Shown one piece after another: positions 1 through 64,000 of a stretch of 64,000 nucleotides of DNA. A model generated the notes under the pieces. That model was not told the DNA's origin and ran no database searches. It saw only the letters and a list, made by a program, of their open reading frames with translations. Both the position numbers and the translations under genes were made by a program. Source of the stretch: a virus; IMG/VR virus record IMGVR_UViG_3300021364_000001, positions 123,194 to 187,193 of that record. One strand, given 5' to 3'. Position 1 is the first letter of the stretch; each line of letters begins with the position of its first letter.

Positions 1-137
1 GCACTGGTGACACAAGTCTGGGTGTATGTTACACCACCCAGAATGCTAGTCAGTTCTGCAATCAATTCTCTGGTGCGGTCTTCGGCAGTGCCACCCCGCC
101 AATAGTTCTCCATGTAGTTGTCTGACATGTGTGCCAT
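1..137 (-). CDS. Hypothetical protein, 5' part only (runs off window start)
   Basis: Manual translation MAHMSDNYMENYWRGGTAEDRTRELIAELTSILGGVTYTQTCVTS; its ATG overlaps the gp55 stop (ATGA). Not in ORF track. Confidence 0.65.
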   Translation of the reverse strand, partial: MAHMSDNYMENYWRGGTAEDRTRELIAELTSILGGVTYTQTCVTS

Positions 138-628
138 CAGTACCTCGTGTTGGATTCGACTCGGGACTTAATGTAGTTCATGTCTGCCATGTTGTCAAGG
201 TCGTCACTATGCATGACTTCCTCCCATCCCTTACGTTCTAGGATCTTCTCTCTAATTGACTGCTGCCTCTTCTCTTTGGCAATCCTACGCAGGTATGCAT
301 AGTACACAATCTGTGTGAAGTATGCAAACGGGTTGGATGATTTCTCTGGATCAAAGTTATGGATGTACTGAATACAGTTCTCGATACCATCACCAATCAT
401 GTCCTCACGGTACATGTAGTTGATGAAGTTGGGACGATAAGAGAGGTGCGTAGCAATTTTAAGGAAGCATTCACCAATATAGTTCGACACACGAGGTTTG
501 GGTTCACCCTTCTCTGCTGCCTGAGCACACTTGTTACGGTAGATAATCAGTTCATGAAGGAACTGCTTGTTATCTACATAGTGTTCTTTCTTTTTGGCGT
601 TCTTCCGTGCTGGCATAGAAATAGTCAT
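137..628 (-). CDS. gp55: T4-like late transcription sigma factor
   Basis: Motifs HYVDNKQF, YIGECFLKIA, NFINYMYREDMIGDGIENC, NPFAYFTQI typical of gp55; position next to uvsW matches cyanomyovirus synteny. Confidence 0.96.
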   Translation of the reverse strand: MTISMPARKNAKKKEHYVDNKQFLHELIIYRNKCAQAAEKGEPKPRVSNYIGECFLKIATHLSYRPNFINYMYREDMIGDGIENCIQYIHNFDPEKSSNPFAYFTQIVYYAYLRRIAKEKRQQSIREKILERKGWEEVMHSDDLDNMADMNYIKSRVESNTRY

Positions 629-651
629 AGTGGTCCTTCACGGATAGCATA

Positions 652-680
652 ATGTTAACTTATGGTGACAAAAAAGTCAA
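652..680 (-). promoter_or_regulatory. Sigma70-type promoter for gp55
   Basis: Minus strand TTGACT-N17-TAACAT, about 25 nt upstream of the gp55 start. Confidence 0.6.
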
Positions 681-696
681 GTGACAAAGTGACGGC

Positions 697-725
697 TTGA
701 CAAGAAGAAGAATTATAATTATAGT
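697..725 (+). promoter_or_regulatory. Near-consensus sigma70-type promoter pointing antisense to the upstream genes
   Basis: TTGACA (697-702), 17-nt spacer, TATAGT (720-725); no credible plus-strand gene follows. Confidence 0.6.
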
Positions 726-764
726 AACACAGTCAGGGTTCAGAGACAGAGTACCTTTAAGTTA

Positions 765-1214
765 TTACTTAGAGGATGACTCACTATTGAATATCTTCTC
801 TAAGAAAGATCTTGCTTCATCAACCTTAGACACCAGACCCATACTCTTGTTCATTGGAACTTCGGTCTCAGTGTCTTCTTCATTCATAATCTCTTTTCTA
901 ACCCAACGCTTATACATCATCACTGCTTCCTTTGACATAGGAGCAATGGTAGTAACAGAGGATTCATCTAACACATAGAAGTCTTCATCAGAGAAGTTCA
1001 TCCAGCGGATGAATGCCATAGCAACTTTCTGGTTCTTTGCATCTTCATCAGGATCCAACTCAATGACTTTTGTCTTAGCAGGATTCTGAATGAAGATCAT
1101 ATCTGTCTGAGTATCAGGATCTGTACTAACGAGGATCTCACCTAAGACCTCCTCCCCTGATGTCAGTTTGACTGTGCCGTAGAACTGTTCGTCGTGTCGA
1201 ATGTAATTAATCAT
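765..1214 (-). CDS. Conserved T4-like hypothetical protein (Sm-like N-terminus, uvsW-adjacent)
   Basis: FYGTVKLTSGEEVLGEI pattern recalled from the gene between uvsW and gp55 in cyanomyoviruses; overlaps uvsW stop. Confidence 0.75.
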   Translation of the reverse strand: MINYIRHDEQFYGTVKLTSGEEVLGEILVSTDPDTQTDMIFIQNPAKTKVIELDPDEDAKNQKVAMAFIRWMNFSDEDFYVLDESSVTTIAPMSKEAVMMYKRWVRKEIMNEEDTETEVPMNKSMGLVSKVDEARSFLEKIFNSESSSK

Positions 1215-2685
1215 GTTTTAGTTTGATCTCCTTGATTTCGTAATTGAATGACTCTTCTTGATAGATCTTGATTCTTTCAGCAAGATGACGAAGGGTATAA
1301 TTACTTCTGGATCCTCGGGAGCAGTTGTCTGCAATGTCATACAACACTGCCTGCGCCTTGTTTTCACCTTTACGAAGGACACGTCCAATAGATTGAAGGT
1401 TCCTTACTCTCGACTTGGATGGACTAGCAAAAATTACATTGTGTAGATTCTTGATATTGATACCAGTAGAGAAAGTTCCATACGATGCCAGGATGATGGC
1501 ATTGTTTTCTTTCTCACAGATAGATCGTGCTTGTTCACGATCGTAGGCGTCAATGCCACCGTGGATAAAGAAAGTCCTGCGTGGTTCAGGACCGCTCTTG
1601 ACCTTATTATTTAGCATCTCCCACAAAGGGTCCCCGTGCTTCTCCACGTAGTTGAACAGGATGAGAGTGTTACCTTTCAGATCACACGCTAGATTGGTGA
1701 TCAGATTATTTCTCTTACCATGACTGATGATGTAGTCCATCTCCTGATGGTAATCATCGAAAGGAACATACCCATGATTCAGCAGTAGGATATTTACTTT
1801 CAGTGGGGTGAGGTGTCCCTTCTTCATAAGGTCAGCAGTCTTTGTCACCTTGTCACATCGACCAAACAAACCTTCTAACACCAACTGATGAGTGTGCATA
1901 CCATCGAGAGTACCTGTCAGTCCTACGCGGTATTTTGCATCATGGCACTTGGTGAGAATACCTGACAGACTTTTCGCTTTGTATAGGTGTGCCTCGTCAC
2001 CGATGACTACATCAAAGTCCTTGAAGAACTTACGAGGTTCTTTGTAGATACTCTGCCAGGTAGAGATGACCACAGGTGCGTTTGTGTACTTCTCTGTGCC
2101 ACCCATGATCTTGTGACAGTATGCATCTGCCTTCCACCCATATTGTTGGAAGTCTTTGTACATCTGTTCAACCAGAGATACAGTAGGTACAATGATCAGC
2201 ACACGACGATCTAGACCTAGGTGCCAACGCACCAGAGCGTAGATGATCAGAGACTTTCCTGATCCTGTCGGGGATAGTAGAAGTCTGCGATTGTACCTAA
2301 GTGCCTGGTAAATTGCTCGTAACTGGTAATCTCTTGCTTTGAAAGGGAGTCCGAGAGATCTAACAAACCCCGCAGTTGCCTCAGGAGATACGAGTAGTTC
2401 ACATTCATTTGGTTTACCATAGAACTTGCTGTCTTCAACTTCCCATTCATATCCCTTCTCATCCAGAAACTCACACAGATAATCAAAAAGACCCGCATAT
2501 ATCTCCCCAGTAGCAGGAGAGTATAAGCGGATCTTGCCATCCCATTTCCATTTTTGATACTGAGGCATGTACTTTGCCTGAGGAACTTCAAACTGGAAGT
2601 GATCACTCAGTTCTTGATGTACATGTGGTTCTGCTGTTACCTTGACATAGACTTCATTCTTTTTTTCAATCTTAGTAATCACCAT
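1207..2685 (-). CDS. uvsW: SF2 DNA/RNA helicase UvsW
   Basis: Walker A SPTGSGKS, DEAH box, GLTGT, motif VI QSIGRVLR, N-terminal WDGKIRL. Confidence 0.97.
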   Translation of the reverse strand: MVITKIEKKNEVYVKVTAEPHVHQELSDHFQFEVPQAKYMPQYQKWKWDGKIRLYSPATGEIYAGLFDYLCEFLDEKGYEWEVEDSKFYGKPNECELLVSPEATAGFVRSLGLPFKARDYQLRAIYQALRYNRRLLLSPTGSGKSLIIYALVRWHLGLDRRVLIIVPTVSLVEQMYKDFQQYGWKADAYCHKIMGGTEKYTNAPVVISTWQSIYKEPRKFFKDFDVVIGDEAHLYKAKSLSGILTKCHDAKYRVGLTGTLDGMHTHQLVLEGLFGRCDKVTKTADLMKKGHLTPLKVNILLLNHGYVPFDDYHQEMDYIISHGKRNNLITNLACDLKGNTLILFNYVEKHGDPLWEMLNNKVKSGPEPRRTFFIHGGIDAYDREQARSICEKENNAIILASYGTFSTGINIKNLHNVIFASPSKSRVRNLQSIGRVLRKGENKAQAVLYDIADNCSRGSRSNYTLRHLAERIKIYQEESFNYEIKEIKLKHD

Positions 2686-3094
2686 GTCGTCTCAGATCAA
2701 TGAAATTCTTAATCTGGAACCCACGAGAGGAACACTGTTTAAGAATCTGTTCTAAGTAATTTATACAAGTTTCAAGGTAGTCGATCTTCTGCTTGTTTCT
2801 CAACCAGTCTTCGTCTGCCCAGATGTATGTGGTGATGTCAGTTTTGAGTACCTTATGATTGAATGGTTTCTCAGCGTATACCTTAGCGGGTGCCTTGCCT
2901 GAGTAGTATTCAAACTTCTGTTTGTACAGCATCTTTGCTTTGGTCTCAGCATCCGATAGCATCAGTTTGAACTGGGACCAGATGTTCAGGTACTTCTCGT
3001 GGATAACAGTGACCTTGAAGTTTTCAGTGTCGAGATCGTTCTGGTCTACAACACAGTCCTCTCTCCACATCTCACGGATTTCATCTAATGTCAT
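2672..3094 (-). CDS. uvsY: Recombination mediator protein UvsY
   Basis: 140 aa helical protein with EYYSGKA, HKVLKTD and RGFQIKNFID motifs; adjacent to uvsW. Confidence 0.92.
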   Translation of the reverse strand: MTLDEIREMWREDCVVDQNDLDTENFKVTVIHEKYLNIWSQFKLMLSDAETKAKMLYKQKFEYYSGKAPAKVYAEKPFNHKVLKTDITTYIWADEDWLRNKQKIDYLETCINYLEQILKQCSSRGFQIKNFIDLRRHGDY

Positions 3095-3663
3095 TCAAGT
3101 GTGGTCCTCCTTGCACCTTCTTTGTCTACGATGTCATACGAAGTATACCTGAACTCGACTGATGCCGTGGCATACTCTGTACCATCAATAGTAGCATTAA
3201 ATTCCAGAGCATTCAACGACACAGGGAACAAGTCCTTGAAGTTGACAAAGAAGTTAGTCTGCATGTTAGAGTTCATGACAGCAAGAGAACCATCACAACG
3301 TGGTGTGTACTGCTCTTCATAGTCTCCACGTTCCCACGTATGGTTACCACCACTGATACCACGCATCCAGTTGTGGATAATCAAATAATTTTCTAAGTCT
3401 TCGTCTACCAGGAACGTCAGTGTGAACGGTTCGTAGTTCAAACCATGAGCATCCCACGGTACAGGGCGACCCAGCATAGTAGGTTGCTCGATCGTGTTCA
3501 GTCCGATACCAGGAATGTTTGCAGACTGTGAGAAGTAAGGCACCTTGGGGAACTGTTCCAACAGCATCTTAAACCCAATAGGCGACAAGAAGTTTCTGTT
3601 ATCCAGCTGCTTGGTCCACAGTGCTGTAAGATCCTGGTTGTTCTCTACGCCATACAGTGCCAT
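3091..3663 (-). CDS. gp3: Tail tube terminator / tail completion protein
   Basis: NFLSPIGF, VPYFSQSANIPGI, FTLTFLVDEDLENYLIIHNWM, FPVSLNALEF are gp3/gp19-fold signatures; synteny. Confidence 0.9.
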   Translation of the reverse strand: MALYGVENNQDLTALWTKQLDNRNFLSPIGFKMLLEQFPKVPYFSQSANIPGIGLNTIEQPTMLGRPVPWDAHGLNYEPFTLTFLVDEDLENYLIIHNWMRGISGGNHTWERGDYEEQYTPRCDGSLAVMNSNMQTNFFVNFKDLFPVSLNALEFNATIDGTEYATASVEFRYTSYDIVDKEGARRTTLE

Positions 3664-3845
3664 TACTTGTTCCTCAGGAGTTCTTCGATTCTTCTCCTGG
3701 TATTTATGGCATCCTCTTTCTCTTTTTCACAATGACGATATCCTCCCTTTGAATGGTAGATCATATGACCTTGATAGATCATAGTGATACCAAACAAAAA
3801 GAGGAGAACAACTCCAATCCAATCTATAAGTGTGGATTGATCCAT
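3663..3845 (-). CDS. Small membrane protein
   Basis: 60 aa, one hydrophobic helix, TAATG overlap with gp3. Confidence 0.7.
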   Translation of the reverse strand: MDQSTLIDWIGVVLLFLFGITMIYQGHMIYHSKGGYRHCEKEKEDAINTRRRIEELLRNK

Positions 3846-4042
3846 GGCACAACAGGAGGGATCACTCCAATAAGTCGAAGCAGACCCTCAGCAAAAAGTG
3901 CAAGAACAACCCACCCAACACACATAGAGATAATTGAAGCATTACGATTGTGCTTTCGTATGGCAGCATCGATCATCTCCTGTACACGTTCTTCTGTGAG
4001 TCTCTCTGGGATCTCTACATCGTTACCCCAGTTCCATTTCAT
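3824..4042 (-). CDS. Small membrane protein
   Basis: 72 aa, C-terminal hydrophobic segment ASIISMCVGWVVLALFAEGLLRLIGVIPP; overlaps both neighbours. Confidence 0.75.
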   Translation of the reverse strand: MKWNWGNDVEIPERLTEERVQEMIDAAIRKHNRNASIISMCVGWVVLALFAEGLLRLIGVIPPVVPWINPHL

Positions 4043-4194
4043 GCTTCTTCTCCATACCAGAAGTCTGCCCAGTCCTCAGCATCTCCTTCGTATACTGGAC
4101 AGGGTTCTTCCATAAGGATGTCTGTCTTCATCCTCAGAGTTCTCTCGTGCAACTCAGGAAGCATTTCGTCGATGAAGTCTAGATCCTTGTTCAT
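4039..4194 (-). CDS. Small acidic hypothetical protein (51 aa)
   Basis: Manual translation MNKDLDFIDEMLPELHERTLRMKTDILMEEPCPVYEGDAEDWADFWYGEEA; ATGA overlaps at both ends. Below ORF-track cutoff. Confidence 0.75.
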   Translation of the reverse strand: MNKDLDFIDEMLPELHERTLRMKTDILMEEPCPVYEGDAEDWADFWYGEEA

Positions 4195-4355
4195 TGGCGG
4201 TACTCATTCAGAATATCTAGGACTGCATTATAGGCGGCATGGGCACCGTCGTGCCATTCCCCACTTTTGTCTTTATGTTCTCCGTCATAGAGAGCAGTCT
4301 TTAACTTGTAGATCCTCGCCTGAATTTCTGGTTTCAGCATGATTCCTCTCGGCAT
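4191..4355 (-). CDS. Small hypothetical protein (54 aa)
   Basis: Manual translation MPRGIMLKPEIQARIYKLKTALYDGEHKDKSGEWHDGAHAAYNAVLDILNEYRQ; late promoter upstream; ATGA overlap with next ORF. Confidence 0.75.
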   Translation of the reverse strand: MPRGIMLKPEIQARIYKLKTALYDGEHKDKSGEWHDGAHAAYNAVLDILNEYRQ

Positions 4356-4376
4356 GGTCTTCCATAGTATAATTAC

Positions 4377-4383
4377 TATTTAA
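4377..4383 (-). promoter_or_regulatory. Late (gp55-dependent) promoter
   Basis: TTAAATA on minus strand right after the gp23 terminator. Confidence 0.65.
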
Positions 4384-4384
4384 C

Positions 4385-4409
4385 AAAAAAGGGGTCCCGA
4401 AGGACCCCC
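4385..4409 (-). terminator. Rho-independent terminator after gp23
   Basis: GGGGTCC-TTCG-GGACCCC hairpin with cUUCGg loop followed by TTTTTTGTT. Confidence 0.9.
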
Positions 4410-4435
4410 AAGAAGACTCGTTTGTGAGCAATCGA

Positions 4436-5782
4436 TCACATGAGGTTATCGACCAGCACACGACGATAGTAGCGGTTGGCGTTAGCAGTAAGAGCACCGC
4501 TCCCCTGCGTTGTTCCTTCTGCAAACGGGTTCGCAACCATGCCGTAGCGGGTCTTGAAGCCGATCTTGGGCTGGAATGTATCCTGTCCAACGGCGCGAAC
4601 CATTTGGAGGGGCACATAGGGGCAGTAGAACAGACCAGCATCGTAGGCGCTAGAACCTTTGTAACCAGCCACATAGAAGTGACGGTCAGAAACGTTAGCG
4701 GAATAGGGGTCAACGTAGACCTTGATGCGTCCGTTCAGTGTACCAGCCAGGGTGCTGCTGTTGTCATCGGGAAGCAGGTTGCTATTACCCGAGAGAGCAG
4801 GGGTGTAATCCAGAACACCTGCCATGGACAGTGCCGAAGCAACGTCAGCAGAACAGATGAGGATGTTACCCTTCCCGCGACGAGTCTCATGACCGATAGC
4901 GTTCATGTCGCGCTCGATCTGGAAAAGGAGACCCTTGAACTTCTCAACCGACCAGCGACCGTTGGAATCAACGTCGAGGTCAAAGATGCCAGCAGTAGCT
5001 GTGTTGTTCTGAGCGCCAGGGCGAGCAATGCGGTATACGGTACGTACAACTTCGCGGTTGATCTCAGCCAGAACCTCAGTAGAGAGGATGTTGGCAAGCT
5101 CAGACTCAGCATCGAGACCATGAACAGCTTTCAGGTCTTGGGCGAGTTCAAGCGAGTATTCTGCTTTCAGAGCACGGGACTTGGCGGTGACGGTGACCTT
5201 CTCGATGGAGAAGTTCATTTCAGCGAAGGCATTGCCTGCTGCATCGCCCAGTGCCTCAGCCTCAGCAGTCGGCATACCGTCAGAGACGGTGTAGGTGCCG
5301 CTGTCATTCAGCAGACCAGGGTTGGTGCCGCTCTGGGCGGTACGACCGAGGTTCGATGCTGCGTTCTCAGCAGAGAACTCCGAATCGGCTTCGTTGAAGA
5401 AGGCTTCGGTGCCAGCGGTACGGTTGGTGCCATAGCGTGAACGCATGGCAAAGATGAGACCAGTAGGACCAGTCATCGGTTGAACGCCTGCGATATCATA
5501 GGCGATCAGCTTAGGCATCGAGCGACGGATCAGCGAGATCAGTACGGGGTCGAAACCAGCGACAGGACCAGTGGCAGTGCTGCTACCAGAGAAACCAGCG
5601 GTGCCAGCACTCATGGTGGGGGCGGCTTCACTCAGCACGCCTGCTTCCTCACGGAGGAACTTTTCTTGGTTTTCGAGCAGGATAGAGGTGACAGCCTTTC
5701 TATATTTGTCCGAAATGTTGTTCAGTTCGGAGTGTTCCAGAATGGGTGCCCACTTTTCCTGCAAAGATTCAGAGTTGAACAT
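4436..5782 (-). CDS. gp23: Major capsid protein
   Basis: GFDPVLISLIRRSMP, GVQPMTGPTGLIFAMR, KSRALKAEYSLELAQDLKAVHGLDAE, FQPKIGFKTRYG. Confidence 0.99.
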   Translation of the reverse strand: MFNSESLQEKWAPILEHSELNNISDKYRKAVTSILLENQEKFLREEAGVLSEAAPTMSAGTAGFSGSSTATGPVAGFDPVLISLIRRSMPKLIAYDIAGVQPMTGPTGLIFAMRSRYGTNRTAGTEAFFNEADSEFSAENAASNLGRTAQSGTNPGLLNDSGTYTVSDGMPTAEAEALGDAAGNAFAEMNFSIEKVTVTAKSRALKAEYSLELAQDLKAVHGLDAESELANILSTEVLAEINREVVRTVYRIARPGAQNNTATAGIFDLDVDSNGRWSVEKFKGLLFQIERDMNAIGHETRRGKGNILICSADVASALSMAGVLDYTPALSGNSNLLPDDNSSTLAGTLNGRIKVYVDPYSANVSDRHFYVAGYKGSSAYDAGLFYCPYVPLQMVRAVGQDTFQPKIGFKTRYGMVANPFAEGTTQGSGALTANANRYYRRVLVDNLM

Positions 5783-5820
5783 TTGCTTTTTTACCTTTAT
5801 TGGATAGTGGAACTAGTAAA

Positions 5821-6858
5821 TCACTTAGCCCAGCGGGAAAGTGCTTGGACGTAGGCAGACATAGTGTCGCCAACTTCCTGATTCTCAACCTGAACGTCCT
5901 CAGTAACCTCAGTTACTTCGGGCTTGGTGGAGAAATACGACTCACGAAGGGTCGCAACCTTCCCACGGAAGGATTCTTCATCATCAAACTCAACTCCCTC
6001 AGCAAGAGATGCCATCTTTTCGCGTTGCGAAAGGGACAGACCCTCACTCAGTTCGCTCACAATCCCATTCTTGATATAACCGCCGATCTCCTTAGTGAGA
6101 CCAACGTTCTCTTCGATTTGTTCGTTGAGTTTATTTTGCATGATGTCAAGTTGCTCGGTCATTTCGTCAACCAAGTCAACTTTCTCGTCGGGAAGTTCGA
6201 TAGAATTCTCGACGAAAACCTGTTTGAGTCCAGCAAGGACAGACTCAGCCATCTCGGTCTTGATACCGTGCTCGATAGCGAGTTCATTGTCCTTTGCCCA
6301 CTTGTTGACAGCAAACGAAAGATACTCGTCTACTTGCTCAGCAAGTTCAGCCTTGACAGACTCAATTTCTTCTTCAAGAACCTTAGCGTAATCGCCATGG
6401 ATACGATCCAGTTCTTCGTTGAGGCGGGAAACAACTGCCGCTTCAAAGATGGTAGCAGCCTTCTCCTTGAATGCTTCGCTCAGGTCTTCACCTTCGGTCA
6501 GCGCAGCAACGTCAGCAGAGAGGTCGATAGCAATGGTTTCGACTTCTTCTTCCTCAGCAATCACTTCCTCGCCTTCGTTCTCAACGTGATCGAAGGTAGG
6601 TTTCTTGGAGAGAGTGTCTTGCTTGTTACCCGAAGCATCGGAAGGCTTAGTGGTAGGAGCGGAAGCACTCTTGGCGACGATCTTATACTTGTTGCTCTCG
6701 TCGTCAGGCTTGCTGTTTTGAGGAGTAGGACCACCCAGGTCCTGAACGCCACCCAGGGAGGAACCGTCGTCCGACAGTTTACCCTGCGGGTCGGCAGGCT
6801 TGGCACCAGCAGTCACGCTGGATTCTTCAATGGTTGTTTCTTCAATCTTGTCAGACAT
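5821..6858 (-). CDS. gp22: Prohead core scaffolding protein
   Basis: Acidic coiled coil with FKEKAATIFEAAV, VDEYLSF, KVATLRESYF; between gp21 and gp23. Confidence 0.93.
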   Translation of the reverse strand: MSDKIEETTIEESSVTAGAKPADPQGKLSDDGSSLGGVQDLGGPTPQNSKPDDESNKYKIVAKSASAPTTKPSDASGNKQDTLSKKPTFDHVENEGEEVIAEEEEVETIAIDLSADVAALTEGEDLSEAFKEKAATIFEAAVVSRLNEELDRIHGDYAKVLEEEIESVKAELAEQVDEYLSFAVNKWAKDNELAIEHGIKTEMAESVLAGLKQVFVENSIELPDEKVDLVDEMTEQLDIMQNKLNEQIEENVGLTKEIGGYIKNGIVSELSEGLSLSQREKMASLAEGVEFDDEESFRGKVATLRESYFSTKPEVTEVTEDVQVENQEVGDTMSAYVQALSRWAK

Positions 6859-6897
6859 TGTGTTCCTCTTGCTGTGGTTGCTGTGATTGCTACTAAT

Positions 6898-6904
6898 TAT
6901 TTAT
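6898..6904 (-). promoter_or_regulatory. Late promoter for gp22/gp23
   Basis: ATAAATA on minus strand just after the gp21 stop. Confidence 0.75.
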
Positions 6905-6906
6905 GA

Positions 6907-7554
6907 TTACAGATTTTTCAGAAACTCTGAAAACGCGGAGATCTTTCTCTCTTCCAACTGGGTTTGCGCGGCATTATCGATTCGTCTTTTGATCTCATCG
7001 ATTTTAGATTCGGCAATGTTACCATTTGCCCACACCCATTCCTTACCTTCCATAATCCCGTTGACAAATGCCTCAGGGGCAGAAGGATCTGCTACGATGT
7101 CAGCAGCAGTGGCGAGCATAAAATCCTCACCAACGATCTTGACACCGTTCTCTTCCTTGATAGAACCGAGACCGCGTGAAGACACACCCAACTTCACACC
7201 CTCGTCAAGCAGTTGCTTAGCGATCTTACCCATCGGTGTTTCTAGCAGTCTTGCTTTACCGATGAAGTTATTACCTTCTCTTTGGAGAGATGTAATAAGG
7301 TGGGAAGCACGATCCAAATTAATAGTAGGACCATCGGGATGACCCAGTTCACCCAGAGCACGACCAGTTTTAACGAAATTTTCGTTATACTTCTGAACCT
7401 CACGCTCCATGGTTCTCATGGGATACATGCGACCGTTACGGTTGGTGATTTCTGCTTGAAGAAAAACACCTTCAATAAAGGTGTTACGCTTGCCGTTCTT
7501 ACCCTCGGTAATTACGATTCTTGCGTCTTCAATCTTCTCCGTTATCAGTTTCAT
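6907..7554 (-). CDS. gp21: Prohead protease
   Basis: MKLITE start, IEGVFLQAE, NRNGRMYP, ALGELGHP, LGVSSRGLGS, DIVADPSAP. Start moved to 7554 from the track's 7656. Confidence 0.97.
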   Translation of the reverse strand: MKLITEKIEDARIVITEGKNGKRNTFIEGVFLQAEITNRNGRMYPMRTMEREVQKYNENFVKTGRALGELGHPDGPTINLDRASHLITSLQREGNNFIGKARLLETPMGKIAKQLLDEGVKLGVSSRGLGSIKEENGVKIVGEDFMLATAADIVADPSAPEAFVNGIMEGKEWVWANGNIAESKIDEIKRRIDNAAQTQLEERKISAFSEFLKNL

Positions 7555-7780
7555 CAGTGGGTTCCTCTGTGGGTTGGTCGGGGGGAATGGCGTCTTCGGG
7601 TTGCTCAGTGTTCTCAGGTCCCTCTTCTGGGGTTGCGAACATCTTTGCACCGACATCCTTTTTCATGTCACCAATTTTGTCCATGGCAAGGGATTTCATT
7701 TGCTGATCAACATAGTCAGAAAGATCTTTCTGTCCAGCAAACAGCGCATTTACAATTTCAAGGGATGTGTCGGAAGGCAT
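7529..7780 (-). CDS. Small prohead-associated protein (gp67/gp68 position)
   Basis: 83 aa with acidic Pro-rich tail, between gp20 and gp21, own late promoter. Confidence 0.7.
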   Translation of the reverse strand: MPSDTSLEIVNALFAGQKDLSDYVDQQMKSLAMDKIGDMKKDVGAKMFATPEEGPENTEQPEDAIPPDQPTEEPTDETDNGED

Positions 7781-7802
7781 AATGATAAGTTTCCAGTAAT
7801 AC

Positions 7803-7809
7803 TATTTAG
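7803..7809 (-). promoter_or_regulatory. Late promoter overlapping gp20 stop codon
   Basis: CTAAATA; its TAA is the gp20 stop. Confidence 0.7.
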
Positions 7810-9416
7810 ATGTTTCCTTTTTCAAAGTCTTTGGGATCAATACCTTGTTCCTCTTCTTGCGGAGGTTCGGGTGGCATCAGAGACAATTCCATCTGTGCTT
7901 TCTCCATTTGCTGCATCTCAGCAGGAGAGACAACCAGACCTGCTTCAATCTCTGCTTCCATCTGCTTATCAATCTCGTTGAACTCCGCATCAGACTGACG
8001 CAGAATGTTACGACGAAGATATTCCAGAGAGAAATACTTACCAGCGTAAGGATCCATCTGTTGCAAGAGAGCGAGTCTCTCGTTCATGACTTCCTTCTCC
8101 TTCATTTCGGAGAAGTAGTTGTCAGCAATGAAGGAATACTGAATGTGCTCCTTCATTTCGTCCCACTCATCAAGAGTGATGACGCCTTTGAGAACCAGTT
8201 GAGTTCTCAGAAGATCGTTAAAGAGATCACTGAACTTCTTACGAAGTCTGGTGACGAACTTCTGGAACTTAACTTCGTCTCTGGTGATTTCGGCACTACG
8301 ACCGACGTTGAAACTGCTTTCAGATTCCAATCTAGACTCTGGGACATTCAGAGATCTATACAGTTTCTTCTGGAAATACTTAACGTCTTCCAGTTCTCCA
8401 AGGTTTTGCCCGCCAGGAAGGGTAGAAATTTCTGTACCGCGCCCGCCCTCGCGTCTCGGAAGCCAGAAGTCTTCCAACATAGACATAAATTTCTTATCGT
8501 CTCTGATCTCGCCAGTGTCAGCATTGTATACTAACTTATTACGATAGCGAGACATCACTTCACGCAGGTATTGTTCTGCCTTCTGCTTAGGCAGGTTACC
8601 CACATCAATGTAGAAGATGCGACGTTCAGGTGCTCTGCTCAGACGATAAATGACCAGAGAGTCCTCAATCATGCGAAGTTGATTGAGTGCCTTAATTGCC
8701 TTGTGAAGGTGTGACAACACATAATTGCGTTGCATATCCAACTGACCAGAGTGGCAGTATGTGATAGCATCTGGCGCAATTTTGATGCCATTGTTCTCGT
8801 AACCTTTCAGACCCTTGGGTGAGTAGATGTAATACTCCACAGACTTAGGCACGATAGATGCTGTCTGAGGATCGATAGGTTGGAGACGATCTTTGGGTTT
8901 GTCGAATTCGACAACCTTCTTGATCTTACGAGGATCGATATATCTAAGTTCCGTAATACCAGCAGCGGGATTCTTAGTGTCGATCATCTTATGATAGAAC
9001 AGGCGTCCATCGATATACCAGCGACGGAAGATATCGTATGCCTTTCTATCAAAGTCTAGAAGAACCAGAACGTTCTCAAACTCTTCGCGGATTCTATTGC
9101 GAAGTGTCTGGGACACTTTCAGGTGTTGAAGGTCAATGTCAACGGGGTGATCATTCAGATCCCCAGCGATCGCTTCATTGACAACATCATTAATTGCAGC
9201 ATCACACTCAGGGTGGAGAGACATCTCACGATATCTACCGATCAGGTCTGCTTCCGATGCCTTGTTAGCGGCATCACCCATCTCAACATACTGTCCAAAA
9301 TATCCACCAGCAACGATGGGTTGGGCAGCGTCATCCGACTCTTTACGAACAAAAGAAGGACCAGTTCCCTGATCCTTCTTTCTCTCTAACGAATAACCAA
9401 ATAGTTGAGACATCAA
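7806..9416 (-). CDS. gp20: Portal vertex protein
   Basis: WYIDGRLFYHK, LRMIEDSLVIYRLSRAPERRIFYIDVGNLPK, EDFWLPRREGGRGTEISTLPGGQNLGE. Confidence 0.99.
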   Translation of the reverse strand: MMSQLFGYSLERKKDQGTGPSFVRKESDDAAQPIVAGGYFGQYVEMGDAANKASEADLIGRYREMSLHPECDAAINDVVNEAIAGDLNDHPVDIDLQHLKVSQTLRNRIREEFENVLVLLDFDRKAYDIFRRWYIDGRLFYHKMIDTKNPAAGITELRYIDPRKIKKVVEFDKPKDRLQPIDPQTASIVPKSVEYYIYSPKGLKGYENNGIKIAPDAITYCHSGQLDMQRNYVLSHLHKAIKALNQLRMIEDSLVIYRLSRAPERRIFYIDVGNLPKQKAEQYLREVMSRYRNKLVYNADTGEIRDDKKFMSMLEDFWLPRREGGRGTEISTLPGGQNLGELEDVKYFQKKLYRSLNVPESRLESESSFNVGRSAEITRDEVKFQKFVTRLRKKFSDLFNDLLRTQLVLKGVITLDEWDEMKEHIQYSFIADNYFSEMKEKEVMNERLALLQQMDPYAGKYFSLEYLRRNILRQSDAEFNEIDKQMEAEIEAGLVVSPAEMQQMEKAQMELSLMPPEPPQEEEQGIDPKDFEKGNI

Positions 9417-9439
9417 CGTGAGCGCAATTTCTTCTCTAC

Positions 9440-9446
9440 TATTTAG
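9440..9446 (-). promoter_or_regulatory. Late promoter for gp20
   Basis: CTAAATA between gp19 and gp20. Confidence 0.7.
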
Positions 9447-9458
9447 CAGGGTTAAATA

Positions 9459-10193
9459 TCAACCCCCTCTTTGACCTCTACCGCGACGGTTGCGGTTGCG
9501 ACGATTACGCTCACGACCGTGAGGTTGGTTGTTATCCGTGGTGGGCTCCCAGTATTGTACTTGGAACTCAACGGTGTACTCTTCTGCGGTGTCGTTGCTA
9601 TCCCATGCCAGGTCGATGGCAGAGATGTTAGAAGGCCAGATACCTTCAAACTGGTAGGCACCATTAGCACCGTTCTGTCTGTCGTAGTGGAACACACGAG
9701 CAGTTGCCTGGTAGTCAGCAATCGTATCAGCACGCTGATAGTTCATGCTCAGTTCCTGAATGGCACGAGCCCATGCTTCAAACTTAGTACGAAGTTGCAT
9801 TGCTTCGTCGTTCATCACAGTAACAGTCCACGGTTCAAACGTTCTGTCACCAGCGATTTTCAACTGACGACCACGGAACGGAACTTCGATCACACCGATA
9901 GTAGAAGCGGGCAGGTTTGCTGCTTTAACCAGGAAGGTGGACAGGTTGGTCTCTTGGTTACGGTTTCTGCCGCGACGACCACGACGACCTCTACCGCGAT
10001 CTCTACCGCCATCGGGACGACCAGAGTCGCCATCATCGATGTCGGGGAACTCGATAGCAACTTGGAACAGATTAGGTCTTGCCAGATCCTGAATCTGATT
10101 CCTAAAATTCATGATTGACAGTGAGGTTTCAGTTCCCTCCTGCCTTGCTTGGTTGCGGCGGCGGTTGCCACCTCTTCTCATTGGGGATGACAT
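9459..10193 (-). CDS. gp19: Tail tube protein with Arg-rich extensions
   Basis: LARPNLF, LVKAANLPASTIGVIEVPFRGRQLKIAGDRTFEPWTVTV, GIWPSNIS, EEYTVEFQVQYW; follows gp18. Confidence 0.96.
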   Translation of the reverse strand: MSSPMRRGGNRRRNQARQEGTETSLSIMNFRNQIQDLARPNLFQVAIEFPDIDDGDSGRPDGGRDRGRGRRGRRGRNRNQETNLSTFLVKAANLPASTIGVIEVPFRGRQLKIAGDRTFEPWTVTVMNDEAMQLRTKFEAWARAIQELSMNYQRADTIADYQATARVFHYDRQNGANGAYQFEGIWPSNISAIDLAWDSNDTAEEYTVEFQVQYWEPTTDNNQPHGRERNRRNRNRRGRGQRGG

Positions 10194-10239
10194 TGTTATT
10201 TTACTCCTGGGGAATTAAGATTGAAAGGGTGGGGAGAAG

Positions 10240-10257
10240 GGGGTCCCGAAGGACCCC
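10240..10257 (-). terminator. cUUCGg hairpin after gp18 (weak terminator or mRNA stabiliser)
   Basis: 18-mer identical to the gp23 hairpin but followed by CTTCTCCCC, not a U-tract. Confidence 0.65.
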
Positions 10258-10263
10258 GATAAA

Positions 10264-13065
10264 TCAACCGACGATCTCAGCGAACGAAGCGCCAGTACGG
10301 GTTGCAGTGAAGCGCAGTGTGATGAAGTTGATGGAGCGGGTGGGCTTCACGAAGATCTCCGCGAAGAACTCACCACGATCAACGGCATCATCAGGGTTGT
10401 TGCTGCTATCACAAACCACCAGATAATCTTCAATACCACGACGAGACTGAACGCCTCTCAGGTATGGGTCAACGATGTCCTTGAAGGACTGACGAGTAAA
10501 CTCATCGTTGATTTCAAACAACATGCTCTTGGCAGCATCACTGATTGCTCTCTCGATAACCAGGAACAGACGACGGACGTTGATTCTGTCGAATGCGCTA
10601 GGTTGAGCAAGACCAGTCTTGTCACCGAAGAGTACAATGCCTTCGCCAGGGAATGCGACGATAGGATTGACGCGAGAGGTGTAGAGACGATCTCTCTCTT
10701 CTTTCAGAGGAGAGTATGCCAGTTTCACAGCGTTACGGATCTGACCTCTGCTGAAACCAGCAGGGGAGAACCAGGGTTCTGCTTCGATTGCGGTATCAAG
10801 AATGAGACCAGCAACGTCAGGGTTCATAGGCAGATAACGATACTTGTCGTTATACTTGTCATAGATGTACTTGTAGTTGTTATCGAAGACAACGTACGAA
10901 GAACTAGACAGTTTGTCGAAGTATTCGACAGTCTTGTTGACGATCTCGCCGCTGCTAGGAACACCAATGATGGCGTCGCGAGGAGCAGAAACGAATGCCA
11001 TGCAGTCCTGACGGGTTTCGGCAAGGTCGATCATCTTCTGTGCCTTGGCGACAGAATCATCATCGTTGCTCATGGCAGGACCCATGATCACATAATCGAT
11101 TTCCTCAGTCTCGGGATCAGAGAACAGATCGTAGGAATCGAACAGTTTGTCACGCTCAGCAGAGTAACCGTCAACACCACCGCGAAGTTCATACTTCAAG
11201 GTAGCGGTGCCCTTGGTGTTAACCAGAGCAATAGACAGGAGGTTGCTGCCAGTGGGATCGTCGATAGACTTGATCGCTTCGGTGTTCTTGAACAGGTCAA
11301 ACTTACGGTTCAGAACAGCACCACCAATGTCACCAGTCAGGTTGGCGTCAACATCAAACAGTTTGATGTTCTCGTGAGCACCCCAGAACAGGAAAGCGGA
11401 GTTTGCCTTGATGACATCCTTGTAGTACAGGTTGGAACCCTGAGGAGTCTTGGCGTCGCGTGCCTTGGATACGTTCAGGAACTTTTCAAGAACAGCACCA
11501 GGTGTGCCAGTGATACCACCGTCGCCATCAAGGACGAGGATGTGCATCAGGTCGCGGAAACCACCACGCTCAGAAGCGTAAACGGAAGTACCAGGACGCT
11601 CACCGATGGCAGACCACTTCTGGTTAGGACCATACAGTCTGCTGATGTACTCGTTCTCAACAGCAGTGATAACCACGTTATCACCTTCGTTGATACCAGA
11701 ATTAACAGTCGAGGAATCCTTGATGGTCAGGTTAGCAGCGAACTGCTTAGAACCTTCGTTCAGGACAACGGCGAGACGACGTTGTACGGCAGAAACCACG
11801 GCGCTATCACCAGTAGCAGCACCAGCAACCCCACCATTGTTACCCAGTTCGGTGATGGTGTTACCAACAGACAGGTGATCGGAAGAGGTTGAGTCAACAG
11901 TCAGTTCAACTTGTCTCTTAGCAGCGTCGTATGCAACAACGCGACCAGTTACGTTACCGCTGTTAGCAGTAAAGAAGTTGTCAGCGTTGAACTCACCAAC
12001 CAGAGTAGAACCAGCAGCGAGGGTTACGATCAAGGAGTAAGAATACACCTTGGAGTAGATGTTACCATTAGAGAAGTTAACAGCAGCACCAGTGGTCATC
12101 TGCCACTCAGCGGCACCGTCAGCAGGCTCAGCGAGGGAGAGGATCTGGTCAGGACCAGCGTCAGTCATCACCACGCGGATGCTGTTGCCATAAGTACCAG
12201 GAGTACGGGCAGCCCACTTCCAGTTGTTAGAAGCATCTTCTACGTTTGCTTCATACTCATCAACGTTCTTGATCTTAGGAGGAGTAACACCAGTGCTGGT
12301 TTCCTCATCGATGGCGGTCTTGGCAGTAGTAACAGTTCTCAGGTCAACGGCAACACCGTCAGTGTGAGAAGCAGCAGCAGTACCAAGTTGAGCACGAGTA
12401 ACAGTCAGGTCATTGCCATTAACAGCAGTAACCTGCAAGATCTCGTCGTCGATCTCGATGTAAGAGTTGGTGGTAGCACCCAGAGTAGGAACCGAGGTAA
12501 CCGTGATGGTGGTATCGGTATCGTTCAGAGTGGCACCTTGGTTCAAGGTGGTAGCAGAACCAGCAGGTTCAATCAGAGTGATGTTAGCACCAGCAGCGTG
12601 AGAAGCAGCAGATGTGCTGTACTGACCGCGAGTAACTGAAATGTCCTTACCAGAAATTGCAGTGATAACCAGGATTTCAGCATCAATCAGGAGGAGGTCA
12701 CCAACATCAAATCCAGTAGCATCGGCAACGGTCAGGGTCGTGTCGATAGCGGTAAAGTTTGTTTGGGTGAAGGTCGCAGTGTCGATTGCGTTCTTCAAAG
12801 AGGAGTTGTCAGCACGGACAACTTTAACGGTTCCGCCGTACAGCATAAACTGTGCGACAGAGAACCAGTATTCGTAGTTCTGGTCATTGGGCTCACCGAA
12901 GATCTCGATGAGTTGGCGTTCGGAAGAGATGTCTACGATCTCTTCAACAGGTCCTTGGGCGAAAGTTCCAACAAAAGCACCGACGTTATCAATCGTCGCG
13001 TTAATAGTGTTGGTAAGATCTCTCTCCTGGACCAATACACCTGGTGATACTTGTGTGTTGGCCAT
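10264..13065 (-). CDS. gp18: Contractile tail sheath protein (enlarged, 933 aa)
   Basis: VSPGVLVQERDLT, FAQGPVEE, WFSPAGFSRG, LFGDKT, AFDRINVRRLF, RSINFITLRFTATRTGASF. Confidence 0.98.
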   Translation of the reverse strand: MANTQVSPGVLVQERDLTNTINATIDNVGAFVGTFAQGPVEEIVDISSERQLIEIFGEPNDQNYEYWFSVAQFMLYGGTVKVVRADNSSLKNAIDTATFTQTNFTAIDTTLTVADATGFDVGDLLLIDAEILVITAISGKDISVTRGQYSTSAASHAAGANITLIEPAGSATTLNQGATLNDTDTTITVTSVPTLGATTNSYIEIDDEILQVTAVNGNDLTVTRAQLGTAAASHTDGVAVDLRTVTTAKTAIDEETSTGVTPPKIKNVDEYEANVEDASNNWKWAARTPGTYGNSIRVVMTDAGPDQILSLAEPADGAAEWQMTTGAAVNFSNGNIYSKVYSYSLIVTLAAGSTLVGEFNADNFFTANSGNVTGRVVAYDAAKRQVELTVDSTSSDHLSVGNTITELGNNGGVAGAATGDSAVVSAVQRRLAVVLNEGSKQFAANLTIKDSSTVNSGINEGDNVVITAVENEYISRLYGPNQKWSAIGERPGTSVYASERGGFRDLMHILVLDGDGGITGTPGAVLEKFLNVSKARDAKTPQGSNLYYKDVIKANSAFLFWGAHENIKLFDVDANLTGDIGGAVLNRKFDLFKNTEAIKSIDDPTGSNLLSIALVNTKGTATLKYELRGGVDGYSAERDKLFDSYDLFSDPETEEIDYVIMGPAMSNDDDSVAKAQKMIDLAETRQDCMAFVSAPRDAIIGVPSSGEIVNKTVEYFDKLSSSSYVVFDNNYKYIYDKYNDKYRYLPMNPDVAGLILDTAIEAEPWFSPAGFSRGQIRNAVKLAYSPLKEERDRLYTSRVNPIVAFPGEGIVLFGDKTGLAQPSAFDRINVRRLFLVIERAISDAAKSMLFEINDEFTRQSFKDIVDPYLRGVQSRRGIEDYLVVCDSSNNPDDAVDRGEFFAEIFVKPTRSINFITLRFTATRTGASFAEIVG

Positions 13066-13105
13066 TGCGGTTTTGTCTCCTGATGAATTCAGTGGATGCT
13101 ACTAT

Positions 13106-13112
13106 TATTTAG
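13106..13112 (-). promoter_or_regulatory. Late promoter for gp18/gp19
   Basis: CTAAATA about 40 nt upstream of the gp18 start. Confidence 0.75.
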
Positions 13113-13151
13113 AAAAATACACCTTTTCATTGGGGAAACAGGCCGTGAACA

Positions 13152-13382
13152 TTACCAGTCTGGGTACTCCCACTTGTTGTAAACTTTGTTCGCCATCCTA
13201 TTTGCCGTGACTCTTATGATGGTACAACTTCTACATTCATATGAAAATGCACCAGGGTTAGATCCTCTGTCTTTTCTTGTTCGATAGAATCCATCAATGA
13301 GATCTTTTGTTTTGCCACACGTCTTACATGTGCGTTGTGCAAGTAAGATATGTTCTAGTTCAAATTCGTTTTCTAATTCCAC
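13152..13382 (-). CDS. Small CxxC...CxxC zinc-ribbon protein
   Basis: RTCKTCG...YECRSC; GTG start overlaps the gp17 stop (TAGTG). Confidence 0.75.
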   Translation of the reverse strand: MELENEFELEHILLAQRTCKTCGKTKDLIDGFYRTRKDRGSNPGAFSYECRSCTIIRVTANRMANKVYNKWEYPDW

Positions 13383-15043
13383 TACCTATAATCCCACATA
13401 TAGGACATGTCGCCATACTCTCCTACGGTAGAAGCATTACTCCACACTTGCCCCTCTGGATCTACAAATGACTCTTCGTCTAGACCATCAGAGATAAAAC
13501 CAAACGGTGCCATGTCTGCTTCAATCTGTTCCTTCTGTTCCAGATACATCCTATGTCTGACATCAGCATCATTTAGTTCTCGGAAATAGTCAGACGTTGC
13601 CAACCAAGAGAACATAACCAAGCACATAGCAAGGTCATCATTACATCCGTCCTCTGCTTCCCATGCCTGACCCTTCTGAATGAACGTAGTTAGTTCTGCA
13701 ATTACGTCGTAGTCATTGATAATGAGTTTGTCATCCTCAATCAACTGCTTCATGTTTGCACACCCAGTCTTCTTAACTGTGGTGGACATCTTGACGCCCA
13801 TCTGTGTCTTGTTACCAGAGAAACCCTGTCCTACAACCTGCCCTGCTCTACCACGCATGGCACACATCAGAAGGTTATCGTATTCAAGATCAAACTGTAA
13901 GATGTCTGCTACCTGTCCACCGATGTCATTGACTTCACAGAGCACATATGCATGGTTGTATGCTGTGGCAACTTGGTGTATGATATTGGGGAACAACAGA
14001 GGTTTGATCTGGTTGTTCCTATACTTGGCAACCATCTTATATGGGATAGTCGAGGTATCAATAACCGTGAACGCTGAATAATCTTTTGTTACGCCTCTTG
14101 CAACGTCAACAGTGATCACGTATTGAGCACCTTCTTTGGGTTCTTCAAATACATCTAGACCCTTGTTCCTAGTAAGTGGTTCCTCATAGACCATCGTCCT
14201 AAGTTTAGAAGCAGAGATAAGGGTATCAACTGATCCTAAGAACTCGCATTCAAACTCGACCCTGAACTGCTCTTCTGACGTGTTCTTAATAGTCTGTTCT
14301 TTCCAGACTTCATCACGACCAGGAACTTCTGACCAGTGAACCTCTGTTGTTGTATACTCGTTCTTCCCACGCTCTGCGTCATGCCACAGTTTGTAGAACA
14401 TGTTCATCCCGTGTGGCGTAGAGATGATGATTACTTTGGTTGATTTACCAGAAGAAATAGTAGGATAAACAGAACTGAAAAACTGGTCAGCGATATGATT
14501 CGGAATGAACGCGAATTCGTCCAGAAAAATGACGTTAAAAGACATGCCCCTGACAGCAGAAGCGGAAGTAGATGCAGCCATGATCTTACTTCCATTCTCC
14601 AATTCCAGAGATCCTCTGTTCCACTGATTGATGCCTTGTTGCATCCACTTGGGGAGGTTTTCATAACTAAGTTGAAGTCTTTGTAGCATCTCGCGAGCAG
14701 TTGCTGCTTTGTTCGCGAGGATTGCTACGTTTACGTTGTCGTTAAAAATAACATACCACAACAGGTACGAGGTAACGATGGTGGACTTACCCGACTGTCG
14801 TGGTAGTTTTGCGATGTTGAATCTATGTTCGTGAAACTTCCTAGTCATATCGACTTGGAAGTCATACATGTCAAAGGGGATCAGACCTTTGTCAAGTGAG
14901 ATAATCCTAATATACTTTTTAATGAAATATACTGGGTCTTTTGAACACTTGACGAATTCTTCAACCTGCTCAGGGGTGAACGACATTCCGACGTTCGCCT
15001 TTTTGAGATTAGGATTACCAAGATAGATCTGATCTGAACTCAT
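13382..15043 (-). CDS. gp17: Terminase large subunit
   Basis: YLGNPNLK, Walker A PRQSGKS, IFLDEFAF, IISTPHGMNMFY, nuclease DVARG and DDLAMCL; no intein seen. Confidence 0.99.
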   Translation of the reverse strand: MSSDQIYLGNPNLKKANVGMSFTPEQVEEFVKCSKDPVYFIKKYIRIISLDKGLIPFDMYDFQVDMTRKFHEHRFNIAKLPRQSGKSTIVTSYLLWYVIFNDNVNVAILANKAATAREMLQRLQLSYENLPKWMQQGINQWNRGSLELENGSKIMAASTSASAVRGMSFNVIFLDEFAFIPNHIADQFFSSVYPTISSGKSTKVIIISTPHGMNMFYKLWHDAERGKNEYTTTEVHWSEVPGRDEVWKEQTIKNTSEEQFRVEFECEFLGSVDTLISASKLRTMVYEEPLTRNKGLDVFEEPKEGAQYVITVDVARGVTKDYSAFTVIDTSTIPYKMVAKYRNNQIKPLLFPNIIHQVATAYNHAYVLCEVNDIGGQVADILQFDLEYDNLLMCAMRGRAGQVVGQGFSGNKTQMGVKMSTTVKKTGCANMKQLIEDDKLIINDYDVIAELTTFIQKGQAWEAEDGCNDDLAMCLVMFSWLATSDYFRELNDADVRHRMYLEQKEQIEADMAPFGFISDGLDEESFVDPEGQVWSNASTVGEYGDMSYMWDYR

Positions 15044-15366
15044 TATTCTACGTGTACCGTACCAATCATGCCAGCACCCTTATGGGGACCACACCAGTAT
15101 GTATAATCACCTGCCTCAGCAAAAGTGACATCAAACTCTTCACCAGGTAGCATTGCCAGACCCTCGTGAGAGATCTCAGGATGGTCCTCAACCACCACGT
15201 TATGAGGTGGGAGCATATTATTAACGAAATGAACTGATTCCCCAGCGGAGATAGTAACCTCAGCAGGATCGAATACTAGGTTCCCACCAGAACCCATCTG
15301 AACGTCTACTGCCCATGCAGGAGCAGCAAGGAAAAGTGTAGCAAGAAACGCGAATAGAAATTTCAT
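15043..15366 (-). CDS. petE: Plastocyanin (auxiliary metabolic gene)
   Basis: Signal peptide ending APAWA, LVFDPAEVTI, PPHNVV, and YWCGPHKGAGM giving the H/C/H/M type-1 copper ligands. Confidence 0.96.
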   Translation of the reverse strand: MKFLFAFLATLFLAAPAWAVDVQMGSGGNLVFDPAEVTISAGESVHFVNNMLPPHNVVVEDHPEISHEGLAMLPGEEFDVTFAEAGDYTYWCGPHKGAGMIGTVHVE

Positions 15367-15367
15367 T

Positions 15368-15451
15368 TTAACCTCTGTATCTAACAGGCCAAGTCGCTTC
15401 CATACCAGCGACTAGTAACATGACAAAGGTGAACACGAAGAGTGCGGTCAT
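15368..15451 (-). CDS. 27-aa hydrophobic micro-peptide
   Basis: Manual translation MTALFVFTFVMLLVAGMEATWPVRYRG; exactly fills the gap, ATGA overlap upstream and 1 nt before petE. Confidence 0.6.
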   Translation of the reverse strand: MTALFVFTFVMLLVAGMEATWPVRYRG

Positions 15452-15909
15452 TCGACCAAGGTGCCATGAGCACGACGAATCTCTCTAAGTTCTTCAAAAT
15501 CTTTTTGTTTGGTTCCACCATCGTATGCCCAAGCGTAACCCTCCTCAATCATTTGTTCGTTGAGGGACACATCTCCGTCGCCAATGTAAAGCCAACCCAG
15601 AAGACGCCCATATTTCCCAACGCCACCAACAAGTTCAGTCCTGATAACAAGATCATCATCACCAGCCACCGCGCCTTCCAGTTTTTCTTTGAGCCAGTTG
15701 GTTGCATCTTTACCTAACTCCTTTTCTTCAAGGTCTCTGGTACGCTTTTCAGGTGTGTCCACCCCAGCAACACGGACTCTCTCTTTCTTATAAAGATCGA
15801 ACCCCAAGTCGATGGTCACATCGATTGTGTCTCCGTCGAGAACTCTATTGATCTCGATCACTCGGAAGTTGTAACAACTCTTCCTGTTCGGTGGCACCAT
15901 TGCTCCCAT
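15448..15909 (-). CDS. Staphylococcal-nuclease-like (thermonuclease) protein
   Basis: RVLDGDTIDV, RVRVAGVDTPE, KYGRLLGWLY, MIEEGYAW. Confidence 0.88.
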   Translation of the reverse strand: MGAMVPPNRKSCYNFRVIEINRVLDGDTIDVTIDLGFDLYKKERVRVAGVDTPEKRTRDLEEKELGKDATNWLKEKLEGAVAGDDDLVIRTELVGGVGKYGRLLGWLYIGDGDVSLNEQMIEEGYAWAYDGGTKQKDFEELREIRRAHGTLVE

Positions 15910-16045
15910 CTTCTAACTCCTTATATGCTAGTTGTAATATGGTATATATGTAATAAGCAACGCCCGCCAGAAGGATTAAGAGACACCAGATAATAGACCA
16001 GGTGACATCATTAATATCTTCTAACGGGCGTAGTATTAAATTCAA
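15845..16045 (-). CDS. Small membrane protein
   Basis: 66 aa, single transmembrane segment; ATGA overlap upstream. Confidence 0.65.
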   Translation of the reverse strand: MNLILRPLEDINDVTWSIIWCLLILLAGVAYYIYTILQLAYKELEDGSNGATEQEELLQLPSDRDQ

Positions 16046-16185
16046 GGATTACGTGGATCAATACCTAAACTATGTAGGTACTCAGTCCACCATTCTGGAT
16101 CCTTTCGTTTCCATTTCGGGACATCTTTTCCACGTTCGGAGTACCACTCGTAGAGGGACTTATCGATAGTCTGTGCGATCTCCAA
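16042..16185 (-). CDS. Small Trp-rich hypothetical protein
   Basis: Likely TTG start at 16185 after GAGGA: (L)EIAQTIDKSLYEWYSERGKDVPKWKRKDPEWWTEYLHSLGIDPRNP; the track's longer N-terminus overlaps the upstream gene. Confidence 0.6.
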   Translation of the reverse strand: MEIAQTIDKSLYEWYSERGKDVPKWKRKDPEWWTEYLHSLGIDPRNP

Positions 16186-16372
16186 ATTCCTCTTCTTCTT
16201 CATCAACATCTGCATATGGGTTCTCCAAATAGGGTCCTCGTTTTCGTAGAGGTTCTTTTCGGACATAATCCTTCTCAGTATTGACTGCACTAAGTAGAAC
16301 AGCTAACTTCATTACTATGTAGATAATTGCCAATGGCGCAAAACATAACAACAGAGTTAGTTGATACTTCAT
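16160..16372 (-). CDS. Small membrane-anchored protein with acidic tail
   Basis: 70 aa, N-terminal hydrophobic helix, DEEEEEF tail; ATGA overlap with gnd stop. Confidence 0.7.
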   Translation of the reverse strand: MKYQLTLLLCFAPLAIIYIVMKLAVLLSAVNTEKDYVRKEPLRKRGPYLENPYADVDEEEEEFGDRTDYR

Positions 16373-17412
16373 CTTACGTCGTGTCCTCCAAACATTGCTC
16401 TCATTCCATTCAGAACCTTGGCAGCGAAAGCACCAAGACGGCGCGACTCAAAACGAGACCACAACGCACTGCTGATGACAGGAGCGGGTACGCCAAGATC
16501 CACAGCAGCGTGAACCGTCCAACGACCCTCACCACTGTCTGATACTCCACCATCGAATTTGCTAAGTTCTCGATCACGGCTAAGTACATCAGCGGTAAGA
16601 TCGAGTAACCAAGAACCAACCACAGAACCACGACGCCAACACTCAGCAACCTTAGCAACGTCAATGTCGTAGCAATAATCGGCAGGGTTGTCCATTGGGG
16701 CGACCTCTGCGTCTCCTTCCTTGACATACTTAGATCCTGCATTTGCTTCGTGTAGGATGTTGAATCCTTCGGCATACGCCTGCATGATACCATACTCGAT
16801 ACCATTGTGGACCATCTTTACAAAATGCCCAGCACCTGCTTTGCCAGCGTAAATCCATCCATACTCCTCAGGGTAGAGGGTGTAACCATCTCGCTCACGG
16901 GTGCGTGGGGCAGCAGCAATGCCTGGTGAGAGGGCGTCGAAGATAGGACGGCAGACGGATACTGCATGATCTGCACCACCAACCATAAGACAGTATCCAC
17001 GCTCCAAACCATAAACACCGCCACTAGTGCCACAGTCAAGATACGAGATGCCAAGTTTAGACAACCTTTCTGCCCTCCTGCGAGAGTCCTTAAAATTGCT
17101 ATTGCCATGATCAATAATAATATCTCCCTCCACACAAAATTGTAGTAACTCATTGAGTGTGTCCTCTACTGTTTCTGCTGGTACAACCATCATGAAAACA
17201 CCTGGCACTTCGCCAGTCATGGGTGATCCTGCGTGTACTACTTGAACAAGGCTTTCCACAGAAGTGGTATATCCACTGATATAACCCTTCTCATATTGTT
17301 CCTCAGCCTTTTTAACATTGTTTCTAAATCCATGAACTTCGTGTCCTGCTGCGATAAGACGGCGGGACATACCCTCACCCATCCTACCTAGTCCGATCAT
17401 TCCTACTTTCAT
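16369..17412 (-). CDS. gnd: 6-phosphogluconate dehydrogenase, short phage/Actinobacterial-type form
   Basis: MKVGMIGLGRMG, IIDHGNS, LDCGTSGG, AGHFVKMVHNGIEYG, VSDSGEGRW, AMFGGH. Confidence 0.97.
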   Translation of the reverse strand: MKVGMIGLGRMGEGMSRRLIAAGHEVHGFRNNVKKAEEQYEKGYISGYTTSVESLVQVVHAGSPMTGEVPGVFMMVVPAETVEDTLNELLQFCVEGDIIIDHGNSNFKDSRRRAERLSKLGISYLDCGTSGGVYGLERGYCLMVGGADHAVSVCRPIFDALSPGIAAAPRTRERDGYTLYPEEYGWIYAGKAGAGHFVKMVHNGIEYGIMQAYAEGFNILHEANAGSKYVKEGDAEVAPMDNPADYCYDIDVAKVAECWRRGSVVGSWLLDLTADVLSRDRELSKFDGGVSDSGEGRWTVHAAVDLGVPAPVISSALWSRFESRRLGAFAAKVLNGMRAMFGGHDVR

Positions 17413-17567
17413 TTGTGTTTCTTAGTAAAAGGTTCCCAGTGTTCCCACCCATAATGGTGGACTGCCCACATCCCTACGATAGGGACGAAGACTAAACAGA
17501 ATCCCATGACACCTAAGCACCATGGGGTATTCATAACTGCTCTAACGAACAGTTGTATGTGACTCAT
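17409..17567 (-). CDS. 52-aa single-pass membrane protein between zwf and gnd
   Basis: Manual translation MSHIQLFVRAVMNTPWCLGVMGFCLVFVPIVGMWAVHHYGWEHWEPFTKKHK; ATGA overlaps at both ends. Confidence 0.75.
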   Translation of the reverse strand: MSHIQLFVRAVMNTPWCLGVMGFCLVFVPIVGMWAVHHYGWEHWEPFTKKHK

Positions 17568-18904
17568 GATGGATAATCCCAGTGTGTAATGTACTCAGTC
17601 TTGTGCAAAGGACCCCAGAGACCACCATGATAGATGTAGGGTGCAGTACGCACTTTACAAGTATCGCCAGTACAGAGAAGATCGTCAACAATACGCCAGG
17701 ATTCCAACACTTCCTCAGAATGAACGAAGTGTGACTGGTCTCCATGGATGGCATCATAAAGTAACTTCTCATAACCATCGACAGCATTGTCACCATAACT
17801 ATGTGTTAGAGTTGCTGCTTCCACGTCATCCTTGTAACCAGGTTTCTTCATCTCGATACGAATATCCAGATGAGGATTTGGTTGCAGTCTCATAGTAATA
17901 CGATCATTAGTTAAATGATTGAAGAGTGACAGAGCAGGTGCTTTCAGTTTGATGACGACCTCTACACATTGGTAGGGCATCTTCTTTCCTGTGAGAAAAT
18001 AGAACGGAACACCTTGCCACCGCCAGTTGTCGATGTAGATGTCCCCAGCGGCGAACGTAGGGGTCTGTGTGTTCTTTGGTACACCCTCTTCCTCACTGTA
18101 TCCATGATACTGACCTGCCACATATTTTTCTCCAAGTCTTGCAGCAGACAAGACCTTGACCTTCTCTCTACGGATCTCCTTTGCAGTATTCTTGCAAGGT
18201 GGTTCCATACTGATCAATGCTAGGACTTGGAGTACATGGTTCTGTAACATGTCTCGGATAGCACCAGCACCGTCATAGTATTGAGCACGACCTTCACAAC
18301 CGATAGTCTCGGTAGCATAGATCTGTACTTCCTCTATGTACTCCCTGTTCCAAAGTGGTTCCAGTAGTACATTGCTAAAACGGGTGGCAAGGATATTATT
18401 AACAGTATCTTTACCGAGATAATGATCAATGCGATATACTTGTTTCTCGCGTAGACATCGAGAAACCACAGATGATAAATGATCAGCAGATTTAAGATCG
18501 TACCCAAAGGGTTTCTCAATAACCACACGGGATTTTTCTGGGTCGTCGATGAGTCCTGATGCTTTGAGATTGGTGATTGCATCTTCATACCTCTCTGGTG
18601 GAACAGATAAAAAGTACGTTGTGTTCCCTTCTAGTGGGAGAGCACGCAGACTGTCTACATCACTTAGGTTACATGGGATGTAGTCCAGATGTTCCTTGAA
18701 TGCTTCACAATAACGAGCATTGTCTAGATGATCTATCCAAGACTCCTTCGTGTGTTCTGTACGTGAAGCACCAATGATTCTAAAATTCTCAGGCAGTTCT
18801 TTCTTGTGCCACAGTTTGTAAAGTGCTGGGATCAGTTTGCGTCTACAAAGATCCCCAGTGGCACCAAAGATTACTATGGTATCAGTGAGCAGTTCCGTTT
18901 CCAT
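17564..18904 (-). CDS. zwf: Glucose-6-phosphate dehydrogenase
   Basis: IVIFGATGDLCRRKLIPAL, VIEKPFG, YRIDHYLGK, GAIRDMLQNH, RWQGVPFYFLTGK. Start moved to METELL at 18904. Confidence 0.97.
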   Translation of the reverse strand: METELLTDTIVIFGATGDLCRRKLIPALYKLWHKKELPENFRIIGASRTEHTKESWIDHLDNARYCEAFKEHLDYIPCNLSDVDSLRALPLEGNTTYFLSVPPERYEDAITNLKASGLIDDPEKSRVVIEKPFGYDLKSADHLSSVVSRCLREKQVYRIDHYLGKDTVNNILATRFSNVLLEPLWNREYIEEVQIYATETIGCEGRAQYYDGAGAIRDMLQNHVLQVLALISMEPPCKNTAKEIRREKVKVLSAARLGEKYVAGQYHGYSEEEGVPKNTQTPTFAAGDIYIDNWRWQGVPFYFLTGKKMPYQCVEVVIKLKAPALSLFNHLTNDRITMRLQPNPHLDIRIEMKKPGYKDDVEAATLTHSYGDNAVDGYEKLLYDAIHGDQSHFVHSEEVLESWRIVDDLLCTGDTCKVRTAPYIYHGGLWGPLHKTEYITHWDYPS

Positions 18905-19013
18905 TATAGTCGTCCGATTCGTAGTAGTTATTCTCACCCTTTCGTATCCCGAAATATATCGTGGATAGTACAAAGGGTATTGCTGTCCAAAGTAAGACAT
19001 CGGCAAAGGTCAT
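18882..19013 (-). CDS. ndhP: NdhP-like small subunit of cyanobacterial NDH-1 (43 aa)
   Basis: Manual translation MTFADVLLWTAIPFVLSTIYFGIRKGENNYYESDDYNGNGTAH; transmembrane helix then FG-x-R-x-G...Y-x-S-D-x-Y-x-GNG-x-AH, matching the recalled NdhP C-terminus. ATGA overlap with PTOX stop. Confidence 0.85.
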   Translation of the reverse strand: MTFADVLLWTAIPFVLSTIYFGIRKGENNYYESDDYNGNGTAH

Positions 19014-19510
19014 ATTTTCTCCATGGCAAGTTTTAGTTCGCGTGAGTGTTCTAGTTCATCGTTCAGGATCTCTAAGATCTTTTCGTCATGCCCATTCAAA
19101 GCAAGATACTTTGCATAAGTCTCTGCTGCATGAATCTCTACTTCATAGGACAGATGGTAAGCAAGGCGAGGAGCCAACCAATAATAAACCACGTTGCTCC
19201 AATAGTAGATAAGAACGAGGTGCTTGGCAACAAAGCGATCAACAAAATAAGCATTACCGCCCCGACTTTCCATGTATTCCAGATGTTCTGTTTCATTGAC
19301 TGACTGTGCAAAGTGTTCTTTCATCAGATAAAGGTGCTCGGGACCACGTAATCCCATGCTCTCCCTGAAATGCAATACACTCAAAAATGCAAAATAGGGT
19401 GCCCGAGCAATTTCTTCGAGCACCCAAAAACGTTGATAGTCTCGACCTTTATACAGGAAGTCGAGTATGGCGACGGTCCAATTAAGTACCAGGCAGTTTA
19501 AGTTCTCCAT
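19010..19510 (-). CDS. ptox: Plastoquinol terminal oxidase (alternative oxidase family)
   Basis: RFWVLEEIARAPYFAFLSVLH, NETEHL, EVEIHAAETY, NDELEH carry the di-iron carboxylate ligands. Confidence 0.95.
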   Translation of the reverse strand: MENLNCLVLNWTVAILDFLYKGRDYQRFWVLEEIARAPYFAFLSVLHFRESMGLRGPEHLYLMKEHFAQSVNETEHLEYMESRGGNAYFVDRFVAKHLVLIYYWSNVVYYWLAPRLAYHLSYEVEIHAAETYAKYLALNGHDEKILEILNDELEHSRELKLAMEKI

Positions 19511-19763
19511 CTTGGGGAAAATCTTTGTCTAACATATCTAGGCGATCTACCCATGTTTGACCCCCCTCTTGCCCTTTACATGGGTTAATACAGTCAGCGT
19601 TCCCTAACTTGTTGCAGACCAGACCAGCAAGATCCAGTTCACTTCCTTTGTTGCCAGTGCCAGACCAGATGTGCTGTCCATTGATCCAGACTGCACCACA
19701 GTGGGCACATTCCTTCCTACTTAAAGATAAGTCTGATAACTCTCTTCCTGACTCACTCTCCAT
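19482..19763 (-). CDS. Cys-containing hypothetical protein
   Basis: CAHCGAVWINGQH...LAGLVCN...CINP; overlaps both neighbours. Confidence 0.75.
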   Translation of the reverse strand: MESESGRELSDLSLSRKECAHCGAVWINGQHIWSGTGNKGSELDLAGLVCNKLGNADCINPCKGQEGGQTWVDRLDMLDKDFPQDGELKLPGT

Positions 19764-19980
19764 GGTTGATCTCCTTGATTAGATTTTTGTACTCCGCTGT
19801 CTCTTTAAGAAGTTGATACTTCAACTTTCTTGCCATCAGGTACATCCTAAACCTAATCCAAGCGTAACGTAAGGATAAGTCTAGATACGCGAAAACTCTC
19901 ATGGTCCCCTCCCAACCAGCATAGTAAACCATGCCAACCAGGATGAGGACCATCAGATAGAATGCAAGCATTGGTATCAT
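19753..19980 (-). CDS. Small membrane protein, first gene of the island
   Basis: 75 aa, N-terminal hydrophobic helix, GGAG upstream. Confidence 0.7.
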   Translation of the reverse strand: MIPMLAFYLMVLILVGMVYYAGWEGTMRVFAYLDLSLRYAWIRFRMYLMARKLKYQLLKETAEYKNLIKEINHGE

Positions 19981-19992
19981 GCGGATACTCCA

Positions 19993-20039
19993 AGTATACC
20001 ACTATTTACCAATTTGAGACATTCATAAGACTTATTTAA
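19993..20039 (-). promoter_or_regulatory. Composite promoter region ahead of the metabolic island
   Basis: TTAAATA (20033-20039), GTAAATA (20003-20009) and extended -10 TG-G-TATACT (19993-20001) on the minus strand. Confidence 0.55.
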
Positions 20040-20056
20040 GACATCAGTAGGAATGA

Positions 20057-20533
20057 TTAACACTTCCACTTTCTTAGGGCGAGTGCCTTACGAGTGGGTT
20101 CACCATTGGGTTTCTTCATAGGACCTTTCACACCACCCATACGGGCACAGAAGGATCTCTTACGAGGACCGCCTTCTGGTTGTGGTGCTTTGAGATCAGA
20201 ACCAGGGTTCTCACGCTCGTAGGACTTACGTCCTTTTTCATTCAGACCACCAGTCTTGTTCTTACCTTCTTTACGTTGCCAAGCACTTTCTTTCATGTGC
20301 ATATCCTGAGACTGATCCTTCTTCTGTACTGCCTTCATTTGCAGTTGCAGTTTCTGACGGTTCAGTTGAAGTTGGCGACGTTGAAGTTGCTGTTTCTTAT
20401 TAGCGACAGCATCTTCTTTCAGTGCCGCCTTCTCTTCGCATGTCTTCTCGACACACATCTGACACTTGTTGCAATACTTCTTGCCCTCAGGGCAGTTGTT
20501 TGCTTCGTTTAGGTATTCCTTGAAACTAATCAT
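20057..20533 (-). CDS. Basic protein, putative internal head protein
   Basis: MISFKEYLNEA N-terminus, Cys cluster, Gln-rich coil and C-terminal module AWQRKEGKNKTGGLNEKGRKSY...RKRSFCARM...LRKWKC. Confidence 0.7.
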   Translation of the reverse strand: MISFKEYLNEANNCPEGKKYCNKCQMCVEKTCEEKAALKEDAVANKKQQLQRRQLQLNRQKLQLQMKAVQKKDQSQDMHMKESAWQRKEGKNKTGGLNEKGRKSYERENPGSDLKAPQPEGGPRKRSFCARMGGVKGPMKKPNGEPTRKALALRKWKC

Positions 20534-20658
20534 CTTGGTTTCTTGGGGCAGTTTTCTTCATGCTTTTCGATCCATGCCCTAGGACGCCAGTGCCCTTTGG
20601 GGGAGGTCAGACCGCAGTGCTGACACTTCCAAGTTCCGTTGCTCTGTTGTTCAGCCAT
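20530..20658 (-). CDS. 42-aa C2HC zinc-finger micro-protein
   Basis: Manual translation MAEQQSNGTWKCQHCGLTSPKGHWRPRAWIEKHEENCPKKPR; overlaps both neighbours. Confidence 0.7.
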   Translation of the reverse strand: MAEQQSNGTWKCQHCGLTSPKGHWRPRAWIEKHEENCPKKPR

Positions 20659-21979
20659 AATGGAAAGATCCCTTGTTAGTTTTCTTAGGCAGTTTCTTGC
20701 TTCTCACCTTGGTTCCAGATGTTTCACCGTACCCTTCGGGATGCTTACCTGCTTTGGTTTTACCGATAGAGTCGGACTTAGCCTTACTACCCTTCTCAGT
20801 GTAGTGTAGTTTAGCAGATTTGTCCTTATCTTTGGTAATGACGGATTCTTGTCCATGCTTGCGACCGAGACGACGCATCACTTTGCCGAAACGACGCTTG
20901 GACATCTTATCAGGTTTTGAAGTCTGATAGGATACCTCACGACCAGTTTCGCCACTACCATACTTATACTCACCGACACCTTTCTTATGACCGATGCCAT
21001 GCTTTTTGAGATCCTTCTCTAAGTTCTTGCGACCTTCCTTGTTCTTCTTCTCATCAGAACCACGGTCAGCAGAGATATGACCAGTAACCTGGGTGTTAGA
21101 CTTGTGCATCATACGACCAGTGCGGTTACCCTCTTCGAGGAAACTCTTGAAGGACTTACCTTCCTTTCTCAGACCCAACTTACCTAACAAAGATTTCTTC
21201 TTAGGTTTAGCGGACAGAGAAGAACCTCCCTTCTGGCGCTTGGCATAGTCCATGTAAGACTCACCAGGACGCAGTTTCTTGGGGTCAGACTTGGGTTTAG
21301 ATGCAGCAGCACGATCCTCGCGAGCACGTTGGTTAGCACCAGGACCACCCAACTTCTTATCTTTCTCAGGATCGGGATGCCAGAAGTCACCACGCTCAGC
21401 GATCACTTCTTCTTTTGCCAACTTTGCTTTACGCTTTGCCTTGGTCTTGGCAAGGATTCTTGCACGAGCATCATCTTGTTCCTTCTTAGGAATAGCAGTG
21501 ACAGCACCAACTTTCTGGTCAACGTCACCAGGTGCATAACCTTCATTCTTTTTCTTAGAAGTATCCATAATGGCACCTTTGCCATGCTTCTTACGGATCT
21601 CTGCTTTCACAATGTCAAGAGCAGAGGCACCTTTGCCGTGCTTCTTCTCCATATCTTTTTGGAGTTGAGTCTTGCCAGGTTTGATACCTAACTCTGCATT
21701 GGTTGCTTTTCTAGCAGGAGGGCGATCGTAACGTTTGTTTCCACCAACACCACCACGTTCCATACGACGATCTTTCATGCGATCGTAGTCTTCCTCGTTG
21801 ATAAATTCTTCTTTCTTCATTGGTAAACCTTTGTGTTTGGTAGAAGCAAAATCTTTTACTGCTTTTTTCTTCATGCTGGCAGCAACTTCGGCAACCTCAG
21901 GCGATGACGCCCCCTCACCTTTCTGAGCAGCTCGGACCATCCCGAAAAATCTTTGTTGTTTTTTAGAGACGGCAGGCAT
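20651..21979 (-). CDS. Lys/Arg-rich modular protein, putative internal head protein
   Basis: MPAVSKKQQRFFGMV...KDFASTKHKGLP N-terminal module (DUF3008-like from memory), followed by basic modules separated by x-x-E motifs. Confidence 0.75.
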   Translation of the reverse strand: MPAVSKKQQRFFGMVRAAQKGEGASSPEVAEVAASMKKKAVKDFASTKHKGLPMKKEEFINEEDYDRMKDRRMERGGVGGNKRYDRPPARKATNAELGIKPGKTQLQKDMEKKHGKGASALDIVKAEIRKKHGKGAIMDTSKKKNEGYAPGDVDQKVGAVTAIPKKEQDDARARILAKTKAKRKAKLAKEEVIAERGDFWHPDPEKDKKLGGPGANQRAREDRAAASKPKSDPKKLRPGESYMDYAKRQKGGSSLSAKPKKKSLLGKLGLRKEGKSFKSFLEEGNRTGRMMHKSNTQVTGHISADRGSDEKKNKEGRKNLEKDLKKHGIGHKKGVGEYKYGSGETGREVSYQTSKPDKMSKRRFGKVMRRLGRKHGQESVITKDKDKSAKLHYTEKGSKAKSDSIGKTKAGKHPEGYGETSGTKVRSKKLPKKTNKGSFHYG

Positions 21980-21983
21980 GTTA

Positions 21984-22526
21984 TCAACCCGATACTTGGA
22001 CTTCGTTGATATACATGTTCATGCCATTAGTGCTATCACCCTTTGCCTGAATCTTGATGCTGTTAGCAACAGTAGCGGCACCTGCAAAAGCAGCACTAGC
22101 AGACTGGTCGGAGTCAATGGTGATAGTTGTGCTAGTTACAGCAGTAACCTCAACATGAGTTACGTTGTAAGCAGCAGTATCACCACCTGTGAGAGTAACG
22201 TAATCACCAACCACAAAAGGATGAGCGGGAGTGCCACCGCCACCAACAGTCAGGACACAAGGACTAGCAGCAGTAGCAGCAATGATGTTTGCTCTTTTGG
22301 GTTTGGCAAGTTTGAAGATTTCAGCACCATTGACGGGCATATGGACTACCTGATCCGTCGTTACATCAGGAGCACCACCCCATGCAAAGTGATTGCTATG
22401 TGCATCAGCATTGATAAATCTGTAATATCCAGTTTGCACTGAATATGCAGCAGTTGTTTGGGGATCGTCACTATTATCAGTGAGACTACCCAAATCCTGC
22501 ACGGGTGTGGTTACATTCGATGACAT
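21984..22526 (-). CDS. Hypothetical beta-rich late protein, probably structural
   Basis: 180 aa, Thr/Ala/Val-rich, HPFVVGDYVTLTG module, late promoter upstream. Confidence 0.7.
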   Translation of the reverse strand: MSSNVTTPVQDLGSLTDNSDDPQTTAAYSVQTGYYRFINADAHSNHFAWGGAPDVTTDQVVHMPVNGAEIFKLAKPKRANIIAATAASPCVLTVGGGGTPAHPFVVGDYVTLTGGDTAAYNVTHVEVTAVTSTTITIDSDQSASAAFAGAATVANSIKIQAKGDSTNGMNMYINEVQVSG

Positions 22527-22549
22527 GGTAATTGATTACTCCTACTATG

Positions 22550-22996
22550 TTATTTATCTTGTTGTTGTTTTAGGAACTTAGCGAGATCCGCTGTACTACC
22601 AACAAACATAGTGTTGTTTGTGGTGTTGACTTCCTTGGTAGATCCTTTTGGATTCTCAATGTCGGCAACTTTCTTTTGAAGATCGACCAGTTTGTCAGCA
22701 ACGTCACCGACGTGCTTGATTAACTGACCAGCAACCTCATATGCACGGGGTTGATCAGACTCCTGTGCTAGTTCGAGGATGCCATCAACTGCTTCCTGTC
22801 CTTTCTCGATCAGTGAATATAGATTCCCACGAGTATACTCATAGTCTTTCTTTAACTGCTCCTTTGTAGCAGTCGTATCAACGATCTCAGTTTTAGGTGT
22901 TTCGGATTTGACGATTTCAGTAGATACATCGAGTGCTTCCCCGATGCCATCAAACTTACTCGTCAACTCCTGTTGTGGGGTTTCGGGAGAGTCCAT
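22550..22996 (-). CDS. gp16: Terminase small subunit (start uncertain)
   Basis: DYEYTRGNLYSLIEKGQEAV, PRAYEVAGQLIK, NNTMFVGSTADL; follows gp15. Confidence 0.9.
   Translation of the reverse strand: MDSPETPQQELTSKFDGIGEALDVSTEIVKSETPKTEIVDTTATKEQLKKDYEYTRGNLYSLIEKGQEAVDGILELAQESDQPRAYEVAGQLIKHVGDVADKLVDLQKKVADIENPKGSTKEVNTTNNTMFVGSTADLAKFLKQQQDK
22551..22557 (-). promoter_or_regulatory. Late promoter inside the last codons of gp16
   Basis: ATAAATA spanning GAT AAA TAA. Confidence 0.7.
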
Positions 22997-23999
22997 CTGT
23001 AAATTCACTGTAAAGTTCATTGAAACCGAAGTTGTCATCACTATCAACAAAGGTATGGTCTACCTCGTTGATCTTATGCACAGCAGCACCATTCAAGTGT
23101 GATGCTTCGGTTGTGTTGTTCCATGCACGAGTCACGTACAACTTGTTGCCATCGATCTTCGAGATACGCATGACTTCACTATCAATCTGGATGTTAGTAT
23201 TGGTAGTGAATGCAGATGCGTCTGCTACGTTGATGATGCCATCGTTGTCGTCCATTGCAGCGGACAATGTTGTCGTTGCATCGGAGTTCCTGTCGGTAAG
23301 AGAGGTAGGTGTAACTTGGTAACGTACCTCTCTCGGTGCAGTCTTGACTGCATCGGTGGCATAATCCACGATGACCTTCTTGATCTCTTCGCCACTCTTG
23401 TCCTGAACAGGACCATACAGGAATGTCTTTGCCGTAAACTGCAATGTGTAGATCAGGGTACGACGTGTGTCATAGTCGCCTTCATACTGATCGTCATACT
23501 GAATGTCAGTAAGCGTTACGGGATAGTCTCTCTTCTCACCCAGGTCAGGCACCAGGTTCATAGTGATGTTGAAACTTGGTTGGAAGAATGGTAGAATCTG
23601 CTCAATAATTTGCAGAGCGTCATCTTGGTTCTTACTCAGAATAGCAAGTTCAAAGTTGATGTTGTAAGGGATCGGCATGAATCCCTTCATCAGGGAACCA
23701 TCTGCTTTCGTATTTCTGATATACTGCGTGGGCGATACCTTACGAGTAGGATCATAGGTGATCGCTTGAATCTCAAATGACAATCTAGGTAGAGTAATCT
23801 GCACCTGATCCTTGGTAGACAGATCACCAACTTGACGCAGACGTGCCAAGAACTTGTCCTTAGGACCATATGCCAGAGGCACCTTCATCACTTCCGTCTT
23901 GCTGCCCTGAGAGCGACGGATTTCGATGTTGTTGAATAGTGTGCCGAAGCCCACCACGGTCTTCTTGATAATACCGTGATATGAGTATGTTCCTAACAT
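22956..23999 (-). CDS. gp15: Tail sheath stabiliser / head-tail joining protein with extra C-terminal domain
   Basis: VVGFGTLFNNI, VPLAYGPKDKF, LPRLSFE, EQILPFFQPSFN, RRTLIYTLQF. Confidence 0.95.
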   Translation of the reverse strand: MLGTYSYHGIIKKTVVGFGTLFNNIEIRRSQGSKTEVMKVPLAYGPKDKFLARLRQVGDLSTKDQVQITLPRLSFEIQAITYDPTRKVSPTQYIRNTKADGSLMKGFMPIPYNINFELAILSKNQDDALQIIEQILPFFQPSFNITMNLVPDLGEKRDYPVTLTDIQYDDQYEGDYDTRRTLIYTLQFTAKTFLYGPVQDKSGEEIKKVIVDYATDAVKTAPREVRYQVTPTSLTDRNSDATTTLSAAMDDNDGIINVADASAFTTNTNIQIDSEVMRISKIDGNKLYVTRAWNNTTEASHLNGAAVHKINEVDHTFVDSDDNFGFNELYSEFTDGLSRNPTTGVDE

Positions 24000-24874
24000 T
24001 AGATAGTGCTCCCTTTATTGCCATACTCACCGAACGGATTAGACTGTGTGAAGTCTATAATTTCATCCGCATCGTATTCAATGGCAAAGTTTTGATCGTA
24101 TTCTGAGTTCAAATTATTTATAGTATTATAAGTAAACGTTGACCAGACAGCAGAACTTGTGTCTCCTGTCATAGTCTCGCCAGAGGAGAATCTACCACTA
24201 CGGTTGATGACGATAAGAGTCCTAGTGGTGGCATCCCAGGACTTAACTTCGGCAGTTGTATTCGTGGTTCCACCAGTAACGATTTCACCAACTGTAAATG
24301 TTCCACTACCACCTTCTGCCATGACCACACCCACAGCGTTGGCAAAATTAGTTTCAATAGCATCCACTTCTGCCACGCCAGTATCAAAGTCTTCGTCGCT
24401 GTACTCGAACAGTTCGCAGCGCAGACCCCAGGTGTAGATCTTCCCCAACTGGAAGAAAGGTTGTTCGTGCTCTACATACTGGATCTGGAATGTCTTACCC
24501 ACCATAGGGAAGTGAATCAGATCTCCTTCATTAGGACGACCCTCTACAATGAGAGTAGCATTGTCATCTACTGCTGCTGTGAAGCGTCGCTTGGATAGTA
24601 TGAAGGTAACCTGATCTTGAATTCTGACACCAAACTTTGAGAAAATATCGCCATCACCCCTAAAACCACCAGCATCTTCAAGATAGACTTCCACTTCAAA
24701 GGCACCTGTGTATTTTGACAAGGTGTCTTCTCCGAAGACGCTATCTTCCTTGACGAGCGTTCTTGGAATGTAATAGACGTTCTTGCCGAACATCTTAATT
24801 TGCTCATCGACGAGATCCTGCACGAGATCTTGCTCGCCCGTTGTACCCTGGGTGAAGAAACTGTTAAGTGCCAT
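23999..24874 (-). CDS. gp14: Neck protein
   Basis: EQIKMFGKNVYYIPR, FSKFGVRIQD, RPNEGDLIHFP, VEHEQPFFQLG, LRCELFEYS. Confidence 0.95.
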   Translation of the reverse strand: MALNSFFTQGTTGEQDLVQDLVDEQIKMFGKNVYYIPRTLVKEDSVFGEDTLSKYTGAFEVEVYLEDAGGFRGDGDIFSKFGVRIQDQVTFILSKRRFTAAVDDNATLIVEGRPNEGDLIHFPMVGKTFQIQYVEHEQPFFQLGKIYTWGLRCELFEYSDEDFDTGVAEVDAIETNFANAVGVVMAEGGSGTFTVGEIVTGGTTNTTAEVKSWDATTRTLIVINRSGRFSSGETMTGDTSSAVWSTFTYNTINNLNSEYDQNFAIEYDADEIIDFTQSNPFGEYGNKGSTI

Positions 24875-24875
24875 A

Positions 24876-25676
24876 TCATCCGATCATGTCTAGGGGTGGG
24901 GTTTCCCAAGTGGTACGCAGTTGTTCGTCGAGTATCTTTAATTCTTCGACAGCATCGTTATAGATCATCTCTCCATTGAGAGTGACACCACCTGGCATTT
25001 GTACATTCTGGAACTTGGTCAGGTTCTGACCCCACTGCTTCTTGATCTTGGCAGTGGCGTAATCCTTCAACCACATCTGGTTATAGATCTCTGTCCATGT
25101 GGTAGGATCGAGAGCACGATAGCATTTGATAATGATGTACTGATCTTCCAGAGCATCCTCAGACCAGTCGAAGTCCAGATAAACTTTGTTCTGCACCTGT
25201 TGGTATCTAATCGGTTTCATACCTTCTAGGATGAAATCGATACTTTCCAGGTGTTGTTGAATCATGTAGTAGTGATAGAACTGTGTGGACGTAAAGTCGT
25301 ACAGATCATTCAGTCGCATTTGATAGCGAATGTCAAACATGTTACGAGTACCTTTGTCGGTAAACGTAAAGATACCTTCCACAGAAGTCACATGATCAGG
25401 CACCGACAAGAACGTACTCTGCTCCAACCACTGTGTCGTTCCATCCTTACCTAGACTACTGACGTTAGTCTTACCTGCCTGAATATCAGCAGCAGTGAAG
25501 AGGTGTTTCAAATAAACACGCTCGGCACCTTCGTAGTGATAGGTCTGGAACTTTTGAATAGCATAGTCGATGGCATCATCACATTGGTCATCGGATACAT
25601 TGACCTCCAAGACTGGTTTGCCCAGCCTACGGAGGCAGTATTCTTTTAGTTCTGCCTTAGAAGTTGGAATTGCCAT
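24876..25676 (-). CDS. gp13: Neck protein
   Basis: ELKEYCLRRLGKPVLEVNV, WLKDYATAKIKKQWGQNLTKF, MPGGVTLNG. Confidence 0.96.
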   Translation of the reverse strand: MAIPTSKAELKEYCLRRLGKPVLEVNVSDDQCDDAIDYAIQKFQTYHYEGAERVYLKHLFTAADIQAGKTNVSSLGKDGTTQWLEQSTFLSVPDHVTSVEGIFTFTDKGTRNMFDIRYQMRLNDLYDFTSTQFYHYYMIQQHLESIDFILEGMKPIRYQQVQNKVYLDFDWSEDALEDQYIIIKCYRALDPTTWTEIYNQMWLKDYATAKIKKQWGQNLTKFQNVQMPGGVTLNGEMIYNDAVEELKILDEQLRTTWETPPLDMIG

Positions 25677-25682
25677 TAGTTA

Positions 25683-28600
25683 TCAGCGAGTGAGTGCGGC
25701 GAGAGCAGCTTTGAGTTGAGTAACAGTAGTGATTGAAACATCAGTACCGATGTTATTCAGAGCGGTATAGAGGTCATCAATGTCACCATCATTAGTATCA
25801 GCAGTGGTGCCCTGAGCAGCAGTTGCATATGCAGTGCTGTTTGTAGTAGCAGCAGTACCCAAACCAAGAGTGGTGCGAGCAGTTGCCGCATCAGCATCAT
25901 CAATCAGAGTGCCACCGAAGGTGCTAATTGTGGGTGTACCAGTCAGATCGCTATAAGCACCTGAGGTAGCAACAGTTGCCAGATCTCCTGGTTGAACAGC
26001 AGAATCTGCAAGTGTACCCTGAGCAGCAGTTGCATATGCAGTGCTGTCAGTTGCAGCGGCAGTACCCAGAGTAGGTTTGCCAGTCAGATCTGCATAGGCA
26101 CCAGAGAAGAGTGTCGGCAGACCAGACAAGTCAGAATAAGCACCAGTGGTTGCAACGGTTGCAAGGTCAGCAGGTTGGATGGCAGTGTCTGCCAGTGCGC
26201 CTTGTGCAGCAGTTGCATAGTCAGTCGAAGCAGTTGCAGCAGCAGTGCCCAGTGTGGGCAGACCAGACAGGTCGCTGTAAGCGCCTGTGGTAGCAACGTT
26301 AGCGAGAGATGTGGTAAGTGCTCTTGCCTCAACAGCAGTCTCCAACTCACCCAGAGCACCCTTGATGGTGTTGTTGTCAGAGATGGTGCTGCCACCAAAT
26401 GCTGCCAGGTGGGTAGCACCGTTAGCACGACCTGTCAACGTGATCAGATCATCAACATTCAGATCAGACTGACTGATGCTAAATTCACCCGTGGAGGCGT
26501 TATAGTTGAGATCACCACCAGCACTCAGGTGTCCGCGAGTTCTAGCGGCAGTGATGAACAGGTTGGTAGAACCCTCAGTGATGTTGTCAGTATTGATGTC
26601 ACTTTGAACAACAGACAGAGTATTGGTAACCAGTTGAATACCAGTACCATAGGTGAAGTGCGACTGGGTACGTGCTTGTGTGGTGAACAGGTTAGTGACA
26701 CCCTCAGTCAGGTCATCGGTGTTGATCTCACCGAAGTCAACTGCCAGAGACAGCAGGTTGCCAGCATCATTGTACGTTGCCGAAATACCTGTGCCGCCAT
26801 CAATCAGTGCAGCAACACGATCATCAACTCTCTCATCAGTGAAGTAGAGGTTGGTGACGCCTTCTGCCAGAGCATCAGTATCGTGGTTGCTGATATCACC
26901 AACCTGCGATTGACCATAGGTGATGTTACCAGTGATGGTCAAGTTACCAGCAATCTCAAAGTCAGTAGTAGACTTGAAGTTAGCAACCGTCAGTCTGTTC
27001 TCGAAAGGATTGTAGGTAAGGTTAGTAGAGTCAGTACGAATCTCAGTGTATCCAGTGGTCGCAGAAACGAATGTAGGATAGTAAGTAAGGTTAGAAGTTG
27101 TGGTATCGGTGACATCAGCAAGATCCGATTTGTCAGCAGTACCAGTCAGGTCGCCAGTTACGTTACCAGTGATCTGTCCAGTGACACCCAGAGTTCCACC
27201 GATGGTGGAGTTGTTGGTGACTGCAAGAGTTCCAAGAGTTGCAGTGCCAGTGATCTCTGCATTACCAGTGGTGGAGTGCAGGGTGATCTTGTCGGTAGCA
27301 GAACCATTTTGCAGGATCAGAGTCTTAGAAGCACCACGCAGGATGATATTATCCTTGAAGAGTGATGTGCTGTTCTGAGTCAAAGCAGCGTTCAGTGTGG
27401 TAGCACCATCAACGTTGAGTGTGCTATCAAAGTCAACTGCACCAGTGACGTTAAACACGTCATCGATGATTGTGCCACCGCTGACATTCAAAGTACCTTG
27501 AATGTTGGTATTACCAGAAGCAGCAACCACAGTGAAGTTAGTTGTGCCAACACTAAACGTACCACCGATGTTCGTAGCACCAGTAGTGCTGATAGTGGAG
27601 GTGTTGAGAGTTGTAAGTGTGGTTGTACCAGTGACGCCGAGTGTGCCACCGATAGTAGAATTACCTGTTGTGCCATCCAGTGTGATGGTAGTGGCATTGT
27701 TAGCGCCCAGGAACAGGTTCTGACCGATGTATACATCCTCAGCGACGGTCATACCACCGTTGGGGATCATGATCGGAGCATCATCTGACAGTCTGTCAGG
27801 GTTCTCATTCTTGGAGAACTCAACACGACCACGGAATTCCTGATTACCTTTTTGGACAACGTTACCATCTACCTCAAAGTCACCATAGACCTTGAAGTCT
27901 TCGCCAACTGCCAGATCTCTGGCGATTGAAACACCACCAGATACTCTCAGGGCACCATCATTAATGTCAAAGTTACTACCAGTAGATGCGTTATCTGTAT
28001 TAGTGATAGTGGTTATGCCATCCACATTCAATGTGCTATCAAAGTCAACAGCACCAGTGACGTTCAGTGTGTCGTCGATGACAGAAGCACCATTGACATT
28101 TAGAGTTCCGTCAATCAGTGTGTTGCCAGTGCTAGAAGCAACAGTGAAGACGTTGACAGCAGAACCATTCTGAATAGCGAAGGTTCTAGCAGCGACGTTC
28201 ATCGTCACGTTTTCGGTGAAGACCGAAGCAGCGGCAACGTCGAGTGTTCCAGCAACAGTCAGGTTGTCATCAACCACAACCTCGCCAGTAGCAGAGTCAA
28301 GAGTCAGGTTACCAGAGACTGTACTGATTTCACTATTGCTGTCAACAGCAATTTTGATGTTATCTGCTGTAATATCAGTAGAAGTAATCGCCTGGTTGAA
28401 TGTAACTGCACCATTTACTGTATGAGTATCAGTGCCAGCATTACCAAGAGTGGCATTGCCGTTGACTGTCAAGTTGTTAGAGACAGTTGCGTTGGCAGTA
28501 ATGCTTACAGAGTTATTGGACGAGTCGAGGACTAGCGTTCCGCCGTTTGCAAAGATCGCTCTGGACCCACTGGTAGTACCAAGACGCAAGTCATTGACAT

Positions 28601-31600
28601 GGATACCGTCGTTAGCAGTGATGCGTTGGTTAGCAGTAACAGTACCTGTAACGACATGAGCGTCAGTAGAAGCGTTACCGATAGTGGCATTACCATCTAC
28701 GGTCAGAGTGCCATCTACCTGAGCGTTACCATCAACATTCAGGTTGAGATCAACGTCAAGGTTGTCGGTAACATTAACTGTGCCACCGAACGAATCCAAA
28801 ATCAAATTGCCAACAGTGGTGCTGATTTCGCTAGCACCATCAACACCAATCTTAACGTTATCGGCAGTGATGTCTGTTGACGTAATTGCAGCAGTAAATG
28901 TGGAAGTTGCATTGACTGTCAGGGCATCAGTGGATGCATCGCCAAGTGTGGTGTTACCATCAACTTCAAGGTTGACCTTGACTTCCAGAGAGTCGTCAAC
29001 GATAGTCTGACCAGTAGCAGAGTCAATAGTCAGGTTACCAGCAGTTGTGCTGATCTCACCTGTACCGTCAACACCAATCTTGATGTTATTAGCAGTAATA
29101 TCTTCCGATGTAATCGATGCCGTGTAAGTTGACGTTGCGTTCACGGTTAACGTATCCGCGTCGCTGTCACCAAGAGTGGTGTTGCCGTCTACTTGTAGGA
29201 AACCATCGATCTCAGCATTGTCTGTGATGTGAACCTTGCCACCAAAAGAGTCAAGGATCAGGTTTCCTGCTGTGGTGGAGATTTCGGTCGCACCATCAAC
29301 GCCGATCTTGATGTCGTCCGCCGTGATGTCGGTGGAAGTAATCGCCTGGTTGAAGGTGACAGTGCCTGTAACGACATGTGCATCGCCCGCAGCATTACCG
29401 ATAGTCGTGTTGCCATCAACCGTGAGCGTTCCATCAATCTGTGTATTGCCATCAACATTGAGGTTACCGTCTACGTCAGCGTTGTCTGTGATGTTGACAG
29501 TGCCAGCAGCGGAGTCAAGGATGAGGTTACCAGACAGAGTGCCAATCTCGTTAGCAGCATCTGTGCCGATTTTCAGATCACGAATGTTTGCTCGTGCAGC
29601 ACCAGTCAGTGCATGATTAAACTGAACTGTGCCATTTACAGTATGAGAGTCGGTTCCAGCATTACCAATAACGCTGTTGCCGTTAACAGTAAATGTACCG
29701 TTAGCGAAAGTATTACCAGTCTGTGCATCGACTGTGAAGGTCGTAGATACAGCGAAGTCATCGCCAACATCAAGAGTGCCAGCAATATCAGTGTTGCCAT
29801 CGATGTCAACATTTCTGGTTACGAATAGGTCTTGTCCAACTCTCAGGTCGATACCGATGCCAGCACCACCACCAACAATCAGAGCACCACTGGAAGAACT
29901 GGAAGTATTAGTAGTGTCAAAGAGTTTGATGCTACCAGCATCGATGCCAGAACGTGTACCAGTGAATGCCTCAGAAGCATTGGTTGCATTGTGGAACAGA
30001 GCAAATCTGCTAGCAGAGTTGTCCCAACCGAAGAAACCAATCTTAGCGGATCCAGAGTAGTAACGGAACTCAATACCACGGTCCTTAGCATCTGCCTGAG
30101 TAGGAGCAGTGTCGCCACCCAGAGTGAAGATAGGATCGTCGAGAGTTTGGGTTGTCGAATTAATTGTAGTGGTAGAACCGTTAACTGTCAGGTTTCCTTC
30201 AAGGACAGTGTTACCATCTACTGTAAAATCCCCATTAACAGTAACGTTGTCAGTAAATGTACTGACGCTGTTAACAGTAAGAGTATCAGTGTTTGCATCG
30301 CCAATCGTTACGTTGTTGGTGAACGACGCAGGGAAGTTGAAGGTCGAAGCACCATGTACAGTCAGTGTACCAGTTCCCAGACCAGCACGACCGATTACAG
30401 TATTACCGTTATCAAAGTCAATAGAGAACTGAGTCTGTGCAGCACCATTGTTGATGTTGAAGACTTCATTGTTGCTCTGTAAGATTACAGAATCGTAGAT
30501 AGTTGTCTGACCATCGACAACCAAAGTAGAATTGAAATCAACGGCACCGTCAACATTAAGAGTGGAATCGAAATCAACAGGTTGGTTGACCGTAACGTTG
30601 TCGGTGAAAGTAGTATCTGAATTAATAGTGAGGGTGTCAGTAGAAGCATTACCCAGAGTAATGTTTCCGTCAACTTGGAGAGTAGATTCAAAATGTACGG
30701 CAGATCCTACGTCCAGTGTACCACGGATGTCAGTTGCACCATTGGTAGACAGGACAGTAAACTTGTCTTGGGATCCATTGGTAATCTTGAAATACTTACC
30801 AGTGGTATCCAGAGTGATGTCATCATGGAAAGTAGAGTCCAGATCAACATCAAGAGTATTGTTGAGAGTCGTAGCACCATCTACATCCAACGTGCTGTTG
30901 AACGTTACTCCACTATCAACATCAAGTGTACCATCAGAATGAATGTTACCGTTGTCAGTATCAATGACAAACTTCTCAGTAGTGCCGTCAGTGATGGAGA
31001 AGACAGTGTTAGGTCCAACAACTCTTACGTCGTCTTCAAATGTGGTGTCAGAGTTGACCAGTACAGTATCAGTTGATGCGTTACCCAGAGTGACATTGCT
31101 GTCAACTTGCAGGTCGCCTTGTGTATAGATGTTGCCGTTAGTAGCAGTGACAATAAACTCACCACTACCAATGTCCAGATCATTGGCGATGTCAACAGTA
31201 CCACCGATGTATACATTCTCGGAGATGCCAACACCACCAGTGACTACCAGGGTGCCAGTTGTGGTAGATGTGGATCCTGTGTTGGTTGTGAGCCTGAGGT
31301 TACCAGCAATGAGAGGAGCGTCAGTGCCAGCATAGACTTCATTCGTGTTGGTCGCATTGTAGAGGAAGCGATAGCCGCCAGTGCCATTCCATATGTTGCT
31401 GTCTGCATAATCTTCGTCCCAACCATAGAAACCAAATCGCTCTTGTGTATCATAGTATCTAAACTCGATACCACGGTCTTTATTGTCATCAAGTGTTAGG
31501 GTGTCTTCACCCCCCAGTGTCATGATGGGGTCTTGGATAGTCGTGGTTACCGAGTTGACTGTGGTTGTCGTACCGTCAACTTGCAGGTCACCACGGATCT

Positions 31601-33275
31601 GTACCAGACCAGTTACATCGTCATCGTCATTAGGATCCAGGACCATTGTGGAGTTGGTCGTGGACAGGACGTTTGCTTGGAAGTGATAGTCTTCAATATT
31701 GACTCGGGAGTCAACATCAGTAGCGTAGATAGTAATATCATTATCTGCTGAAATGTCGAGCAGTGCTTGACCAGTACCAGCGTTGGTAGAAGCAATACTA
31801 AACTGACGATTGCTAGCAGAATTTTGTGTAAGGAAGAGGTTTAGGTTGCCATCTCCATACTTATCAATGAGTTGATCCAGAGCGCCATCCAGATCGATAT
31901 TGGGATCAGAAAAATAGGAACGGACGTTGACATCAATCTCGCCAGCGCCAGAGTCCCCTGTATTGTTAGCCCCAAACAGAAGATTACCGCTCGTATCGTT
32001 AACTTTAACGTAGTTAAGATAATTGAATCCTCTGTATCCAGTGGTTGCAGTAAGTTCCTGATCAAGTTCAAAGTCTTCTTTTGTATTTCCATCAGCAAAG
32101 GAGACTCTATTGTTTTGTAGTTGGAGGTTGTCAACACCACGCTCAGCAATCTTGACGTAACCACCTTGGATACCACCAGCGTGATCCCACTCAGTTACAT
32201 CAAAGTCTTCTTGGGAGAAGGATGCAAGACCCTTCTGAGGTGTCAGAGCAGATCCGAGATATCTCCAAGACCCTGTATCGGAGGTATCTGTGTGTGTCGG
32301 TTCACCGCCGCCAGCGTTAATAGGAAGGATAGCCTCATACAGGCGATCATCTCCATTCTTGACCTTATCATAACGAGCGTAAGCGGTGGCATTATCATAG
32401 ACGGGTGCCAGAGTACCTTCTCTTGCAGTAGAGATAGGTGCAGTGACGGCATAGGTCAGACGACCATATCTGTCAACATTAAACTCAGTTGTGTTGACTG
32501 TCTGGTGAATTGTACCAGACTCTGCAACAGAAGTCTCAGGTTGATCTAGGGAGACAGAACCAGTCGGGTTGTAAGAACCAACCACAACAGGAGTATCAGC
32601 AAGGTCCACCAGCGGGTTGCCAGTCTGACCATTAGCATTAGAGGTGACAATACGACCAGGAGCACCAGTTACCTGACGTGTGGCATATGTACCAGAACCA
32701 GTTCTGGTCAGCATTCCGATTGTAGAAATGCCAACAATAGAAGTTAGGTTGGGGTCTAACGTCTGTGCGTCAGTAATACCATACCCTGCAAGAGTTGTGG
32801 GTGAAGAACCAGTAACAACACGACCACGAGAGTCAATGGTCAACTGCGTGTATGTACCAGTAGCAGTCAGATCTTCCTCATCATAGTGAGGGAGACCAGG
32901 TTGGTAGTTCAGTTCTGCGGTGATGTTGATGTTGGCAGAACCATCAAACGATGCAGAACCAGACATGTCACCCGTCAGGGTGAAGTTTCTAGCGTTGGCA
33001 AGTCTAGTAGCAGTAGCAGCGTTACCGATAAGTGAGGCAGTAATGGCACCTGCTTCAAAGTTACCGTCAGCGTCTCTCTTTACCAGAGTGTTGGCAATGT
33101 TAGAGTCTGCTTCCAATGGTCGCTCATATTTAAGCGAGTTCCATTGTGTAACACCATCACCGATTTTCAGACGCGAGGTATCAAGTTCGATACCAAGTTC
33201 GCCTTGGGCGAGGATAGGGTTGACGTTTGCCCACTGCTGAGCGCCGTCACGTCTTAATTGGATTCTATTTGCCAT
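25683..33275 (-). CDS. 2530-aa fibre/whisker protein at the wac (fibritin) position
   Basis: N-terminal RIQLRRD...WANVNPILAQGELGIELDTSRLKIGDG anchor typical of phage fibres, long LNVDG-type beta repeats and C-terminal YSDL/ATAAQG repeats; directly upstream of gp13. Confidence 0.8.
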   Translation of the reverse strand: MANRIQLRRDGAQQWANVNPILAQGELGIELDTSRLKIGDGVTQWNSLKYERPLEADSNIANTLVKRDADGNFEAGAITASLIGNAATATRLANARNFTLTGDMSGSASFDGSANINITAELNYQPGLPHYDEEDLTATGTYTQLTIDSRGRVVTGSSPTTLAGYGITDAQTLDPNLTSIVGISTIGMLTRTGSGTYATRQVTGAPGRIVTSNANGQTGNPLVDLADTPVVVGSYNPTGSVSLDQPETSVAESGTIHQTVNTTEFNVDRYGRLTYAVTAPISTAREGTLAPVYDNATAYARYDKVKNGDDRLYEAILPINAGGGEPTHTDTSDTGSWRYLGSALTPQKGLASFSQEDFDVTEWDHAGGIQGGYVKIAERGVDNLQLQNNRVSFADGNTKEDFELDQELTATTGYRGFNYLNYVKVNDTSGNLLFGANNTGDSGAGEIDVNVRSYFSDPNIDLDGALDQLIDKYGDGNLNLFLTQNSASNRQFSIASTNAGTGQALLDISADNDITIYATDVDSRVNIEDYHFQANVLSTTNSTMVLDPNDDDDVTGLVQIRGDLQVDGTTTTVNSVTTTIQDPIMTLGGEDTLTLDDNKDRGIEFRYYDTQERFGFYGWDEDYADSNIWNGTGGYRFLYNATNTNEVYAGTDAPLIAGNLRLTTNTGSTSTTTGTLVVTGGVGISENVYIGGTVDIANDLDIGSGEFIVTATNGNIYTQGDLQVDSNVTLGNASTDTVLVNSDTTFEDDVRVVGPNTVFSITDGTTEKFVIDTDNGNIHSDGTLDVDSGVTFNSTLDVDGATTLNNTLDVDLDSTFHDDITLDTTGKYFKITNGSQDKFTVLSTNGATDIRGTLDVGSAVHFESTLQVDGNITLGNASTDTLTINSDTTFTDNVTVNQPVDFDSTLNVDGAVDFNSTLVVDGQTTIYDSVILQSNNEVFNINNGAAQTQFSIDFDNGNTVIGRAGLGTGTLTVHGASTFNFPASFTNNVTIGDANTDTLTVNSVSTFTDNVTVNGDFTVDGNTVLEGNLTVNGSTTTINSTTQTLDDPIFTLGGDTAPTQADAKDRGIEFRYYSGSAKIGFFGWDNSASRFALFHNATNASEAFTGTRSGIDAGSIKLFDTTNTSSSSSGALIVGGGAGIGIDLRVGQDLFVTRNVDIDGNTDIAGTLDVGDDFAVSTTFTVDAQTGNTFANGTFTVNGNSVIGNAGTDSHTVNGTVQFNHALTGAARANIRDLKIGTDAANEIGTLSGNLILDSAAGTVNITDNADVDGNLNVDGNTQIDGTLTVDGNTTIGNAAGDAHVVTGTVTFNQAITSTDITADDIKIGVDGATEISTTAGNLILDSFGGKVHITDNAEIDGFLQVDGNTTLGDSDADTLTVNATSTYTASITSEDITANNIKIGVDGTGEISTTAGNLTIDSATGQTIVDDSLEVKVNLEVDGNTTLGDASTDALTVNATSTFTAAITSTDITADNVKIGVDGASEISTTVGNLILDSFGGTVNVTDNLDVDLNLNVDGNAQVDGTLTVDGNATIGNASTDAHVVTGTVTANQRITANDGIHVNDLRLGTTSGSRAIFANGGTLVLDSSNNSVSITANATVSNNLTVNGNATLGNAGTDTHTVNGAVTFNQAITSTDITADNIKIAVDSNSEISTVSGNLTLDSATGEVVVDDNLTVAGTLDVAAASVFTENVTMNVAARTFAIQNGSAVNVFTVASSTGNTLIDGTLNVNGASVIDDTLNVTGAVDFDSTLNVDGITTITNTDNASTGSNFDINDGALRVSGGVSIARDLAVGEDFKVYGDFEVDGNVVQKGNQEFRGRVEFSKNENPDRLSDDAPIMIPNGGMTVAEDVYIGQNLFLGANNATTITLDGTTGNSTIGGTLGVTGTTTLTTLNTSTISTTGATNIGGTFSVGTTNFTVVAASGNTNIQGTLNVSGGTIIDDVFNVTGAVDFDSTLNVDGATTLNAALTQNSTSLFKDNIILRGASKTLILQNGSATDKITLHSTTGNAEITGTATLGTLAVTNNSTIGGTLGVTGQITGNVTGDLTGTADKSDLADVTDTTTSNLTYYPTFVSATTGYTEIRTDSTNLTYNPFENRLTVANFKSTTDFEIAGNLTITGNITYGQSQVGDISNHDTDALAEGVTNLYFTDERVDDRVAALIDGGTGISATYNDAGNLLSLAVDFGEINTDDLTEGVTNLFTTQARTQSHFTYGTGIQLVTNTLSVVQSDINTDNITEGSTNLFITAARTRGHLSAGGDLNYNASTGEFSISQSDLNVDDLITLTGRANGATHLAAFGGSTISDNNTIKGALGELETAVEARALTTSLANVATTGAYSDLSGLPTLGTAAATASTDYATAAQGALADTAIQPADLATVATTGAYSDLSGLPTLFSGAYADLTGKPTLGTAAATDSTAYATAAQGTLADSAVQPGDLATVATSGAYSDLTGTPTISTFGGTLIDDADAATARTTLGLGTAATTNSTAYATAAQGTTADTNDGDIDDLYTALNNIGTDVSITTVTQLKAALAALTR
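25800..26310 (-). repeat. C-terminal tandem repeats of the fibre (LATVATTGAYSDL...GTAAAT...AYATAAQG)
   Basis: Three to four copies; exact 31-bp DNA duplication at 25810-25840 and 26017-26047. Confidence 0.85.
28220..29580 (-). repeat. About six tandem 76-90 aa repeats in the fibre
   Basis: Recurring IKIGVDG..EISTT.GNL.LDS..G.V...DN...DG.L.VDGN.T.G....D...V. Confidence 0.85.
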
Positions 33276-33313
33276 TGCTTATCGAACGCTAGCAGGATCA
33301 GGTGTCTCTTGTC

Positions 33314-33320
33314 TATTTAT
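33314..33320 (-). promoter_or_regulatory. Late promoter for fibre/gp13-16
   Basis: ATAAATA just after the terminator. Confidence 0.75.
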
Positions 33321-33325
33321 ACCCA

Positions 33326-33353
33326 AAACAAAAGGGGACCCGAAGGTCCCCTT
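33326..33353 (-). terminator. Rho-independent terminator
   Basis: GGGGACC-TTCG-GGTCCCC followed by TTTTGTTTT. Confidence 0.88.
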
Positions 33354-33355
33354 AC

Positions 33356-33568
33356 TCATTCTTCGGTTGTTTCTTCTGGTGTGTCTTCGTCGGGTGGATG
33401 AAGGTATTCCAGAGTTTCGATTGCTCCCATGAGTTTCAGAGCGGTCTGTTCGTTCTCACGAATCTTTTGTTGCATCTCTTTCGTCTCTTGAATGATGTTG
33501 TTATAACGAGTACGAAAGTTATTCAGAAGATCCTGGGGATCTTGTGTTTCAGTCACGTCAGCAGGCAT
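33356..33568 (-). CDS. Small coiled-coil protein
   Basis: 70 aa heptad pattern with acidic tail; TAATG overlap upstream. Confidence 0.75.
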   Translation of the reverse strand: MPADVTETQDPQDLLNNFRTRYNNIIQETKEMQQKIRENEQTALKLMGAIETLEYLHPPDEDTPEETTEE

Positions 33569-33822
33569 TACTTACTCTCCTTGTTTACTAATTGCAAAAG
33601 TAGACTCTTGATGTCCGACACATCAGATTTTAGATCATTCACCTCTTGTTGTAAAGAGGAGAAGTCTTCCTTTTTCTTTTGTCTTTCTCGATAGGACTGC
33701 ATGTAACTATCATAGACATCCTTATCGCGGAGGAGGATAGCATTAGAATCCTTGTCTCGGTAGAGACCACGGTTCTCGTCCCCCTCCACTGGTATATATT
33801 TAGGTACTCCGAACTTGCTCAT
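33568..33822 (-). CDS. Small protein with C-terminal coiled coil
   Basis: VEGDENRGLYRDKDSNAIL then LQQEVNDLKSDVSDIKSLL; ATGA overlap with the large upstream gene. Confidence 0.8.
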   Translation of the reverse strand: MSKFGVPKYIPVEGDENRGLYRDKDSNAILLRDKDVYDSYMQSYRERQKKKEDFSSLQQEVNDLKSDVSDIKSLLLQLVNKESK

Positions 33823-36800
33823 GATGCGAATGCGATTGCTCTCATATCTTTGATCAGTGGTACTTTCGCTTGGTTCTTAGACTTCATTACGATCTTGATC
33901 TGGAATGCTTGGAACTCCTCGCCTTCGACCACGTATTCAAAGTCTTCCCACTCTTCCTCACCGACGTTAGTTGAACCGATATCGGGGACTGGGATCTTCT
34001 GGAAACCAATATCATTCATCTGTTTCTCGGAACCAGGTTTCTGGATACGATAGTAGATGTCAATGTTAGAGTCACCATAGCGTTGCATGGAGACCATCAC
34101 ACGGATAGATCTGGAAACGTTAGCAAGTCTAGCAACTCTTGTCAAATAAACAGCGTCGTTCTGATCACCGTAAGGCAGTGTGGACACATCGCCTTGTGGG
34201 TTGATCTCAGATTGCAGACCCAGTACCTGAGGTCCACCTTCCCAACTGTTAATCTTGTTAGATGTTGTGATCACAGACACACGGTCGAGGTCAACCACAG
34301 GAGAGAGGTTGTTCTTACTGGTGTCGAAAGCGATCTTCATGGTCAAGGACTTGTTACCTTCCAGTTTGTTTGCTTCATTAATCTTGGAGCAAATGATTCT
34401 GGGGTTGTCGAAGTAGTTCTCATCATTAAGTTGGATGTCATCATATACACCGTTGTTCACGAAGGATGCTTGGTCAACAACAGTTCCACCGTTACCGATA
34501 GATGTACCAGATGTAGTGTTCAGTGTCGGAGAAACACCAGTCTCCTTGAACTGCATGATCTGGATGGTAGGTGTGATCAATTCAAACGGGATGTTCTTAG
34601 TTGCCGACACTCTATAACCACCAGTTCTAATACCAGCAGTTGCAACAGAAGTGGTAACCAAAGTGTAAGAATCAGTTGTGGGATCTTGGATGCTGGTGTG
34701 TACCTTGTTGATTTCCGTCAGAGGAATGCCATCCAGGTTGTAACAGGCAACCGTAGTACCAGTAGGCCACTCGGCGGCAGCAGTGCCGTCATTTGCTCTA
34801 CCAGAAGGTGCGACAGTAATAGTCTGACCGTCATCACTGATAGCAGAGTATGCGATCACTTCCTTAGTGACCAGAGGCAGGATCTCAAACCAACCCTCAG
34901 TAGCACCGTCAGAACCAGGCAGAGCGCCCACACGAGGAGGTGCAGGTCTAGACGTGAGCATAACATAACCAGGGTTGGTGGTAGAGATTGCTCTACCATT
35001 CACAATCTTATGGAAAGATCCAGCATTAGCGACACTAATTGTAGTAGCACTACTAGACAGAGTTGCAGTCAACTCGGTCGGCGGAATCTCAGACTCAACG
35101 TTCTTGATCTCAACGTTGTTGGATCTGTTGTGCATACCATGGTTCGGATGGATAACTGCAACCTTTCTATCTTCTGTACGAGTAGAAGGAGCAACGGCAG
35201 GGTATGCAACGTAGGAGTCACCACTGTATACAGCGGAAGTCATTGTGCCTGACACACCACCTGGTTCAGACAGGGTGTCATTAGCGGTATCAAACTGACT
35301 ATCAACATAGTTAGCAGTGATAGTCTGTGTTCCTGCATCGTAGGCAGTAACCACAGCAGTAGCACCAGAAGAAGAACCAGTGATAACGTTACCTGCTTCA
35401 AATGTGCCGTTGTTGACGGTGGACATTACAATAGTAACGATAGACTGAGAAGACTTCAATGCTTGGAACGGATCTCCGTTACCATCGAGGAAACCTTGCT
35501 CAAAGTCACCGACGATACCCGTCACAGTCATTGTCTGTGGGTTCGAGGTGGAGTCAAACTCTTCGATTGTGCCCTCAGCACCAGAAGGAGTCTGGATAAC
35601 ACGAGCACCAATCGTGAAGTTGTAGGATGCACCAGTCGGGAATGTGATCTGTTGCTTGGGTTGAATAGTAACGAGAGGGTTGACGTTCAGAGAACTGATA
35701 CCATCGTTACCAAGACCCAGTTCGGCGTTGGTAAATGTTGCATTACCAATCGTACTCGTATTGAAGACAGCACGATATAGATTGAACTTCAAGTCTTCAT
35801 ACTGGTCAGCGGTCCACGTAGATGCGTTCTGTGATTTGAACAGAACACCAGCGTAAGGCTGTTCAGAGATCGTTCTTGTACCAGTGATGTCAATGTCACC
35901 CATACGTGAGATCCAAACCTTATATTCATTAGAGTCAGAGAACAGCACGAAGCAATGTTCCTCAGACTCAGGGATGAATACAGGTGCAGGGAAGTTAAAT
36001 CTGGTAGCGATAGAAGCGTTATCAGAAACTTCAACCTCACTGGGTTTCAGAGTAACATCAGAGAAGGGCAGGATGTCCTTGGTCGGATAACCATTTTCCA
36101 TAGGACGGATCTGCATAGAGATGGGAATCTTGGTATCCTTTGTACCGAAGAAGATATCCACACCTGTCACAAATGTACCACCTTGCTCTTCCAGCAAGAA
36201 GGATTGTGCCAGAGGGTCCCACCAACCAACCTGTCTGGTGTTGGTACGAACAGAACGAACTGTTCTTCTTTGTGTAACGGTGTCTCTAACAACACTGGCG
36301 TTACGAACAGCAAGGATGTTTTCTTGCAGAGTGTTGAGTGTACCTCTTGCTGTGTATTCTGCCTCAGCCGCAGAGTCAACAGCACCTGGCAGTCTGCTAT
36401 CTTCCTCAGAAGAAGACAGACGGAAGACTCTGGAACCAGTTGCCCAACGAGGGTTAGCATCGTTAGCGGGGTTAGGAATCCAGAAGGCACCCTTGATGAT
36501 ACCAACCAGGTCAGATACAAGACGACGGTCCTTGACCACAGCACGAGCACCAGATGTCTGACCTTGCAGAACCTCACCAACTTGGAAGTTACCGAAGAAG
36601 TTGGGGTTCACAGTAGCAGAGAGAACTTCGGTGTCGATGTTCAGAACACTAGTCTGTGATGCATAAGAGTCGGGCAGAGCATCATTGGTTGCACTGTATG
36701 GGTTGGTTGTCAAACCATCATTAGGTGCAGCAACACGGAATCTGCAACCAGACTTACGACCAAAGACAGTCTCACCGATCACAAACGGTGTTTCGTTAGT

Positions 36801-39800
36801 GTCACTATCCTCAGAAGAGTTCTTAACGATCTCGATCAACTTAGGAATAATGTAGTTCTGTACGTTGTCGTTATCGAAGAATGCATACATTCTGGTCTTA
36901 GGCTTCACACGCTCAACGTCGAAACCGACGTTACGAGAGCGGATCCATGGGATGAATGTGCTATCGATAATGCTGTCACCCAGTGAGCGACGGTCAATTC
37001 TAGGAACAACTCTGAGTCGAGTACCAGATCTAACCTGACGACGTGTGGTAACAGTGGTCTGAGACGCCATAACACGTCTAGGCACACCACGAGCAAAGGA
37101 GGTCTCTCTCCATGTTCTGCCGTTTTGTCTTCTAGTACCAGTCCAGGTAGTTCTCCAAGCACGCCACTGTACAGGTGCGAAACCTTGGTTGTTGACATTC
37201 AGTCTCTGTCTGGTTGCTTGGAAGTTACCTTCAATAGTGGTAACACGAACAGGAGCACGACGTGTGTCAGTCCAGTCATCCGATGCAGGCAGAAGGTCGA
37301 TACGACCGATGAAAGTAAACACGTTGAACGGGTTCACGTTCTCCAATCTAGAAGCATACGGTTGAACGATGATTGCTTCGTTTTCGTATGGCAGTGTCAG
37401 GACGTTAGCGCCGATCTTACCACCCAGTGCAGGGTTGTCTCTCCACCAGACCAGGTTGCTAGACAGATCGGTTCTGTATTGCAGAGCAACGTTGGTAGTA
37501 TAGTGTGACGGTCTGAGGATGCCCTCAGTAAAGTCCATCGAACACTTGAAGTCCTGATTATTAACATCAGAAGAAGAGTGATCGGTGAAGTCATCTACTA
37601 GGAATCCATTCTTCAATCTATCGAAACCATCAGAGTCAAACGCTTTGAGGTTTCTAGCGTCAGATTCCAGCAGTGACAGAGAAGTATAGTATTCCAGGGA
37701 CTGCAAGCGGCGGTCCATGTTACCGATGTCTTCCATCGTGTAACGACGCTGCTGGTGCAGTGTGATCAGGATATCTTCATCTACATCATAAACATACGGT
37801 TCGTACTGGATCTTCGCCAGCAGCATAGCGTTGTCAATGTCATCTGCTTCTGGGGGATCCTCAGCAGGGACACCCTTAGACAGTTTCAGATCACCATCAT
37901 GTGCCATGAACAGTTTATCCTGTCTAGGCAGATAGTATTCATAGTCAAGACGAATCTGCTCTTCTACCTTAGGAATGTTGAAGATGGTAGAACCACCTGC
38001 ACCACCAGCAGAAGTGAAGACACGAGAATCAAAGTCAAGAGACTTACAGTTTGTATAGTAAGGTTGTTCAACTGTACCAGATCCAGAAGCAAGTTCACCA
38101 ACAGCAGGACGGAAGTCCAGAGTATCAGTCAGATACTTGGTGTTACGATCAGTTCTTTCTCTGGGGATCTCAGCAAAGTTGATACCAGTATAAGATTGGT
38201 TGGTAAAGTAATCACCAGATGCTTCGTGGATGAAGTAGTCAAACACAACTGCCAACTTACGCTTGGGTTCAGATGTGCCTGCCTTTCTCACCAGTTTGGA
38301 GACGCTGTAATAGAAAGATGTCTTGTTGGCATCGAGTTCAAAGTCAGCAGTGATGTTCTTAGAACCTTGTTCCAGAGCACCATCGCCGTCATCAATAACA
38401 GCAACGAGGTTGTTCAGATCATCATCGAAACCATCGATTGTTTCACCAGTGTTGAAGAACTCAGTAGAAACAGGTACAACATACAGTCTGTTATTAGCAG
38501 CGTTGAAGGATACCACACGCGCTCTGGCGTTAGAAGTACGACCAACAACCACAGAACCATTGTCAAAGAAGACGTTTTCTGTCAGGGTGATGTAAGGAAC
38601 CTTAGCATCTTCATCGTTCTCAGACTCATAAACGGCGTGCAGTTTATACACATCGTTCAGAGCAAAAGAGATTTCTTCGTCTTCGATACGAGTACCATAC
38701 AGGTTACCGTATGCCAGACCATAAAGAATAACGTCATTCTGATTTCTGGTGCGAATGACCTTCATGGTCCTCATCTTCGCAGCAGTCTTAATCTTCTTAG
38801 ATACTGTGTTCACAGACACAGCAGCGTTCAGAGTTACCTTAGTGATGTTGTTTACTGAACCACCAGAACCATCATTCAGACCAGTAATCAGCAGAGACTG
38901 TCTGTTAGCACCAAAGGACACACCGATAGTCGGGTTCTGCTTTTCAGATTCCTCTTCAATGTCAAGGTTAGTGCCAACTGCCCAACCATAACCAGTGTTG
39001 TCGTTAGCACCCTGGGTAATAGTCAGGTTATAGTTCTCACCATCAAGGGTAGTAAACTGCTCGTTCTCAGGCAGCGTGAAGGTCACGTCACCAGAGGAGA
39101 GGGGCTTGTCCTTAAACGTCTTGATAACAACGAACGATTCGTCAGATACCGACTTGATAGCACGCTTCGGCATGTCGATAGCAAGTTCACCATCTCTGTT
39201 AATCTTCTCAGTGAAGTAAGGACGGAGACGTGTTACCTGGGTGGCAGGATATTCACCATCAGTAATACTACCCTTTGTCAGAGAAGTATCAAGTTCTGCG
39301 GTCTGTGTACCGAAGTCAAAGACAGGTGATAGACCAGTATTCTTTCTATTGAGTGCTGTGAATGCGATGTTGGCAGGATCAATACGCTTAATACGAAGTG
39401 AAGTGCTACCTTTATTATCTGTCGCAGTTGGTGAAATGACATCACCAGCACGAAGGTCAGCAGAGAATACAGTATCGAAACCAACAACGTCTTGATCGCC
39501 TGCCTGATCAACAGTAAGAGTCTTACCAATCAAAGACAGAGATTCTGTCAGGGCAAGAGAAGCAGTGAAGATAACTGTGCTGTTGGTGCTGGACTCATAT
39601 CCAACCAGTTGTCTGACATCAGATCTCTCATAAGGATATACTGCATTCAGTACGTCCAGAACACGTCCGTCACGTTCGATAACTTCACCTTGCTGGAACT
39701 GACCAGACACCTGGTGAACCATTGCATAGTCAGCAGCGGCAGAGTGTACATAACCTCTGGCACCAGAAGAACGACCCACCAGCATCTCACCATCAATGAT

Positions 39801-41231
39801 GGTCTGAGAGGAAGCGAAGTTCAACGCAGTGAACATCTGGATATCGAAGAGGAAGCAATTATACTTATTGCCATCCTTTTCAAGTTGCAGGACTCTTGCC
39901 TTACCAATCAGATTACCCCTGACAGTATTAGAAGGACCAGTACCCAACCAGTCATCTCTAAGGTCAACAACCTGATAGCATTCTGTTACGTTCTCACCAG
40001 AGATACGAGGCCAACCCCAGACATCATATACCTGAACTGCCTGTGACAGATCGACAGGTACAATCTGGTTCTGACGACCAACAAAAGTACGAGGTTTAGG
40101 AGTATCAACATAGGTAGGTGCCAGAATCTGTGTTCTGTAACCTTTTACATATGCTCTACCAGGACCAACTTCAAGGGCAGCCCAGTTCTCAGATGCTGGT
40201 TGTCCCTCAGCAGAGGTCTCACCAGGTGTATAGACACCATTGTTAAAGTTATCATTCAGGTGCTCTCTGGCACGTACGTCGAACGTATCGACAACATAGT
40301 CACCATGCGTTTCATATGTCCTACGAGCAATCGACTTCTCGATCTCGTTATATTCCGTACGGTCAACAAAGTTCTCAACAGTCGAGTTCCTGATGCGAAG
40401 CAGTTCGATGAAGTTTTTGTCTGTCTCGTCATCGATTGGCTTCTTAACAAGTTGAGTCTTAATTCTGAATCGGTGAGCACCAGGAGCCGAGTAATTGGAT
40501 GCACCAATGGCGTTGTCTGTGAGAGACGGGTCATCCTCAGGTGTGATAATTGACTCGCTAACTTCAAATCCAACTCGGTAGGACGGGTTGTTGGTGTATT
40601 GGTCAAGGATAATGTACTCTGATTGGATATCAACAAAGTGTCCACGAATGAAGTAAACACCTTCACTGATGTAAGCAGTAGAACCTATCTGAGCAGCGTC
40701 TACGGGCAGAAGTTGAGCAAACGGAGAACCAGTCTCGATCAGAGTATTACCAAAGGTAATCTCCTGTTCAGCAACCAACTGTTCATTGTTTTGGAACTTC
40801 TTAGTTGTTACATCAGATGTAGTATCCCCAGATTCTACGTACTTGATGTAAAACGTGATGTAACCACGATCACTAGATGTGGCAGGAATAGAGTAAAGAA
40901 CCTTTGCCTTAATACCTGTGGTGAGACCTTCAATGATCTTACCTTCAAGTTGAGTTCTATAAGTTTCAACGTCCACACCCAGGAATGCCTGCTGGATGAG
41001 GATACAATCAACGTTCAAGTCATAACCGACCTGACCAGGGATGACCATCGCACCCTCTTTGAAGAGGTGCTGACCCATTGCTTCGATCTGATTCTGCAAG
41101 ATCGACTGCATGGTCGTAAGTTCCCTTGCCTGAATCGGGAACCCAGGGCGGAAGAGAACTCTGTAAAAGTTCTTGTCCTTATCGAAATCGTCGAAGTAAG
41201 GAGCAATGTTTAGATTAGTATTCTGGGGCAT
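33819..41231 (-). CDS. 2470-aa virion structural protein (DUF4815/VrlC-like)
   Basis: N-terminal MPQNTNLNIAPYFDDFD...FYRVLFRPGFPIQARELTTMQSILQNQ, APGAHR, FKNGFLVDDF, DPLAQSF, SNASTW-like C-terminal motifs. Confidence 0.85.
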   Translation of the reverse strand: MPQNTNLNIAPYFDDFDKDKNFYRVLFRPGFPIQARELTTMQSILQNQIEAMGQHLFKEGAMVIPGQVGYDLNVDCILIQQAFLGVDVETYRTQLEGKIIEGLTTGIKAKVLYSIPATSSDRGYITFYIKYVESGDTTSDVTTKKFQNNEQLVAEQEITFGNTLIETGSPFAQLLPVDAAQIGSTAYISEGVYFIRGHFVDIQSEYIILDQYTNNPSYRVGFEVSESIITPEDDPSLTDNAIGASNYSAPGAHRFRIKTQLVKKPIDDETDKNFIELLRIRNSTVENFVDRTEYNEIEKSIARRTYETHGDYVVDTFDVRAREHLNDNFNNGVYTPGETSAEGQPASENWAALEVGPGRAYVKGYRTQILAPTYVDTPKPRTFVGRQNQIVPVDLSQAVQVYDVWGWPRISGENVTECYQVVDLRDDWLGTGPSNTVRGNLIGKARVLQLEKDGNKYNCFLFDIQMFTALNFASSQTIIDGEMLVGRSSGARGYVHSAAADYAMVHQVSGQFQQGEVIERDGRVLDVLNAVYPYERSDVRQLVGYESSTNSTVIFTASLALTESLSLIGKTLTVDQAGDQDVVGFDTVFSADLRAGDVISPTATDNKGSTSLRIKRIDPANIAFTALNRKNTGLSPVFDFGTQTAELDTSLTKGSITDGEYPATQVTRLRPYFTEKINRDGELAIDMPKRAIKSVSDESFVVIKTFKDKPLSSGDVTFTLPENEQFTTLDGENYNLTITQGANDNTGYGWAVGTNLDIEEESEKQNPTIGVSFGANRQSLLITGLNDGSGGSVNNITKVTLNAAVSVNTVSKKIKTAAKMRTMKVIRTRNQNDVILYGLAYGNLYGTRIEDEEISFALNDVYKLHAVYESENDEDAKVPYITLTENVFFDNGSVVVGRTSNARARVVSFNAANNRLYVVPVSTEFFNTGETIDGFDDDLNNLVAVIDDGDGALEQGSKNITADFELDANKTSFYYSVSKLVRKAGTSEPKRKLAVVFDYFIHEASGDYFTNQSYTGINFAEIPRERTDRNTKYLTDTLDFRPAVGELASGSGTVEQPYYTNCKSLDFDSRVFTSAGGAGGSTIFNIPKVEEQIRLDYEYYLPRQDKLFMAHDGDLKLSKGVPAEDPPEADDIDNAMLLAKIQYEPYVYDVDEDILITLHQQRRYTMEDIGNMDRRLQSLEYYTSLSLLESDARNLKAFDSDGFDRLKNGFLVDDFTDHSSSDVNNQDFKCSMDFTEGILRPSHYTTNVALQYRTDLSSNLVWWRDNPALGGKIGANVLTLPYENEAIIVQPYASRLENVNPFNVFTFIGRIDLLPASDDWTDTRRAPVRVTTIEGNFQATRQRLNVNNQGFAPVQWRAWRTTWTGTRRQNGRTWRETSFARGVPRRVMASQTTVTTRRQVRSGTRLRVVPRIDRRSLGDSIIDSTFIPWIRSRNVGFDVERVKPKTRMYAFFDNDNVQNYIIPKLIEIVKNSSEDSDTNETPFVIGETVFGRKSGCRFRVAAPNDGLTTNPYSATNDALPDSYASQTSVLNIDTEVLSATVNPNFFGNFQVGEVLQGQTSGARAVVKDRRLVSDLVGIIKGAFWIPNPANDANPRWATGSRVFRLSSSEEDSRLPGAVDSAAEAEYTARGTLNTLQENILAVRNASVVRDTVTQRRTVRSVRTNTRQVGWWDPLAQSFLLEEQGGTFVTGVDIFFGTKDTKIPISMQIRPMENGYPTKDILPFSDVTLKPSEVEVSDNASIATRFNFPAPVFIPESEEHCFVLFSDSNEYKVWISRMGDIDITGTRTISEQPYAGVLFKSQNASTWTADQYEDLKFNLYRAVFNTSTIGNATFTNAELGLGNDGISSLNVNPLVTIQPKQQITFPTGASYNFTIGARVIQTPSGAEGTIEEFDSTSNPQTMTVTGIVGDFEQGFLDGNGDPFQALKSSQSIVTIVMSTVNNGTFEAGNVITGSSSGATAVVTAYDAGTQTITANYVDSQFDTANDTLSEPGGVSGTMTSAVYSGDSYVAYPAVAPSTRTEDRKVAVIHPNHGMHNRSNNVEIKNVESEIPPTELTATLSSSATTISVANAGSFHKIVNGRAISTTNPGYVMLTSRPAPPRVGALPGSDGATEGWFEILPLVTKEVIAYSAISDDGQTITVAPSGRANDGTAAAEWPTGTTVACYNLDGIPLTEINKVHTSIQDPTTDSYTLVTTSVATAGIRTGGYRVSATKNIPFELITPTIQIMQFKETGVSPTLNTTSGTSIGNGGTVVDQASFVNNGVYDDIQLNDENYFDNPRIICSKINEANKLEGNKSLTMKIAFDTSKNNLSPVVDLDRVSVITTSNKINSWEGGPQVLGLQSEINPQGDVSTLPYGDQNDAVYLTRVARLANVSRSIRVMVSMQRYGDSNIDIYYRIQKPGSEKQMNDIGFQKIPVPDIGSTNVGEEEWEDFEYVVEGEEFQAFQIKIVMKSKNQAKVPLIKDMRAIAFAS

Positions 41232-41234
41232 CTC

Positions 41235-42770
41235 TTAGAACTCGATTACGATTTTGATATCTTCAATTTGGTCACCAGCACGAGAAATCGCGCCTCTGTT
41301 ATCTATATAGATGATTTCGCCAGAGTTAGGTTCGATCTCTGACTTTGCATAACCATTGGTGAAGGACATACCAAGATCGTACTCAGTATTATTAATAATA
41401 CGAGTAGATGTACCAGACACAACAGGGAAGTTAATGTCGGGGTCAGCAGATGTACCCGATGTAGAACCAGTTACGGGGTTACCGCCTTCAAACTCTGTGA
41501 GGTTACCAGTAATCTCAGGGAACACACCGTCGATTCTGTTCTGGTAGTATTTCAGAACCTTGGTTGTGGCATTCCAGGAGATAACACGACCACGAGCAGT
41601 TACCTGCTGACCACCCACAGTTCTGGACTGTGTGATGATTTCGTCAGTCTGGAACTGTCCAGTGAACGTGGGAGAGAAGATCACTGCCTTTGTAGCGGAC
41701 AGTGTGATAGCAGATGTCAGTTCTGTCGTGCCATACTGATTGGGGTTGATCACCAAACCGATGCGACGGTAGTCGTTATCAGTCGGGAAGTCACCTGAAC
41801 CTTCGTCGTAGGTGAACTTAGTGTTGATCATCACACGATAACCGCCAAGTTCTTTGGCAGGGTCAGAACCATGACCAGTGTCGGGAGGAATGATAACGTC
41901 GATAGCAGCACCAGTACCTGTACCAGCACCAATACCATTGACTTCATCAATAACGACCTTACCGAAAGTGTATCCAGAACCACCCGAGGTCACCGTAGCA
42001 GAAACGATCTTACCACCGTCAACCACCAGAGAAACACGACCACCAACGCCATCACCCTTGATGGGAACGTTCTCATAAGTACCGTTGTTATAACCAGTAC
42101 CAGATGCTTGGATCACAACACTGTCAATCTCACCGCCAACAGCGTCACCAGTCACGGCAACGTCGCTAAGCACTGGCATATAGTCGTTCGAGAAGAACTT
42201 CAAAACCTGACCCACAGGGATCGTATACAGATACTTCCAACGATAGCCATCAGAAGTTGTGATAATACTAGTGGAGGTGCCAGTAGGCTCCACAGTAGAA
42301 GGTTTACCGTTAGGATCAGAAGGACTGGTGCCGTTATAGATGCACTTATAGACCTGATACTGCGAGTTAACGACGTAGAAGTCTGCGTCATACAGTTTCG
42401 TAGCACCTGACGATGCCGTCTTGGTCGAAGAGTAGTCATGACGATACATATCATAAACGTAACCCAGACCACCAGTAGTTTGCTCTGGGGGAGTCCAGTC
42501 AATACGACGAACAACCTGAATGGTATCCGAAGCAAGAACACGCTTCAAAGAGATCATGTCGGAATAGGTATCCGAAAACTCTTGGAACGAGTCAACAGGA
42601 GTCGGTGGTGCATTCTCGTTGTCCCATTCTTGGGGACGACCGATAAACACATAGAGACGATCTCTATTAGCGCCTGCAACCAAGTCGGACTGCGTGGGAT
42701 CAGCACCTTCCAAAGATTTAATGAATCTCTTCGCAGTGAAAATCCTAAATTGATCTGTTAGAAGTGCCAT
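41235..42770 (-). CDS. gp8: Baseplate wedge subunit
   Basis: LYVFIGRPQEW, MISLKRV, YVVNSQYQVYKCIYNG, DGYRWKYLYTIP, SGEIIYIDNR...EDIKIVIEF. Confidence 0.92.
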   Translation of the reverse strand: MALLTDQFRIFTAKRFIKSLEGADPTQSDLVAGANRDRLYVFIGRPQEWDNENAPPTPVDSFQEFSDTYSDMISLKRVLASDTIQVVRRIDWTPPEQTTGGLGYVYDMYRHDYSSTKTASSGATKLYDADFYVVNSQYQVYKCIYNGTSPSDPNGKPSTVEPTGTSTSIITTSDGYRWKYLYTIPVGQVLKFFSNDYMPVLSDVAVTGDAVGGEIDSVVIQASGTGYNNGTYENVPIKGDGVGGRVSLVVDGGKIVSATVTSGGSGYTFGKVVIDEVNGIGAGTGTGAAIDVIIPPDTGHGSDPAKELGGYRVMINTKFTYDEGSGDFPTDNDYRRIGLVINPNQYGTTELTSAITLSATKAVIFSPTFTGQFQTDEIITQSRTVGGQQVTARGRVISWNATTKVLKYYQNRIDGVFPEITGNLTEFEGGNPVTGSTSGTSADPDINFPVVSGTSTRIINNTEYDLGMSFTNGYAKSEIEPNSGEIIYIDNRGAISRAGDQIEDIKIVIEF

Positions 42771-42792
42771 CTTTCAGCAATTACCTTCCTTT

Positions 42793-42799
42793 TATTTAT
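42793..42799 (-). promoter_or_regulatory. Late promoter for gp8
   Basis: ATAAATA about 23 nt upstream of the gp8 start. Confidence 0.75.
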
Positions 42800-42804
42800 G
42801 GGGT

Positions 42805-44658
42805 TTACTCAGGTTCAGTTCTGACGAGATTAGTGTACTCTTGTTTGACAAACTCACCAGTAGCACCTGACGACTGACCAGAGAGAGTGTCGGAAGTCGT
42901 GAACTTATAAGTGTTGCCATTGTTGGTAATCTCTTTCAACTTGATATAGTGATATCCAAAGGAGTCTGCCTCTGGATTGATTGCCTCAGCAACAACAGCA
43001 GTGACACCTGTCGAGGATCCAGTGACGGTTTCTCCGACAGAGAACAAGGTATTGTTCCAGTTCTTAATTTGAATAGTGGTTGTAGCAATATGCTCAATAC
43101 CATCACCCAGTTCACCAGCAGTAGAAATAGTTGCAGTCAGAGGAACCAGGTTGGAGTCATAGATTTGATCGCCTTGCTGGAACAGAGTAGTGTTCTGACC
43201 ACCAACTGTTTCTTCAATACCATACAGAGAGGAAGCAATACCGCCGTCAAGACTGATCTCGTTCTCGAAGTCTGTATCAGTATTTACCAAGTCGATGATA
43301 CCGTCACCTGCACCATCTAATTCATCATCATCTTCAAAACGGAATCCTTCTAATGTAGAGAGAGGATCTGTAAAAGTGACAATACTCCCGTTTTCATCTT
43401 CAATCAAAACGTGAGGTTCAACACCTGTACCAGACGAAGCAGAAGAACCTGCAATGAACTGAATCACAGCAGTGCTTTCATTGGATCTACCACCATCAAT
43501 GAAGGCCAGTTCATCAACTTGGAATGTCAGGAACAGTTCTCTGGTATTAGGACGCCAGTCGTAAACGATAGCAACCTTGTTACTCTTATCTTCTTCAACT
43601 CTTCTAACACGGTCAGACACCGTGAAGGAATATCCAGAGATACCTGTATTGGGATCCGTAGCAAGATTATCAAGGATCACACGCTGGTCATAACGGAAGT
43701 TGATACCTCTATCACATCCAGTAAAGGAAATCGCTGTTTTACCTGTATATCTAACAATCTCCGTTCCAACTTGAAACTTACCAGAACCAGGGAACGCATT
43801 TGTGGTTTCTACATATATTGTTCCATCATTTGCCTCAACATCTCTGATGATGGCAGTCATATTGTAGAAGTCAGAGACAAGAGATGTTCTGTTTCTCTGC
43901 GCTCTGATCAGGTTGGTATCACGAGTAAAGATAACCTGAGGTGCAGAAGTATATCCACCACCAGGATTTAGTAGGTTGATATTAGTGATTCTACCTAGAT
44001 TGATCTCTGCCTCAGCGGCAGCACCAGATCCACCACCACCGATGATTTGTAGAATAGGAGGAGTCTCGAAGAACTCACCTTCTTCCGATACCGTAATACT
44101 TTCAATAACACCGAATTGGTTGACCTCAGCAACACCTTCGGCACCTGAACCACCGCCACCACCAGAGATAACAATAGTAATATCTTCGGAGGTATAGTTT
44201 CTGCCGTTGTTCTCAACAGCAAGACCAGTCACACCACCAGTGACAGGAACTAGTTCTGCACCAGATCCACCACCACCTCTGAGGTATGCCTCAGCGTTGA
44301 AGTATCCATCACCAGGTTGATTGACCTGCAAGAAACTAACAGAACCATCAGCATTTAGGTAAATGTTAGCATCTGCATCAGTAACACCTGGGTCATTACT
44401 AACGATATCTAAACGAAGAGGATCGTACCCTTCACCAGGATCGATTACATCAACAGAAAGAATTTCACCGTTATCGGCAATATTTGCCCTAAGAACGGCG
44501 TCTCTGATAGGGGTGCCACAATTACCAATAGACAACCTTGGTGGGTTGTTGGGGTCATACCCACTACCACCATTCGTTACGATAACGTCCTTAACTCCAT
44601 ATACAGAGTTAAAGACGGGCTCGATAGTTGCACCTGATCCTGGGACTGTTCTTGGCAT
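42805..44658 (-). CDS. Baseplate/virion structural protein (617 aa)
   Basis: Repeated V.N.G.GY...P.V.I.GGGG.GA.A modules as in cyanophage baseplate proteins; directly upstream of gp8. Confidence 0.75.
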   Translation of the reverse strand: MPRTVPGSGATIEPVFNSVYGVKDVIVTNGGSGYDPNNPPRLSIGNCGTPIRDAVLRANIADNGEILSVDVIDPGEGYDPLRLDIVSNDPGVTDADANIYLNADGSVSFLQVNQPGDGYFNAEAYLRGGGGSGAELVPVTGGVTGLAVENNGRNYTSEDITIVISGGGGGSGAEGVAEVNQFGVIESITVSEEGEFFETPPILQIIGGGGSGAAAEAEINLGRITNINLLNPGGGYTSAPQVIFTRDTNLIRAQRNRTSLVSDFYNMTAIIRDVEANDGTIYVETTNAFPGSGKFQVGTEIVRYTGKTAISFTGCDRGINFRYDQRVILDNLATDPNTGISGYSFTVSDRVRRVEEDKSNKVAIVYDWRPNTRELFLTFQVDELAFIDGGRSNESTAVIQFIAGSSASSGTGVEPHVLIEDENGSIVTFTDPLSTLEGFRFEDDDELDGAGDGIIDLVNTDTDFENEISLDGGIASSLYGIEETVGGQNTTLFQQGDQIYDSNLVPLTATISTAGELGDGIEHIATTTIQIKNWNNTLFSVGETVTGSSTGVTAVVAEAINPEADSFGYHYIKLKEITNNGNTYKFTTSDTLSGQSSGATGEFVKQEYTNLVRTEPE

Positions 44659-46142
44659 TAGACCACTACGATATTACCGACCATGAGAGAGTGAATGTTG
44701 CACTGATACACATATGTTGTACCAGCAGCAAGCGTCTGAGGAACTGTCCAGTATTGGACTCCATTGATAGAACCAGTAGTTCCACTAATCTGAGAACCAC
44801 CGTCAGAAACTCTCAGTTCCAAGGGGTGTCCAGCACCAGTCTGATTATCAAATCTGTATGTAAATCCACGATACACATAGATCGTAGGATCACTTGCATT
44901 GGAAAGACCAGGACCATTCACAGTATATGCTGTGCTACCAGAAGCAGTGAAAGCATAACTGATAGCGGGGGACGCTACTCCTTCATATGCAGATGCTCCC
45001 CGAATGAGGGACTGTCCTTCGTTGATACTGGGTAGCGCGACAGTGTTAGTAATAGTAAGCGTTGACCCAGAAAGCGCAGTAGTGATCCCAGTGCCACCAG
45101 CAATCGTGAAAGAAGAATCAGCGGCGTCAGCAGTATACGAACCAGTGTCTCCCGACAGACTTTGAAGGACATTTTGAACTACGTTAGGTGCGTTGTTGGT
45201 GATAGTGATAGCACCAGCATTCAAGTTAGTAGTAATTCCAGTACCACCAGTAAATGTCAGTTGGTCGGTGGTAGTTGTTGCAGTCGTAGTGCCGTTATCA
45301 GCGCCGAAGGTGGTGAACACATTCTGGTCCAGGTCACCCAGGGTGCCTGTCATATCAATAGTAAGAGTATCACCAACCAGAGTAGTGGAGATGTTAGTGC
45401 CACCTGCAATAATGAGGGTATCATTAGGAGCAGAAGCAGTGGTAGTGCCAGTATCAGCATTGACAGTCTCGAAGAGATTCTGTGTGGTGCCACCGCTACC
45501 ACCTGTTCCTTGCTCATCATTAGCAGGAGACCACTTACCAGTGGATTCAACCCATTTCAGAACCTGACCGTCAGACGGACCACCATTTACTGTGGTGTCT
45601 ACATCAGCGAGAACAGTGATGCTCTGGGTTTCATCTACCAGAGGGATCCAAGCAGCAGAGTGAGCGAAATATCCTTTACCTGTGCCATGTACATGGGCAA
45701 ACATACCATGATGGTTAGTTGCATCAGGTAGATCTGCTAATTCGGCATAAGGTGCATACCATTTGAGGTATCCATCATCACCATCAATATAGGTATATGC
45801 AGAACCAGATCCACCTGCCCACAGTTGGATGTCGCCAGTGCCAGTCTGTTTAAGTACGATGGCATCTGCACCATCAGACTGAATCTCATTACCATTGGTA
45901 TCAAGATTACCAGTCAGCAGGTTATAGTCTGCCCCACGGAAGGCAGGAGTAGGAGTGGTGCTCCATTGGAGAACCTGTCCCTCAGTAATACCAGCACCGA
46001 TATCAATTAGAATCTCAGTGTTGTTACCAAGACGTTCATATAGTTCATCAAAGTTAGCATTATATTTGATAGCACCGTCTCTTAGGGTATCACCTGTCCC
46101 ATCATTTGCCGAAGATCCAATACCGACTAACTGCTTTGTCAT
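44658..46142 (-). CDS. gp9/gp10-like baseplate-attached fibre with C-terminal cupredoxin-like domain
   Basis: MTKQLVGIGSSANDGTGDTLRDGAIKYNANFDELY resembles T4 gp9/gp10 N-termini; C-terminus GHPL...YQCNIHSLMVG. Confidence 0.75.
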   Translation of the reverse strand: MTKQLVGIGSSANDGTGDTLRDGAIKYNANFDELYERLGNNTEILIDIGAGITEGQVLQWSTTPTPAFRGADYNLLTGNLDTNGNEIQSDGADAIVLKQTGTGDIQLWAGGSGSAYTYIDGDDGYLKWYAPYAELADLPDATNHHGMFAHVHGTGKGYFAHSAAWIPLVDETQSITVLADVDTTVNGGPSDGQVLKWVESTGKWSPANDEQGTGGSGGTTQNLFETVNADTGTTTASAPNDTLIIAGGTNISTTLVGDTLTIDMTGTLGDLDQNVFTTFGADNGTTTATTTTDQLTFTGGTGITTNLNAGAITITNNAPNVVQNVLQSLSGDTGSYTADAADSSFTIAGGTGITTALSGSTLTITNTVALPSINEGQSLIRGASAYEGVASPAISYAFTASGSTAYTVNGPGLSNASDPTIYVYRGFTYRFDNQTGAGHPLELRVSDGGSQISGTTGSINGVQYWTVPQTLAAGTTYVYQCNIHSLMVGNIVVV

Positions 46143-46164
46143 GATCGTTCTTTTTTTACAGTTC

Positions 46165-46171
46165 TATTTAT
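46165..46171 (-). promoter_or_regulatory. Late promoter overlapping upstream stop
   Basis: ATAAATA; its TAA is the YHYH-protein stop. Confidence 0.7.
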
Positions 46172-47775
46172 GTTGCGTCAAACGAGGTCTGAGTAGTAGA
46201 GAACTTAACCTCAGTAGATGAGAAGTCTGCATCACCCTGACCGTCACCGAATCCAGTTACGGTGAGTGTCGCAACGTCAGATGTCAGTGGTGAGTTTTGT
46301 GCAGGTGTTACACCCAGACCCAAGGGACCACGCACTTCACATCTGAATCTATATCCAGACATGTAGTTAAGTGCGGTGAACTGATAGGTCGCATCAGTTG
46401 CACCAGTAAGCACAGCAAAGGAGAATCCACCATCAGTAGATCTATACCACTGATAGGACTTGGGTCCGTCTTCTGGAATAATAGAAGCGGTAATGCTGAA
46501 TGTGACTGTTTGTCCAACGTTGATGGTAACATTCTGCGGTTGCAGAGCGATCTGGATCGTTGCTGGGACAACAGTTCCACCACCACCACCTTGATCTGGG
46601 GGAGGGGGTGTAGCAGCACCATTGTTTGGTGGTTGATCTAATACCTCACGAGACGTGGTTCCCATGAGATATGGAAACACTGCTTCTAGGTTATTCTCAC
46701 TGTCTAATTCAGTGGTTAGAAAGTAAGCATATGTACCATCTTGGAACTCTGGTGTAACACAGAATCTTCCATTATGGATGTCCATGTTACCAAGACCCTC
46801 AGAGTATTCCCAGTCTTGAATCAGAGACCCAGCAGGGGGGTTCTGCTGACTATCACCATAGATAGGTCTGCCTTCTATTTCTTCTGATCTAACTCGGTAA
46901 GAACTAGTTGCAAGACCTATGTCACTATCGTTGTCCCAAGGATCTGAATACAGATAAGGACCATAGATGGGAAATCCATCGAAAGCATAACCAAGAATCT
47001 TAGAGTGACCATCTGGATGTCTCATATTGTCGCCATTGTACTGAGATGATCCATAGTAGTCGTTATACGATGCCATGACGGAGTTATCCTTCCAGCATTC
47101 TAGGAAGTGAGTGTCATGGTAGTGATATTGTCCTGTGTTCTCTGGGTGACCACCACAGTTGTCATCACCAAAACTTACGGGTGAATCTTCGTAGTGGGCA
47201 TTCCAGTTGAATCCTGATGGTGGGTTTCCACCTGCACCTGCTGAGGGGTTGAAAAATACGACACCATTAGCAGCCACCCCAATAGCACCGAGAGGTGTAT
47301 TAGTGCGTCCATTCCTTTGATCATAATAAGTGTATGTGCCAGCATGACCAGATCTAGTAAAGTCCATGATCAGTTCCAAATACTGATCACTGGCACGCCA
47401 GAACTCACCTGCCACAGCAGTCTGCTGTGTTCCTCTATATGTAAACACTGCCTTGTGTTCATCAGGAGTGCCTTCATCAAACACAAATAGAATCTTATCA
47501 CCGACTCTGATAGCAGAACCCAACAGAGTGTTGTCATCTACTGATAATGGAATCGTGATAAAGAAACCATCATGAGCAAAACTATTGTCGTCAAATGTTC
47601 TAGTAACACCAAAGGTGCCACCTCTATAATAAAAGTCGTGATTAAAATCCTGCTCAGTTACCTGATTTGGATTATTGACGTTAGGAAACGTACCGTAGAG
47701 GACGGGATCGGGAAGACCATCGCCATCTACGGTGAGCGTTCTAGTGCCAGCGTTATATTCAGCGGTTGCTGTCAT
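46168..47775 (-). CDS. YHYH-domain protein with C-terminal Ig-like domain
   Basis: LGAIGVAANGVVFFNP, GQYHYHD, HSKILGYAFDGFPIYGPY, NGRFCVTPEF; then LQPQNVTINVGQTVTF...YQWY...YRFRCEV. Confidence 0.85.
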   Translation of the reverse strand: MTATAEYNAGTRTLTVDGDGLPDPVLYGTFPNVNNPNQVTEQDFNHDFYYRGGTFGVTRTFDDNSFAHDGFFITIPLSVDDNTLLGSAIRVGDKILFVFDEGTPDEHKAVFTYRGTQQTAVAGEFWRASDQYLELIMDFTRSGHAGTYTYYDQRNGRTNTPLGAIGVAANGVVFFNPSAGAGGNPPSGFNWNAHYEDSPVSFGDDNCGGHPENTGQYHYHDTHFLECWKDNSVMASYNDYYGSSQYNGDNMRHPDGHSKILGYAFDGFPIYGPYLYSDPWDNDSDIGLATSSYRVRSEEIEGRPIYGDSQQNPPAGSLIQDWEYSEGLGNMDIHNGRFCVTPEFQDGTYAYFLTTELDSENNLEAVFPYLMGTTSREVLDQPPNNGAATPPPPDQGGGGGTVVPATIQIALQPQNVTINVGQTVTFSITASIIPEDGPKSYQWYRSTDGGFSFAVLTGATDATYQFTALNYMSGYRFRCEVRGPLGLGVTPAQNSPLTSDVATLTVTGFGDGQGDADFSSTEVKFSTTQTSFDAT

Positions 47776-47788
47776 TGGACTTTTTGAC

Positions 47789-47795
47789 TATTTAT
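47789..47795 (-). promoter_or_regulatory. Late promoter overlapping upstream stop
   Basis: ATAAATA; its TAA is the giant protein's stop. Confidence 0.7.
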
Positions 47796-50700
47796 TGGAA
47801 GATCTGAGTCGGGTTGAAGTTGGTGATGATAGTAGCACCAGTCTGAACTGTGAGGATCACAGAGTTGGAGTAGACAGGTGTAGCACCAGCAGCAGTGATT
47901 GCCACGCGGAATTCATCACCGTCATCTGCCTGTTCAGCAGCATTAGATGTGTAGACCGCAGTGTTCTGACCAGTAATGTTGTTCCAGTCAGTTTCGCCAT
48001 ACTGCTTACGCTGCCACTGATAGTTCAGAGGTGTAGTTCCAACTTGGTTATCAGAACTGTTCACAAACTGACCGACAACAGTGAACTGAGCAGTCTGACC
48101 CTGGTTCACAGTCACGTTCACAGGTTGTGTCACGATGTTGATGTAACCAGGTGTGATGACAATCGGGTTGCCCTGAGGGTCAGTACCTTCGCCAGCGTAG
48201 GTATCAAAACCTTGGTTGACAGCAGGTCCAGTCGGGGGCACGAAGTCATCATCAACAGTAGTCTCAACTGTGACAACTGGTTGTGCATAACCAATACCAG
48301 GAGTCTTCACGTCGATTCTCAGGAGACCCATCAGGGCGCGAATACGACCGTCGAAACCAGTAGAGGAAACCACGTCCACGTTCGGGCGCGAGGTATAACC
48401 ATCGCCAGGTGAGGTGATGATTGCTTTTGTGATCTCACCAGACTTGATGCTGGCAAGAGCAGAAGCACCACGACCCTTGACGGTTCCTGTGTACTCAAAG
48501 GTGATCAGAGAGTTCGAGGATTCAATCAGAGCGACTTCACGTTCGTCTGCCTCACCTTCGATTTGCAGAATATCACCTGCTTCGATCGGAGGTACGACAG
48601 TTGCTGCGATCACGTCAGCGTCAGAACCGATGTAGGAGAAGGCAACAAATGTAGATCCTGCACGAGGAATCTCAGCGAAGATGATTCTAGAACCAACCAG
48701 TTCGTAACCAACACCAGGTTCCTGAATCACACCATTGAGCGAGACGATGATGTTGTTCTCAGGCAGGATAGTGTTGGACGACACACCTTCTGTCAGAGTC
48801 AGGGAGTAGAAACCACCCTGATACTTCAAGTTGAAGGACGAACGCAGAGAGTCAAACTCGAAACTGATGTCATCGAGTTGTCTCAGTTTACCCACGTAGT
48901 AACCAATGAACTCAGAACCAATAGTGGGAGGTTCAGTGAAGGAGATCGAGTCAGAGAACGCTGTGTAGGCGTAGTTTGCACCAGGAGGTTGCAGCACACC
49001 GTTGACGAACACGAGCATGTGTCCAGCAGGATCTGGGAAGTATGCTTCGCCGTTGCTGACAGTAAGTTTGAAGGATGTCTCGGTGCCATCGAAACCACGG
49101 AAGTAACGATCGCAACGACCCAGCAGACCCTTCGCCTGCGTGACACCAGCAGACCAACCATAGTCAGACTTGATAGTCAGGTTAGAGGGGAAGTCTCCAT
49201 TGACATCTTCCAACCAGATGCGACCAGTGTCACCACTGATTGCCTTACCTGCGACCTTACCATAAGAGGTGTAGTTGGTAACCTGAACGCCAATGATGTC
49301 ACACTGAATAATAGGGAAGTTGTTGAGGTTCTCAAACTTACCAAGACCACCAGTCAGGAGTTCATTAGGATCTGTGGTTGTAGTACCATCAGCAGCAGCA
49401 CCATAGGGAGTCAGGTTAGCGATCCAGATCTTGTGGATGCTGTTGTCAGGATCGTAGATGTAATCGGTAACAACGGCGGTCCAACCAGGGATCTTAGGAG
49501 TAGAACCTGCGAGCAGATAAACCAGATCTCCCTTCTTGAAGTCGCCCTCAAAACCTTGGTCTCTCAGGACATTACCAACATCACACTCGATAACTTTCTC
49601 AGCATGTACGAACTGGTTGAGTTCGATTTGCTGGAATCCCTGAGCGGTGATGTAGGCGATATCGAGGATTCTGTCAGTGATAGAACCGTAGATGATGTCA
49701 CCATCGATGAAGTCATCTTGCAGTGTCTCAATGTCGATCGTAATACGACCACCCAGGTTGCTAGTCAAAGAACCAGCAGAGTTTTCATAAGAAACGATGT
49801 CTGCCTCAGCACTATTTCCCTTGTTGAAGATAATTTCGCCGTTAGAAAATGCGCCACGATCAATGTTGACTAGCATACGATCTTCGTTAGTGCCAGTCAC
49901 GACTGCTGTCTGAGCACTATCTACACCTTCCAGGATGTCAGCAGCAGTAAAGGAACCTGTGACATTCTCAACGTAGATCCAACCCTCATCCTCATTATCG
50001 CCCGTGAGGACAGAGGTTTGAAGGACTGTACCGAAGTTTGTACCAGCACCTTGGACCTGAACTCTTTCACCCACGGTGAAGCGACCAGTTGCAGTGTTGA
50101 TGTAGATCTTCTGGTAGAGTTTGACGATCTCTGCTTCGTTGTTTCTAGTTCTAACAATCTCAGAAGAGGCGTTAGAAGTAGCACCCACAACCACGTCTGC
50201 GAGACCAAATGTACCGCTGATGGGGTTGTCAATGTCAGGTTGACCGTAAGTTTTGGCAGTACGAGTAATGCCTGTTCGTACGGGAAGACTCAGTTGCTGT
50301 GTGCCTGTCAGAGAAGTGTCAAGAGCGAAGTCACGGAAGCGAGCATCATGACGGATCTCCTTAGTGATCTCAAACTGTGTTGGCGTAGCATTGAGAACGT
50401 AGACATAATCTACATTAGCAAATGCAGGTTCAACGTCGCTAGATGCAATCGCGTACGTGAGAACATCACCACGAGAGTAGAAGTTAGGACGCTGAATAAT
50501 GACTCTGTTCTCTCTTCTCTCGAATGCCGTTTCGATATTCGGAGTATTGATGATCAGGTCAGGATCAGTGTTCCAGTCAGTACCTTCGTCATAGAGATTC
50601 TGTTGGTTTGTAACGTGAGTATTGTTAGTCCACTGAACAGTGTTCTGAGTGGGAGGTGTGCCTCTGCTAATCGCATAATATGCGAGGTTCAGAGAACTAT

Positions 50701-53700
50701 CAATCTTGAATTGTGTAGATTCCTTCTCATATTCATAACGATTTTCGATCGCATTTGTACCTTCGTGCGTGGGATCAAGATAAATGTCATAACCATACCA
50801 CTCACCACCAACACTACGATCGTTGTAATCATCAAGAACACGCTTGCAGTATTCACTGATTCTTGTTACAAACCACAGAAGATGCTGCTTAGTAACATCA
50901 GGGAACGCGATGAAGTTACCCTCACCATCAAACCACGTATTGACGATTCTCAGGATACCATTGTTACCGCCAGTGTTCATGTCGATGAGCAACCCATTGA
51001 GTAGGGTGTCAGCGAAGGACTGTTCGGCAAGAGTTGCTGGATATGCAGTTTGCACCTCAGCGAACGACTTAGCAGAAACAGCGTGCTTGTTGAAGAGAAT
51101 TCTTCTTGCAGCAGACTTGTCAGAGTTGCTGCCACCACCAAGACTGCTGGTCATCAGATCGAACAGAGTCTCAACAGCACTGGTCACGTTCTCGCAAGTG
51201 TAGAACTGATATTCGCTGTTGCCGTTGTAACCTGCGTCACGAGTAATTGTAGTCAGGTAACTAGGAGCAGGAGAGTTGGATGCAGCAGTTGTGATGGTCT
51301 GAATGATAACATCAAACAAGTTCTCGATAGTTGCTGCTTGTGATGCACATGCTTGGTTCCAGTCGCTGCCAGAGTCATAGGTGATAGAAGTATCACGCAG
51401 AACCATCTCAGGCGAATACTTGACAGGCCAGATGTTGGGCAGTGTCTTGGAGATTGTGCCATCAGTAATGCTAGCGGGCGTGGTAATTGTGTCAGTCACA
51501 ATCGACATCAAAGATGTCATGGCAGCCGCTACGTCGGCACAAGGAGTTACAGTGTCAGTATCAGCAGTTACGACATACCCACCCTGGTTATAGGGGAAGA
51601 AGTCGAGATCAGCAAAATACTTCTGAGTGTAACCATGACCAGCAGTGATGGTGATCGGTTGATCTCTCATCACAGTGATGGCAAGGTCTCTTGCCTTCTC
51701 GAAGATCCAGATAGACTCAGCACTTTGAGAAGTAATATGATCGAGACTGCCATTGGTGACATAGAACTCAGCAGCACGGAACATCTTGTTGTTACCACCA
51801 AAGCGGAGGTTCCAGACCATAGCGTGCAGCACATCAGTTACGTCATGGACACAGTTGATGTTGCCGCCAGGAATAGTCAGACCTGGGAATTGTGCCAGAC
51901 CCTGTGCGACTGCTTCCTCAGCAATCAGTCTGATGTTTCTCTCAATGATGTGTGAAGCATCAATGTATCTGTCGTCAGCACCGTTCTGCTCATAAGTCTC
52001 TACATCAACAGCATCGATCGAAGATGTGCCAACTCCACCAGGAGAGACAGTACCACCAGCACCACCTTCTGCCTGATAAATGTAGAGATTGTCACGTCCG
52101 AAACCATTACGCATGGTCAGGATGCAAATCTCAGCAGCAATCTTATACACGTCGATAGACGCTTCAACTTCTGACTCAATGTGCGAGATGCTGGAATCCT
52201 CAGGGTTCAGATAAAGCAGGGCAGCATCATAAACGGCAGAGTTGCCACCATATCTCAGGTCATGAATGATTGCATCGATAACACCCATCACGTCATCGAT
52301 GCAGTTTTGAGCGCCACCAGGAACAACGAAGTCGAGATACTTCGACAAGTCGTTCATTGTGTAAACTGCCTCGCGAGCAATTACGTGCTTGTTAGCGTCG
52401 AGCAGGTCAGCAGCGTCGATATTTCTGTTAGAAGAAGGATCAGCGTAGTTGTAACCCTTAGTGTCAATAGTGATAGTATCATCTCTATATGCTGTGCGGG
52501 TTGTCCACTGCGCCACATAGTAATCATCATGAGTCTCAGCAGGAACACCCAGTTCAGAAGCAGTGGTGCCAAAGGTCAGCAGAGTGTTGTTGACAGCGTG
52601 GAGAACCAGTTTCTTGACGTAGTTGAAAGCGTCAAGCATTGCACCGATTTCATTTTCAACGTAGATGATATTATTATTATTGTCAAGATAGAAATCAATA
52701 ACATACTGAGTGGCAGAGTTGCCACCAGTAATCAAATCGGTAATAACAGCAGGCAAGATGTACTGCTTGATATCACGCTCACACTTAGAATCGCCACCAG
52801 GAATTGTAAGGAAGTCATAGAAAGTAGTTTCCTGAGTAATCTCATTCAGGATATTTGCCGAATAGTAATCATTCAGATAACCAGTAGTCTCTTCTGCGAT
52901 GTAATCGCGGTTTTTCCAAATGAGGTCACCAGCGTCACGGAATCTGTTGCCCGTGGGACCAAGGATGTCAGCGATAGTGTTAGAAAGAAGAACAATCTCA
53001 TCTTGAATTGCCTGAGAAGCAGGTGCTGTGAAGTTGTTCGGAATACGAAGGATGTCAGTGTACTTAGTGCCATTGTAGGTTTCCAAGTCGCTGCTAGTAG
53101 TGGTAATGACATAGTTGATTACCTCTGCTACTTCGGTCCAAGTGAAGATCGATTGCAGCAGTTCGTTACCAACGTATGCCAGGTCACCAGTCTTAGTCAG
53201 ATAACCTCTACCAGCGATAACGCTGTTGTAGTTACCACCATAACGAATGTCTTCGATGATTGCTTTGAGGATATACTCCTTAGTATCACGCAGACAGAAG
53301 TTTGTACCTTGCTGGACACCAACACCATCAGCGGTGTCACCAGGCATCACAAAGTCAGGATACTTCTCCTTCATCAGACCAACAGCGGTCTCAGCGATCC
53401 AGTCGAGGTTCAGTTCGATTGTGTCAGCACACTTACGATACTCATCACGGGAAAGGTTGATATCCTCAACAATGATGGTCTTCTCGTCATAGTCGATCTT
53501 CTTGGCAGTAGCAGAAGAGTTAGTCTGACCAGTATAGGTAGCAAGTCTCTCCTGAGTGCTCATGATGATCGGCAGTTCAAAACTGAGACCGAAACTTACA
53601 TCATTGAGTCCTGTGCCACTAGGATATGTGAATCCAGGTGTGAAGGTGGCGCTGTAATCAGAGACACCCTTCTTGAAGATGATATTGTCAAGGTGTCCAA

Positions 53701-56700
53701 CAAAATTGTTGCTACCTGCTTCGTCAGCACCAATCTTGAATGCACGTTCCAGATAAGCATTGTTGTCAGTGTAATCACCACCAACTTGTGTACCATCAAC
53801 CCACACCTTAGTGATGTTGGTAGTTCTGGTAACAGCAACGTGATGCCAATCAGTGGTAGTCATGTTGTGAGTACCAGTGATTTGATCACTGCCGTTATAC
53901 CACCAGTTGATAGTTCCACCGTTGAGATAGAGAACAGGAGAACCATTCTCAGTAGGACCACTGGTGCGTGTATCCCACAGATATTGCAGACCAGTCAATG
54001 TGGTGGGTTTAACCCACATTTCGATAGTGAAGTCATCAGTGCCAAACTTGTTAACGTCACTCAGAGGATGAGAGAGGTAACCGCCAGCGTCGATTCTCAG
54101 AGACTTAGTGCCAGACTTGTATTCCAGGATTGTCTGAACAGCGTTAGTGGCAGTAAGTTTGGTGTTAGTGATGTACTCTCTGTTTTGCAGAGTACCAGTG
54201 ATAGAGTTGGTGAACAACCATTTCAGACCAGCGTTAGCACCTTTCAGAGAGAGGCTAGCGCCCGAAGTCGCACCAGTGATGGTGTCACCAGGCAGGAAGA
54301 ATCCATTACCCAGGGGTTCCTTGTAGGATATCTTAAAGACACGCAGGTTCTCATTCTCTTGGAAGGAACCATCGCTGATAACTGACAGAGCATTGATGTT
54401 GTTCAGGTTACCTGCATTGATTGCAGTAGTGGCAATCGAGGTCAGAGTATCCAGAGCAGCCTGTACGTCAGCACAAAGGGTATCGTCGTCAAAGTTAGTA
54501 CCCTGAGAGTAGTTGGGATCGTATGTATGACCTTCGCTAGAAGAGGTCAAATACGGACCAGGGTATGTAGAGGGGTCATAGACCAGTGTCAGATCTCTGT
54601 CGTACAGGAGGTTGTTGATGGCAAGTTTTGCCATGTCTCTTGCCTTGTTGAAGGCAGTGATGGATTCAGCAGTCTCACCAACCAGACCGTTGCTGATGGG
54701 AGTGCCATTAGCATCAAAGTAGAATCTAGTAAACTTGACAACACCATAGTTGCCATCACCCCTGATATCCTGAACCAAAGCATCAACAAAGTAACCGATG
54801 TCACGACGACACTTAGTCTCATTGGTGCTATATGTGCTAGGTTCAGAGAGTTCAATCAGATCAGACAAGGAACCTGCAAGCAGAACCTCAGACACGTTGT
54901 CGAACAAGGTTTGCAGGGCAGACTGAACGTCGGAGCAGTTGTTAGCACCGAAGTTATCAGTATTGCTACCAGCAGTACCATAAGGGTTCCCAGGTGAAGG
55001 ATCAGCAGTGATACCAGTGCCACTAGAACCACCAGTGCTACGCTCATCATACAGATTATAAGTTTGACCACCTGCTGTGTCTGTACCAGTCAGCATGTTG
55101 GTGAGAGCATTTTTCATGTAACCGAGTGCTTGCTCGAAAGCATACTCAGTTGCCTCTGCTTCATTATTAACATACAGGAAGGTAGTACCATCCTCACTGA
55201 AATACATCTGCAAGAACTTGCGGGTGTATACAGTGCCACCTTGGAACATGTCCATGGACAGAGCATCAACAAAGTGACCGATGTCACGAATGCACTTGGT
55301 CGTAGAAGGAATAGGAAGAGTAGGATACTCAACAACCATATCGTCATAAGACTTGGCTTTGATGTATTCCTTATTACGTTGAATCAGGCGGTATGCATCA
55401 GCGTATCTGCTGAACTGGTCAGTCTGGTTGTCACCAGGATAATAGAACCCAGGATGCTGAACAGCGATTTCAGCATTAGCAAAGTCAATGATCTCTTGCT
55501 TGTTAGCAGCAATTCTGTTGGCAGCGTCATACCATCTGTTCAACGCATCAGTTACAGGATTACCATAAGTAACGGTAATAGAACGGAGAGTATCTCCTGC
55601 TGCCATCGCACCACCTGTCAGGTTCTCATACTGAATTTCAGTAGAACGAACCTCTTCAAAGTCTAGGAAGTCAGCGTTGATACGATCAGTGCTATCGAGA
55701 ATCTCAGTAGGTGTAATCGTTGTCTTAGAAATGTCATCCAGAATGACGTTGGTGTTAGTTAGGGAGATCAGACGTTCAAAGATCATACCGAAGAAGGTAG
55801 AACCTTTGTTGATCGTTAGAGTATCCACAACGTCACCAACTCTGGGTTGACCGTTAATGGTCTCAGTCAGAGCACCAGGAATAATAGTATCAGGATCGCC
55901 AACAGCTGTGGTGTAGATCTGAATGGTTTCATTGACTTGGATGGGTTGTCCAGACTCAGCATCCAGAGTATTAGGATCGAGATTGAATGCCTGCTCAGTC
56001 TTGGGCAGATAATAGAGAACAGGAGGAGATGCCTCAAAGTCAACTCTTACAACCTCGCCTCTTGCGCCAGAGGTTACACCAAAGAATGTATCACCTTCAA
56101 CAAAGGTGTCCCAAGCACCAGAGATAGTGGCAGGACGCTCCAAGTTGATGCTAGTGATCGGATCTCTGTAAGGAGCGATACTTGTGACACGAGCAGCAAT
56201 GTTAGATGCAGCAGAGTAGAAGATGTCGTTCAGGAACAGGTTGTACTGACCCGTTTCATACTCAGCAGTACCAGAAGTCTTGGACAGAACCAGAGTGTCA
56301 GAGATGTTGCCATCGAGGTCAAGATTAGTTTCTTCGACGATAGCAGTGTCTCCATCCATGTTAGTGACAGTCTCACCAAACTCAAAGATGGTCTTGTAGT
56401 TGACACTATCAACGTTCAGGATGTTAGCGCCATAACCAGCGTTGAAGAATGTGAGGTCTTCACCACGCTCGAAGTATCCATCAGACATGTCTGTCACTTG
56501 GATGCTGTTCTCGGTCAGGTCGATAGATGTAACAGTTGCTCTCGCACCTGAGGTCTGACCAGTAATTCTGTCACCGATGAGAACTGTACCGAATGTGCCA
56601 CCAATGTTTTGGAGGAACAGTTTGGTGAAGGACTTGTCAATAGAACCAACCAGAGCACTGAAACCAGTTCTACCAACGTCAACACGCTCGTTCAGAGCAA

Positions 56701-59700
56701 AACCAGTAGAAGAACCAGAGATGTCTACAACGTCGATGCTAGTAGCGCCAGTTGCAACAACCTTAGCAGTTGTCTCAGTTGTGAAACCAGTAATAGTGTC
56801 ACCGATAGAGGGGAAGATACCAGCAATAGTGTTGAGGTTCAGTCTGGTGATCGGCATAATATCGAAGTCGATATTCCTATACACGATCTTAGAATCGGGT
56901 CTAGGTGCCTCAGAGAAGACGATGCTATTACCAACAACCTGATAAGAAGTGCCAGGAGACTGGATAACGCCATTGATAGTGACGAGCAGTTGGTTATCCT
57001 TAACGATAACCTGCTCACCTTCTACTCTAAGAGGGAACGCTTTGGTAACACCATCAAACTGAGAAGAAATATCATCAATCTTCTTAACGATAGAAGTCAG
57101 AATTTCCTCAGAGTTGGTCAGTCTCTTCTTACGGAAGAGAACTTCGGAGTTATTAAAGGTCGAGTAGATCGGTTGAGCAGCGCCAAACGAGGTGATCTCG
57201 TTAACGTTAGTGTACTCATTGATGTTTACCTGCTTGGTGAAGTCAGCAGCAACCTTACGACCAGATACGTCCTTACCACCAGTCAGTGACAGTTCACCGA
57301 ACATGTTGAAACCAACAGGGTGGTTGTTTTCAAGGATCTGCTGCTTCCAACGGTTGATAGGAATCTGAGACTTGATAACGTAGGAGAAGTTCTGGTAGAA
57401 GTAGGAGTCTTGGATCTTCTGAATGATCTCAGAAGGTTTACCTACATCATCAGTAAATCTACCAGCAGTTCTAGTGATAGCGTCAATGTTCAACACGCCC
57501 TTAGCAATGTTGATGTTGTCGATGATACCAGATGCACGAGAGATAACACCCTGCACCTTACCACCAACAACAAAGTCGCCATTGGGATTGGTAATTTTCA
57601 GGATCTTAGGTTGAATCTGCCAACCATCGTTTTCGGAAACAACACCGAAAGCAGTTGCACCTTCAAAGTCTTCACCTTGGAATACTTGCTCACCTTCCAG
57701 GAAGCGAGAAGTCTCAACCACTGCTTCTGCTTGACCACCGAATACCTCAGTGAGCAGCACCTGACGACCATCACCCTGAGTCAAGAAGGTAATGAAGTTA
57801 CCAGACTCAGCGTCAACTGGGGTCAGTGCAAAACGCAGTTGGTCAGATTCAAGACCATTTGCCTCTCCTGCAATGGCGTAGTAGGTCTGAGTAGAAGACA
57901 GACTGGTCAAACCAACGCTACTCGGTTTCGGCAGAACACCAACAGTAGAACCAATATCCTCAGCACGGAACTGAACCTCAGCACCAGTGGTAATACCATG
58001 AGGGAAGTTAAATTGCAAGTAGTTCAAGTCGAGGTTCACAACATAGGTGAACTCAGATTTCAGAGTAACAACAGGTTGTGAAGAGTAACCAGAACCAGGA
58101 TTCTTGATCAGAATCTCAGACAGTCTGTTGTTCTTAACCACTGCTTCTGCTTCGGCACCAGTACCGCCACCACCTTGGATGATAACAGCAGGTGCAGAGG
58201 TGTAACCAGCACCAGGGTTGGTGATTGTAATCTGAGACAGAATAGAAGTATTGAAGAGTTGCAGGTTGATCGGGAATGCAATCTCAGGACGTAGGGTATA
58301 GTCATGGGAGTAACCATAACCAAACTCATTGTTTTTCAGAGTCTTGATCTTACCGACTTGCTTACCAGTAAGGAACACAGCAGCGCCAGTACCCTCAGCA
58401 GGGATCACAACCTCAATCTCACCACCAGAACCCGACAGTGTGGGTCCGAGAATGCCTGGGATAGCGTCAATGTCAATAGAACCGAAAGTATACCCTTTAC
58501 CAGGATCAGTCAGAGCAACTTGACTGATGGCACCAGATCCAGTCTCTGGATCGTTTTCAACGGTGATATTACAAAGACCACCTTCACCATCACCAAGAAT
58601 CGGAACCTGAGTGTATACGCCAGGTGCATACTCAGTACCAGAGGCAGTAATACGAAGTTTCTCAATCTTACGATTAGAAGAGATGTCATCAATGACTGGG
58701 AGTTTCTTATAGAATCCACCAGGAGAAATCAACTTAATAGAGTTGATAGGACCGATTGCCTTGGTAGAAGTCGTAGAATAGATCGTATTCGGGACATCTT
58801 GGTCATCCAGACCGATTTCGGCGTTTGTGAACTCAGGTTCGTACAGAAGCGGGAATCTGAACTCAGTATCACTAATAACTTCGGAAATAGTGAATCTGCC
58901 GTCAAATGGGGTCTTGATAACGTCGATGAACGAATTAGCGCCCACAGGAGACGTTACACCAGTTCTAGACGGATCGAAGTAGTAAGTAATGTTAGTAACC
59001 TCACCACCGATCGTAAACTTGACCACAGGGGTCTCAGTAGCGGAAGAAAGTCCAGGAGTACCTTCACGCTCGATTACGTTGAAAGAATATTCCAGTTTGT
59101 ACTGGTTGTCTTGTGCAAACGACAGATAGTAACCAAAGTTGGAAGCATCACTCATATCGAAGATATAAGAGTGATTTCTGACCAGAAGCAGTGTGGGGTG
59201 CTTAGACGAGATCTTCACACGAGAAATAGCACCTTGTGCGAATGCAGGGTCAGCAGTTGCAGTTGCTCTCAGTTTGTAGATGAAATCTCTCGAAGAGAAG
59301 ACTTCTTTAACGAAGAACGAACCATTGAACTCGGCAGTAGTGAATCCTTCAACAAAGAGGATGTCATTGGTGTTGAAGTTGTGAGGAGACAGTGCAGAAC
59401 AGTAAATCAGGTCAGTTCTGTTGTCAGCAGTTCTAATGATGTCCTTATTCAAGTTTACAGTCAATCTAATCTTCTTAACGGAAGAAAGACCATTGATTTC
59501 GGCAATCTTGTCGTTAGAGTCCTCTTTGATACCAGCAGTGATACTGTTACCCAAGGAAACAACGTCACCGATGATGAAGTCAGATCCAGGGTAAGTATTG
59601 AGGATAGTTACACGATAGTCGGCAACACTGAACGGACGATAGCGAGCATAGTCAGAAAGTGGATCATATGTACTAGTGTATTGCCATGTAACGGAATTAT

Positions 59701-62700
59701 CTGTGGCAGTGCCTGCGGTATGCGTCGGAGCGACAGTACCAGACACACCAGCAACTGTACATGTATACTTGTTTCTGCCGAAGTATACGGTGTCGTCTAC
59801 ATCGTAAGAACGAGTTTCTGCCCAAGGATCAGCATCAGTAGGTGTCGGCCAAGGATAGTCTGCTAGATCGACTTCAATAGCAGGAGCAGCACTAATATAC
59901 TGCCAAACAACAGCACCATCAGTTACTGTACCGATTTCATGGGTCGGAGCAGTAGATCCAGAGGTTGCATTGTTAGTTGCATAGTAAAGTTTGCCATCAG
60001 ACCAAACTTGGTCATTTACGACATACGCTTTACCAGATTCCCAAACATCTTGGGGACGAGCAACATCAAATGAGATTTCATCGATTGTGTTCTCTTCATT
60101 TGCATCATTTTGATACAGATCGTCATTATTGAACGTACCGTAGATCTTACCAACTTTATAGGTAGTTCCAAGACCAGGATCGTCAATAGTTCCAGCAGGA
60201 GCCTCTACGATGGTGCCATATGCTTGCACAACACCATTACTGTTGACCTGTTGCAGAATGCTACCTTTCTTAAACTTAATTGCTTGATTAAAGACGAATT
60301 CTTTAACAGCGTCGATCTTCTGATAACCAGCGTCTCTAATGTAGTATTTGGGAAGAACCAGAGGTTCAATTTTCAGTTTTCTGCCCAGAGGAGTTGGAAT
60401 CGTCGAAGTCTTGGACTCATAGGTATATCTGTTCTGGACAAAGGTATAAGTGCCAGGAGCAAGAGTAGATACAACATCAGAGTAGTCAAGAATCTGCAAA
60501 CCAGAAGAACCAACGTTCCAAGTTGTAATTACAGGGTTTGAGATAGTATTAACAGTATATGCAATACCATCAGTCTCGAAATCCAAAGATTCGGTATTTC
60601 TAGTTCCATCAGGTGTGAAGTTGCCTCTCTTAGAGTGAAGACGATCAAACTTGATCAGTTCCAGAGCATCATTGGTTGTCGTGATTCTATAACGCTCAGT
60701 GGGAACCACCAGAGAAGATCCACTATATACTGCTCTGGGATCAACGACAATATCGTCAATATGACCCAAGAAGGTGTTACCAATCAAAGGACCACCCTGA
60801 GCAGCACCAATGGTCAGATCATTCATTACGATGTCATTTACAGTCGTCTGAGTAGCGACTTGAACGCCATCAAAGTAACAAGAGTAGACATAAGAACCAA
60901 GAGAAGGTTCTTCCTTCACCAGAGCGATATGGTGCCAATCTTGGTCCTGCATAGCAGTCCAATAAGTAGAACCAACAGACCAAACAGTAGTTCCACCGCC
61001 ACCAACGGGATTTGTTTGCAGACCGATCTTACCGAAGTTGCCACTACCAGAATTACCGTCAATAATGTACTGAACATCAGCACCGAGGTCATCGACGACT
61101 GTAATCATGTTAATGGTGGGATTATTAGTGGCATGGGTGTTATCCATGCGAACCCAGAACACTGTGGTCCACTCTTCAAGCAGATTGATGTCTTGCCAGA
61201 CCAAACTGTTGGTATCTTGGAATTCAAGAGATCTAGTACCGAACTTCGCTTGTGTATCACTAGAAGCGATGTTAGCAGCGTCGAAAATGGTAATTGTGCT
61301 TACCAGGTTCTGCTTAGTGTCATCAAAGGTCGGATTTGCTTGATCTTCAAATCTATGAACGATTGTTTGGACAGGATTCTGTCTGTTGGTCGCCAGAATA
61401 ACATCACCAGAGTTATCCACTGCATGAGAGTGAACTTTGAAACCAACATCGTTAGCAGACTTGGAAACATTGGTAATCTTGGAAGATTCGATGGTTCCGT
61501 CGTACTTGAATCCGAAAATAGTCGCTTGTAGGTTATTATCTTCGAGTTGGGTCTCTGTGGCGACGTTAACATTGCCAAATATGTCCAGAGTGATGCCAGC
61601 GTGCTTGATCGACTCAAATGTGGTCGAAGGAGCGATGATCTTAGCAAAATCCCACTGAGGAGTTGCAACAGTCAGTCTGATTTGATCCAAAGCGATCTTG
61701 AAGAAGGCAACACCATAATTCTTGGTGCCATTCCACATATCGCAGACAAAGAACAGATCATTGTACTCATCAAGGATAAAACGAGGTCTCTGTACATCGC
61801 CACCACTTACAGCGAGACGTTTTACATAAGACATCTCGATATTTGCACCGTCATACTCCATAACACCAAACATGAGGTCGGAGTTGTCCTGATCAATGCC
61901 ACAGAAAGCAACCTGGTTGTCTCCGAGGTAGTACAGTTGATGCATCTGCTCACCTTCGGTGTCAGAAGCAAACTTACGCTTCTCTACAACATCACCTTGG
62001 TTATTGAGTTGCATGACCCAGATATCGTCTGGATCAGGGGAGTTAGTGTCGGTCCAACCGCAGATATAGACTCTTTGCTCGTCATCCAGGTAGATATCAC
62101 CAGCATAGTCACGTCTGGTAGAACCAGACACACCAGCAATCTCTTTCTGGAATCTTACAAGACCTTCTGGATTGTTAGCATTGTCAAGACCAGATTCATA
62201 CTTAGCGACAAGGATATCAGGGTTGTAACCAGCAGTTCCTTGGGACTCGGTTTCACCAATCAAGTAAATCAGGTGATTTTCTTCGCTGGTCTCATCAAGA
62301 TACATCTTCTTCCAACGTGCAGTCTTGATAGAAGCACTAGGAAGCAGTGTTCTGTCCCAAACAACGCTACCAAGGTCATTGAACTTAGCAATGAAGGCAG
62401 AACTATCACCATTGGTCTGAGTCAGTTCACCACAGACATACAGACTACGATCAGAAGCAACAATGGAGTCAAATACTTCAAAGGTAGCACCAGTAGACTC
62501 GGAAAACTCAGTAGACCAGTAATATGTCTTCTTGAATCTCTGAGGATGGGAAACGCGGATTTCTGGGGGATTCTCAGTATCATAATTGAAACCAGAGTTG
62601 ATGATATCAACCTTATCAATCTTACCAGTCGTGGTATCCAGTTTGATATCCAGTTCAACGTCTTGACCCTGAGAACTGATGATCTCATAGGTCGGAGGAA

Positions 62701-64000
62701 TTGCCTGATTGTAACCAATACCACTTTGAGTGATAGTAATCGAATCAATGCCTGTAACAACAGACATGTAGAAACGCTTATTAGTATTCTCAGTAATAAC
62801 TCTGGAATTGACGATCAGTTCGTCTTGTGCAACTAGTTCGTGCTCTGTGGTGGTTGTGATTCTACCGTAGGGGATGTCATTGATGATTTCTTTTCTATAC
62901 TGCGAAATACCTGCACCTTGCACAGATTCAACCTGTGCGCTAGCGCCGAAACCATCTGTTCCTGTATTGTCAAAGAATAGTGTATCGTTAACCTGATAGG
63001 AAACACCAGGATTCTCGATAACGAAACCATCGATCTGAGCATTCTCGAATTTCGTCGTCGTCTCAACTTCGATATCGACTCGGGATTCTGTCGAAACTCT
63101 TGGGAAGTAATCATAGATTTGAAGTGCTGCTTCCTCCGTCATCGCCTGATTTGTGGCGATTTCCTCAGGAGAAATGATACCATCATTATCTATATCTTCA
63201 ATCTCGAAGATAATAGTGTCACCTTCACGCTCAGTGACCAGCTGGTCGGACTGTTGGTTAGGTTGACGATCAATATCGATATCAACTTCATCATAGGGAT
63301 CTCTGAAACGAGACACATCAGAGGGGATGTTCTCCTGGGTTGCTTGCTGACTCAGGTTCCAAGTATCAACCACAGAGTTGAACTGAGGTCCAATAATGTA
63401 AGGGAACACAGGAAGACCTGCTTCCGATGCATCAATAGTGATGAAGTAGGCATAAATGCCATCGGGATATTCAGGTGTCTTACAGAAACGACCGTTGTAA
63501 GGATCAAGATCGCCTTCTTGGAAAGTGTATTCGTAGTCATCAACGAACTGACCAGCAGGGTATTCGGTCAGAGAAGGTCCGTCAATACGAGCAGGGTTGG
63601 GGTTAGTATCGATATCATATACAACGTTTGCTTTCAGTTTGTAAGAAGAACGCATTCTTCTGATACCACCGCCAGCATCGGTAGGATCGATGTAACCATA
63701 AGGTCCGTAGATGGGACTTCCATCAAATGCCCAACCAATAATTGGAGAGTGGGTAATAGAAGCACCAGTCTCAGTTCCTTCTTCTTTGAACTGATTGGTC
63801 TCTGGGTCGAGAATTACGTTATCACCAACCACATAGCGGAGTTCTTTGGGATCGGATACGTGAGCATACTCACCACCATACTGGTTATTGAAACCAGTGA
63901 AAACATAACCACGAGCAATATCATACTTGGAACTCAGATCATATTCCAGGTTCTTGTTCCACTGGAACACATCTGCTTCAAATGTAGCAAGTTGACCAAC
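47792..64000 (-). CDS. Giant (>5400 aa) multidomain baseplate protein, gp7-like; 5' end beyond window
   Basis: Frame is open to 64000 (VGQLATFEADVFQWNK...). Contains a YHYH-like segment, a propeller-like region, two LamG-like domains, CBM-like modules, HPVGFNMFGE, VxxNGVIQ repeats, helical Cys repeats and a C-terminal Ig domain; lies upstream of gp8. Confidence 0.8.
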   Translation of the reverse strand, partial: VGQLATFEADVFQWNKNLEYDLSSKYDIARGYVFTGFNNQYGGEYAHVSDPKELRYVVGDNVILDPETNQFKEEGTETGASITHSPIIGWAFDGSPIYGPYGYIDPTDAGGGIRRMRSSYKLKANVVYDIDTNPNPARIDGPSLTEYPAGQFVDDYEYTFQEGDLDPYNGRFCKTPEYPDGIYAYFITIDASEAGLPVFPYIIGPQFNSVVDTWNLSQQATQENIPSDVSRFRDPYDEVDIDIDRQPNQQSDQLVTEREGDTIIFEIEDIDNDGIISPEEIATNQAMTEEAALQIYDYFPRVSTESRVDIEVETTTKFENAQIDGFVIENPGVSYQVNDTLFFDNTGTDGFGASAQVESVQGAGISQYRKEIINDIPYGRITTTTEHELVAQDELIVNSRVITENTNKRFYMSVVTGIDSITITQSGIGYNQAIPPTYEIISSQGQDVELDIKLDTTTGKIDKVDIINSGFNYDTENPPEIRVSHPQRFKKTYYWSTEFSESTGATFEVFDSIVASDRSLYVCGELTQTNGDSSAFIAKFNDLGSVVWDRTLLPSASIKTARWKKMYLDETSEENHLIYLIGETESQGTAGYNPDILVAKYESGLDNANNPEGLVRFQKEIAGVSGSTRRDYAGDIYLDDEQRVYICGWTDTNSPDPDDIWVMQLNNQGDVVEKRKFASDTEGEQMHQLYYLGDNQVAFCGIDQDNSDLMFGVMEYDGANIEMSYVKRLAVSGGDVQRPRFILDEYNDLFFVCDMWNGTKNYGVAFFKIALDQIRLTVATPQWDFAKIIAPSTTFESIKHAGITLDIFGNVNVATETQLEDNNLQATIFGFKYDGTIESSKITNVSKSANDVGFKVHSHAVDNSGDVILATNRQNPVQTIVHRFEDQANPTFDDTKQNLVSTITIFDAANIASSDTQAKFGTRSLEFQDTNSLVWQDINLLEEWTTVFWVRMDNTHATNNPTINMITVVDDLGADVQYIIDGNSGSGNFGKIGLQTNPVGGGGTTVWSVGSTYWTAMQDQDWHHIALVKEEPSLGSYVYSCYFDGVQVATQTTVNDIVMNDLTIGAAQGGPLIGNTFLGHIDDIVVDPRAVYSGSSLVVPTERYRITTTNDALELIKFDRLHSKRGNFTPDGTRNTESLDFETDGIAYTVNTISNPVITTWNVGSSGLQILDYSDVVSTLAPGTYTFVQNRYTYESKTSTIPTPLGRKLKIEPLVLPKYYIRDAGYQKIDAVKEFVFNQAIKFKKGSILQQVNSNGVVQAYGTIVEAPAGTIDDPGLGTTYKVGKIYGTFNNDDLYQNDANEENTIDEISFDVARPQDVWESGKAYVVNDQVWSDGKLYYATNNATSGSTAPTHEIGTVTDGAVVWQYISAAPAIEVDLADYPWPTPTDADPWAETRSYDVDDTVYFGRNKYTCTVAGVSGTVAPTHTAGTATDNSVTWQYTSTYDPLSDYARYRPFSVADYRVTILNTYPGSDFIIGDVVSLGNSITAGIKEDSNDKIAEINGLSSVKKIRLTVNLNKDIIRTADNRTDLIYCSALSPHNFNTNDILFVEGFTTAEFNGSFFVKEVFSSRDFIYKLRATATADPAFAQGAISRVKISSKHPTLLLVRNHSYIFDMSDASNFGYYLSFAQDNQYKLEYSFNVIEREGTPGLSSATETPVVKFTIGGEVTNITYYFDPSRTGVTSPVGANSFIDVIKTPFDGRFTISEVISDTEFRFPLLYEPEFTNAEIGLDDQDVPNTIYSTTSTKAIGPINSIKLISPGGFYKKLPVIDDISSNRKIEKLRITASGTEYAPGVYTQVPILGDGEGGLCNITVENDPETGSGAISQVALTDPGKGYTFGSIDIDAIPGILGPTLSGSGGEIEVVIPAEGTGAAVFLTGKQVGKIKTLKNNEFGYGYSHDYTLRPEIAFPINLQLFNTSILSQITITNPGAGYTSAPAVIIQGGGGTGAEAEAVVKNNRLSEILIKNPGSGYSSQPVVTLKSEFTYVVNLDLNYLQFNFPHGITTGAEVQFRAEDIGSTVGVLPKPSSVGLTSLSSTQTYYAIAGEANGLESDQLRFALTPVDAESGNFITFLTQGDGRQVLLTEVFGGQAEAVVETSRFLEGEQVFQGEDFEGATAFGVVSENDGWQIQPKILKITNPNGDFVVGGKVQGVISRASGIIDNINIAKGVLNIDAITRTAGRFTDDVGKPSEIIQKIQDSYFYQNFSYVIKSQIPINRWKQQILENNHPVGFNMFGELSLTGGKDVSGRKVAADFTKQVNINEYTNVNEITSFGAAQPIYSTFNNSEVLFRKKRLTNSEEILTSIVKKIDDISSQFDGVTKAFPLRVEGEQVIVKDNQLLVTINGVIQSPGTSYQVVGNSIVFSEAPRPDSKIVYRNIDFDIMPITRLNLNTIAGIFPSIGDTITGFTTETTAKVVATGATSIDVVDISGSSTGFALNERVDVGRTGFSALVGSIDKSFTKLFLQNIGGTFGTVLIGDRITGQTSGARATVTSIDLTENSIQVTDMSDGYFERGEDLTFFNAGYGANILNVDSVNYKTIFEFGETVTNMDGDTAIVEETNLDLDGNISDTLVLSKTSGTAEYETGQYNLFLNDIFYSAASNIAARVTSIAPYRDPITSINLERPATISGAWDTFVEGDTFFGVTSGARGEVVRVDFEASPPVLYYLPKTEQAFNLDPNTLDAESGQPIQVNETIQIYTTAVGDPDTIIPGALTETINGQPRVGDVVDTLTINKGSTFFGMIFERLISLTNTNVILDDISKTTITPTEILDSTDRINADFLDFEEVRSTEIQYENLTGGAMAAGDTLRSITVTYGNPVTDALNRWYDAANRIAANKQEIIDFANAEIAVQHPGFYYPGDNQTDQFSRYADAYRLIQRNKEYIKAKSYDDMVVEYPTLPIPSTTKCIRDIGHFVDALSMDMFQGGTVYTRKFLQMYFSEDGTTFLYVNNEAEATEYAFEQALGYMKNALTNMLTGTDTAGGQTYNLYDERSTGGSSGTGITADPSPGNPYGTAGSNTDNFGANNCSDVQSALQTLFDNVSEVLLAGSLSDLIELSEPSTYSTNETKCRRDIGYFVDALVQDIRGDGNYGVVKFTRFYFDANGTPISNGLVGETAESITAFNKARDMAKLAINNLLYDRDLTLVYDPSTYPGPYLTSSSEGHTYDPNYSQGTNFDDDTLCADVQAALDTLTSIATTAINAGNLNNINALSVISDGSFQENENLRVFKISYKEPLGNGFFLPGDTITGATSGASLSLKGANAGLKWLFTNSITGTLQNREYITNTKLTATNAVQTILEYKSGTKSLRIDAGGYLSHPLSDVNKFGTDDFTIEMWVKPTTLTGLQYLWDTRTSGPTENGSPVLYLNGGTINWWYNGSDQITGTHNMTTTDWHHVAVTRTTNITKVWVDGTQVGGDYTDNNAYLERAFKIGADEAGSNNFVGHLDNIIFKKGVSDYSATFTPGFTYPSGTGLNDVSFGLSFELPIIMSTQERLATYTGQTNSSATAKKIDYDEKTIIVEDINLSRDEYRKCADTIELNLDWIAETAVGLMKEKYPDFVMPGDTADGVGVQQGTNFCLRDTKEYILKAIIEDIRYGGNYNSVIAGRGYLTKTGDLAYVGNELLQSIFTWTEVAEVINYVITTTSSDLETYNGTKYTDILRIPNNFTAPASQAIQDEIVLLSNTIADILGPTGNRFRDAGDLIWKNRDYIAEETTGYLNDYYSANILNEITQETTFYDFLTIPGGDSKCERDIKQYILPAVITDLITGGNSATQYVIDFYLDNNNNIIYVENEIGAMLDAFNYVKKLVLHAVNNTLLTFGTTASELGVPAETHDDYYVAQWTTRTAYRDDTITIDTKGYNYADPSSNRNIDAADLLDANKHVIAREAVYTMNDLSKYLDFVVPGGAQNCIDDVMGVIDAIIHDLRYGGNSAVYDAALLYLNPEDSSISHIESEVEASIDVYKIAAEICILTMRNGFGRDNLYIYQAEGGAGGTVSPGGVGTSSIDAVDVETYEQNGADDRYIDASHIIERNIRLIAEEAVAQGLAQFPGLTIPGGNINCVHDVTDVLHAMVWNLRFGGNNKMFRAAEFYVTNGSLDHITSQSAESIWIFEKARDLAITVMRDQPITITAGHGYTQKYFADLDFFPYNQGGYVVTADTDTVTPCADVAAAMTSLMSIVTDTITTPASITDGTISKTLPNIWPVKYSPEMVLRDTSITYDSGSDWNQACASQAATIENLFDVIIQTITTAASNSPAPSYLTTITRDAGYNGNSEYQFYTCENVTSAVETLFDLMTSSLGGGSNSDKSAARRILFNKHAVSAKSFAEVQTAYPATLAEQSFADTLLNGLLIDMNTGGNNGILRIVNTWFDGEGNFIAFPDVTKQHLLWFVTRISEYCKRVLDDYNDRSVGGEWYGYDIYLDPTHEGTNAIENRYEYEKESTQFKIDSSLNLAYYAISRGTPPTQNTVQWTNNTHVTNQQNLYDEGTDWNTDPDLIINTPNIETAFERRENRVIIQRPNFYSRGDVLTYAIASSDVEPAFANVDYVYVLNATPTQFEITKEIRHDARFRDFALDTSLTGTQQLSLPVRTGITRTAKTYGQPDIDNPISGTFGLADVVVGATSNASSEIVRTRNNEAEIVKLYQKIYINTATGRFTVGERVQVQGAGTNFGTVLQTSVLTGDNEDEGWIYVENVTGSFTAADILEGVDSAQTAVVTGTNEDRMLVNIDRGAFSNGEIIFNKGNSAEADIVSYENSAGSLTSNLGGRITIDIETLQDDFIDGDIIYGSITDRILDIAYITAQGFQQIELNQFVHAEKVIECDVGNVLRDQGFEGDFKKGDLVYLLAGSTPKIPGWTAVVTDYIYDPDNSIHKIWIANLTPYGAAADGTTTTDPNELLTGGLGKFENLNNFPIIQCDIIGVQVTNYTSYGKVAGKAISGDTGRIWLEDVNGDFPSNLTIKSDYGWSAGVTQAKGLLGRCDRYFRGFDGTETSFKLTVSNGEAYFPDPAGHMLVFVNGVLQPPGANYAYTAFSDSISFTEPPTIGSEFIGYYVGKLRQLDDISFEFDSLRSSFNLKYQGGFYSLTLTEGVSSNTILPENNIIVSLNGVIQEPGVGYELVGSRIIFAEIPRAGSTFVAFSYIGSDADVIAATVVPPIEAGDILQIEGEADEREVALIESSNSLITFEYTGTVKGRGASALASIKSGEITKAIITSPGDGYTSRPNVDVVSSTGFDGRIRALMGLLRIDVKTPGIGYAQPVVTVETTVDDDFVPPTGPAVNQGFDTYAGEGTDPQGNPIVITPGYINIVTQPVNVTVNQGQTAQFTVVGQFVNSSDNQVGTTPLNYQWQRKQYGETDWNNITGQNTAVYTSNAAEQADDGDEFRVAITAAGATPVYSNSVILTVQTGATIITNFNPTQIFQ
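50900..55560 (-). repeat. Array of helical repeats resembling phycobiliprotein subunits
   Basis: Recurring DA..(I/L)..N...I..EA...P....PG(G/D)...C.(R/D/H)D......A...D(L/I)..GGN and C.(10).FD segments. Confidence 0.7.

Follow-up and report, generated by a model that had tools for sequence, protein, structure and literature searches.

Phycobiliprotein-type domains with two conserved bilin-type cysteine positions in the giant baseplate protein of a cyanophage

The locus described here raises the question of why a virus particle should carry helical repeats with a C-x-R-D motif, a sequence that has been named a bilin site (PMC10151467), and whether such repeats are genuine phycobiliprotein domains that could hold a pigment. 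The window (64,000 nucleotides; positions 123,194 to 187,193 of IMG/VR record IMGVR_UViG_3300021364_000001) contains an open frame at 47792..64000 on the minus strand, which includes all six of the cysteine codons listed in the initial annotation, every one at exactly the position given. It encodes residues 1358-6759 of a gp7-type baseplate protein of 6,759 amino acids that starts at an ATG once the circular record is closed, with residues 1-1357 encoded at the start of the record, across a 127-bp terminal repeat. The virion structural family phrog_701 matches the protein over its full length and baseplate wedge PHROGs are found as well, with residues 1-1357 finding the wedge families phrog_2885 (E 1.4e-171), phrog_708 and phrog_719. 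The Pfam Baseplate_wedge model (PF23786) gives 21.3 bits on the N-terminal part, below its cut-off of 27, and the orthologue in S-WAM1 is annotated as a baseplate wedge initiator. PHROG families and record annotations thus agree with the first description of the gene as a baseplate or virion protein. The cyanophage origin proposed at the same time also stands, as the nearest relatives are S-WAM1 and S-SZBM1 and the source is a marine Synechococcus virus.

The phycobiliprotein-type domains sit in the C-terminal half of this protein. The N-terminal part resembles T4 gp7 in that it matches baseplate wedge families, but T4 gp7 itself is not extended at its C-terminus in this way. A gp7 fusion to a giant gene exceeding 15 kb was recorded as early as 2005 (P-SSM2 orf113 and P-SSM4 orf080; PMC1079782), although the P-SSM2 fusion, unlike that of the present virus, lacks the phycobiliprotein-type module. 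In P-HM2 the module is found not in a gp7 fusion but in a separate tail fibre protein of 3,682 amino acids, encoded two genes after gp7.

A profile search of the giant protein finds seven full repeats (R1-R7) and one half copy (R0), far above chance, where six or seven had been suspected. The two computational comparisons suggested in the initial annotation, a profile search against PF00502 and a Foldseek search with AlphaFold models, both lead to phycobiliproteins. The translated 50900-55561 segment matches PF00502 with an E-value of 1.3e-14 and 54.9 bits, against a cut-off of 22.2. Single repeats reach 13.7-19.4 bits, below that cut-off, and the Foldseek E-values are weak (0.03-0.2), both of which could be taken to favour a chance or convergent likeness between phycobiliproteins and an unrelated helical repeat. 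Against this, four repeats match one and the same Pfam model in a shared register to give the summed score, the Foldseek phycobiliprotein rows carry probabilities of 0.95-1.00, and two different repeat profiles match phycobiliproteins almost exclusively in the PDB (E 1.2e-5 and 7e-5), accounting for about 58 of the best 60 matches in a repeat-profile search. In these profile alignments the phage cysteine aligns with that of KCARD in the alpha chain and that of CIRD in the beta chain. Sequence and predicted fold, as far as they reach, therefore refute a chance likeness, and its probability is negligible.

The fold comparison uses two independent AlphaFold models (pLDDT 78-81), and with VIA the best 50 chains are all phycobiliprotein beta subunits, at Z 14-16 and about 2 Å over some 130 residues. 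R1 (model 57..237) superposes on phycocyanin beta 32..172 with an rmsd of 1.8-2.0 Å over 130 residues (Z ~14), R6 (model 505..669) on phycocyanin beta 34..172 with 2.1-2.4 Å (Z ~15), and R5 (model 346/347..733) on beta chains 27..172/177 with 2.2 Å over 135-143 residues (Z 14.8-15.7). R3 (model 1..177) follows chain residues 17..177 at Z 15.0 and 3.7 Å. The predicted structures of R1, R5 and R6, as superposed on chain residues 32/34..172, contain the globin-like helices A, B, E, F, G and H. Tight superpositions begin at chain residue 32-34, the looser rows reaching residues 1-8 via helices of the preceding domain, and no dedicated X-Y helix hairpin, the element of alpha/beta pairing, is evident in the phage sequence. 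The match had been described as holding almost register for register; this is exact from the cysteine onwards, with GG at +18/+19, but a 7-residue deletion just before the cysteine is needed if both the PGG and the Cys blocks are to align with phycobiliproteins. The repeats are, on sequence and predicted fold together, true members of the phycobiliprotein family cut down to the globin core, and the globin-fold assignment of the initial annotation is upheld. Precomputed PF00502 matches are already recorded in public tables for most homologues.

All of the individual features lie on the minus strand. R0 (55457..55543; P0001 2820-2848) is a helix pair of the A/B type that matches profile HMM positions 3-49 and PF00502 positions 32-70 (13.7 bits), and corresponds to helices 16-28 and 30-44 of model 2. 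It probably supplies helices A and B of R2, R1 being an insertion that follows them. R1 (54875..55420; P0001 2861-3042; Pfam positions 30-141, 15.9 bits) is a complete contiguous domain, with its first bilin-type site at Cys2903 in TKCIRD (55292-55294) and a second at Cys3022 on the helix H N-cap (54935-54937). R2 contributes helices E to H (54413..54826; P0001 3059-3196), identified by a profile match and seen as model 2 helices 255-277, 281-288, 306-324 and 373-392, with Cys3064 in TKCRRD (54809-54811) and Cys3176 (54473-54475). Between R2 and R3 lies a concanavalin A/laminin G-like beta domain (53684..54064; PF13385, E 3.5e-16, residues 500-626 of the translated segment).

R3 (52961..53455; P0001 3516-3680), defined by VIA superposition, is again contiguous and has Cys3569 in NFCLRD (53294-53296) but no cysteine on its helix H. 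R4 runs from helix A to helix G (52592..52948; P0001 3685-3803; helices 181-299 of model 1) with Cys3740 in SKCERD (52781-52783), and by elimination it would pair with the model 1 helix 766-783 (51140..51196), which lies downstream of R5 and R6 and bears Cys4269 (51194-51196). Helices A to G of R5 (52112..52438; P0001 3855-3963), also delimited by VIA superposition, hold Cys3900 in QNCIDD (52301-52303), whilst its helix H (51281..51349; helix 715-736 of model 1, inside the R5 superpositions) comes only after R6 and carries Cys4218 (51347-51349). The superposition of R5 spans all of R6, and in the predicted models R6 is nested inside the G-H loop of R5. This innermost, contiguous domain (51482..51976; P0001 4009-4173; VIA superposition) is the best single-repeat Pfam match (18.3-19.4 bits, positions 29-85) and has Cys4050 in INCVHD (51851-51853) and Cys4154 (51539-51541). 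R7 (50663..51127; P0001 4292-4446; profile E 4e-31; helices 788-942 of model 1) has neither cysteine, its motif columns being gapped in the repeat alignment. The range of 50900-55560 originally given does hold the repeats, but this last copy extends past it to 50663.

At the first site (Cys84-type, beta 82), which lies on helix E and reads C-x-R/D/H-D, the cysteine and the aspartate are present in six of the seven domains and the arginine at +2 in four, R5 having Asp and R6 His in its place. The second site comprises Cys3022, Cys3176, Cys4154, Cys4218 and Cys4269, each directly before a helix H in one of five domains. The helix H ends at model residues 669, 237 and 733 align with chain residue 172, which places Cys650, Cys218 and Cys714 of the models onto beta Cys153, and HMMER separately aligns the phage ..nC-s-d-v.. 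with GDC(153)SAL, although below threshold. On these superposition end points and that alignment, the helix H cysteine is the putative equivalent of the beta-153/155 bilin site.

Conservation at these positions is extensive. The 121 giant proteins examined contain 809 copies, of which 797 have the first-site cysteine and 806 the Asp at +3, and 146 further cluster representatives have CxRD in 1,291 of 1,406 copies. Of the roughly 2,200 copies in the two sets together, over 97% retain the CxRD-type site. Among orthologues, the Cys, Arg and Asp of R2 are present in 25 of 26 rows and those of R3 and of R4 are invariant in 40; at the second site, Cys4218 of R5 is invariant in 40 rows and the R4-assigned Cys4269 is present in all 36 aligned rows. 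Both site cysteines are fixed down to about 35% identity, whilst others in the block (Cys3524, Cys3959 and Cys4385) drift between C, A and S. The alignments point to strong purifying selection on both cysteines across hundreds of divergent phage proteins, and the Cys and Asp(+3) first singled out as conserved bilin-site residues are indeed retained across copies and orthologues. R7 acts as an internal control: it keeps the fold without either site, so the fold does not need those residues. What is new here is the second conserved cysteine on the beta-153/155 position, the nesting of domains, the scale on which the CxRD-type site is conserved and the siteless R7.

Phycobiliprotein beta subunits (CpcB, CpeB and cryptophyte beta chains) share with the phage domains the globin core from helix A to helix H at an rmsd of about 2 Å, the C-x-R-D cysteine on helix E, the second cysteine at the helix H N-cap, the Asp of the helix A D-A motif (aligned by HMMER with beta Asp39) and the PGG turn before helix E. 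They differ in that the phage domains show no evident X-Y hairpin, have the short deletion before the cysteine, carry 40-50 extra residues or whole domains in the G-H loop, and are repeated and nested in one 6,759-residue chain of a baseplate rather than a phycobilisome. The best sequence matches are alpha subunits (CpcA and CpeA; 2vjr_A, E 1.2e-5, and 5aqd_A), helix E of R1 and R2 (T-K-C-x-R-D-I-G-h-F) being nearly identical to K-C-A-R-D-I-G-Y-Y, but alpha chains have no G-H loop cysteine whereas five phage domains do. The core-membrane linker ApcE likewise places a phycobiliprotein-type domain, interrupted by an inserted loop, within a large protein of several domains, and needs no lyase to attach its bilin; its cysteine, however, is at another position, its single domain is followed by linker repeats and it is intracellular. 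BBAG-1 and BBAG-3, non-antenna relatives with CXRD that are likened here by description, need no lyases for the several bilins that they bind (Rockwell et al. 2023, PMC10151467) but are free-standing, come from heterotrophic bacteria and are encoded beside bilin reductase genes. The phage module differs on both counts: none of the best 150 relatives has it free-standing, and no bilin reductase was found in the present genome.

Among 50,697 phage records the module occurs only in cyanophages, many of which have it in tail and tail fibre proteins; S-WAM1, S-PM2, Syn9 and P-HM2 are among the phages that bear it. In the best 150 relatives, which are 730-7,903 amino acids long, the module is present in as many as 34 copies and never by itself, the one near-length match being a fragment. 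The present genome encodes cpeT, a T-type lyase homologue, but no bilin reductase or haem oxygenase gene was found in it. Of 21 genomes, 20 show the module and cpeT together, which is weak evidence because no more than one or two events are needed for this on the portal-protein tree, and S-T4 has a module copy but no cpeT. P-SSM2 and S-SSM7 carry pebS and ho1 (Table 3, PMC3037559) and a search of both found no module, so bilin synthesis by phages is not tied to it. The role of phage cpeT has been called unresolved (PMC3037559), and no substrate is known for it.

That the sites bind bilins, and that the virion carries them, is the best reading and about as likely as not. Late in infection, synthesis of the giant protein would take place amid abundant cytoplasmic phycoerythrobilin and phycocyanobilin, and its CxRD pockets could take up bilin unaided, as BBAGs with the same motif do, or via host S/U-type lyases. 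The helix H cysteine might be loaded by a T-type lyase, cpeT being the phage-encoded homologue, and as many as 11 bilins per chain could then sit on the outer baseplate of the virion, where they might sense light and gate adsorption, act as a structural cofactor or give photoprotection. Consistent with bilin binding are the homology, the second site, the selection on the cysteines, cpeT, the restriction of the module to cyanophages and the lyase-free binding by CXRD globins (PMC10151467). Against it, the 7-residue deletion takes away some of the loop lying over the bilin in phycobiliproteins, the arginine is Asp or His in R5, R6 and all three P-HM2 copies, X-Y helices are not evident, neither a bilin reductase nor a haem oxygenase was found in the genome, and the distributions in P-SSM2, S-SSM7 and S-T4, with co-occurrence amounting to one or two events, fit it poorly. 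No report of coloured cyanophage preparations was found in the literature searched. Contact of the giant protein with phycobilisomes is unlikely, as it is part of an extracellular baseplate, and the baseplate fusion and apparently missing X-Y helices make assembly into (alpha-beta)3 discs or phycobilisome rods unlikely too.

A less probable but still serious explanation is that the globin core was co-opted, without pigment, as a rigid, nestable helical brick of a baseplate or fibre extension, in which the Cys, Arg and Asp act within or between domains or hold some non-bilin ligand. The use of the module as a repeat that never stands alone among the best 150 relatives, its presence in tail and tail fibre proteins, the shortened B-E loop, the replacement of Arg in some copies and the missing bilin synthesis genes all suit such a brick. 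Against it, R7 keeps the fold without Cys, Arg and Asp, the two cysteines are fixed whilst others drift, and the sole known role of CxRD and the beta-153 cysteine in the family is bilin attachment (PMC10151467). It is rather improbable that the conserved cysteines instead pair as disulfides or act as metal ligands that stabilise a structure exposed to oxidising seawater, even though the protein belongs to an extracellular particle and the block conserves 11 of its 14 cysteines in an otherwise Cys-poor protein (31 in 6,759 residues). In phycocyanin crystal structures the bilins on beta-82 and beta-153, the counterparts of the two positions, are about 34 Å apart; moreover, the conserved cysteines are odd in number, R3 contributes a single one, the neighbouring Arg and Asp have no role in a disulfide, and assembly takes place in a reducing cytoplasm.

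No paper describing phycobiliprotein-type domains in a cyanophage virion protein was found in the literature searched, so the statement in the initial annotation that none was known holds to that extent, automatic PF00502 matches apart. Some cyanomyoviruses need light, but not host photosynthesis, to adsorb, for which host receptors or phage tail fibres have been guessed at (PMC6628666). A virion protein with intact-looking candidate bilin sites is a candidate both for light-dependent adsorption and for the substrate of phage cpeT. It is conceivable, though doubtful, that bilins on the baseplate or tail fibre modules form a photoreceptor that gates adsorption and explains the light dependence of S-PM2, P-HM1 and P-HM2, with CpeT loading the helix H cysteine. 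P-HM2, which has three module copies in a tail fibre protein, fails to adsorb in the dark, whereas P-SSM2 adsorbs in the dark and has none, a comparison of two phages only, which fall on opposite sides of the portal tree. The presence of pigment on the virion is now a testable question, and even without pigment, a light-harvesting fold used as a nested brick of a virus tail is an unusual capture of a host fold.

The repeats lie in a giant baseplate gene, which is read as a single open reading frame on the minus strand of the window (47792..64000) with its 5' end open. The window is the final 64 kb of a source record of 187,193 bp that carries a 127-bp terminal repeat, and once the record is circularised the gene spans its ends, with the remaining 5' part at G000:C1:128-4198 of the phage genome under study, also on the minus strand. 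The protein then has 6,759 residues and an ATG start, with residues 1358-6759 falling in the window. As the terminal repeat sits inside the coding sequence, gene callers working on the linear record give a fragment of 5,392-5,402 amino acids instead of 6,759. The virion structural protein family phrog_701 matches the entire protein and baseplate wedge families match residues 1-1,357. The nearest named phages are the Synechococcus phages S-WAM1 (79% nucleotide identity) and S-SZBM1, and the counterpart gene in S-WAM1 is annotated as 'baseplate wedge initiator'. A YHYH domain (PF14240, E 5.7e-29) is found in the middle of the protein, at window 63428-63874 or residues 43-191 of the window translation (P0001, in which residue 1 is the first codon in the window), and is followed by weak matches to a chitin-binding CBM_5_12 repeat and a beta-propeller repeat. 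Two further giant open reading frames, of 2,530 and 2,470 amino acids, lie downstream on the minus strand (window 25683-33275 and 33819-41231); the phycobiliprotein-type module is absent from both in a profile search at E 1e-3, and within this genome it is confined to the giant baseplate protein.

The repeats are related to phycobiliproteins, as the initial annotation had proposed for window 50900-55560. Segment 50900-55561 matches the phycobilisome family PF00502 with 54.9 bits against a cut-off of 22.2 (E 1.3e-14), and four single repeats match it in a common register (positions ~30-85, once 30-141) with 13.7-19.4 bits. When a profile built from seven repeats was run against all PDB sequences, about 58 of the 60 best rows were phycobiliproteins, headed by phycocyanin alpha (2vjr_A, E 1.2e-5), in which the phage Cys-x-Arg-Asp falls over K-C-A-R-D; a second profile, made from orthologues of repeats R1 and R6, had the same outcome. 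All six cysteine codons named earlier (window 51851-51853, 52301-52303, 52781-52783, 53294-53296, 54809-54811 and 55292-55294) lie exactly where they had been placed. The accompanying proposal of a match almost register for register is true from the cysteine onwards, where the GG spacing of +18/+19 is identical, and fails before it, where 7 residues are deleted between the PGG turn and the cysteine.

The fold was examined with two AlphaFold models, based on alignments of 40 and 26 homologues, which cover P0001 residues 3505-4460 (pLDDT 81.4, pTM 0.79) and 2805-3200 (pLDDT 77.9, pTM 0.83). Foldseek against the PDB returned phycobiliprotein rows with a probability of 0.95-1.00 and E-values of 0.03 and 0.16, which are weak because the queries are multidomain, and reliance was therefore placed on re-alignment with VIA and on the sequence profiles. 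With VIA, each of the 50 best chains was a phycobiliprotein beta subunit or a 'bacterial fluorescent protein' sharing its fold, at Z 13.7-16.1 and a typical rmsd of 1.8-2.4 Å over ~130 residues, covering chain residues 32/34 to 172.

Taken together, the profile and the models resolve seven copies (R1 to R7) and half of another (R0), with a ConA/LamG-like domain separating R2 from R3. R1, R3, R6 and R7 are contiguous domains. R5 is discontinuous, since beta chains superpose at an rmsd of 2.2 Å on model residues 346..733 as helices A-G together with a helix H that lies beyond all of R6, which places R6 inside the loop between helices G and H of R5. The next Cys-capped helix, 766-783, would by elimination close R4, giving a nesting order of R4 > R5 > R6, and the helix pair of R0 probably serves as helices A and B of R2, R1 having been inserted behind them. 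Among relatives, too, insertions recur in the G-H loop. Many of them (L030-L058, e.g. L030:2492-3328) have ~110 extra residues between helices G and H of R6 when compared with window 51476-51988, and one giant homologue, P0030, has ~900 residues over the same span.

Two cysteine sites are conserved in the repeats. The first is the helix-E cysteine of the CxRD type; among 809 copies from 121 giant homologues this column is Cys in 797 and the +3 column Asp in 806, with Arg (557), Asp (148) or His (80) at +2. In a further 146 representatives of 50%-identity clusters the CxRD motif is found in 1,291 of 1,406 copies and the Cys and Asp together are kept at 97.5% per protein. The profile behind all these counts was made from motif-bearing copies, and strongly degenerate copies are perhaps under-sampled. 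In the second site, found in five domains, a cysteine immediately precedes helix H in the motif C-[AS]-[DEN]-V-x-x-A-[LM]-x-T-L. In orthologue alignments extending down to ~35% identity, every one of the six helix-E cysteines is invariant or nearly so, as are the helix-H cysteines, and the columns of the block's three remaining cysteines hold C, A, S or V. The whole protein is poor in cysteine (31 of 6,759 residues), and 11 of the 14 cysteines in the block occupy the two site positions. R7 has the same fold and a match of E 4e-31 to the family profile, with both sites missing in all orthologues; the fold therefore does not need them.

The second site can be placed on a known bilin attachment position. 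In the tight superpositions the end of helix H (model residue 669, 237 or 733) coincides with chain residue 172, so that by these end points Cys650, Cys218 and Cys714 fall on residue 153 of phycocyanin beta, the second bilin cysteine. Independently, sub-threshold secondary alignments from HMMER set the phage I-T-A-D-..-n-C-s-d-v-q-s-a-l over I-V-N-D-P-N-G-I-T-R-G-D-C(153)-S-A-L, and the conserved Asp of the helix-A D-A motif aligns, again by HMMER, with beta Asp39, which we take to be the residue contacting the beta-155 bilin in phycocyanin structures.

The module is restricted to cyanophages. A tblastn search found it in 349 of 50,697 phage records, every one a cyanophage and including S-PM2, P-HM1, P-HM2 and P-TIM40, and in BFVD it matches tail, tail-fibre and structural proteins encoded by Synechococcus phages. 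When 1.84 billion representatives were scanned in full with HMMER, 1,048 clusters were found; each of the best 150 is a long protein (730-7,903 amino acids, with up to 34 copies) with no informative name. Free-standing single-domain relatives of 100-321 amino acids were also sought, and a single fragment was the only candidate. In P-HM2 a 3,682-residue tail fibre protein holds three full copies, with the motifs CYDD, CVDD and CIDD and two C-A-N-V helix caps; the phage also has more copies in a 4,458-residue open reading frame, and a bilin reductase. Three different module profiles find nothing in P-SSM2, even at E 1. In the literature on cyanophage phycobilisome or phycobiliprotein-like proteins, the baseplate wedge initiator and BBAG, no account of phycobiliprotein-type domains in phage structural proteins was found, and in a 2023 paper on phycobiliprotein origins phages appear solely for their reductases. 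Automatic PF00502 matches on these phage proteins are already present in public tables.

The genome also encodes a CpeT homologue of 169 amino acids (PF06206 42 bits; phrog_488 2.5e-41), outside the window at G000:C1:46074-47148 (L078:575-1649) together with a 192-residue 2OG-Fe(II) oxygenase gene on the same strand, which lies upstream of cpeT with an overlap of a few bases; S-WAM1 carries the same pair. Neither a ferredoxin-dependent bilin reductase nor a haem oxygenase is found in the genome. Co-occurrence of the module (profile A6) and cpeT (PF06206) was scored in this genome and 20 complete cyanophage genomes. Both are present in 14 (the genome under study, P-HM2, Syn1, P-SSM4, Syn9, P-RSM4, P-SSM7, Syn19, Syn33, S-SM1, P-TIM40, S-RSM4, S-CAM1 and S-CAM3) and neither in six (P-SSM2, S-SM2, S-SSM7, S-TIM5, S-CRM01 and P-TIM68), with the module alone in S-T4, as one copy, and cpeT alone in none of the 21, for an uncorrected Fisher p of ~1e-4. 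On a tree of the portal protein gp20, all 14 genomes with both lie beyond a single branch (support 86), and the four marine genomes with neither fall with S-T4 in one starred clade. There a single change accounts for cpeT and two changes for the module, leaving only two independent pairs (sign test p = 1), and the association is therefore not counted as support; it is compatible with a functional link, yet is no evidence for one. The single copy of S-T4 (NC_048049.1 59613-60029) lies in an open reading frame of 847 amino acids, in a genome devoid of cpeT and in a portal-tree clade that is otherwise module-free; a separate acquisition is suggested.

Nor do phage genes for bilin synthesis go with the module as a rule, since P-SSM2 and S-SSM7, which lack it, have both pebS and ho1 (Table 3, PMC3037559) and the present genome is the reverse. 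Syn1 (NC_015288.1 19950-20462), S-RSM4, S-CAM1 and S-CAM3 encode a full-length CpeT/CpcT with PF06206 scores of 107-144 bits, against about 25-45 bits for the short phage type, and Table 3 of PMC3037559 gives Syn1 no CpeT-like cluster; phage cpeT therefore falls into two distinct lineages.

The kinship with phycobiliproteins, the fold, both conserved sites, the nesting of R6 in R5 and the confinement of the module to cyanophages are established. Bilin binding by the module is putative, with the case for it and the case against about evenly balanced. Adsorption in the dark is absent in P-HM1 and P-HM2 and occurs in P-SSM2 (PMC6628666), and for S-PM2 the effect of light is independent of host photosynthesis; the proposals made are light-sensitive receptors or tail fibres (PMC6628666). 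The difference between P-HM2, which has the module, and P-SSM2, which has none, fits the idea of a sensor, in a comparison of very few phages whose ancestry also differs. A light-sensing role of any kind for these baseplate and tail fibre domains is speculation, albeit in line with the data.

What the first reader, a model, noticed from the sequence alone, without database searches (positions are those of the whole stretch)
51190..54960. Second motif C-x10-F-D mirrors the beta-153/155 bilin site, the target of T-type lyases that cyanophages often encode
Seen in sequence: NCSDVQSALQTLFDNV (about 54940), ACASQAATIENLFDVI (Cys 51347-51349) and TCENVTSAVETLFDLM (51194-51196), with variants LCADVQAALDTLTSI (about 54475) and PCADVAAAMTSLMSI (51539-51541). 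Established, from memory: the last helix of beta-phycocyanin is GDCSALASEIASYFDRA, the same C-x10-F-D spacing, and that Cys is chromophorylated by CpcT/CpeT lyases. Many cyanomyoviruses carry cpeT and bilin synthesis genes, and the phage lyase's natural substrate is unclear. Inference: this virion protein is a candidate phage-encoded substrate. The N- and C-terminal halves of the repeats are not strictly alternating, which suggests nested or domain-swapped assembly.
Basis: partly seen in the sequence, partly recalled or inferred. Interest (0 to 1): 0.82.

Follow-up and report, generated by a model that had tools for sequence, protein, structure and literature searches.

The report
Second bilin site in cyanophage baseplate protein
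A giant baseplate protein of this marine cyanobacterial virus contains seven nested copies of the fold its host uses to hold light-harvesting pigment. The motif flagged here is that fold's second pigment-attachment cysteine, so it can now be tested whether the virus particle carries pigment put on by the virus's own, so far unexplained, CpeT enzyme.

Summary

AlphaFold models match phycobiliprotein beta chains (Z 15-16.7, rmsd about 2 A). The motif helix falls on the last helix, H. A profile alignment puts its Cys on beta-Cys153, the F-D on F164-D165, an invariant Asp on beta-Asp39, and C-x-R-D on Cys82-Arg84-Asp85.

Five of seven domains keep Asp39 plus Cys153, invariant in orthologues. In 29 cellular phycobiliproteins that pair marks exactly the nine chains with the second bilin. 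The F-D is not conserved (8 of 143 helices); the Cys is.

The irregular order is nesting: one domain sits in a B-E loop, others in G-H loops, each closed by a later helix H.

The genome has cpeT but no pebS, pcyA or ho1. In 16 reference cyanomyoviruses cpeT and these domains co-occur 13/13 and are both absent in 3. Those 3 form one clade, so this is about one event.

Pigment attachment is not shown, and I could not measure Cys-Cys distances. This scan has noted the same domains in at least 43 other genomes; I found no paper describing them.

The parts
47792..64000 (-). Window part (5,402 codons plus stop) of a 6,759-codon baseplate-module ORF. The first 1,357 codons lie across the record's 127-bp terminal repeat.
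   Evidence: PHROG virion structural / baseplate wedge families. The S-WAM1 orthologue is annotated baseplate wedge initiator. Downstream genes are gp9-like and baseplate wedge subunits.
55439..55552 (-). Helix A/B pair with a PGD loop (res 2817-2854). It supplies the N-terminal part, with Asp39-equivalent D2825, of domain U2, into whose B-E loop domain U1 is inserted.
   Evidence: HMM states 1-38. D2825 and N2833 are invariant 33/33. AF2 helices 19-48.
54863..55423 (-). Domain U1 (res 2860-3046), a complete phycobiliprotein beta-like domain: D2868, C2903-x-R-D, C3022.
   Evidence: VIA Z 14-16.6, rmsd about 2 A, model 61..241 to beta 32..177. hhalign residue mapping.
54866..54937 (-). Helix H of U1, starting with Cys3022 (C-x10-F-D).
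   Evidence: Cys 33/33.
54401..54850 (-). Domain U2, helices E to H (res 3051-3200): C3064-R-R-D and C3176.
   Evidence: HMM states 31-162. AF2 helices 259-396.
54407..54475 (-). Helix H of U2, starting with Cys3176 (variant motif without F-D).
53684..54064 (-). Laminin-G / concanavalin-like domain between the two groups of phycobiliprotein-like domains.
   Evidence: PF13385, E 3.7e-16.
52958..53500 (-). Domain U3 (res 3501-3681), contiguous. It keeps C3569-L-R-D, but has Lys at the Asp39 position and Pro at the Cys153 position.
   Evidence: VIA Z 15.8-16.7, model 1..181 to beta 10/11..172-184. Columns.
52571..52948 (-). Domain U4, helices B to G (res 3685-3810): D3689 and C3740-E-R-D. Its helix H comes later (Cys4269).
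   Evidence: HMM states 5-115. Closure by the Cys4269 helix is inferred from order and count.
52046..52432 (-). Domain U5, helices B to G (res 3857-3985): D3862 and C3900-I-D-D. Its helix H comes later (Cys4218).
   Evidence: HMM states 4-130. VIA rows spanning model 354..741-745.
51482..51976 (-). Domain U6 (res 4009-4173), complete: D4014, C4050-V-H-D, and helix H starting with Cys4154.
   Evidence: HMM states 4-157. VIA Z 15-15.9, rmsd 2.3 A, model ..673 to beta ..177.
51281..51349 (-). Helix H starting with Cys4218 (C-x10-F-D, F-D 16/16). It closes U5.
51140..51196 (-). Helix H starting with Cys4269 (C-x10-F-D/E). It probably closes U4.
   Evidence: HMM states 97-160 at res 4229-4291.
50816..51127 (-). 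Domain U7 (res 4292-4395), degenerate: Ser in place of Cys82, Ser/Ala in place of Asp39, and only the Asp85 equivalent kept.

Best explanation
The C-x10-(F-D) element is the last helix (H) of phycobiliprotein beta-type globin domains built into the phage's giant gp7-position baseplate protein. Its Cys is the counterpart of beta-Cys153/155 (Cys158/165 in phycoerythrin).

Seven such domains are nested:
- U1 sits in the B-E loop of U2.
- U6 sits in the G-H loop of U5, and U5 in that of U4.
- This nesting is why three H helices follow one another at 51140-51541.

Five domains keep the whole second site (Asp39 plus Cys153 equivalents) and six keep the first (Cys82, Asp85, mostly Arg84).

Most likely these are working bilin sites, filled in the infected cell from host-made bilin. 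The second site would be served by a T-type lyase, probably the phage's own CpeT. The virion would then carry up to about 11 bilins per chain.

Shown: fold, residue equivalence, conservation, nesting (partly), cpeT presence and co-occurrence.
Inferred: bilin attachment and the lyase.

My odds: positional equivalence 0.9, some bilin attached 0.5, phage CpeT as catalyst 0.35.
For: Homology with phycobiliproteins:
- PF00502 summed score 55.4 bits, E 8.8e-15.
- All 32 PDB sequences hit by the U1 profile at E<=1 are phycobiliproteins or an engineered derivative (smURFP).
- An unbiased structure search of 48,161 chains is topped by phycobiliproteins.
- Beta chains give Z 14-16.7, rmsd about 2 A.

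Residue mapping:
- hhalign gives D2868=D39, C2903=C82, R/D=R84/D85, C3022=C153 and F-D=F164-D165.
- Range arithmetic on the U1 and U6 superpositions puts C3022 and C4154 on beta-153/158.

The Asp39 plus Cys153 pair:
- In 29 cellular phycobiliproteins, N35, D39 and C153 co-occur in 9/9 PC/PE beta chains. D39 is absent in the other 20.
- In phage orthologue columns, D39-equivalent and C153-equivalent are both invariant in U1, U2, U4, U5 and U6.
- Neither is present in U3 (Lys and Pro); U7 lacks the Asp39 equivalent, and its helix H was not located.
- 71 of 74 distinct contiguous domain copies in related phages have both.

cpeT:
- It is in this genome. Its best PDB match is PhiCpeT 5hi8, and it overlaps the start of gp5.
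- cpeT and the domains co-occur in 13 of 16 reference phages and are both absent from 3.
- In S-PM2 and Syn1, cpeT lies 1.5 and 0.7 kb upstream of a second giant ORF with these domains.

Host range: matches were found only in cyanophages among 50,697 phage records.
Against: - No chromophore has been observed.
- The tools gave no coordinates, so pocket shape and Cys-Cys distances are untested.
- The model of U3-U7 has pTM 0.48.
- Sequence-level significance for single domains is weak: hhalign E 0.0019, probability 14.5%; best PDB profile hit E 0.006.
- The three phages lacking both features form one clade, so co-occurrence is about one event.
- The Asp39 equivalent persists in two relatives' domains that lost the Cys.
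- Arg84 is replaced by Asp in U5 and by His in U6.
- This genome has no bilin synthesis genes.
- From memory of Gasper et al. 2017 (paper not held): PhiCpeT bound PEB tightly but did not transfer it to host CpeB. That leaves its substrate open, but also allows a non-lyase role.
Confidence: 0.45

Rival explanations
1. The domains are captured phycobiliprotein folds used only as rigid building blocks of the baseplate. They carry no pigment. The conserved Cys are kept for disulfides between nested domains, or with neighbouring chains, once the virion is in oxic seawater.
For: - Cys come in matched numbers: six Cys82-type, plus five helix-H Cys and Cys3524.
- In U3, when Cys3524 is missing (3 of 12 orthologues), a Cys appears 13 residues into helix H instead. 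That looks like a need for a partner Cys.
- Virion proteins often use disulfides (general knowledge).
- No pigment has been reported for cyanophage particles in the papers searched.
Against: - Within one domain the two Cys sit where beta-Cys82 and beta-Cys153 sit (rmsd about 2 A). In phycobiliproteins these hold bilins roughly 3 nm apart (from memory), so an intra-domain bond is not possible.
- A disulfide role does not explain invariant Asp85, Arg84 and Asp39 equivalents, which are bilin ligands in phycobiliproteins.
- It also does not explain the link with cpeT.
Confidence: 0.25
2. Bilins are attached to these domains, but by host lyases or autocatalytically, as in the ApcE domain. Phage CpeT serves host phycoerythrin, or only buffers free PEB, and has nothing to do with the virion protein.
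For: - The host makes bilins and has its own S/U, E/F and T-type lyases (general knowledge).
- This phage has no bilin synthesis genes.
- From memory of Gasper et al. 2017: PhiCpeT holds PEB tightly and assisted the host lyase CpeS.
- ApcE bilin domains are among the structural matches (4xxi_A Z 13.9).
Against: - Co-presence and co-absence of cpeT and the domains in 16 phages.
- cpeT lies beside baseplate genes and beside a second such ORF.
- The conserved site is of the kind T-type lyases serve, per review PMC10452541.
Confidence: 0.2
3. The resemblance to the beta-153 site is chance. The repeats are an unrelated helical repeat family, and the Pfam score is inflated by summing weak hits over internal repeats.
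For: - No single Pfam stretch passes on its own.
- hhalign probability is only 14.5%.
- Helical bundles often give middling structural Z scores (tool note).
Against: - Z 15-16.7 with rmsd about 2 A over 130-150 residues.
- Phycobiliproteins head an unbiased search of 48,161 chains.
- Every PDB hit of the profile is a phycobiliprotein or an engineered derivative.
- Five functional positions align in register.
Confidence: 0.03

Closest known systems
Phycobiliprotein beta subunits (CpcB, CpeB, MpeB, cryptophyte beta chains; Pfam PF00502)
   Same: - Globin-like fold with helices B, E, F, G and H.
- Cys82-x-Arg84-Asp85 on helix E.
- A second Cys at the start of helix H, after a long G-H loop.
- Asp39 and Asn47 on helix B.
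- A partly kept aromatic-Asp (Y-F-D) in helix H.
   Different: - Not free 170-180-residue subunits, but seven domains nested inside one 6,759-residue virion protein.
- Most lack the X/Y helices used for alpha-beta pairing.
- About 15-20% identity.
- Arg84 is replaced in two domains.
- No evidence of ring or rod assembly.
- Pigment binding is untested.
ApcE (core-membrane linker) phycobiliprotein domain
   Same: A phycobiliprotein fold embedded in a large multidomain protein, with a loop insertion. It is a structural match (4xxi_A Z 13.9, 7eyd_19 Z 13.1).
   Different: ApcE has one such domain, a differently placed Cys, attaches its bilin autocatalytically, and sits in the phycobilisome, not in a virus particle.
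T-type bilin lyases and their site (CpcT / CpeT; phage PhiCpeT, PDB 5hi8)
   Same: The genome encodes a CpeT homologue (E 6.6e-8 to 5hi8). The motif Cys is at the position these lyases serve on beta subunits.
   Different: No transfer to this protein has been tested. From memory, the only studied phage CpeT did not transfer PEB to host CpeB.
T4 gp7 baseplate wedge protein
   Same: Position in the baseplate gene module, PHROG baseplate wedge matches, and the annotation of the S-WAM1 orthologue.
   Different: About six times longer than T4 gp7. It also carries YHYH, beta-propeller, laminin-G and phycobiliprotein-like domains. Direct homology to gp7 was not tested here.

Membership tests
Phycobiliprotein (PF00502), beta type | Globin-like phycobiliprotein fold | tested here: met
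   U1: Z 14-16.6, rmsd about 2 A, 129-154 residues aligned. U3 and U6: Z 15-16.7. Phycobiliproteins top an unbiased search of 48,161 chains.
Phycobiliprotein (PF00502), beta type | Score over Pfam's gathering cut-off | tested here: met
   55.4 bits summed against a cut-off of 22.2, E 8.8e-15. No single stretch passes alone.
Phycobiliprotein (PF00502), beta type | First bilin site: Cys82, Arg84, Asp85 on helix E | tested here: met
   Cys and Asp are present and invariant in U1-U6. Arg is present in U1-U4, replaced by Asp in U5 and His in U6. U7 has lost the Cys.
Phycobiliprotein (PF00502), beta type | Second bilin site of PC/PE beta chains: Cys153 at the start of helix H, with Asp39 on helix B | tested here: met
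   hhalign pairs C3022 with C153 and D2868 with D39. The pair is diagnostic in 29 cellular proteins. It is present and invariant in 5 of 7 domains.
Phycobiliprotein (PF00502), beta type | Covalently bound bilin | not testable with these tools
   Needs spectroscopy or mass spectrometry of virions or of the recombinant domain.
Phycobiliprotein (PF00502), beta type | Free subunit of about 160-185 residues that pairs alpha-beta and forms rings | tested here: not met
   The domains are nested in one 6,759-codon ORF. No free-standing copy is found elsewhere in the genome. Short database hits look like fragments of giant proteins.
Substrate of a T-type lyase (CpcT/CpeT) | Cys at the beta-153/155/165 position | tested here: met
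Substrate of a T-type lyase (CpcT/CpeT) | A T-type lyase available in the infected cell | tested here: met
   Phage cpeT: PF06206 41.8 bits, phrog_488 E 2.5e-41, 5hi8 E 6.6e-8.
Substrate of a T-type lyase (CpcT/CpeT) | Lyase-dependent bilin transfer to that Cys | not testable with these tools
   Needs an in-vitro or E. coli co-expression assay.
T4 gp7-like baseplate wedge protein | Homology to gp7 and a place in the baseplate wedge | tested here: inconclusive
   PHROG baseplate wedge families match parts of the ORF. Neighbours are baseplate genes. The S-WAM1 orthologue is annotated so. There was no direct comparison with T4 gp7.

The most novel reading that the evidence does not exclude
The cyanophage baseplate carries covalently bound bilins, put on by phage CpeT, and works as a photoreceptor that gates adsorption or baseplate triggering. 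This would explain three things:
- why some cyanomyoviruses attach to cells only in light;
- why cpeT is so common in these phages;
- why some Prochlorococcus phages carry pebS, pcyA and ho1.

Reported behaviour fits on a very small sample:
- P-HM1 and P-HM2 do not adsorb in the dark (bioRxiv 10.1101/167650), and both carry the domains.
- S-PM2 also carries them. That preprint cites Jia et al. 2010 for light-dependent adsorption; from my memory, not checked here, that study included S-PM2.
- P-SSM2 and P-SSP7 adsorb in the dark and lack the domains.
Probability: 0.2. Interest if true: 0.95.

Novelty: new variant of a known kind. Interest (0 to 1): 0.8.

Why it matters
Phage cpeT has had no known substrate since it was found in S-PM2 in 2005. 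Sullivan et al. 2010 call its role "unresolved" and the role of phage pcyA and pebS "a mystery" (PMC3037559).

A virion protein with intact copies of both bilin sites, including the one T-type lyases serve, gives a concrete and cheap hypothesis. It would be the first pigment-carrying virus particle, and a candidate light sensor for light-dependent adsorption.

Even if the domains are pigment-free, this is a clear case of a host light-harvesting fold captured and nested as a structural module.

Tried and rejected
- **Foldseek on the whole 415-residue model.** No match at E<=0.001. Phycobiliprotein beta chains appeared only with probability 0.95-0.98 and TM 0.57-0.61. The VIA second look was needed.
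- **phmmer of the region against PDB.** One weak hit, ApcD, E 0.42.
- **Early reading that the motif helix is helix B of the next domain.** It lies 42-45 residues before the next C-x-R-D. I rejected this after the superposition and the HMM state ranges showed it is helix H.
- **Covariation of the Asp39 and Cys153 equivalents across 74 contiguous copies.** Almost no variation (71 have both), so it gives no real test.
- **Profile search among 82-328-residue proteins.** Found only metagenomic fragments, one labelled Acinetobacter (probably contamination), and no cellular relatives closer than ordinary phycobiliproteins.
- **Literature searches.** I searched for PF00502 with phage, for phycobiliprotein-like with baseplate, and for cyanophage with globin. 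None gave a description of these domains.
- **Gasper et al. 2017.** The paper is not held, so what I say about it is from memory.
- **Column order of the gene table in Sullivan 2010.** I could not recover it, so I tested the 16 genomes directly.
- **Model coordinates.** They are not returned, so Cys-Cys distances, pocket geometry and the closure of U4 by the Cys4269 helix could not be checked directly.


Full report
**Setting.** The window is the last 64 kb of a 187,193-bp virus record with a 127-bp terminal repeat. Its closest isolate is Synechococcus phage S-WAM1, 90% protein identity over the region. The finding lies in one minus-strand ORF, 47792..64000, that runs off the window. After closing the circle the ORF has 6,759 codons. 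Residue numbers below are those of the 5,402 residues in the window; add 1,357 for the full protein.

The ORF sits in the baseplate module. Downstream are a virion structural protein, a gp9-like connector and baseplate wedge subunits. PHROG families are virion structural and baseplate wedge. The S-WAM1 orthologue is annotated baseplate wedge initiator, that is gp7.

**Observation.** The five motifs and their Cys codons are exactly as reported. Cys is rare in the protein, 26 of 5,402 residues. In the stretch 2900-4400 there are six C-x-[RDH]-D cysteines:

| Domain | Cys82-type Cys |
|---|---|
| U1 | 2903 |
| U2 | 3064 |
| U3 | 3569 |
| U4 | 3740 |
| U5 | 3900 |
| U6 | 4050 |

The same stretch holds the five Cys of this finding: 3022, 3176, 4154, 4218 and 4269.

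Nine PC/PE beta subunits from Synechococcus WH7803, Synechococcus MIT S1220 and a Calothrix have invariant C153, F164 and D165, which is C-x10-F-D.

**What the repeats are.**
- Pfam's Phycobilisome family scores 55.4 bits summed (E 8.8e-15). No single stretch passes alone.
- I built a 33-sequence alignment of the first two domains from IMG/VR relatives of 37-96% identity. AlphaFold2 on it gave pTM 0.83.
- A structural second look gave only phycobiliprotein chains, nearly all beta subunits, at Z 13.6-16.6. For beta chains the rmsd is about 2 A over 129-154 residues. Model 61..241 matches beta residues 32..172/177, that is up to the C-terminus.
- The helix that starts with Cys3022 (model 222-242) is therefore helix H. 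Counting back from the aligned ends puts Cys3022 on Cys153 of phycocyanin and Cys158 of phycoerythrin.
- A profile of U1 orthologues hits only phycobiliproteins, plus one engineered derivative, in the PDB: 32 of 32 hits at E<=1, best 0.006.
- Profile-profile alignment with the nine beta subunits (E 0.0019, 126 columns) pairs D2868 with D39, N2876 with N47, C2903-x-R-D with C82-x-R84-D85, C3022 with C153, and F-D with F164-D165.

**The second site as a unit.** From memory, Asp39 holds the pyrrole nitrogens of the beta-153/155 bilin. In the 29 cellular phycobiliproteins I collected, N35, D39 and C153 occur together in all nine PC/PE beta chains. D39 occurs in none of the 20 alpha or allophycocyanin chains.

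The phage protein follows the same rule in most domains:

| Domains | Asp39 equivalent | Cys153 equivalent |
|---|---|---|
| U1, U2, U4, U5, U6 | invariant Asp | invariant Cys |
| U3 | Lys | Pro |
| U7 | Ser/Ala | helix H not located (Cys82 equivalent also lost) |

In relatives, 71 of 74 distinct contiguous domain copies have both. Two keep the Asp without the Cys, and one has Asn with the Cys. The rule is therefore not absolute, and there is too little variation to test it statistically.

The F-D is a remnant of the Y-F-D of helix H, which in my set is also present in chains without the second bilin. Only 8 of 143 Cys-bearing helices keep it. The conserved feature is C-[SA]-[DN]-V-x-x-A, not C-x10-F-D.

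**Nesting.** HMM state ranges show which domains are complete:

| Domain | HMM states | What is missing |
|---|---|---|
| U1 | 1-162 | nothing |
| U2 | 31-162 | helix B |
| U4 | 5-115 | helix H |
| U5 | 4-130 | helix H |
| U6 | 4-157 | nothing |

- A lone helix-B unit with a PGD loop (states 1-38) precedes U1. So U1 is inserted in the B-E loop of U2.
- A model of residues 3501-4420 (16 sequences, pTM 0.48) was searched without Foldseek against 48,161 chains. The top rows are phycobiliproteins.
- U3 (model 1..181) and U6 (506..680) are whole domains. Several globin rows span 354..741-745 with about 130 residues aligned (Z 6.6-9.4). That is U5 closed by the Cys4218 helix, with U6 lying inside its G-H loop.
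- By order and count, the Cys4269 helix closes U4. This last step is inferred.
- U6 ends at model 673 against beta 177, which again puts Cys4154 on beta-158.

**Link to CpeT.**
- The genome has a 169-residue CpeT homologue at 46.1-46.6 kb: PF06206, phrog_488 E 2.5e-41, best PDB match the P-HM1 PhiCpeT 5hi8 at E 6.6e-8.
- Its end overlaps the start of the gp5 baseplate hub gene, and a 2OG-Fe(II) oxygenase gene precedes it.
- There is no pebS/pcyA or ho1, so bilin would come from the host.
- In the phage collection, CpeT matches 318 records and the domains match 290. All but one are named as Synechococcus, Prochlorococcus or cyanophage, and none belongs to a phage of another host.
- In the 16 cyanomyoviruses of Sullivan et al. 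2010, CpeT and the domains are both present in 13. Both are absent in P-SSM2, S-SM2 and S-SSM7, which also lack any PF00502 signal at E<=1.
- In a terminase tree these three form one clade (support 83/95; S-ShM2 left out because its gene is split). The perfect association therefore counts as roughly one event.
- In S-PM2 and Syn1, cpeT lies 1.5 and 0.7 kb upstream, on the same strand, of a second giant ORF rich in these domains. That ORF is followed by gp12.

**Function.** None of this shows a chromophore. The main rival is a pigment-free scaffold whose Cys form disulfides.
- Against it: the two Cys of one domain sit where beta-82 and beta-153 sit, and those are far apart in phycobiliproteins (from memory).
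- Also against it: the bilin-ligand residues are conserved as well.
- For it: Cys numbers match. In U3 a missing Cys3524 is replaced by a Cys in helix H in three orthologues.
- I could not measure distances, because the tools return no coordinates.

**Literature.**
- A review states that T-type lyases serve the Cys153-equivalent position and that only myoviruses carry cpeT (PMC10452541).
- Sullivan et al. call the role of phage cpeT "unresolved" and that of phage pcyA and pebS "a mystery" (PMC3037559).
- Liu et al. report that P-HM1 and P-HM2 do not adsorb in the dark, while P-SSM2 and P-SSP7 do (10.1101/167650). This matches presence and absence of the domains, but the sample is tiny.
- I found no paper describing these domains.

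**Earlier notes of this scan.** They describe the same domains in at least 43 other genomes, with the same reading.

Noticed in passing
window 47792-64000 and record start (G000:C1:1-4201): The giant ORF is cut by the linearisation of the record. After removing the 127-bp terminal repeat it reads 6,759 codons, starting MFANTINVS.
   Followed up: yes
G000:C1:44636-47148 (outside the window; L001 3-2515): On one strand, in order: a 2OG-Fe(II) oxygenase-like gene, cpeT and gp5 (baseplate hub/lysozyme). The genes overlap; the cpeT end overlaps the gp5 start by 20 nt. The same 2OG oxygenase family lies between cpeT and the second giant phycobiliprotein-domain ORF in S-PM2 and Syn1.
   Followed up: partly
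window 53429-53431 and 52982-52984 (Cys3524, Ser3673): In domain U3, which lacks the helix-H Cys, a Cys next to the Asp39-equivalent position is present in 9 of 12 orthologues. The three without it have a Cys 13 residues into helix H instead, and one has both. This looks compensatory and is unexplained.
   Followed up: partly
L069-L080 (IMG/VR relatives), aligned to window about 51860 and 54560: Some relatives carry a beta-rich insertion of about 100 residues, with its own Cys, in the B-E loop of U6. A similar one sits before helix H of U2. So these loops accept further domain insertions.
   Followed up: no
window 63430-63880, 53684-54064, 47800-48100: Other modules in the same ORF: a YHYH domain (PF14240, E 4e-29), weak beta-propeller repeats, a laminin-G/concanavalin-like domain (E 4e-16), weak DUF4183, and a C-terminal stretch matching head/tail protein PHROGs.
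   Followed up: no
NC_006820.1 165928-177267 (L244): In the S-PM2 RefSeq record, 16 tRNA features are annotated inside the coordinates of the 3,779-codon ORF and share its locus tag. The frame is open throughout, so the tRNA coordinates look misplaced.
   Followed up: no
NC_015281.1 108576-110220 (L261, L262): The terminase large subunit gene of S-ShM2 is split into two overlapping frames (residues 1-360 and 360-552). This is a frameshift or a sequencing error.
   Followed up: no
window 52124-52126 (Cys3959): A further conserved Cys (13 of 14 orthologues) in helix G of U5. It has no counterpart in the other domains.
   Followed up: no
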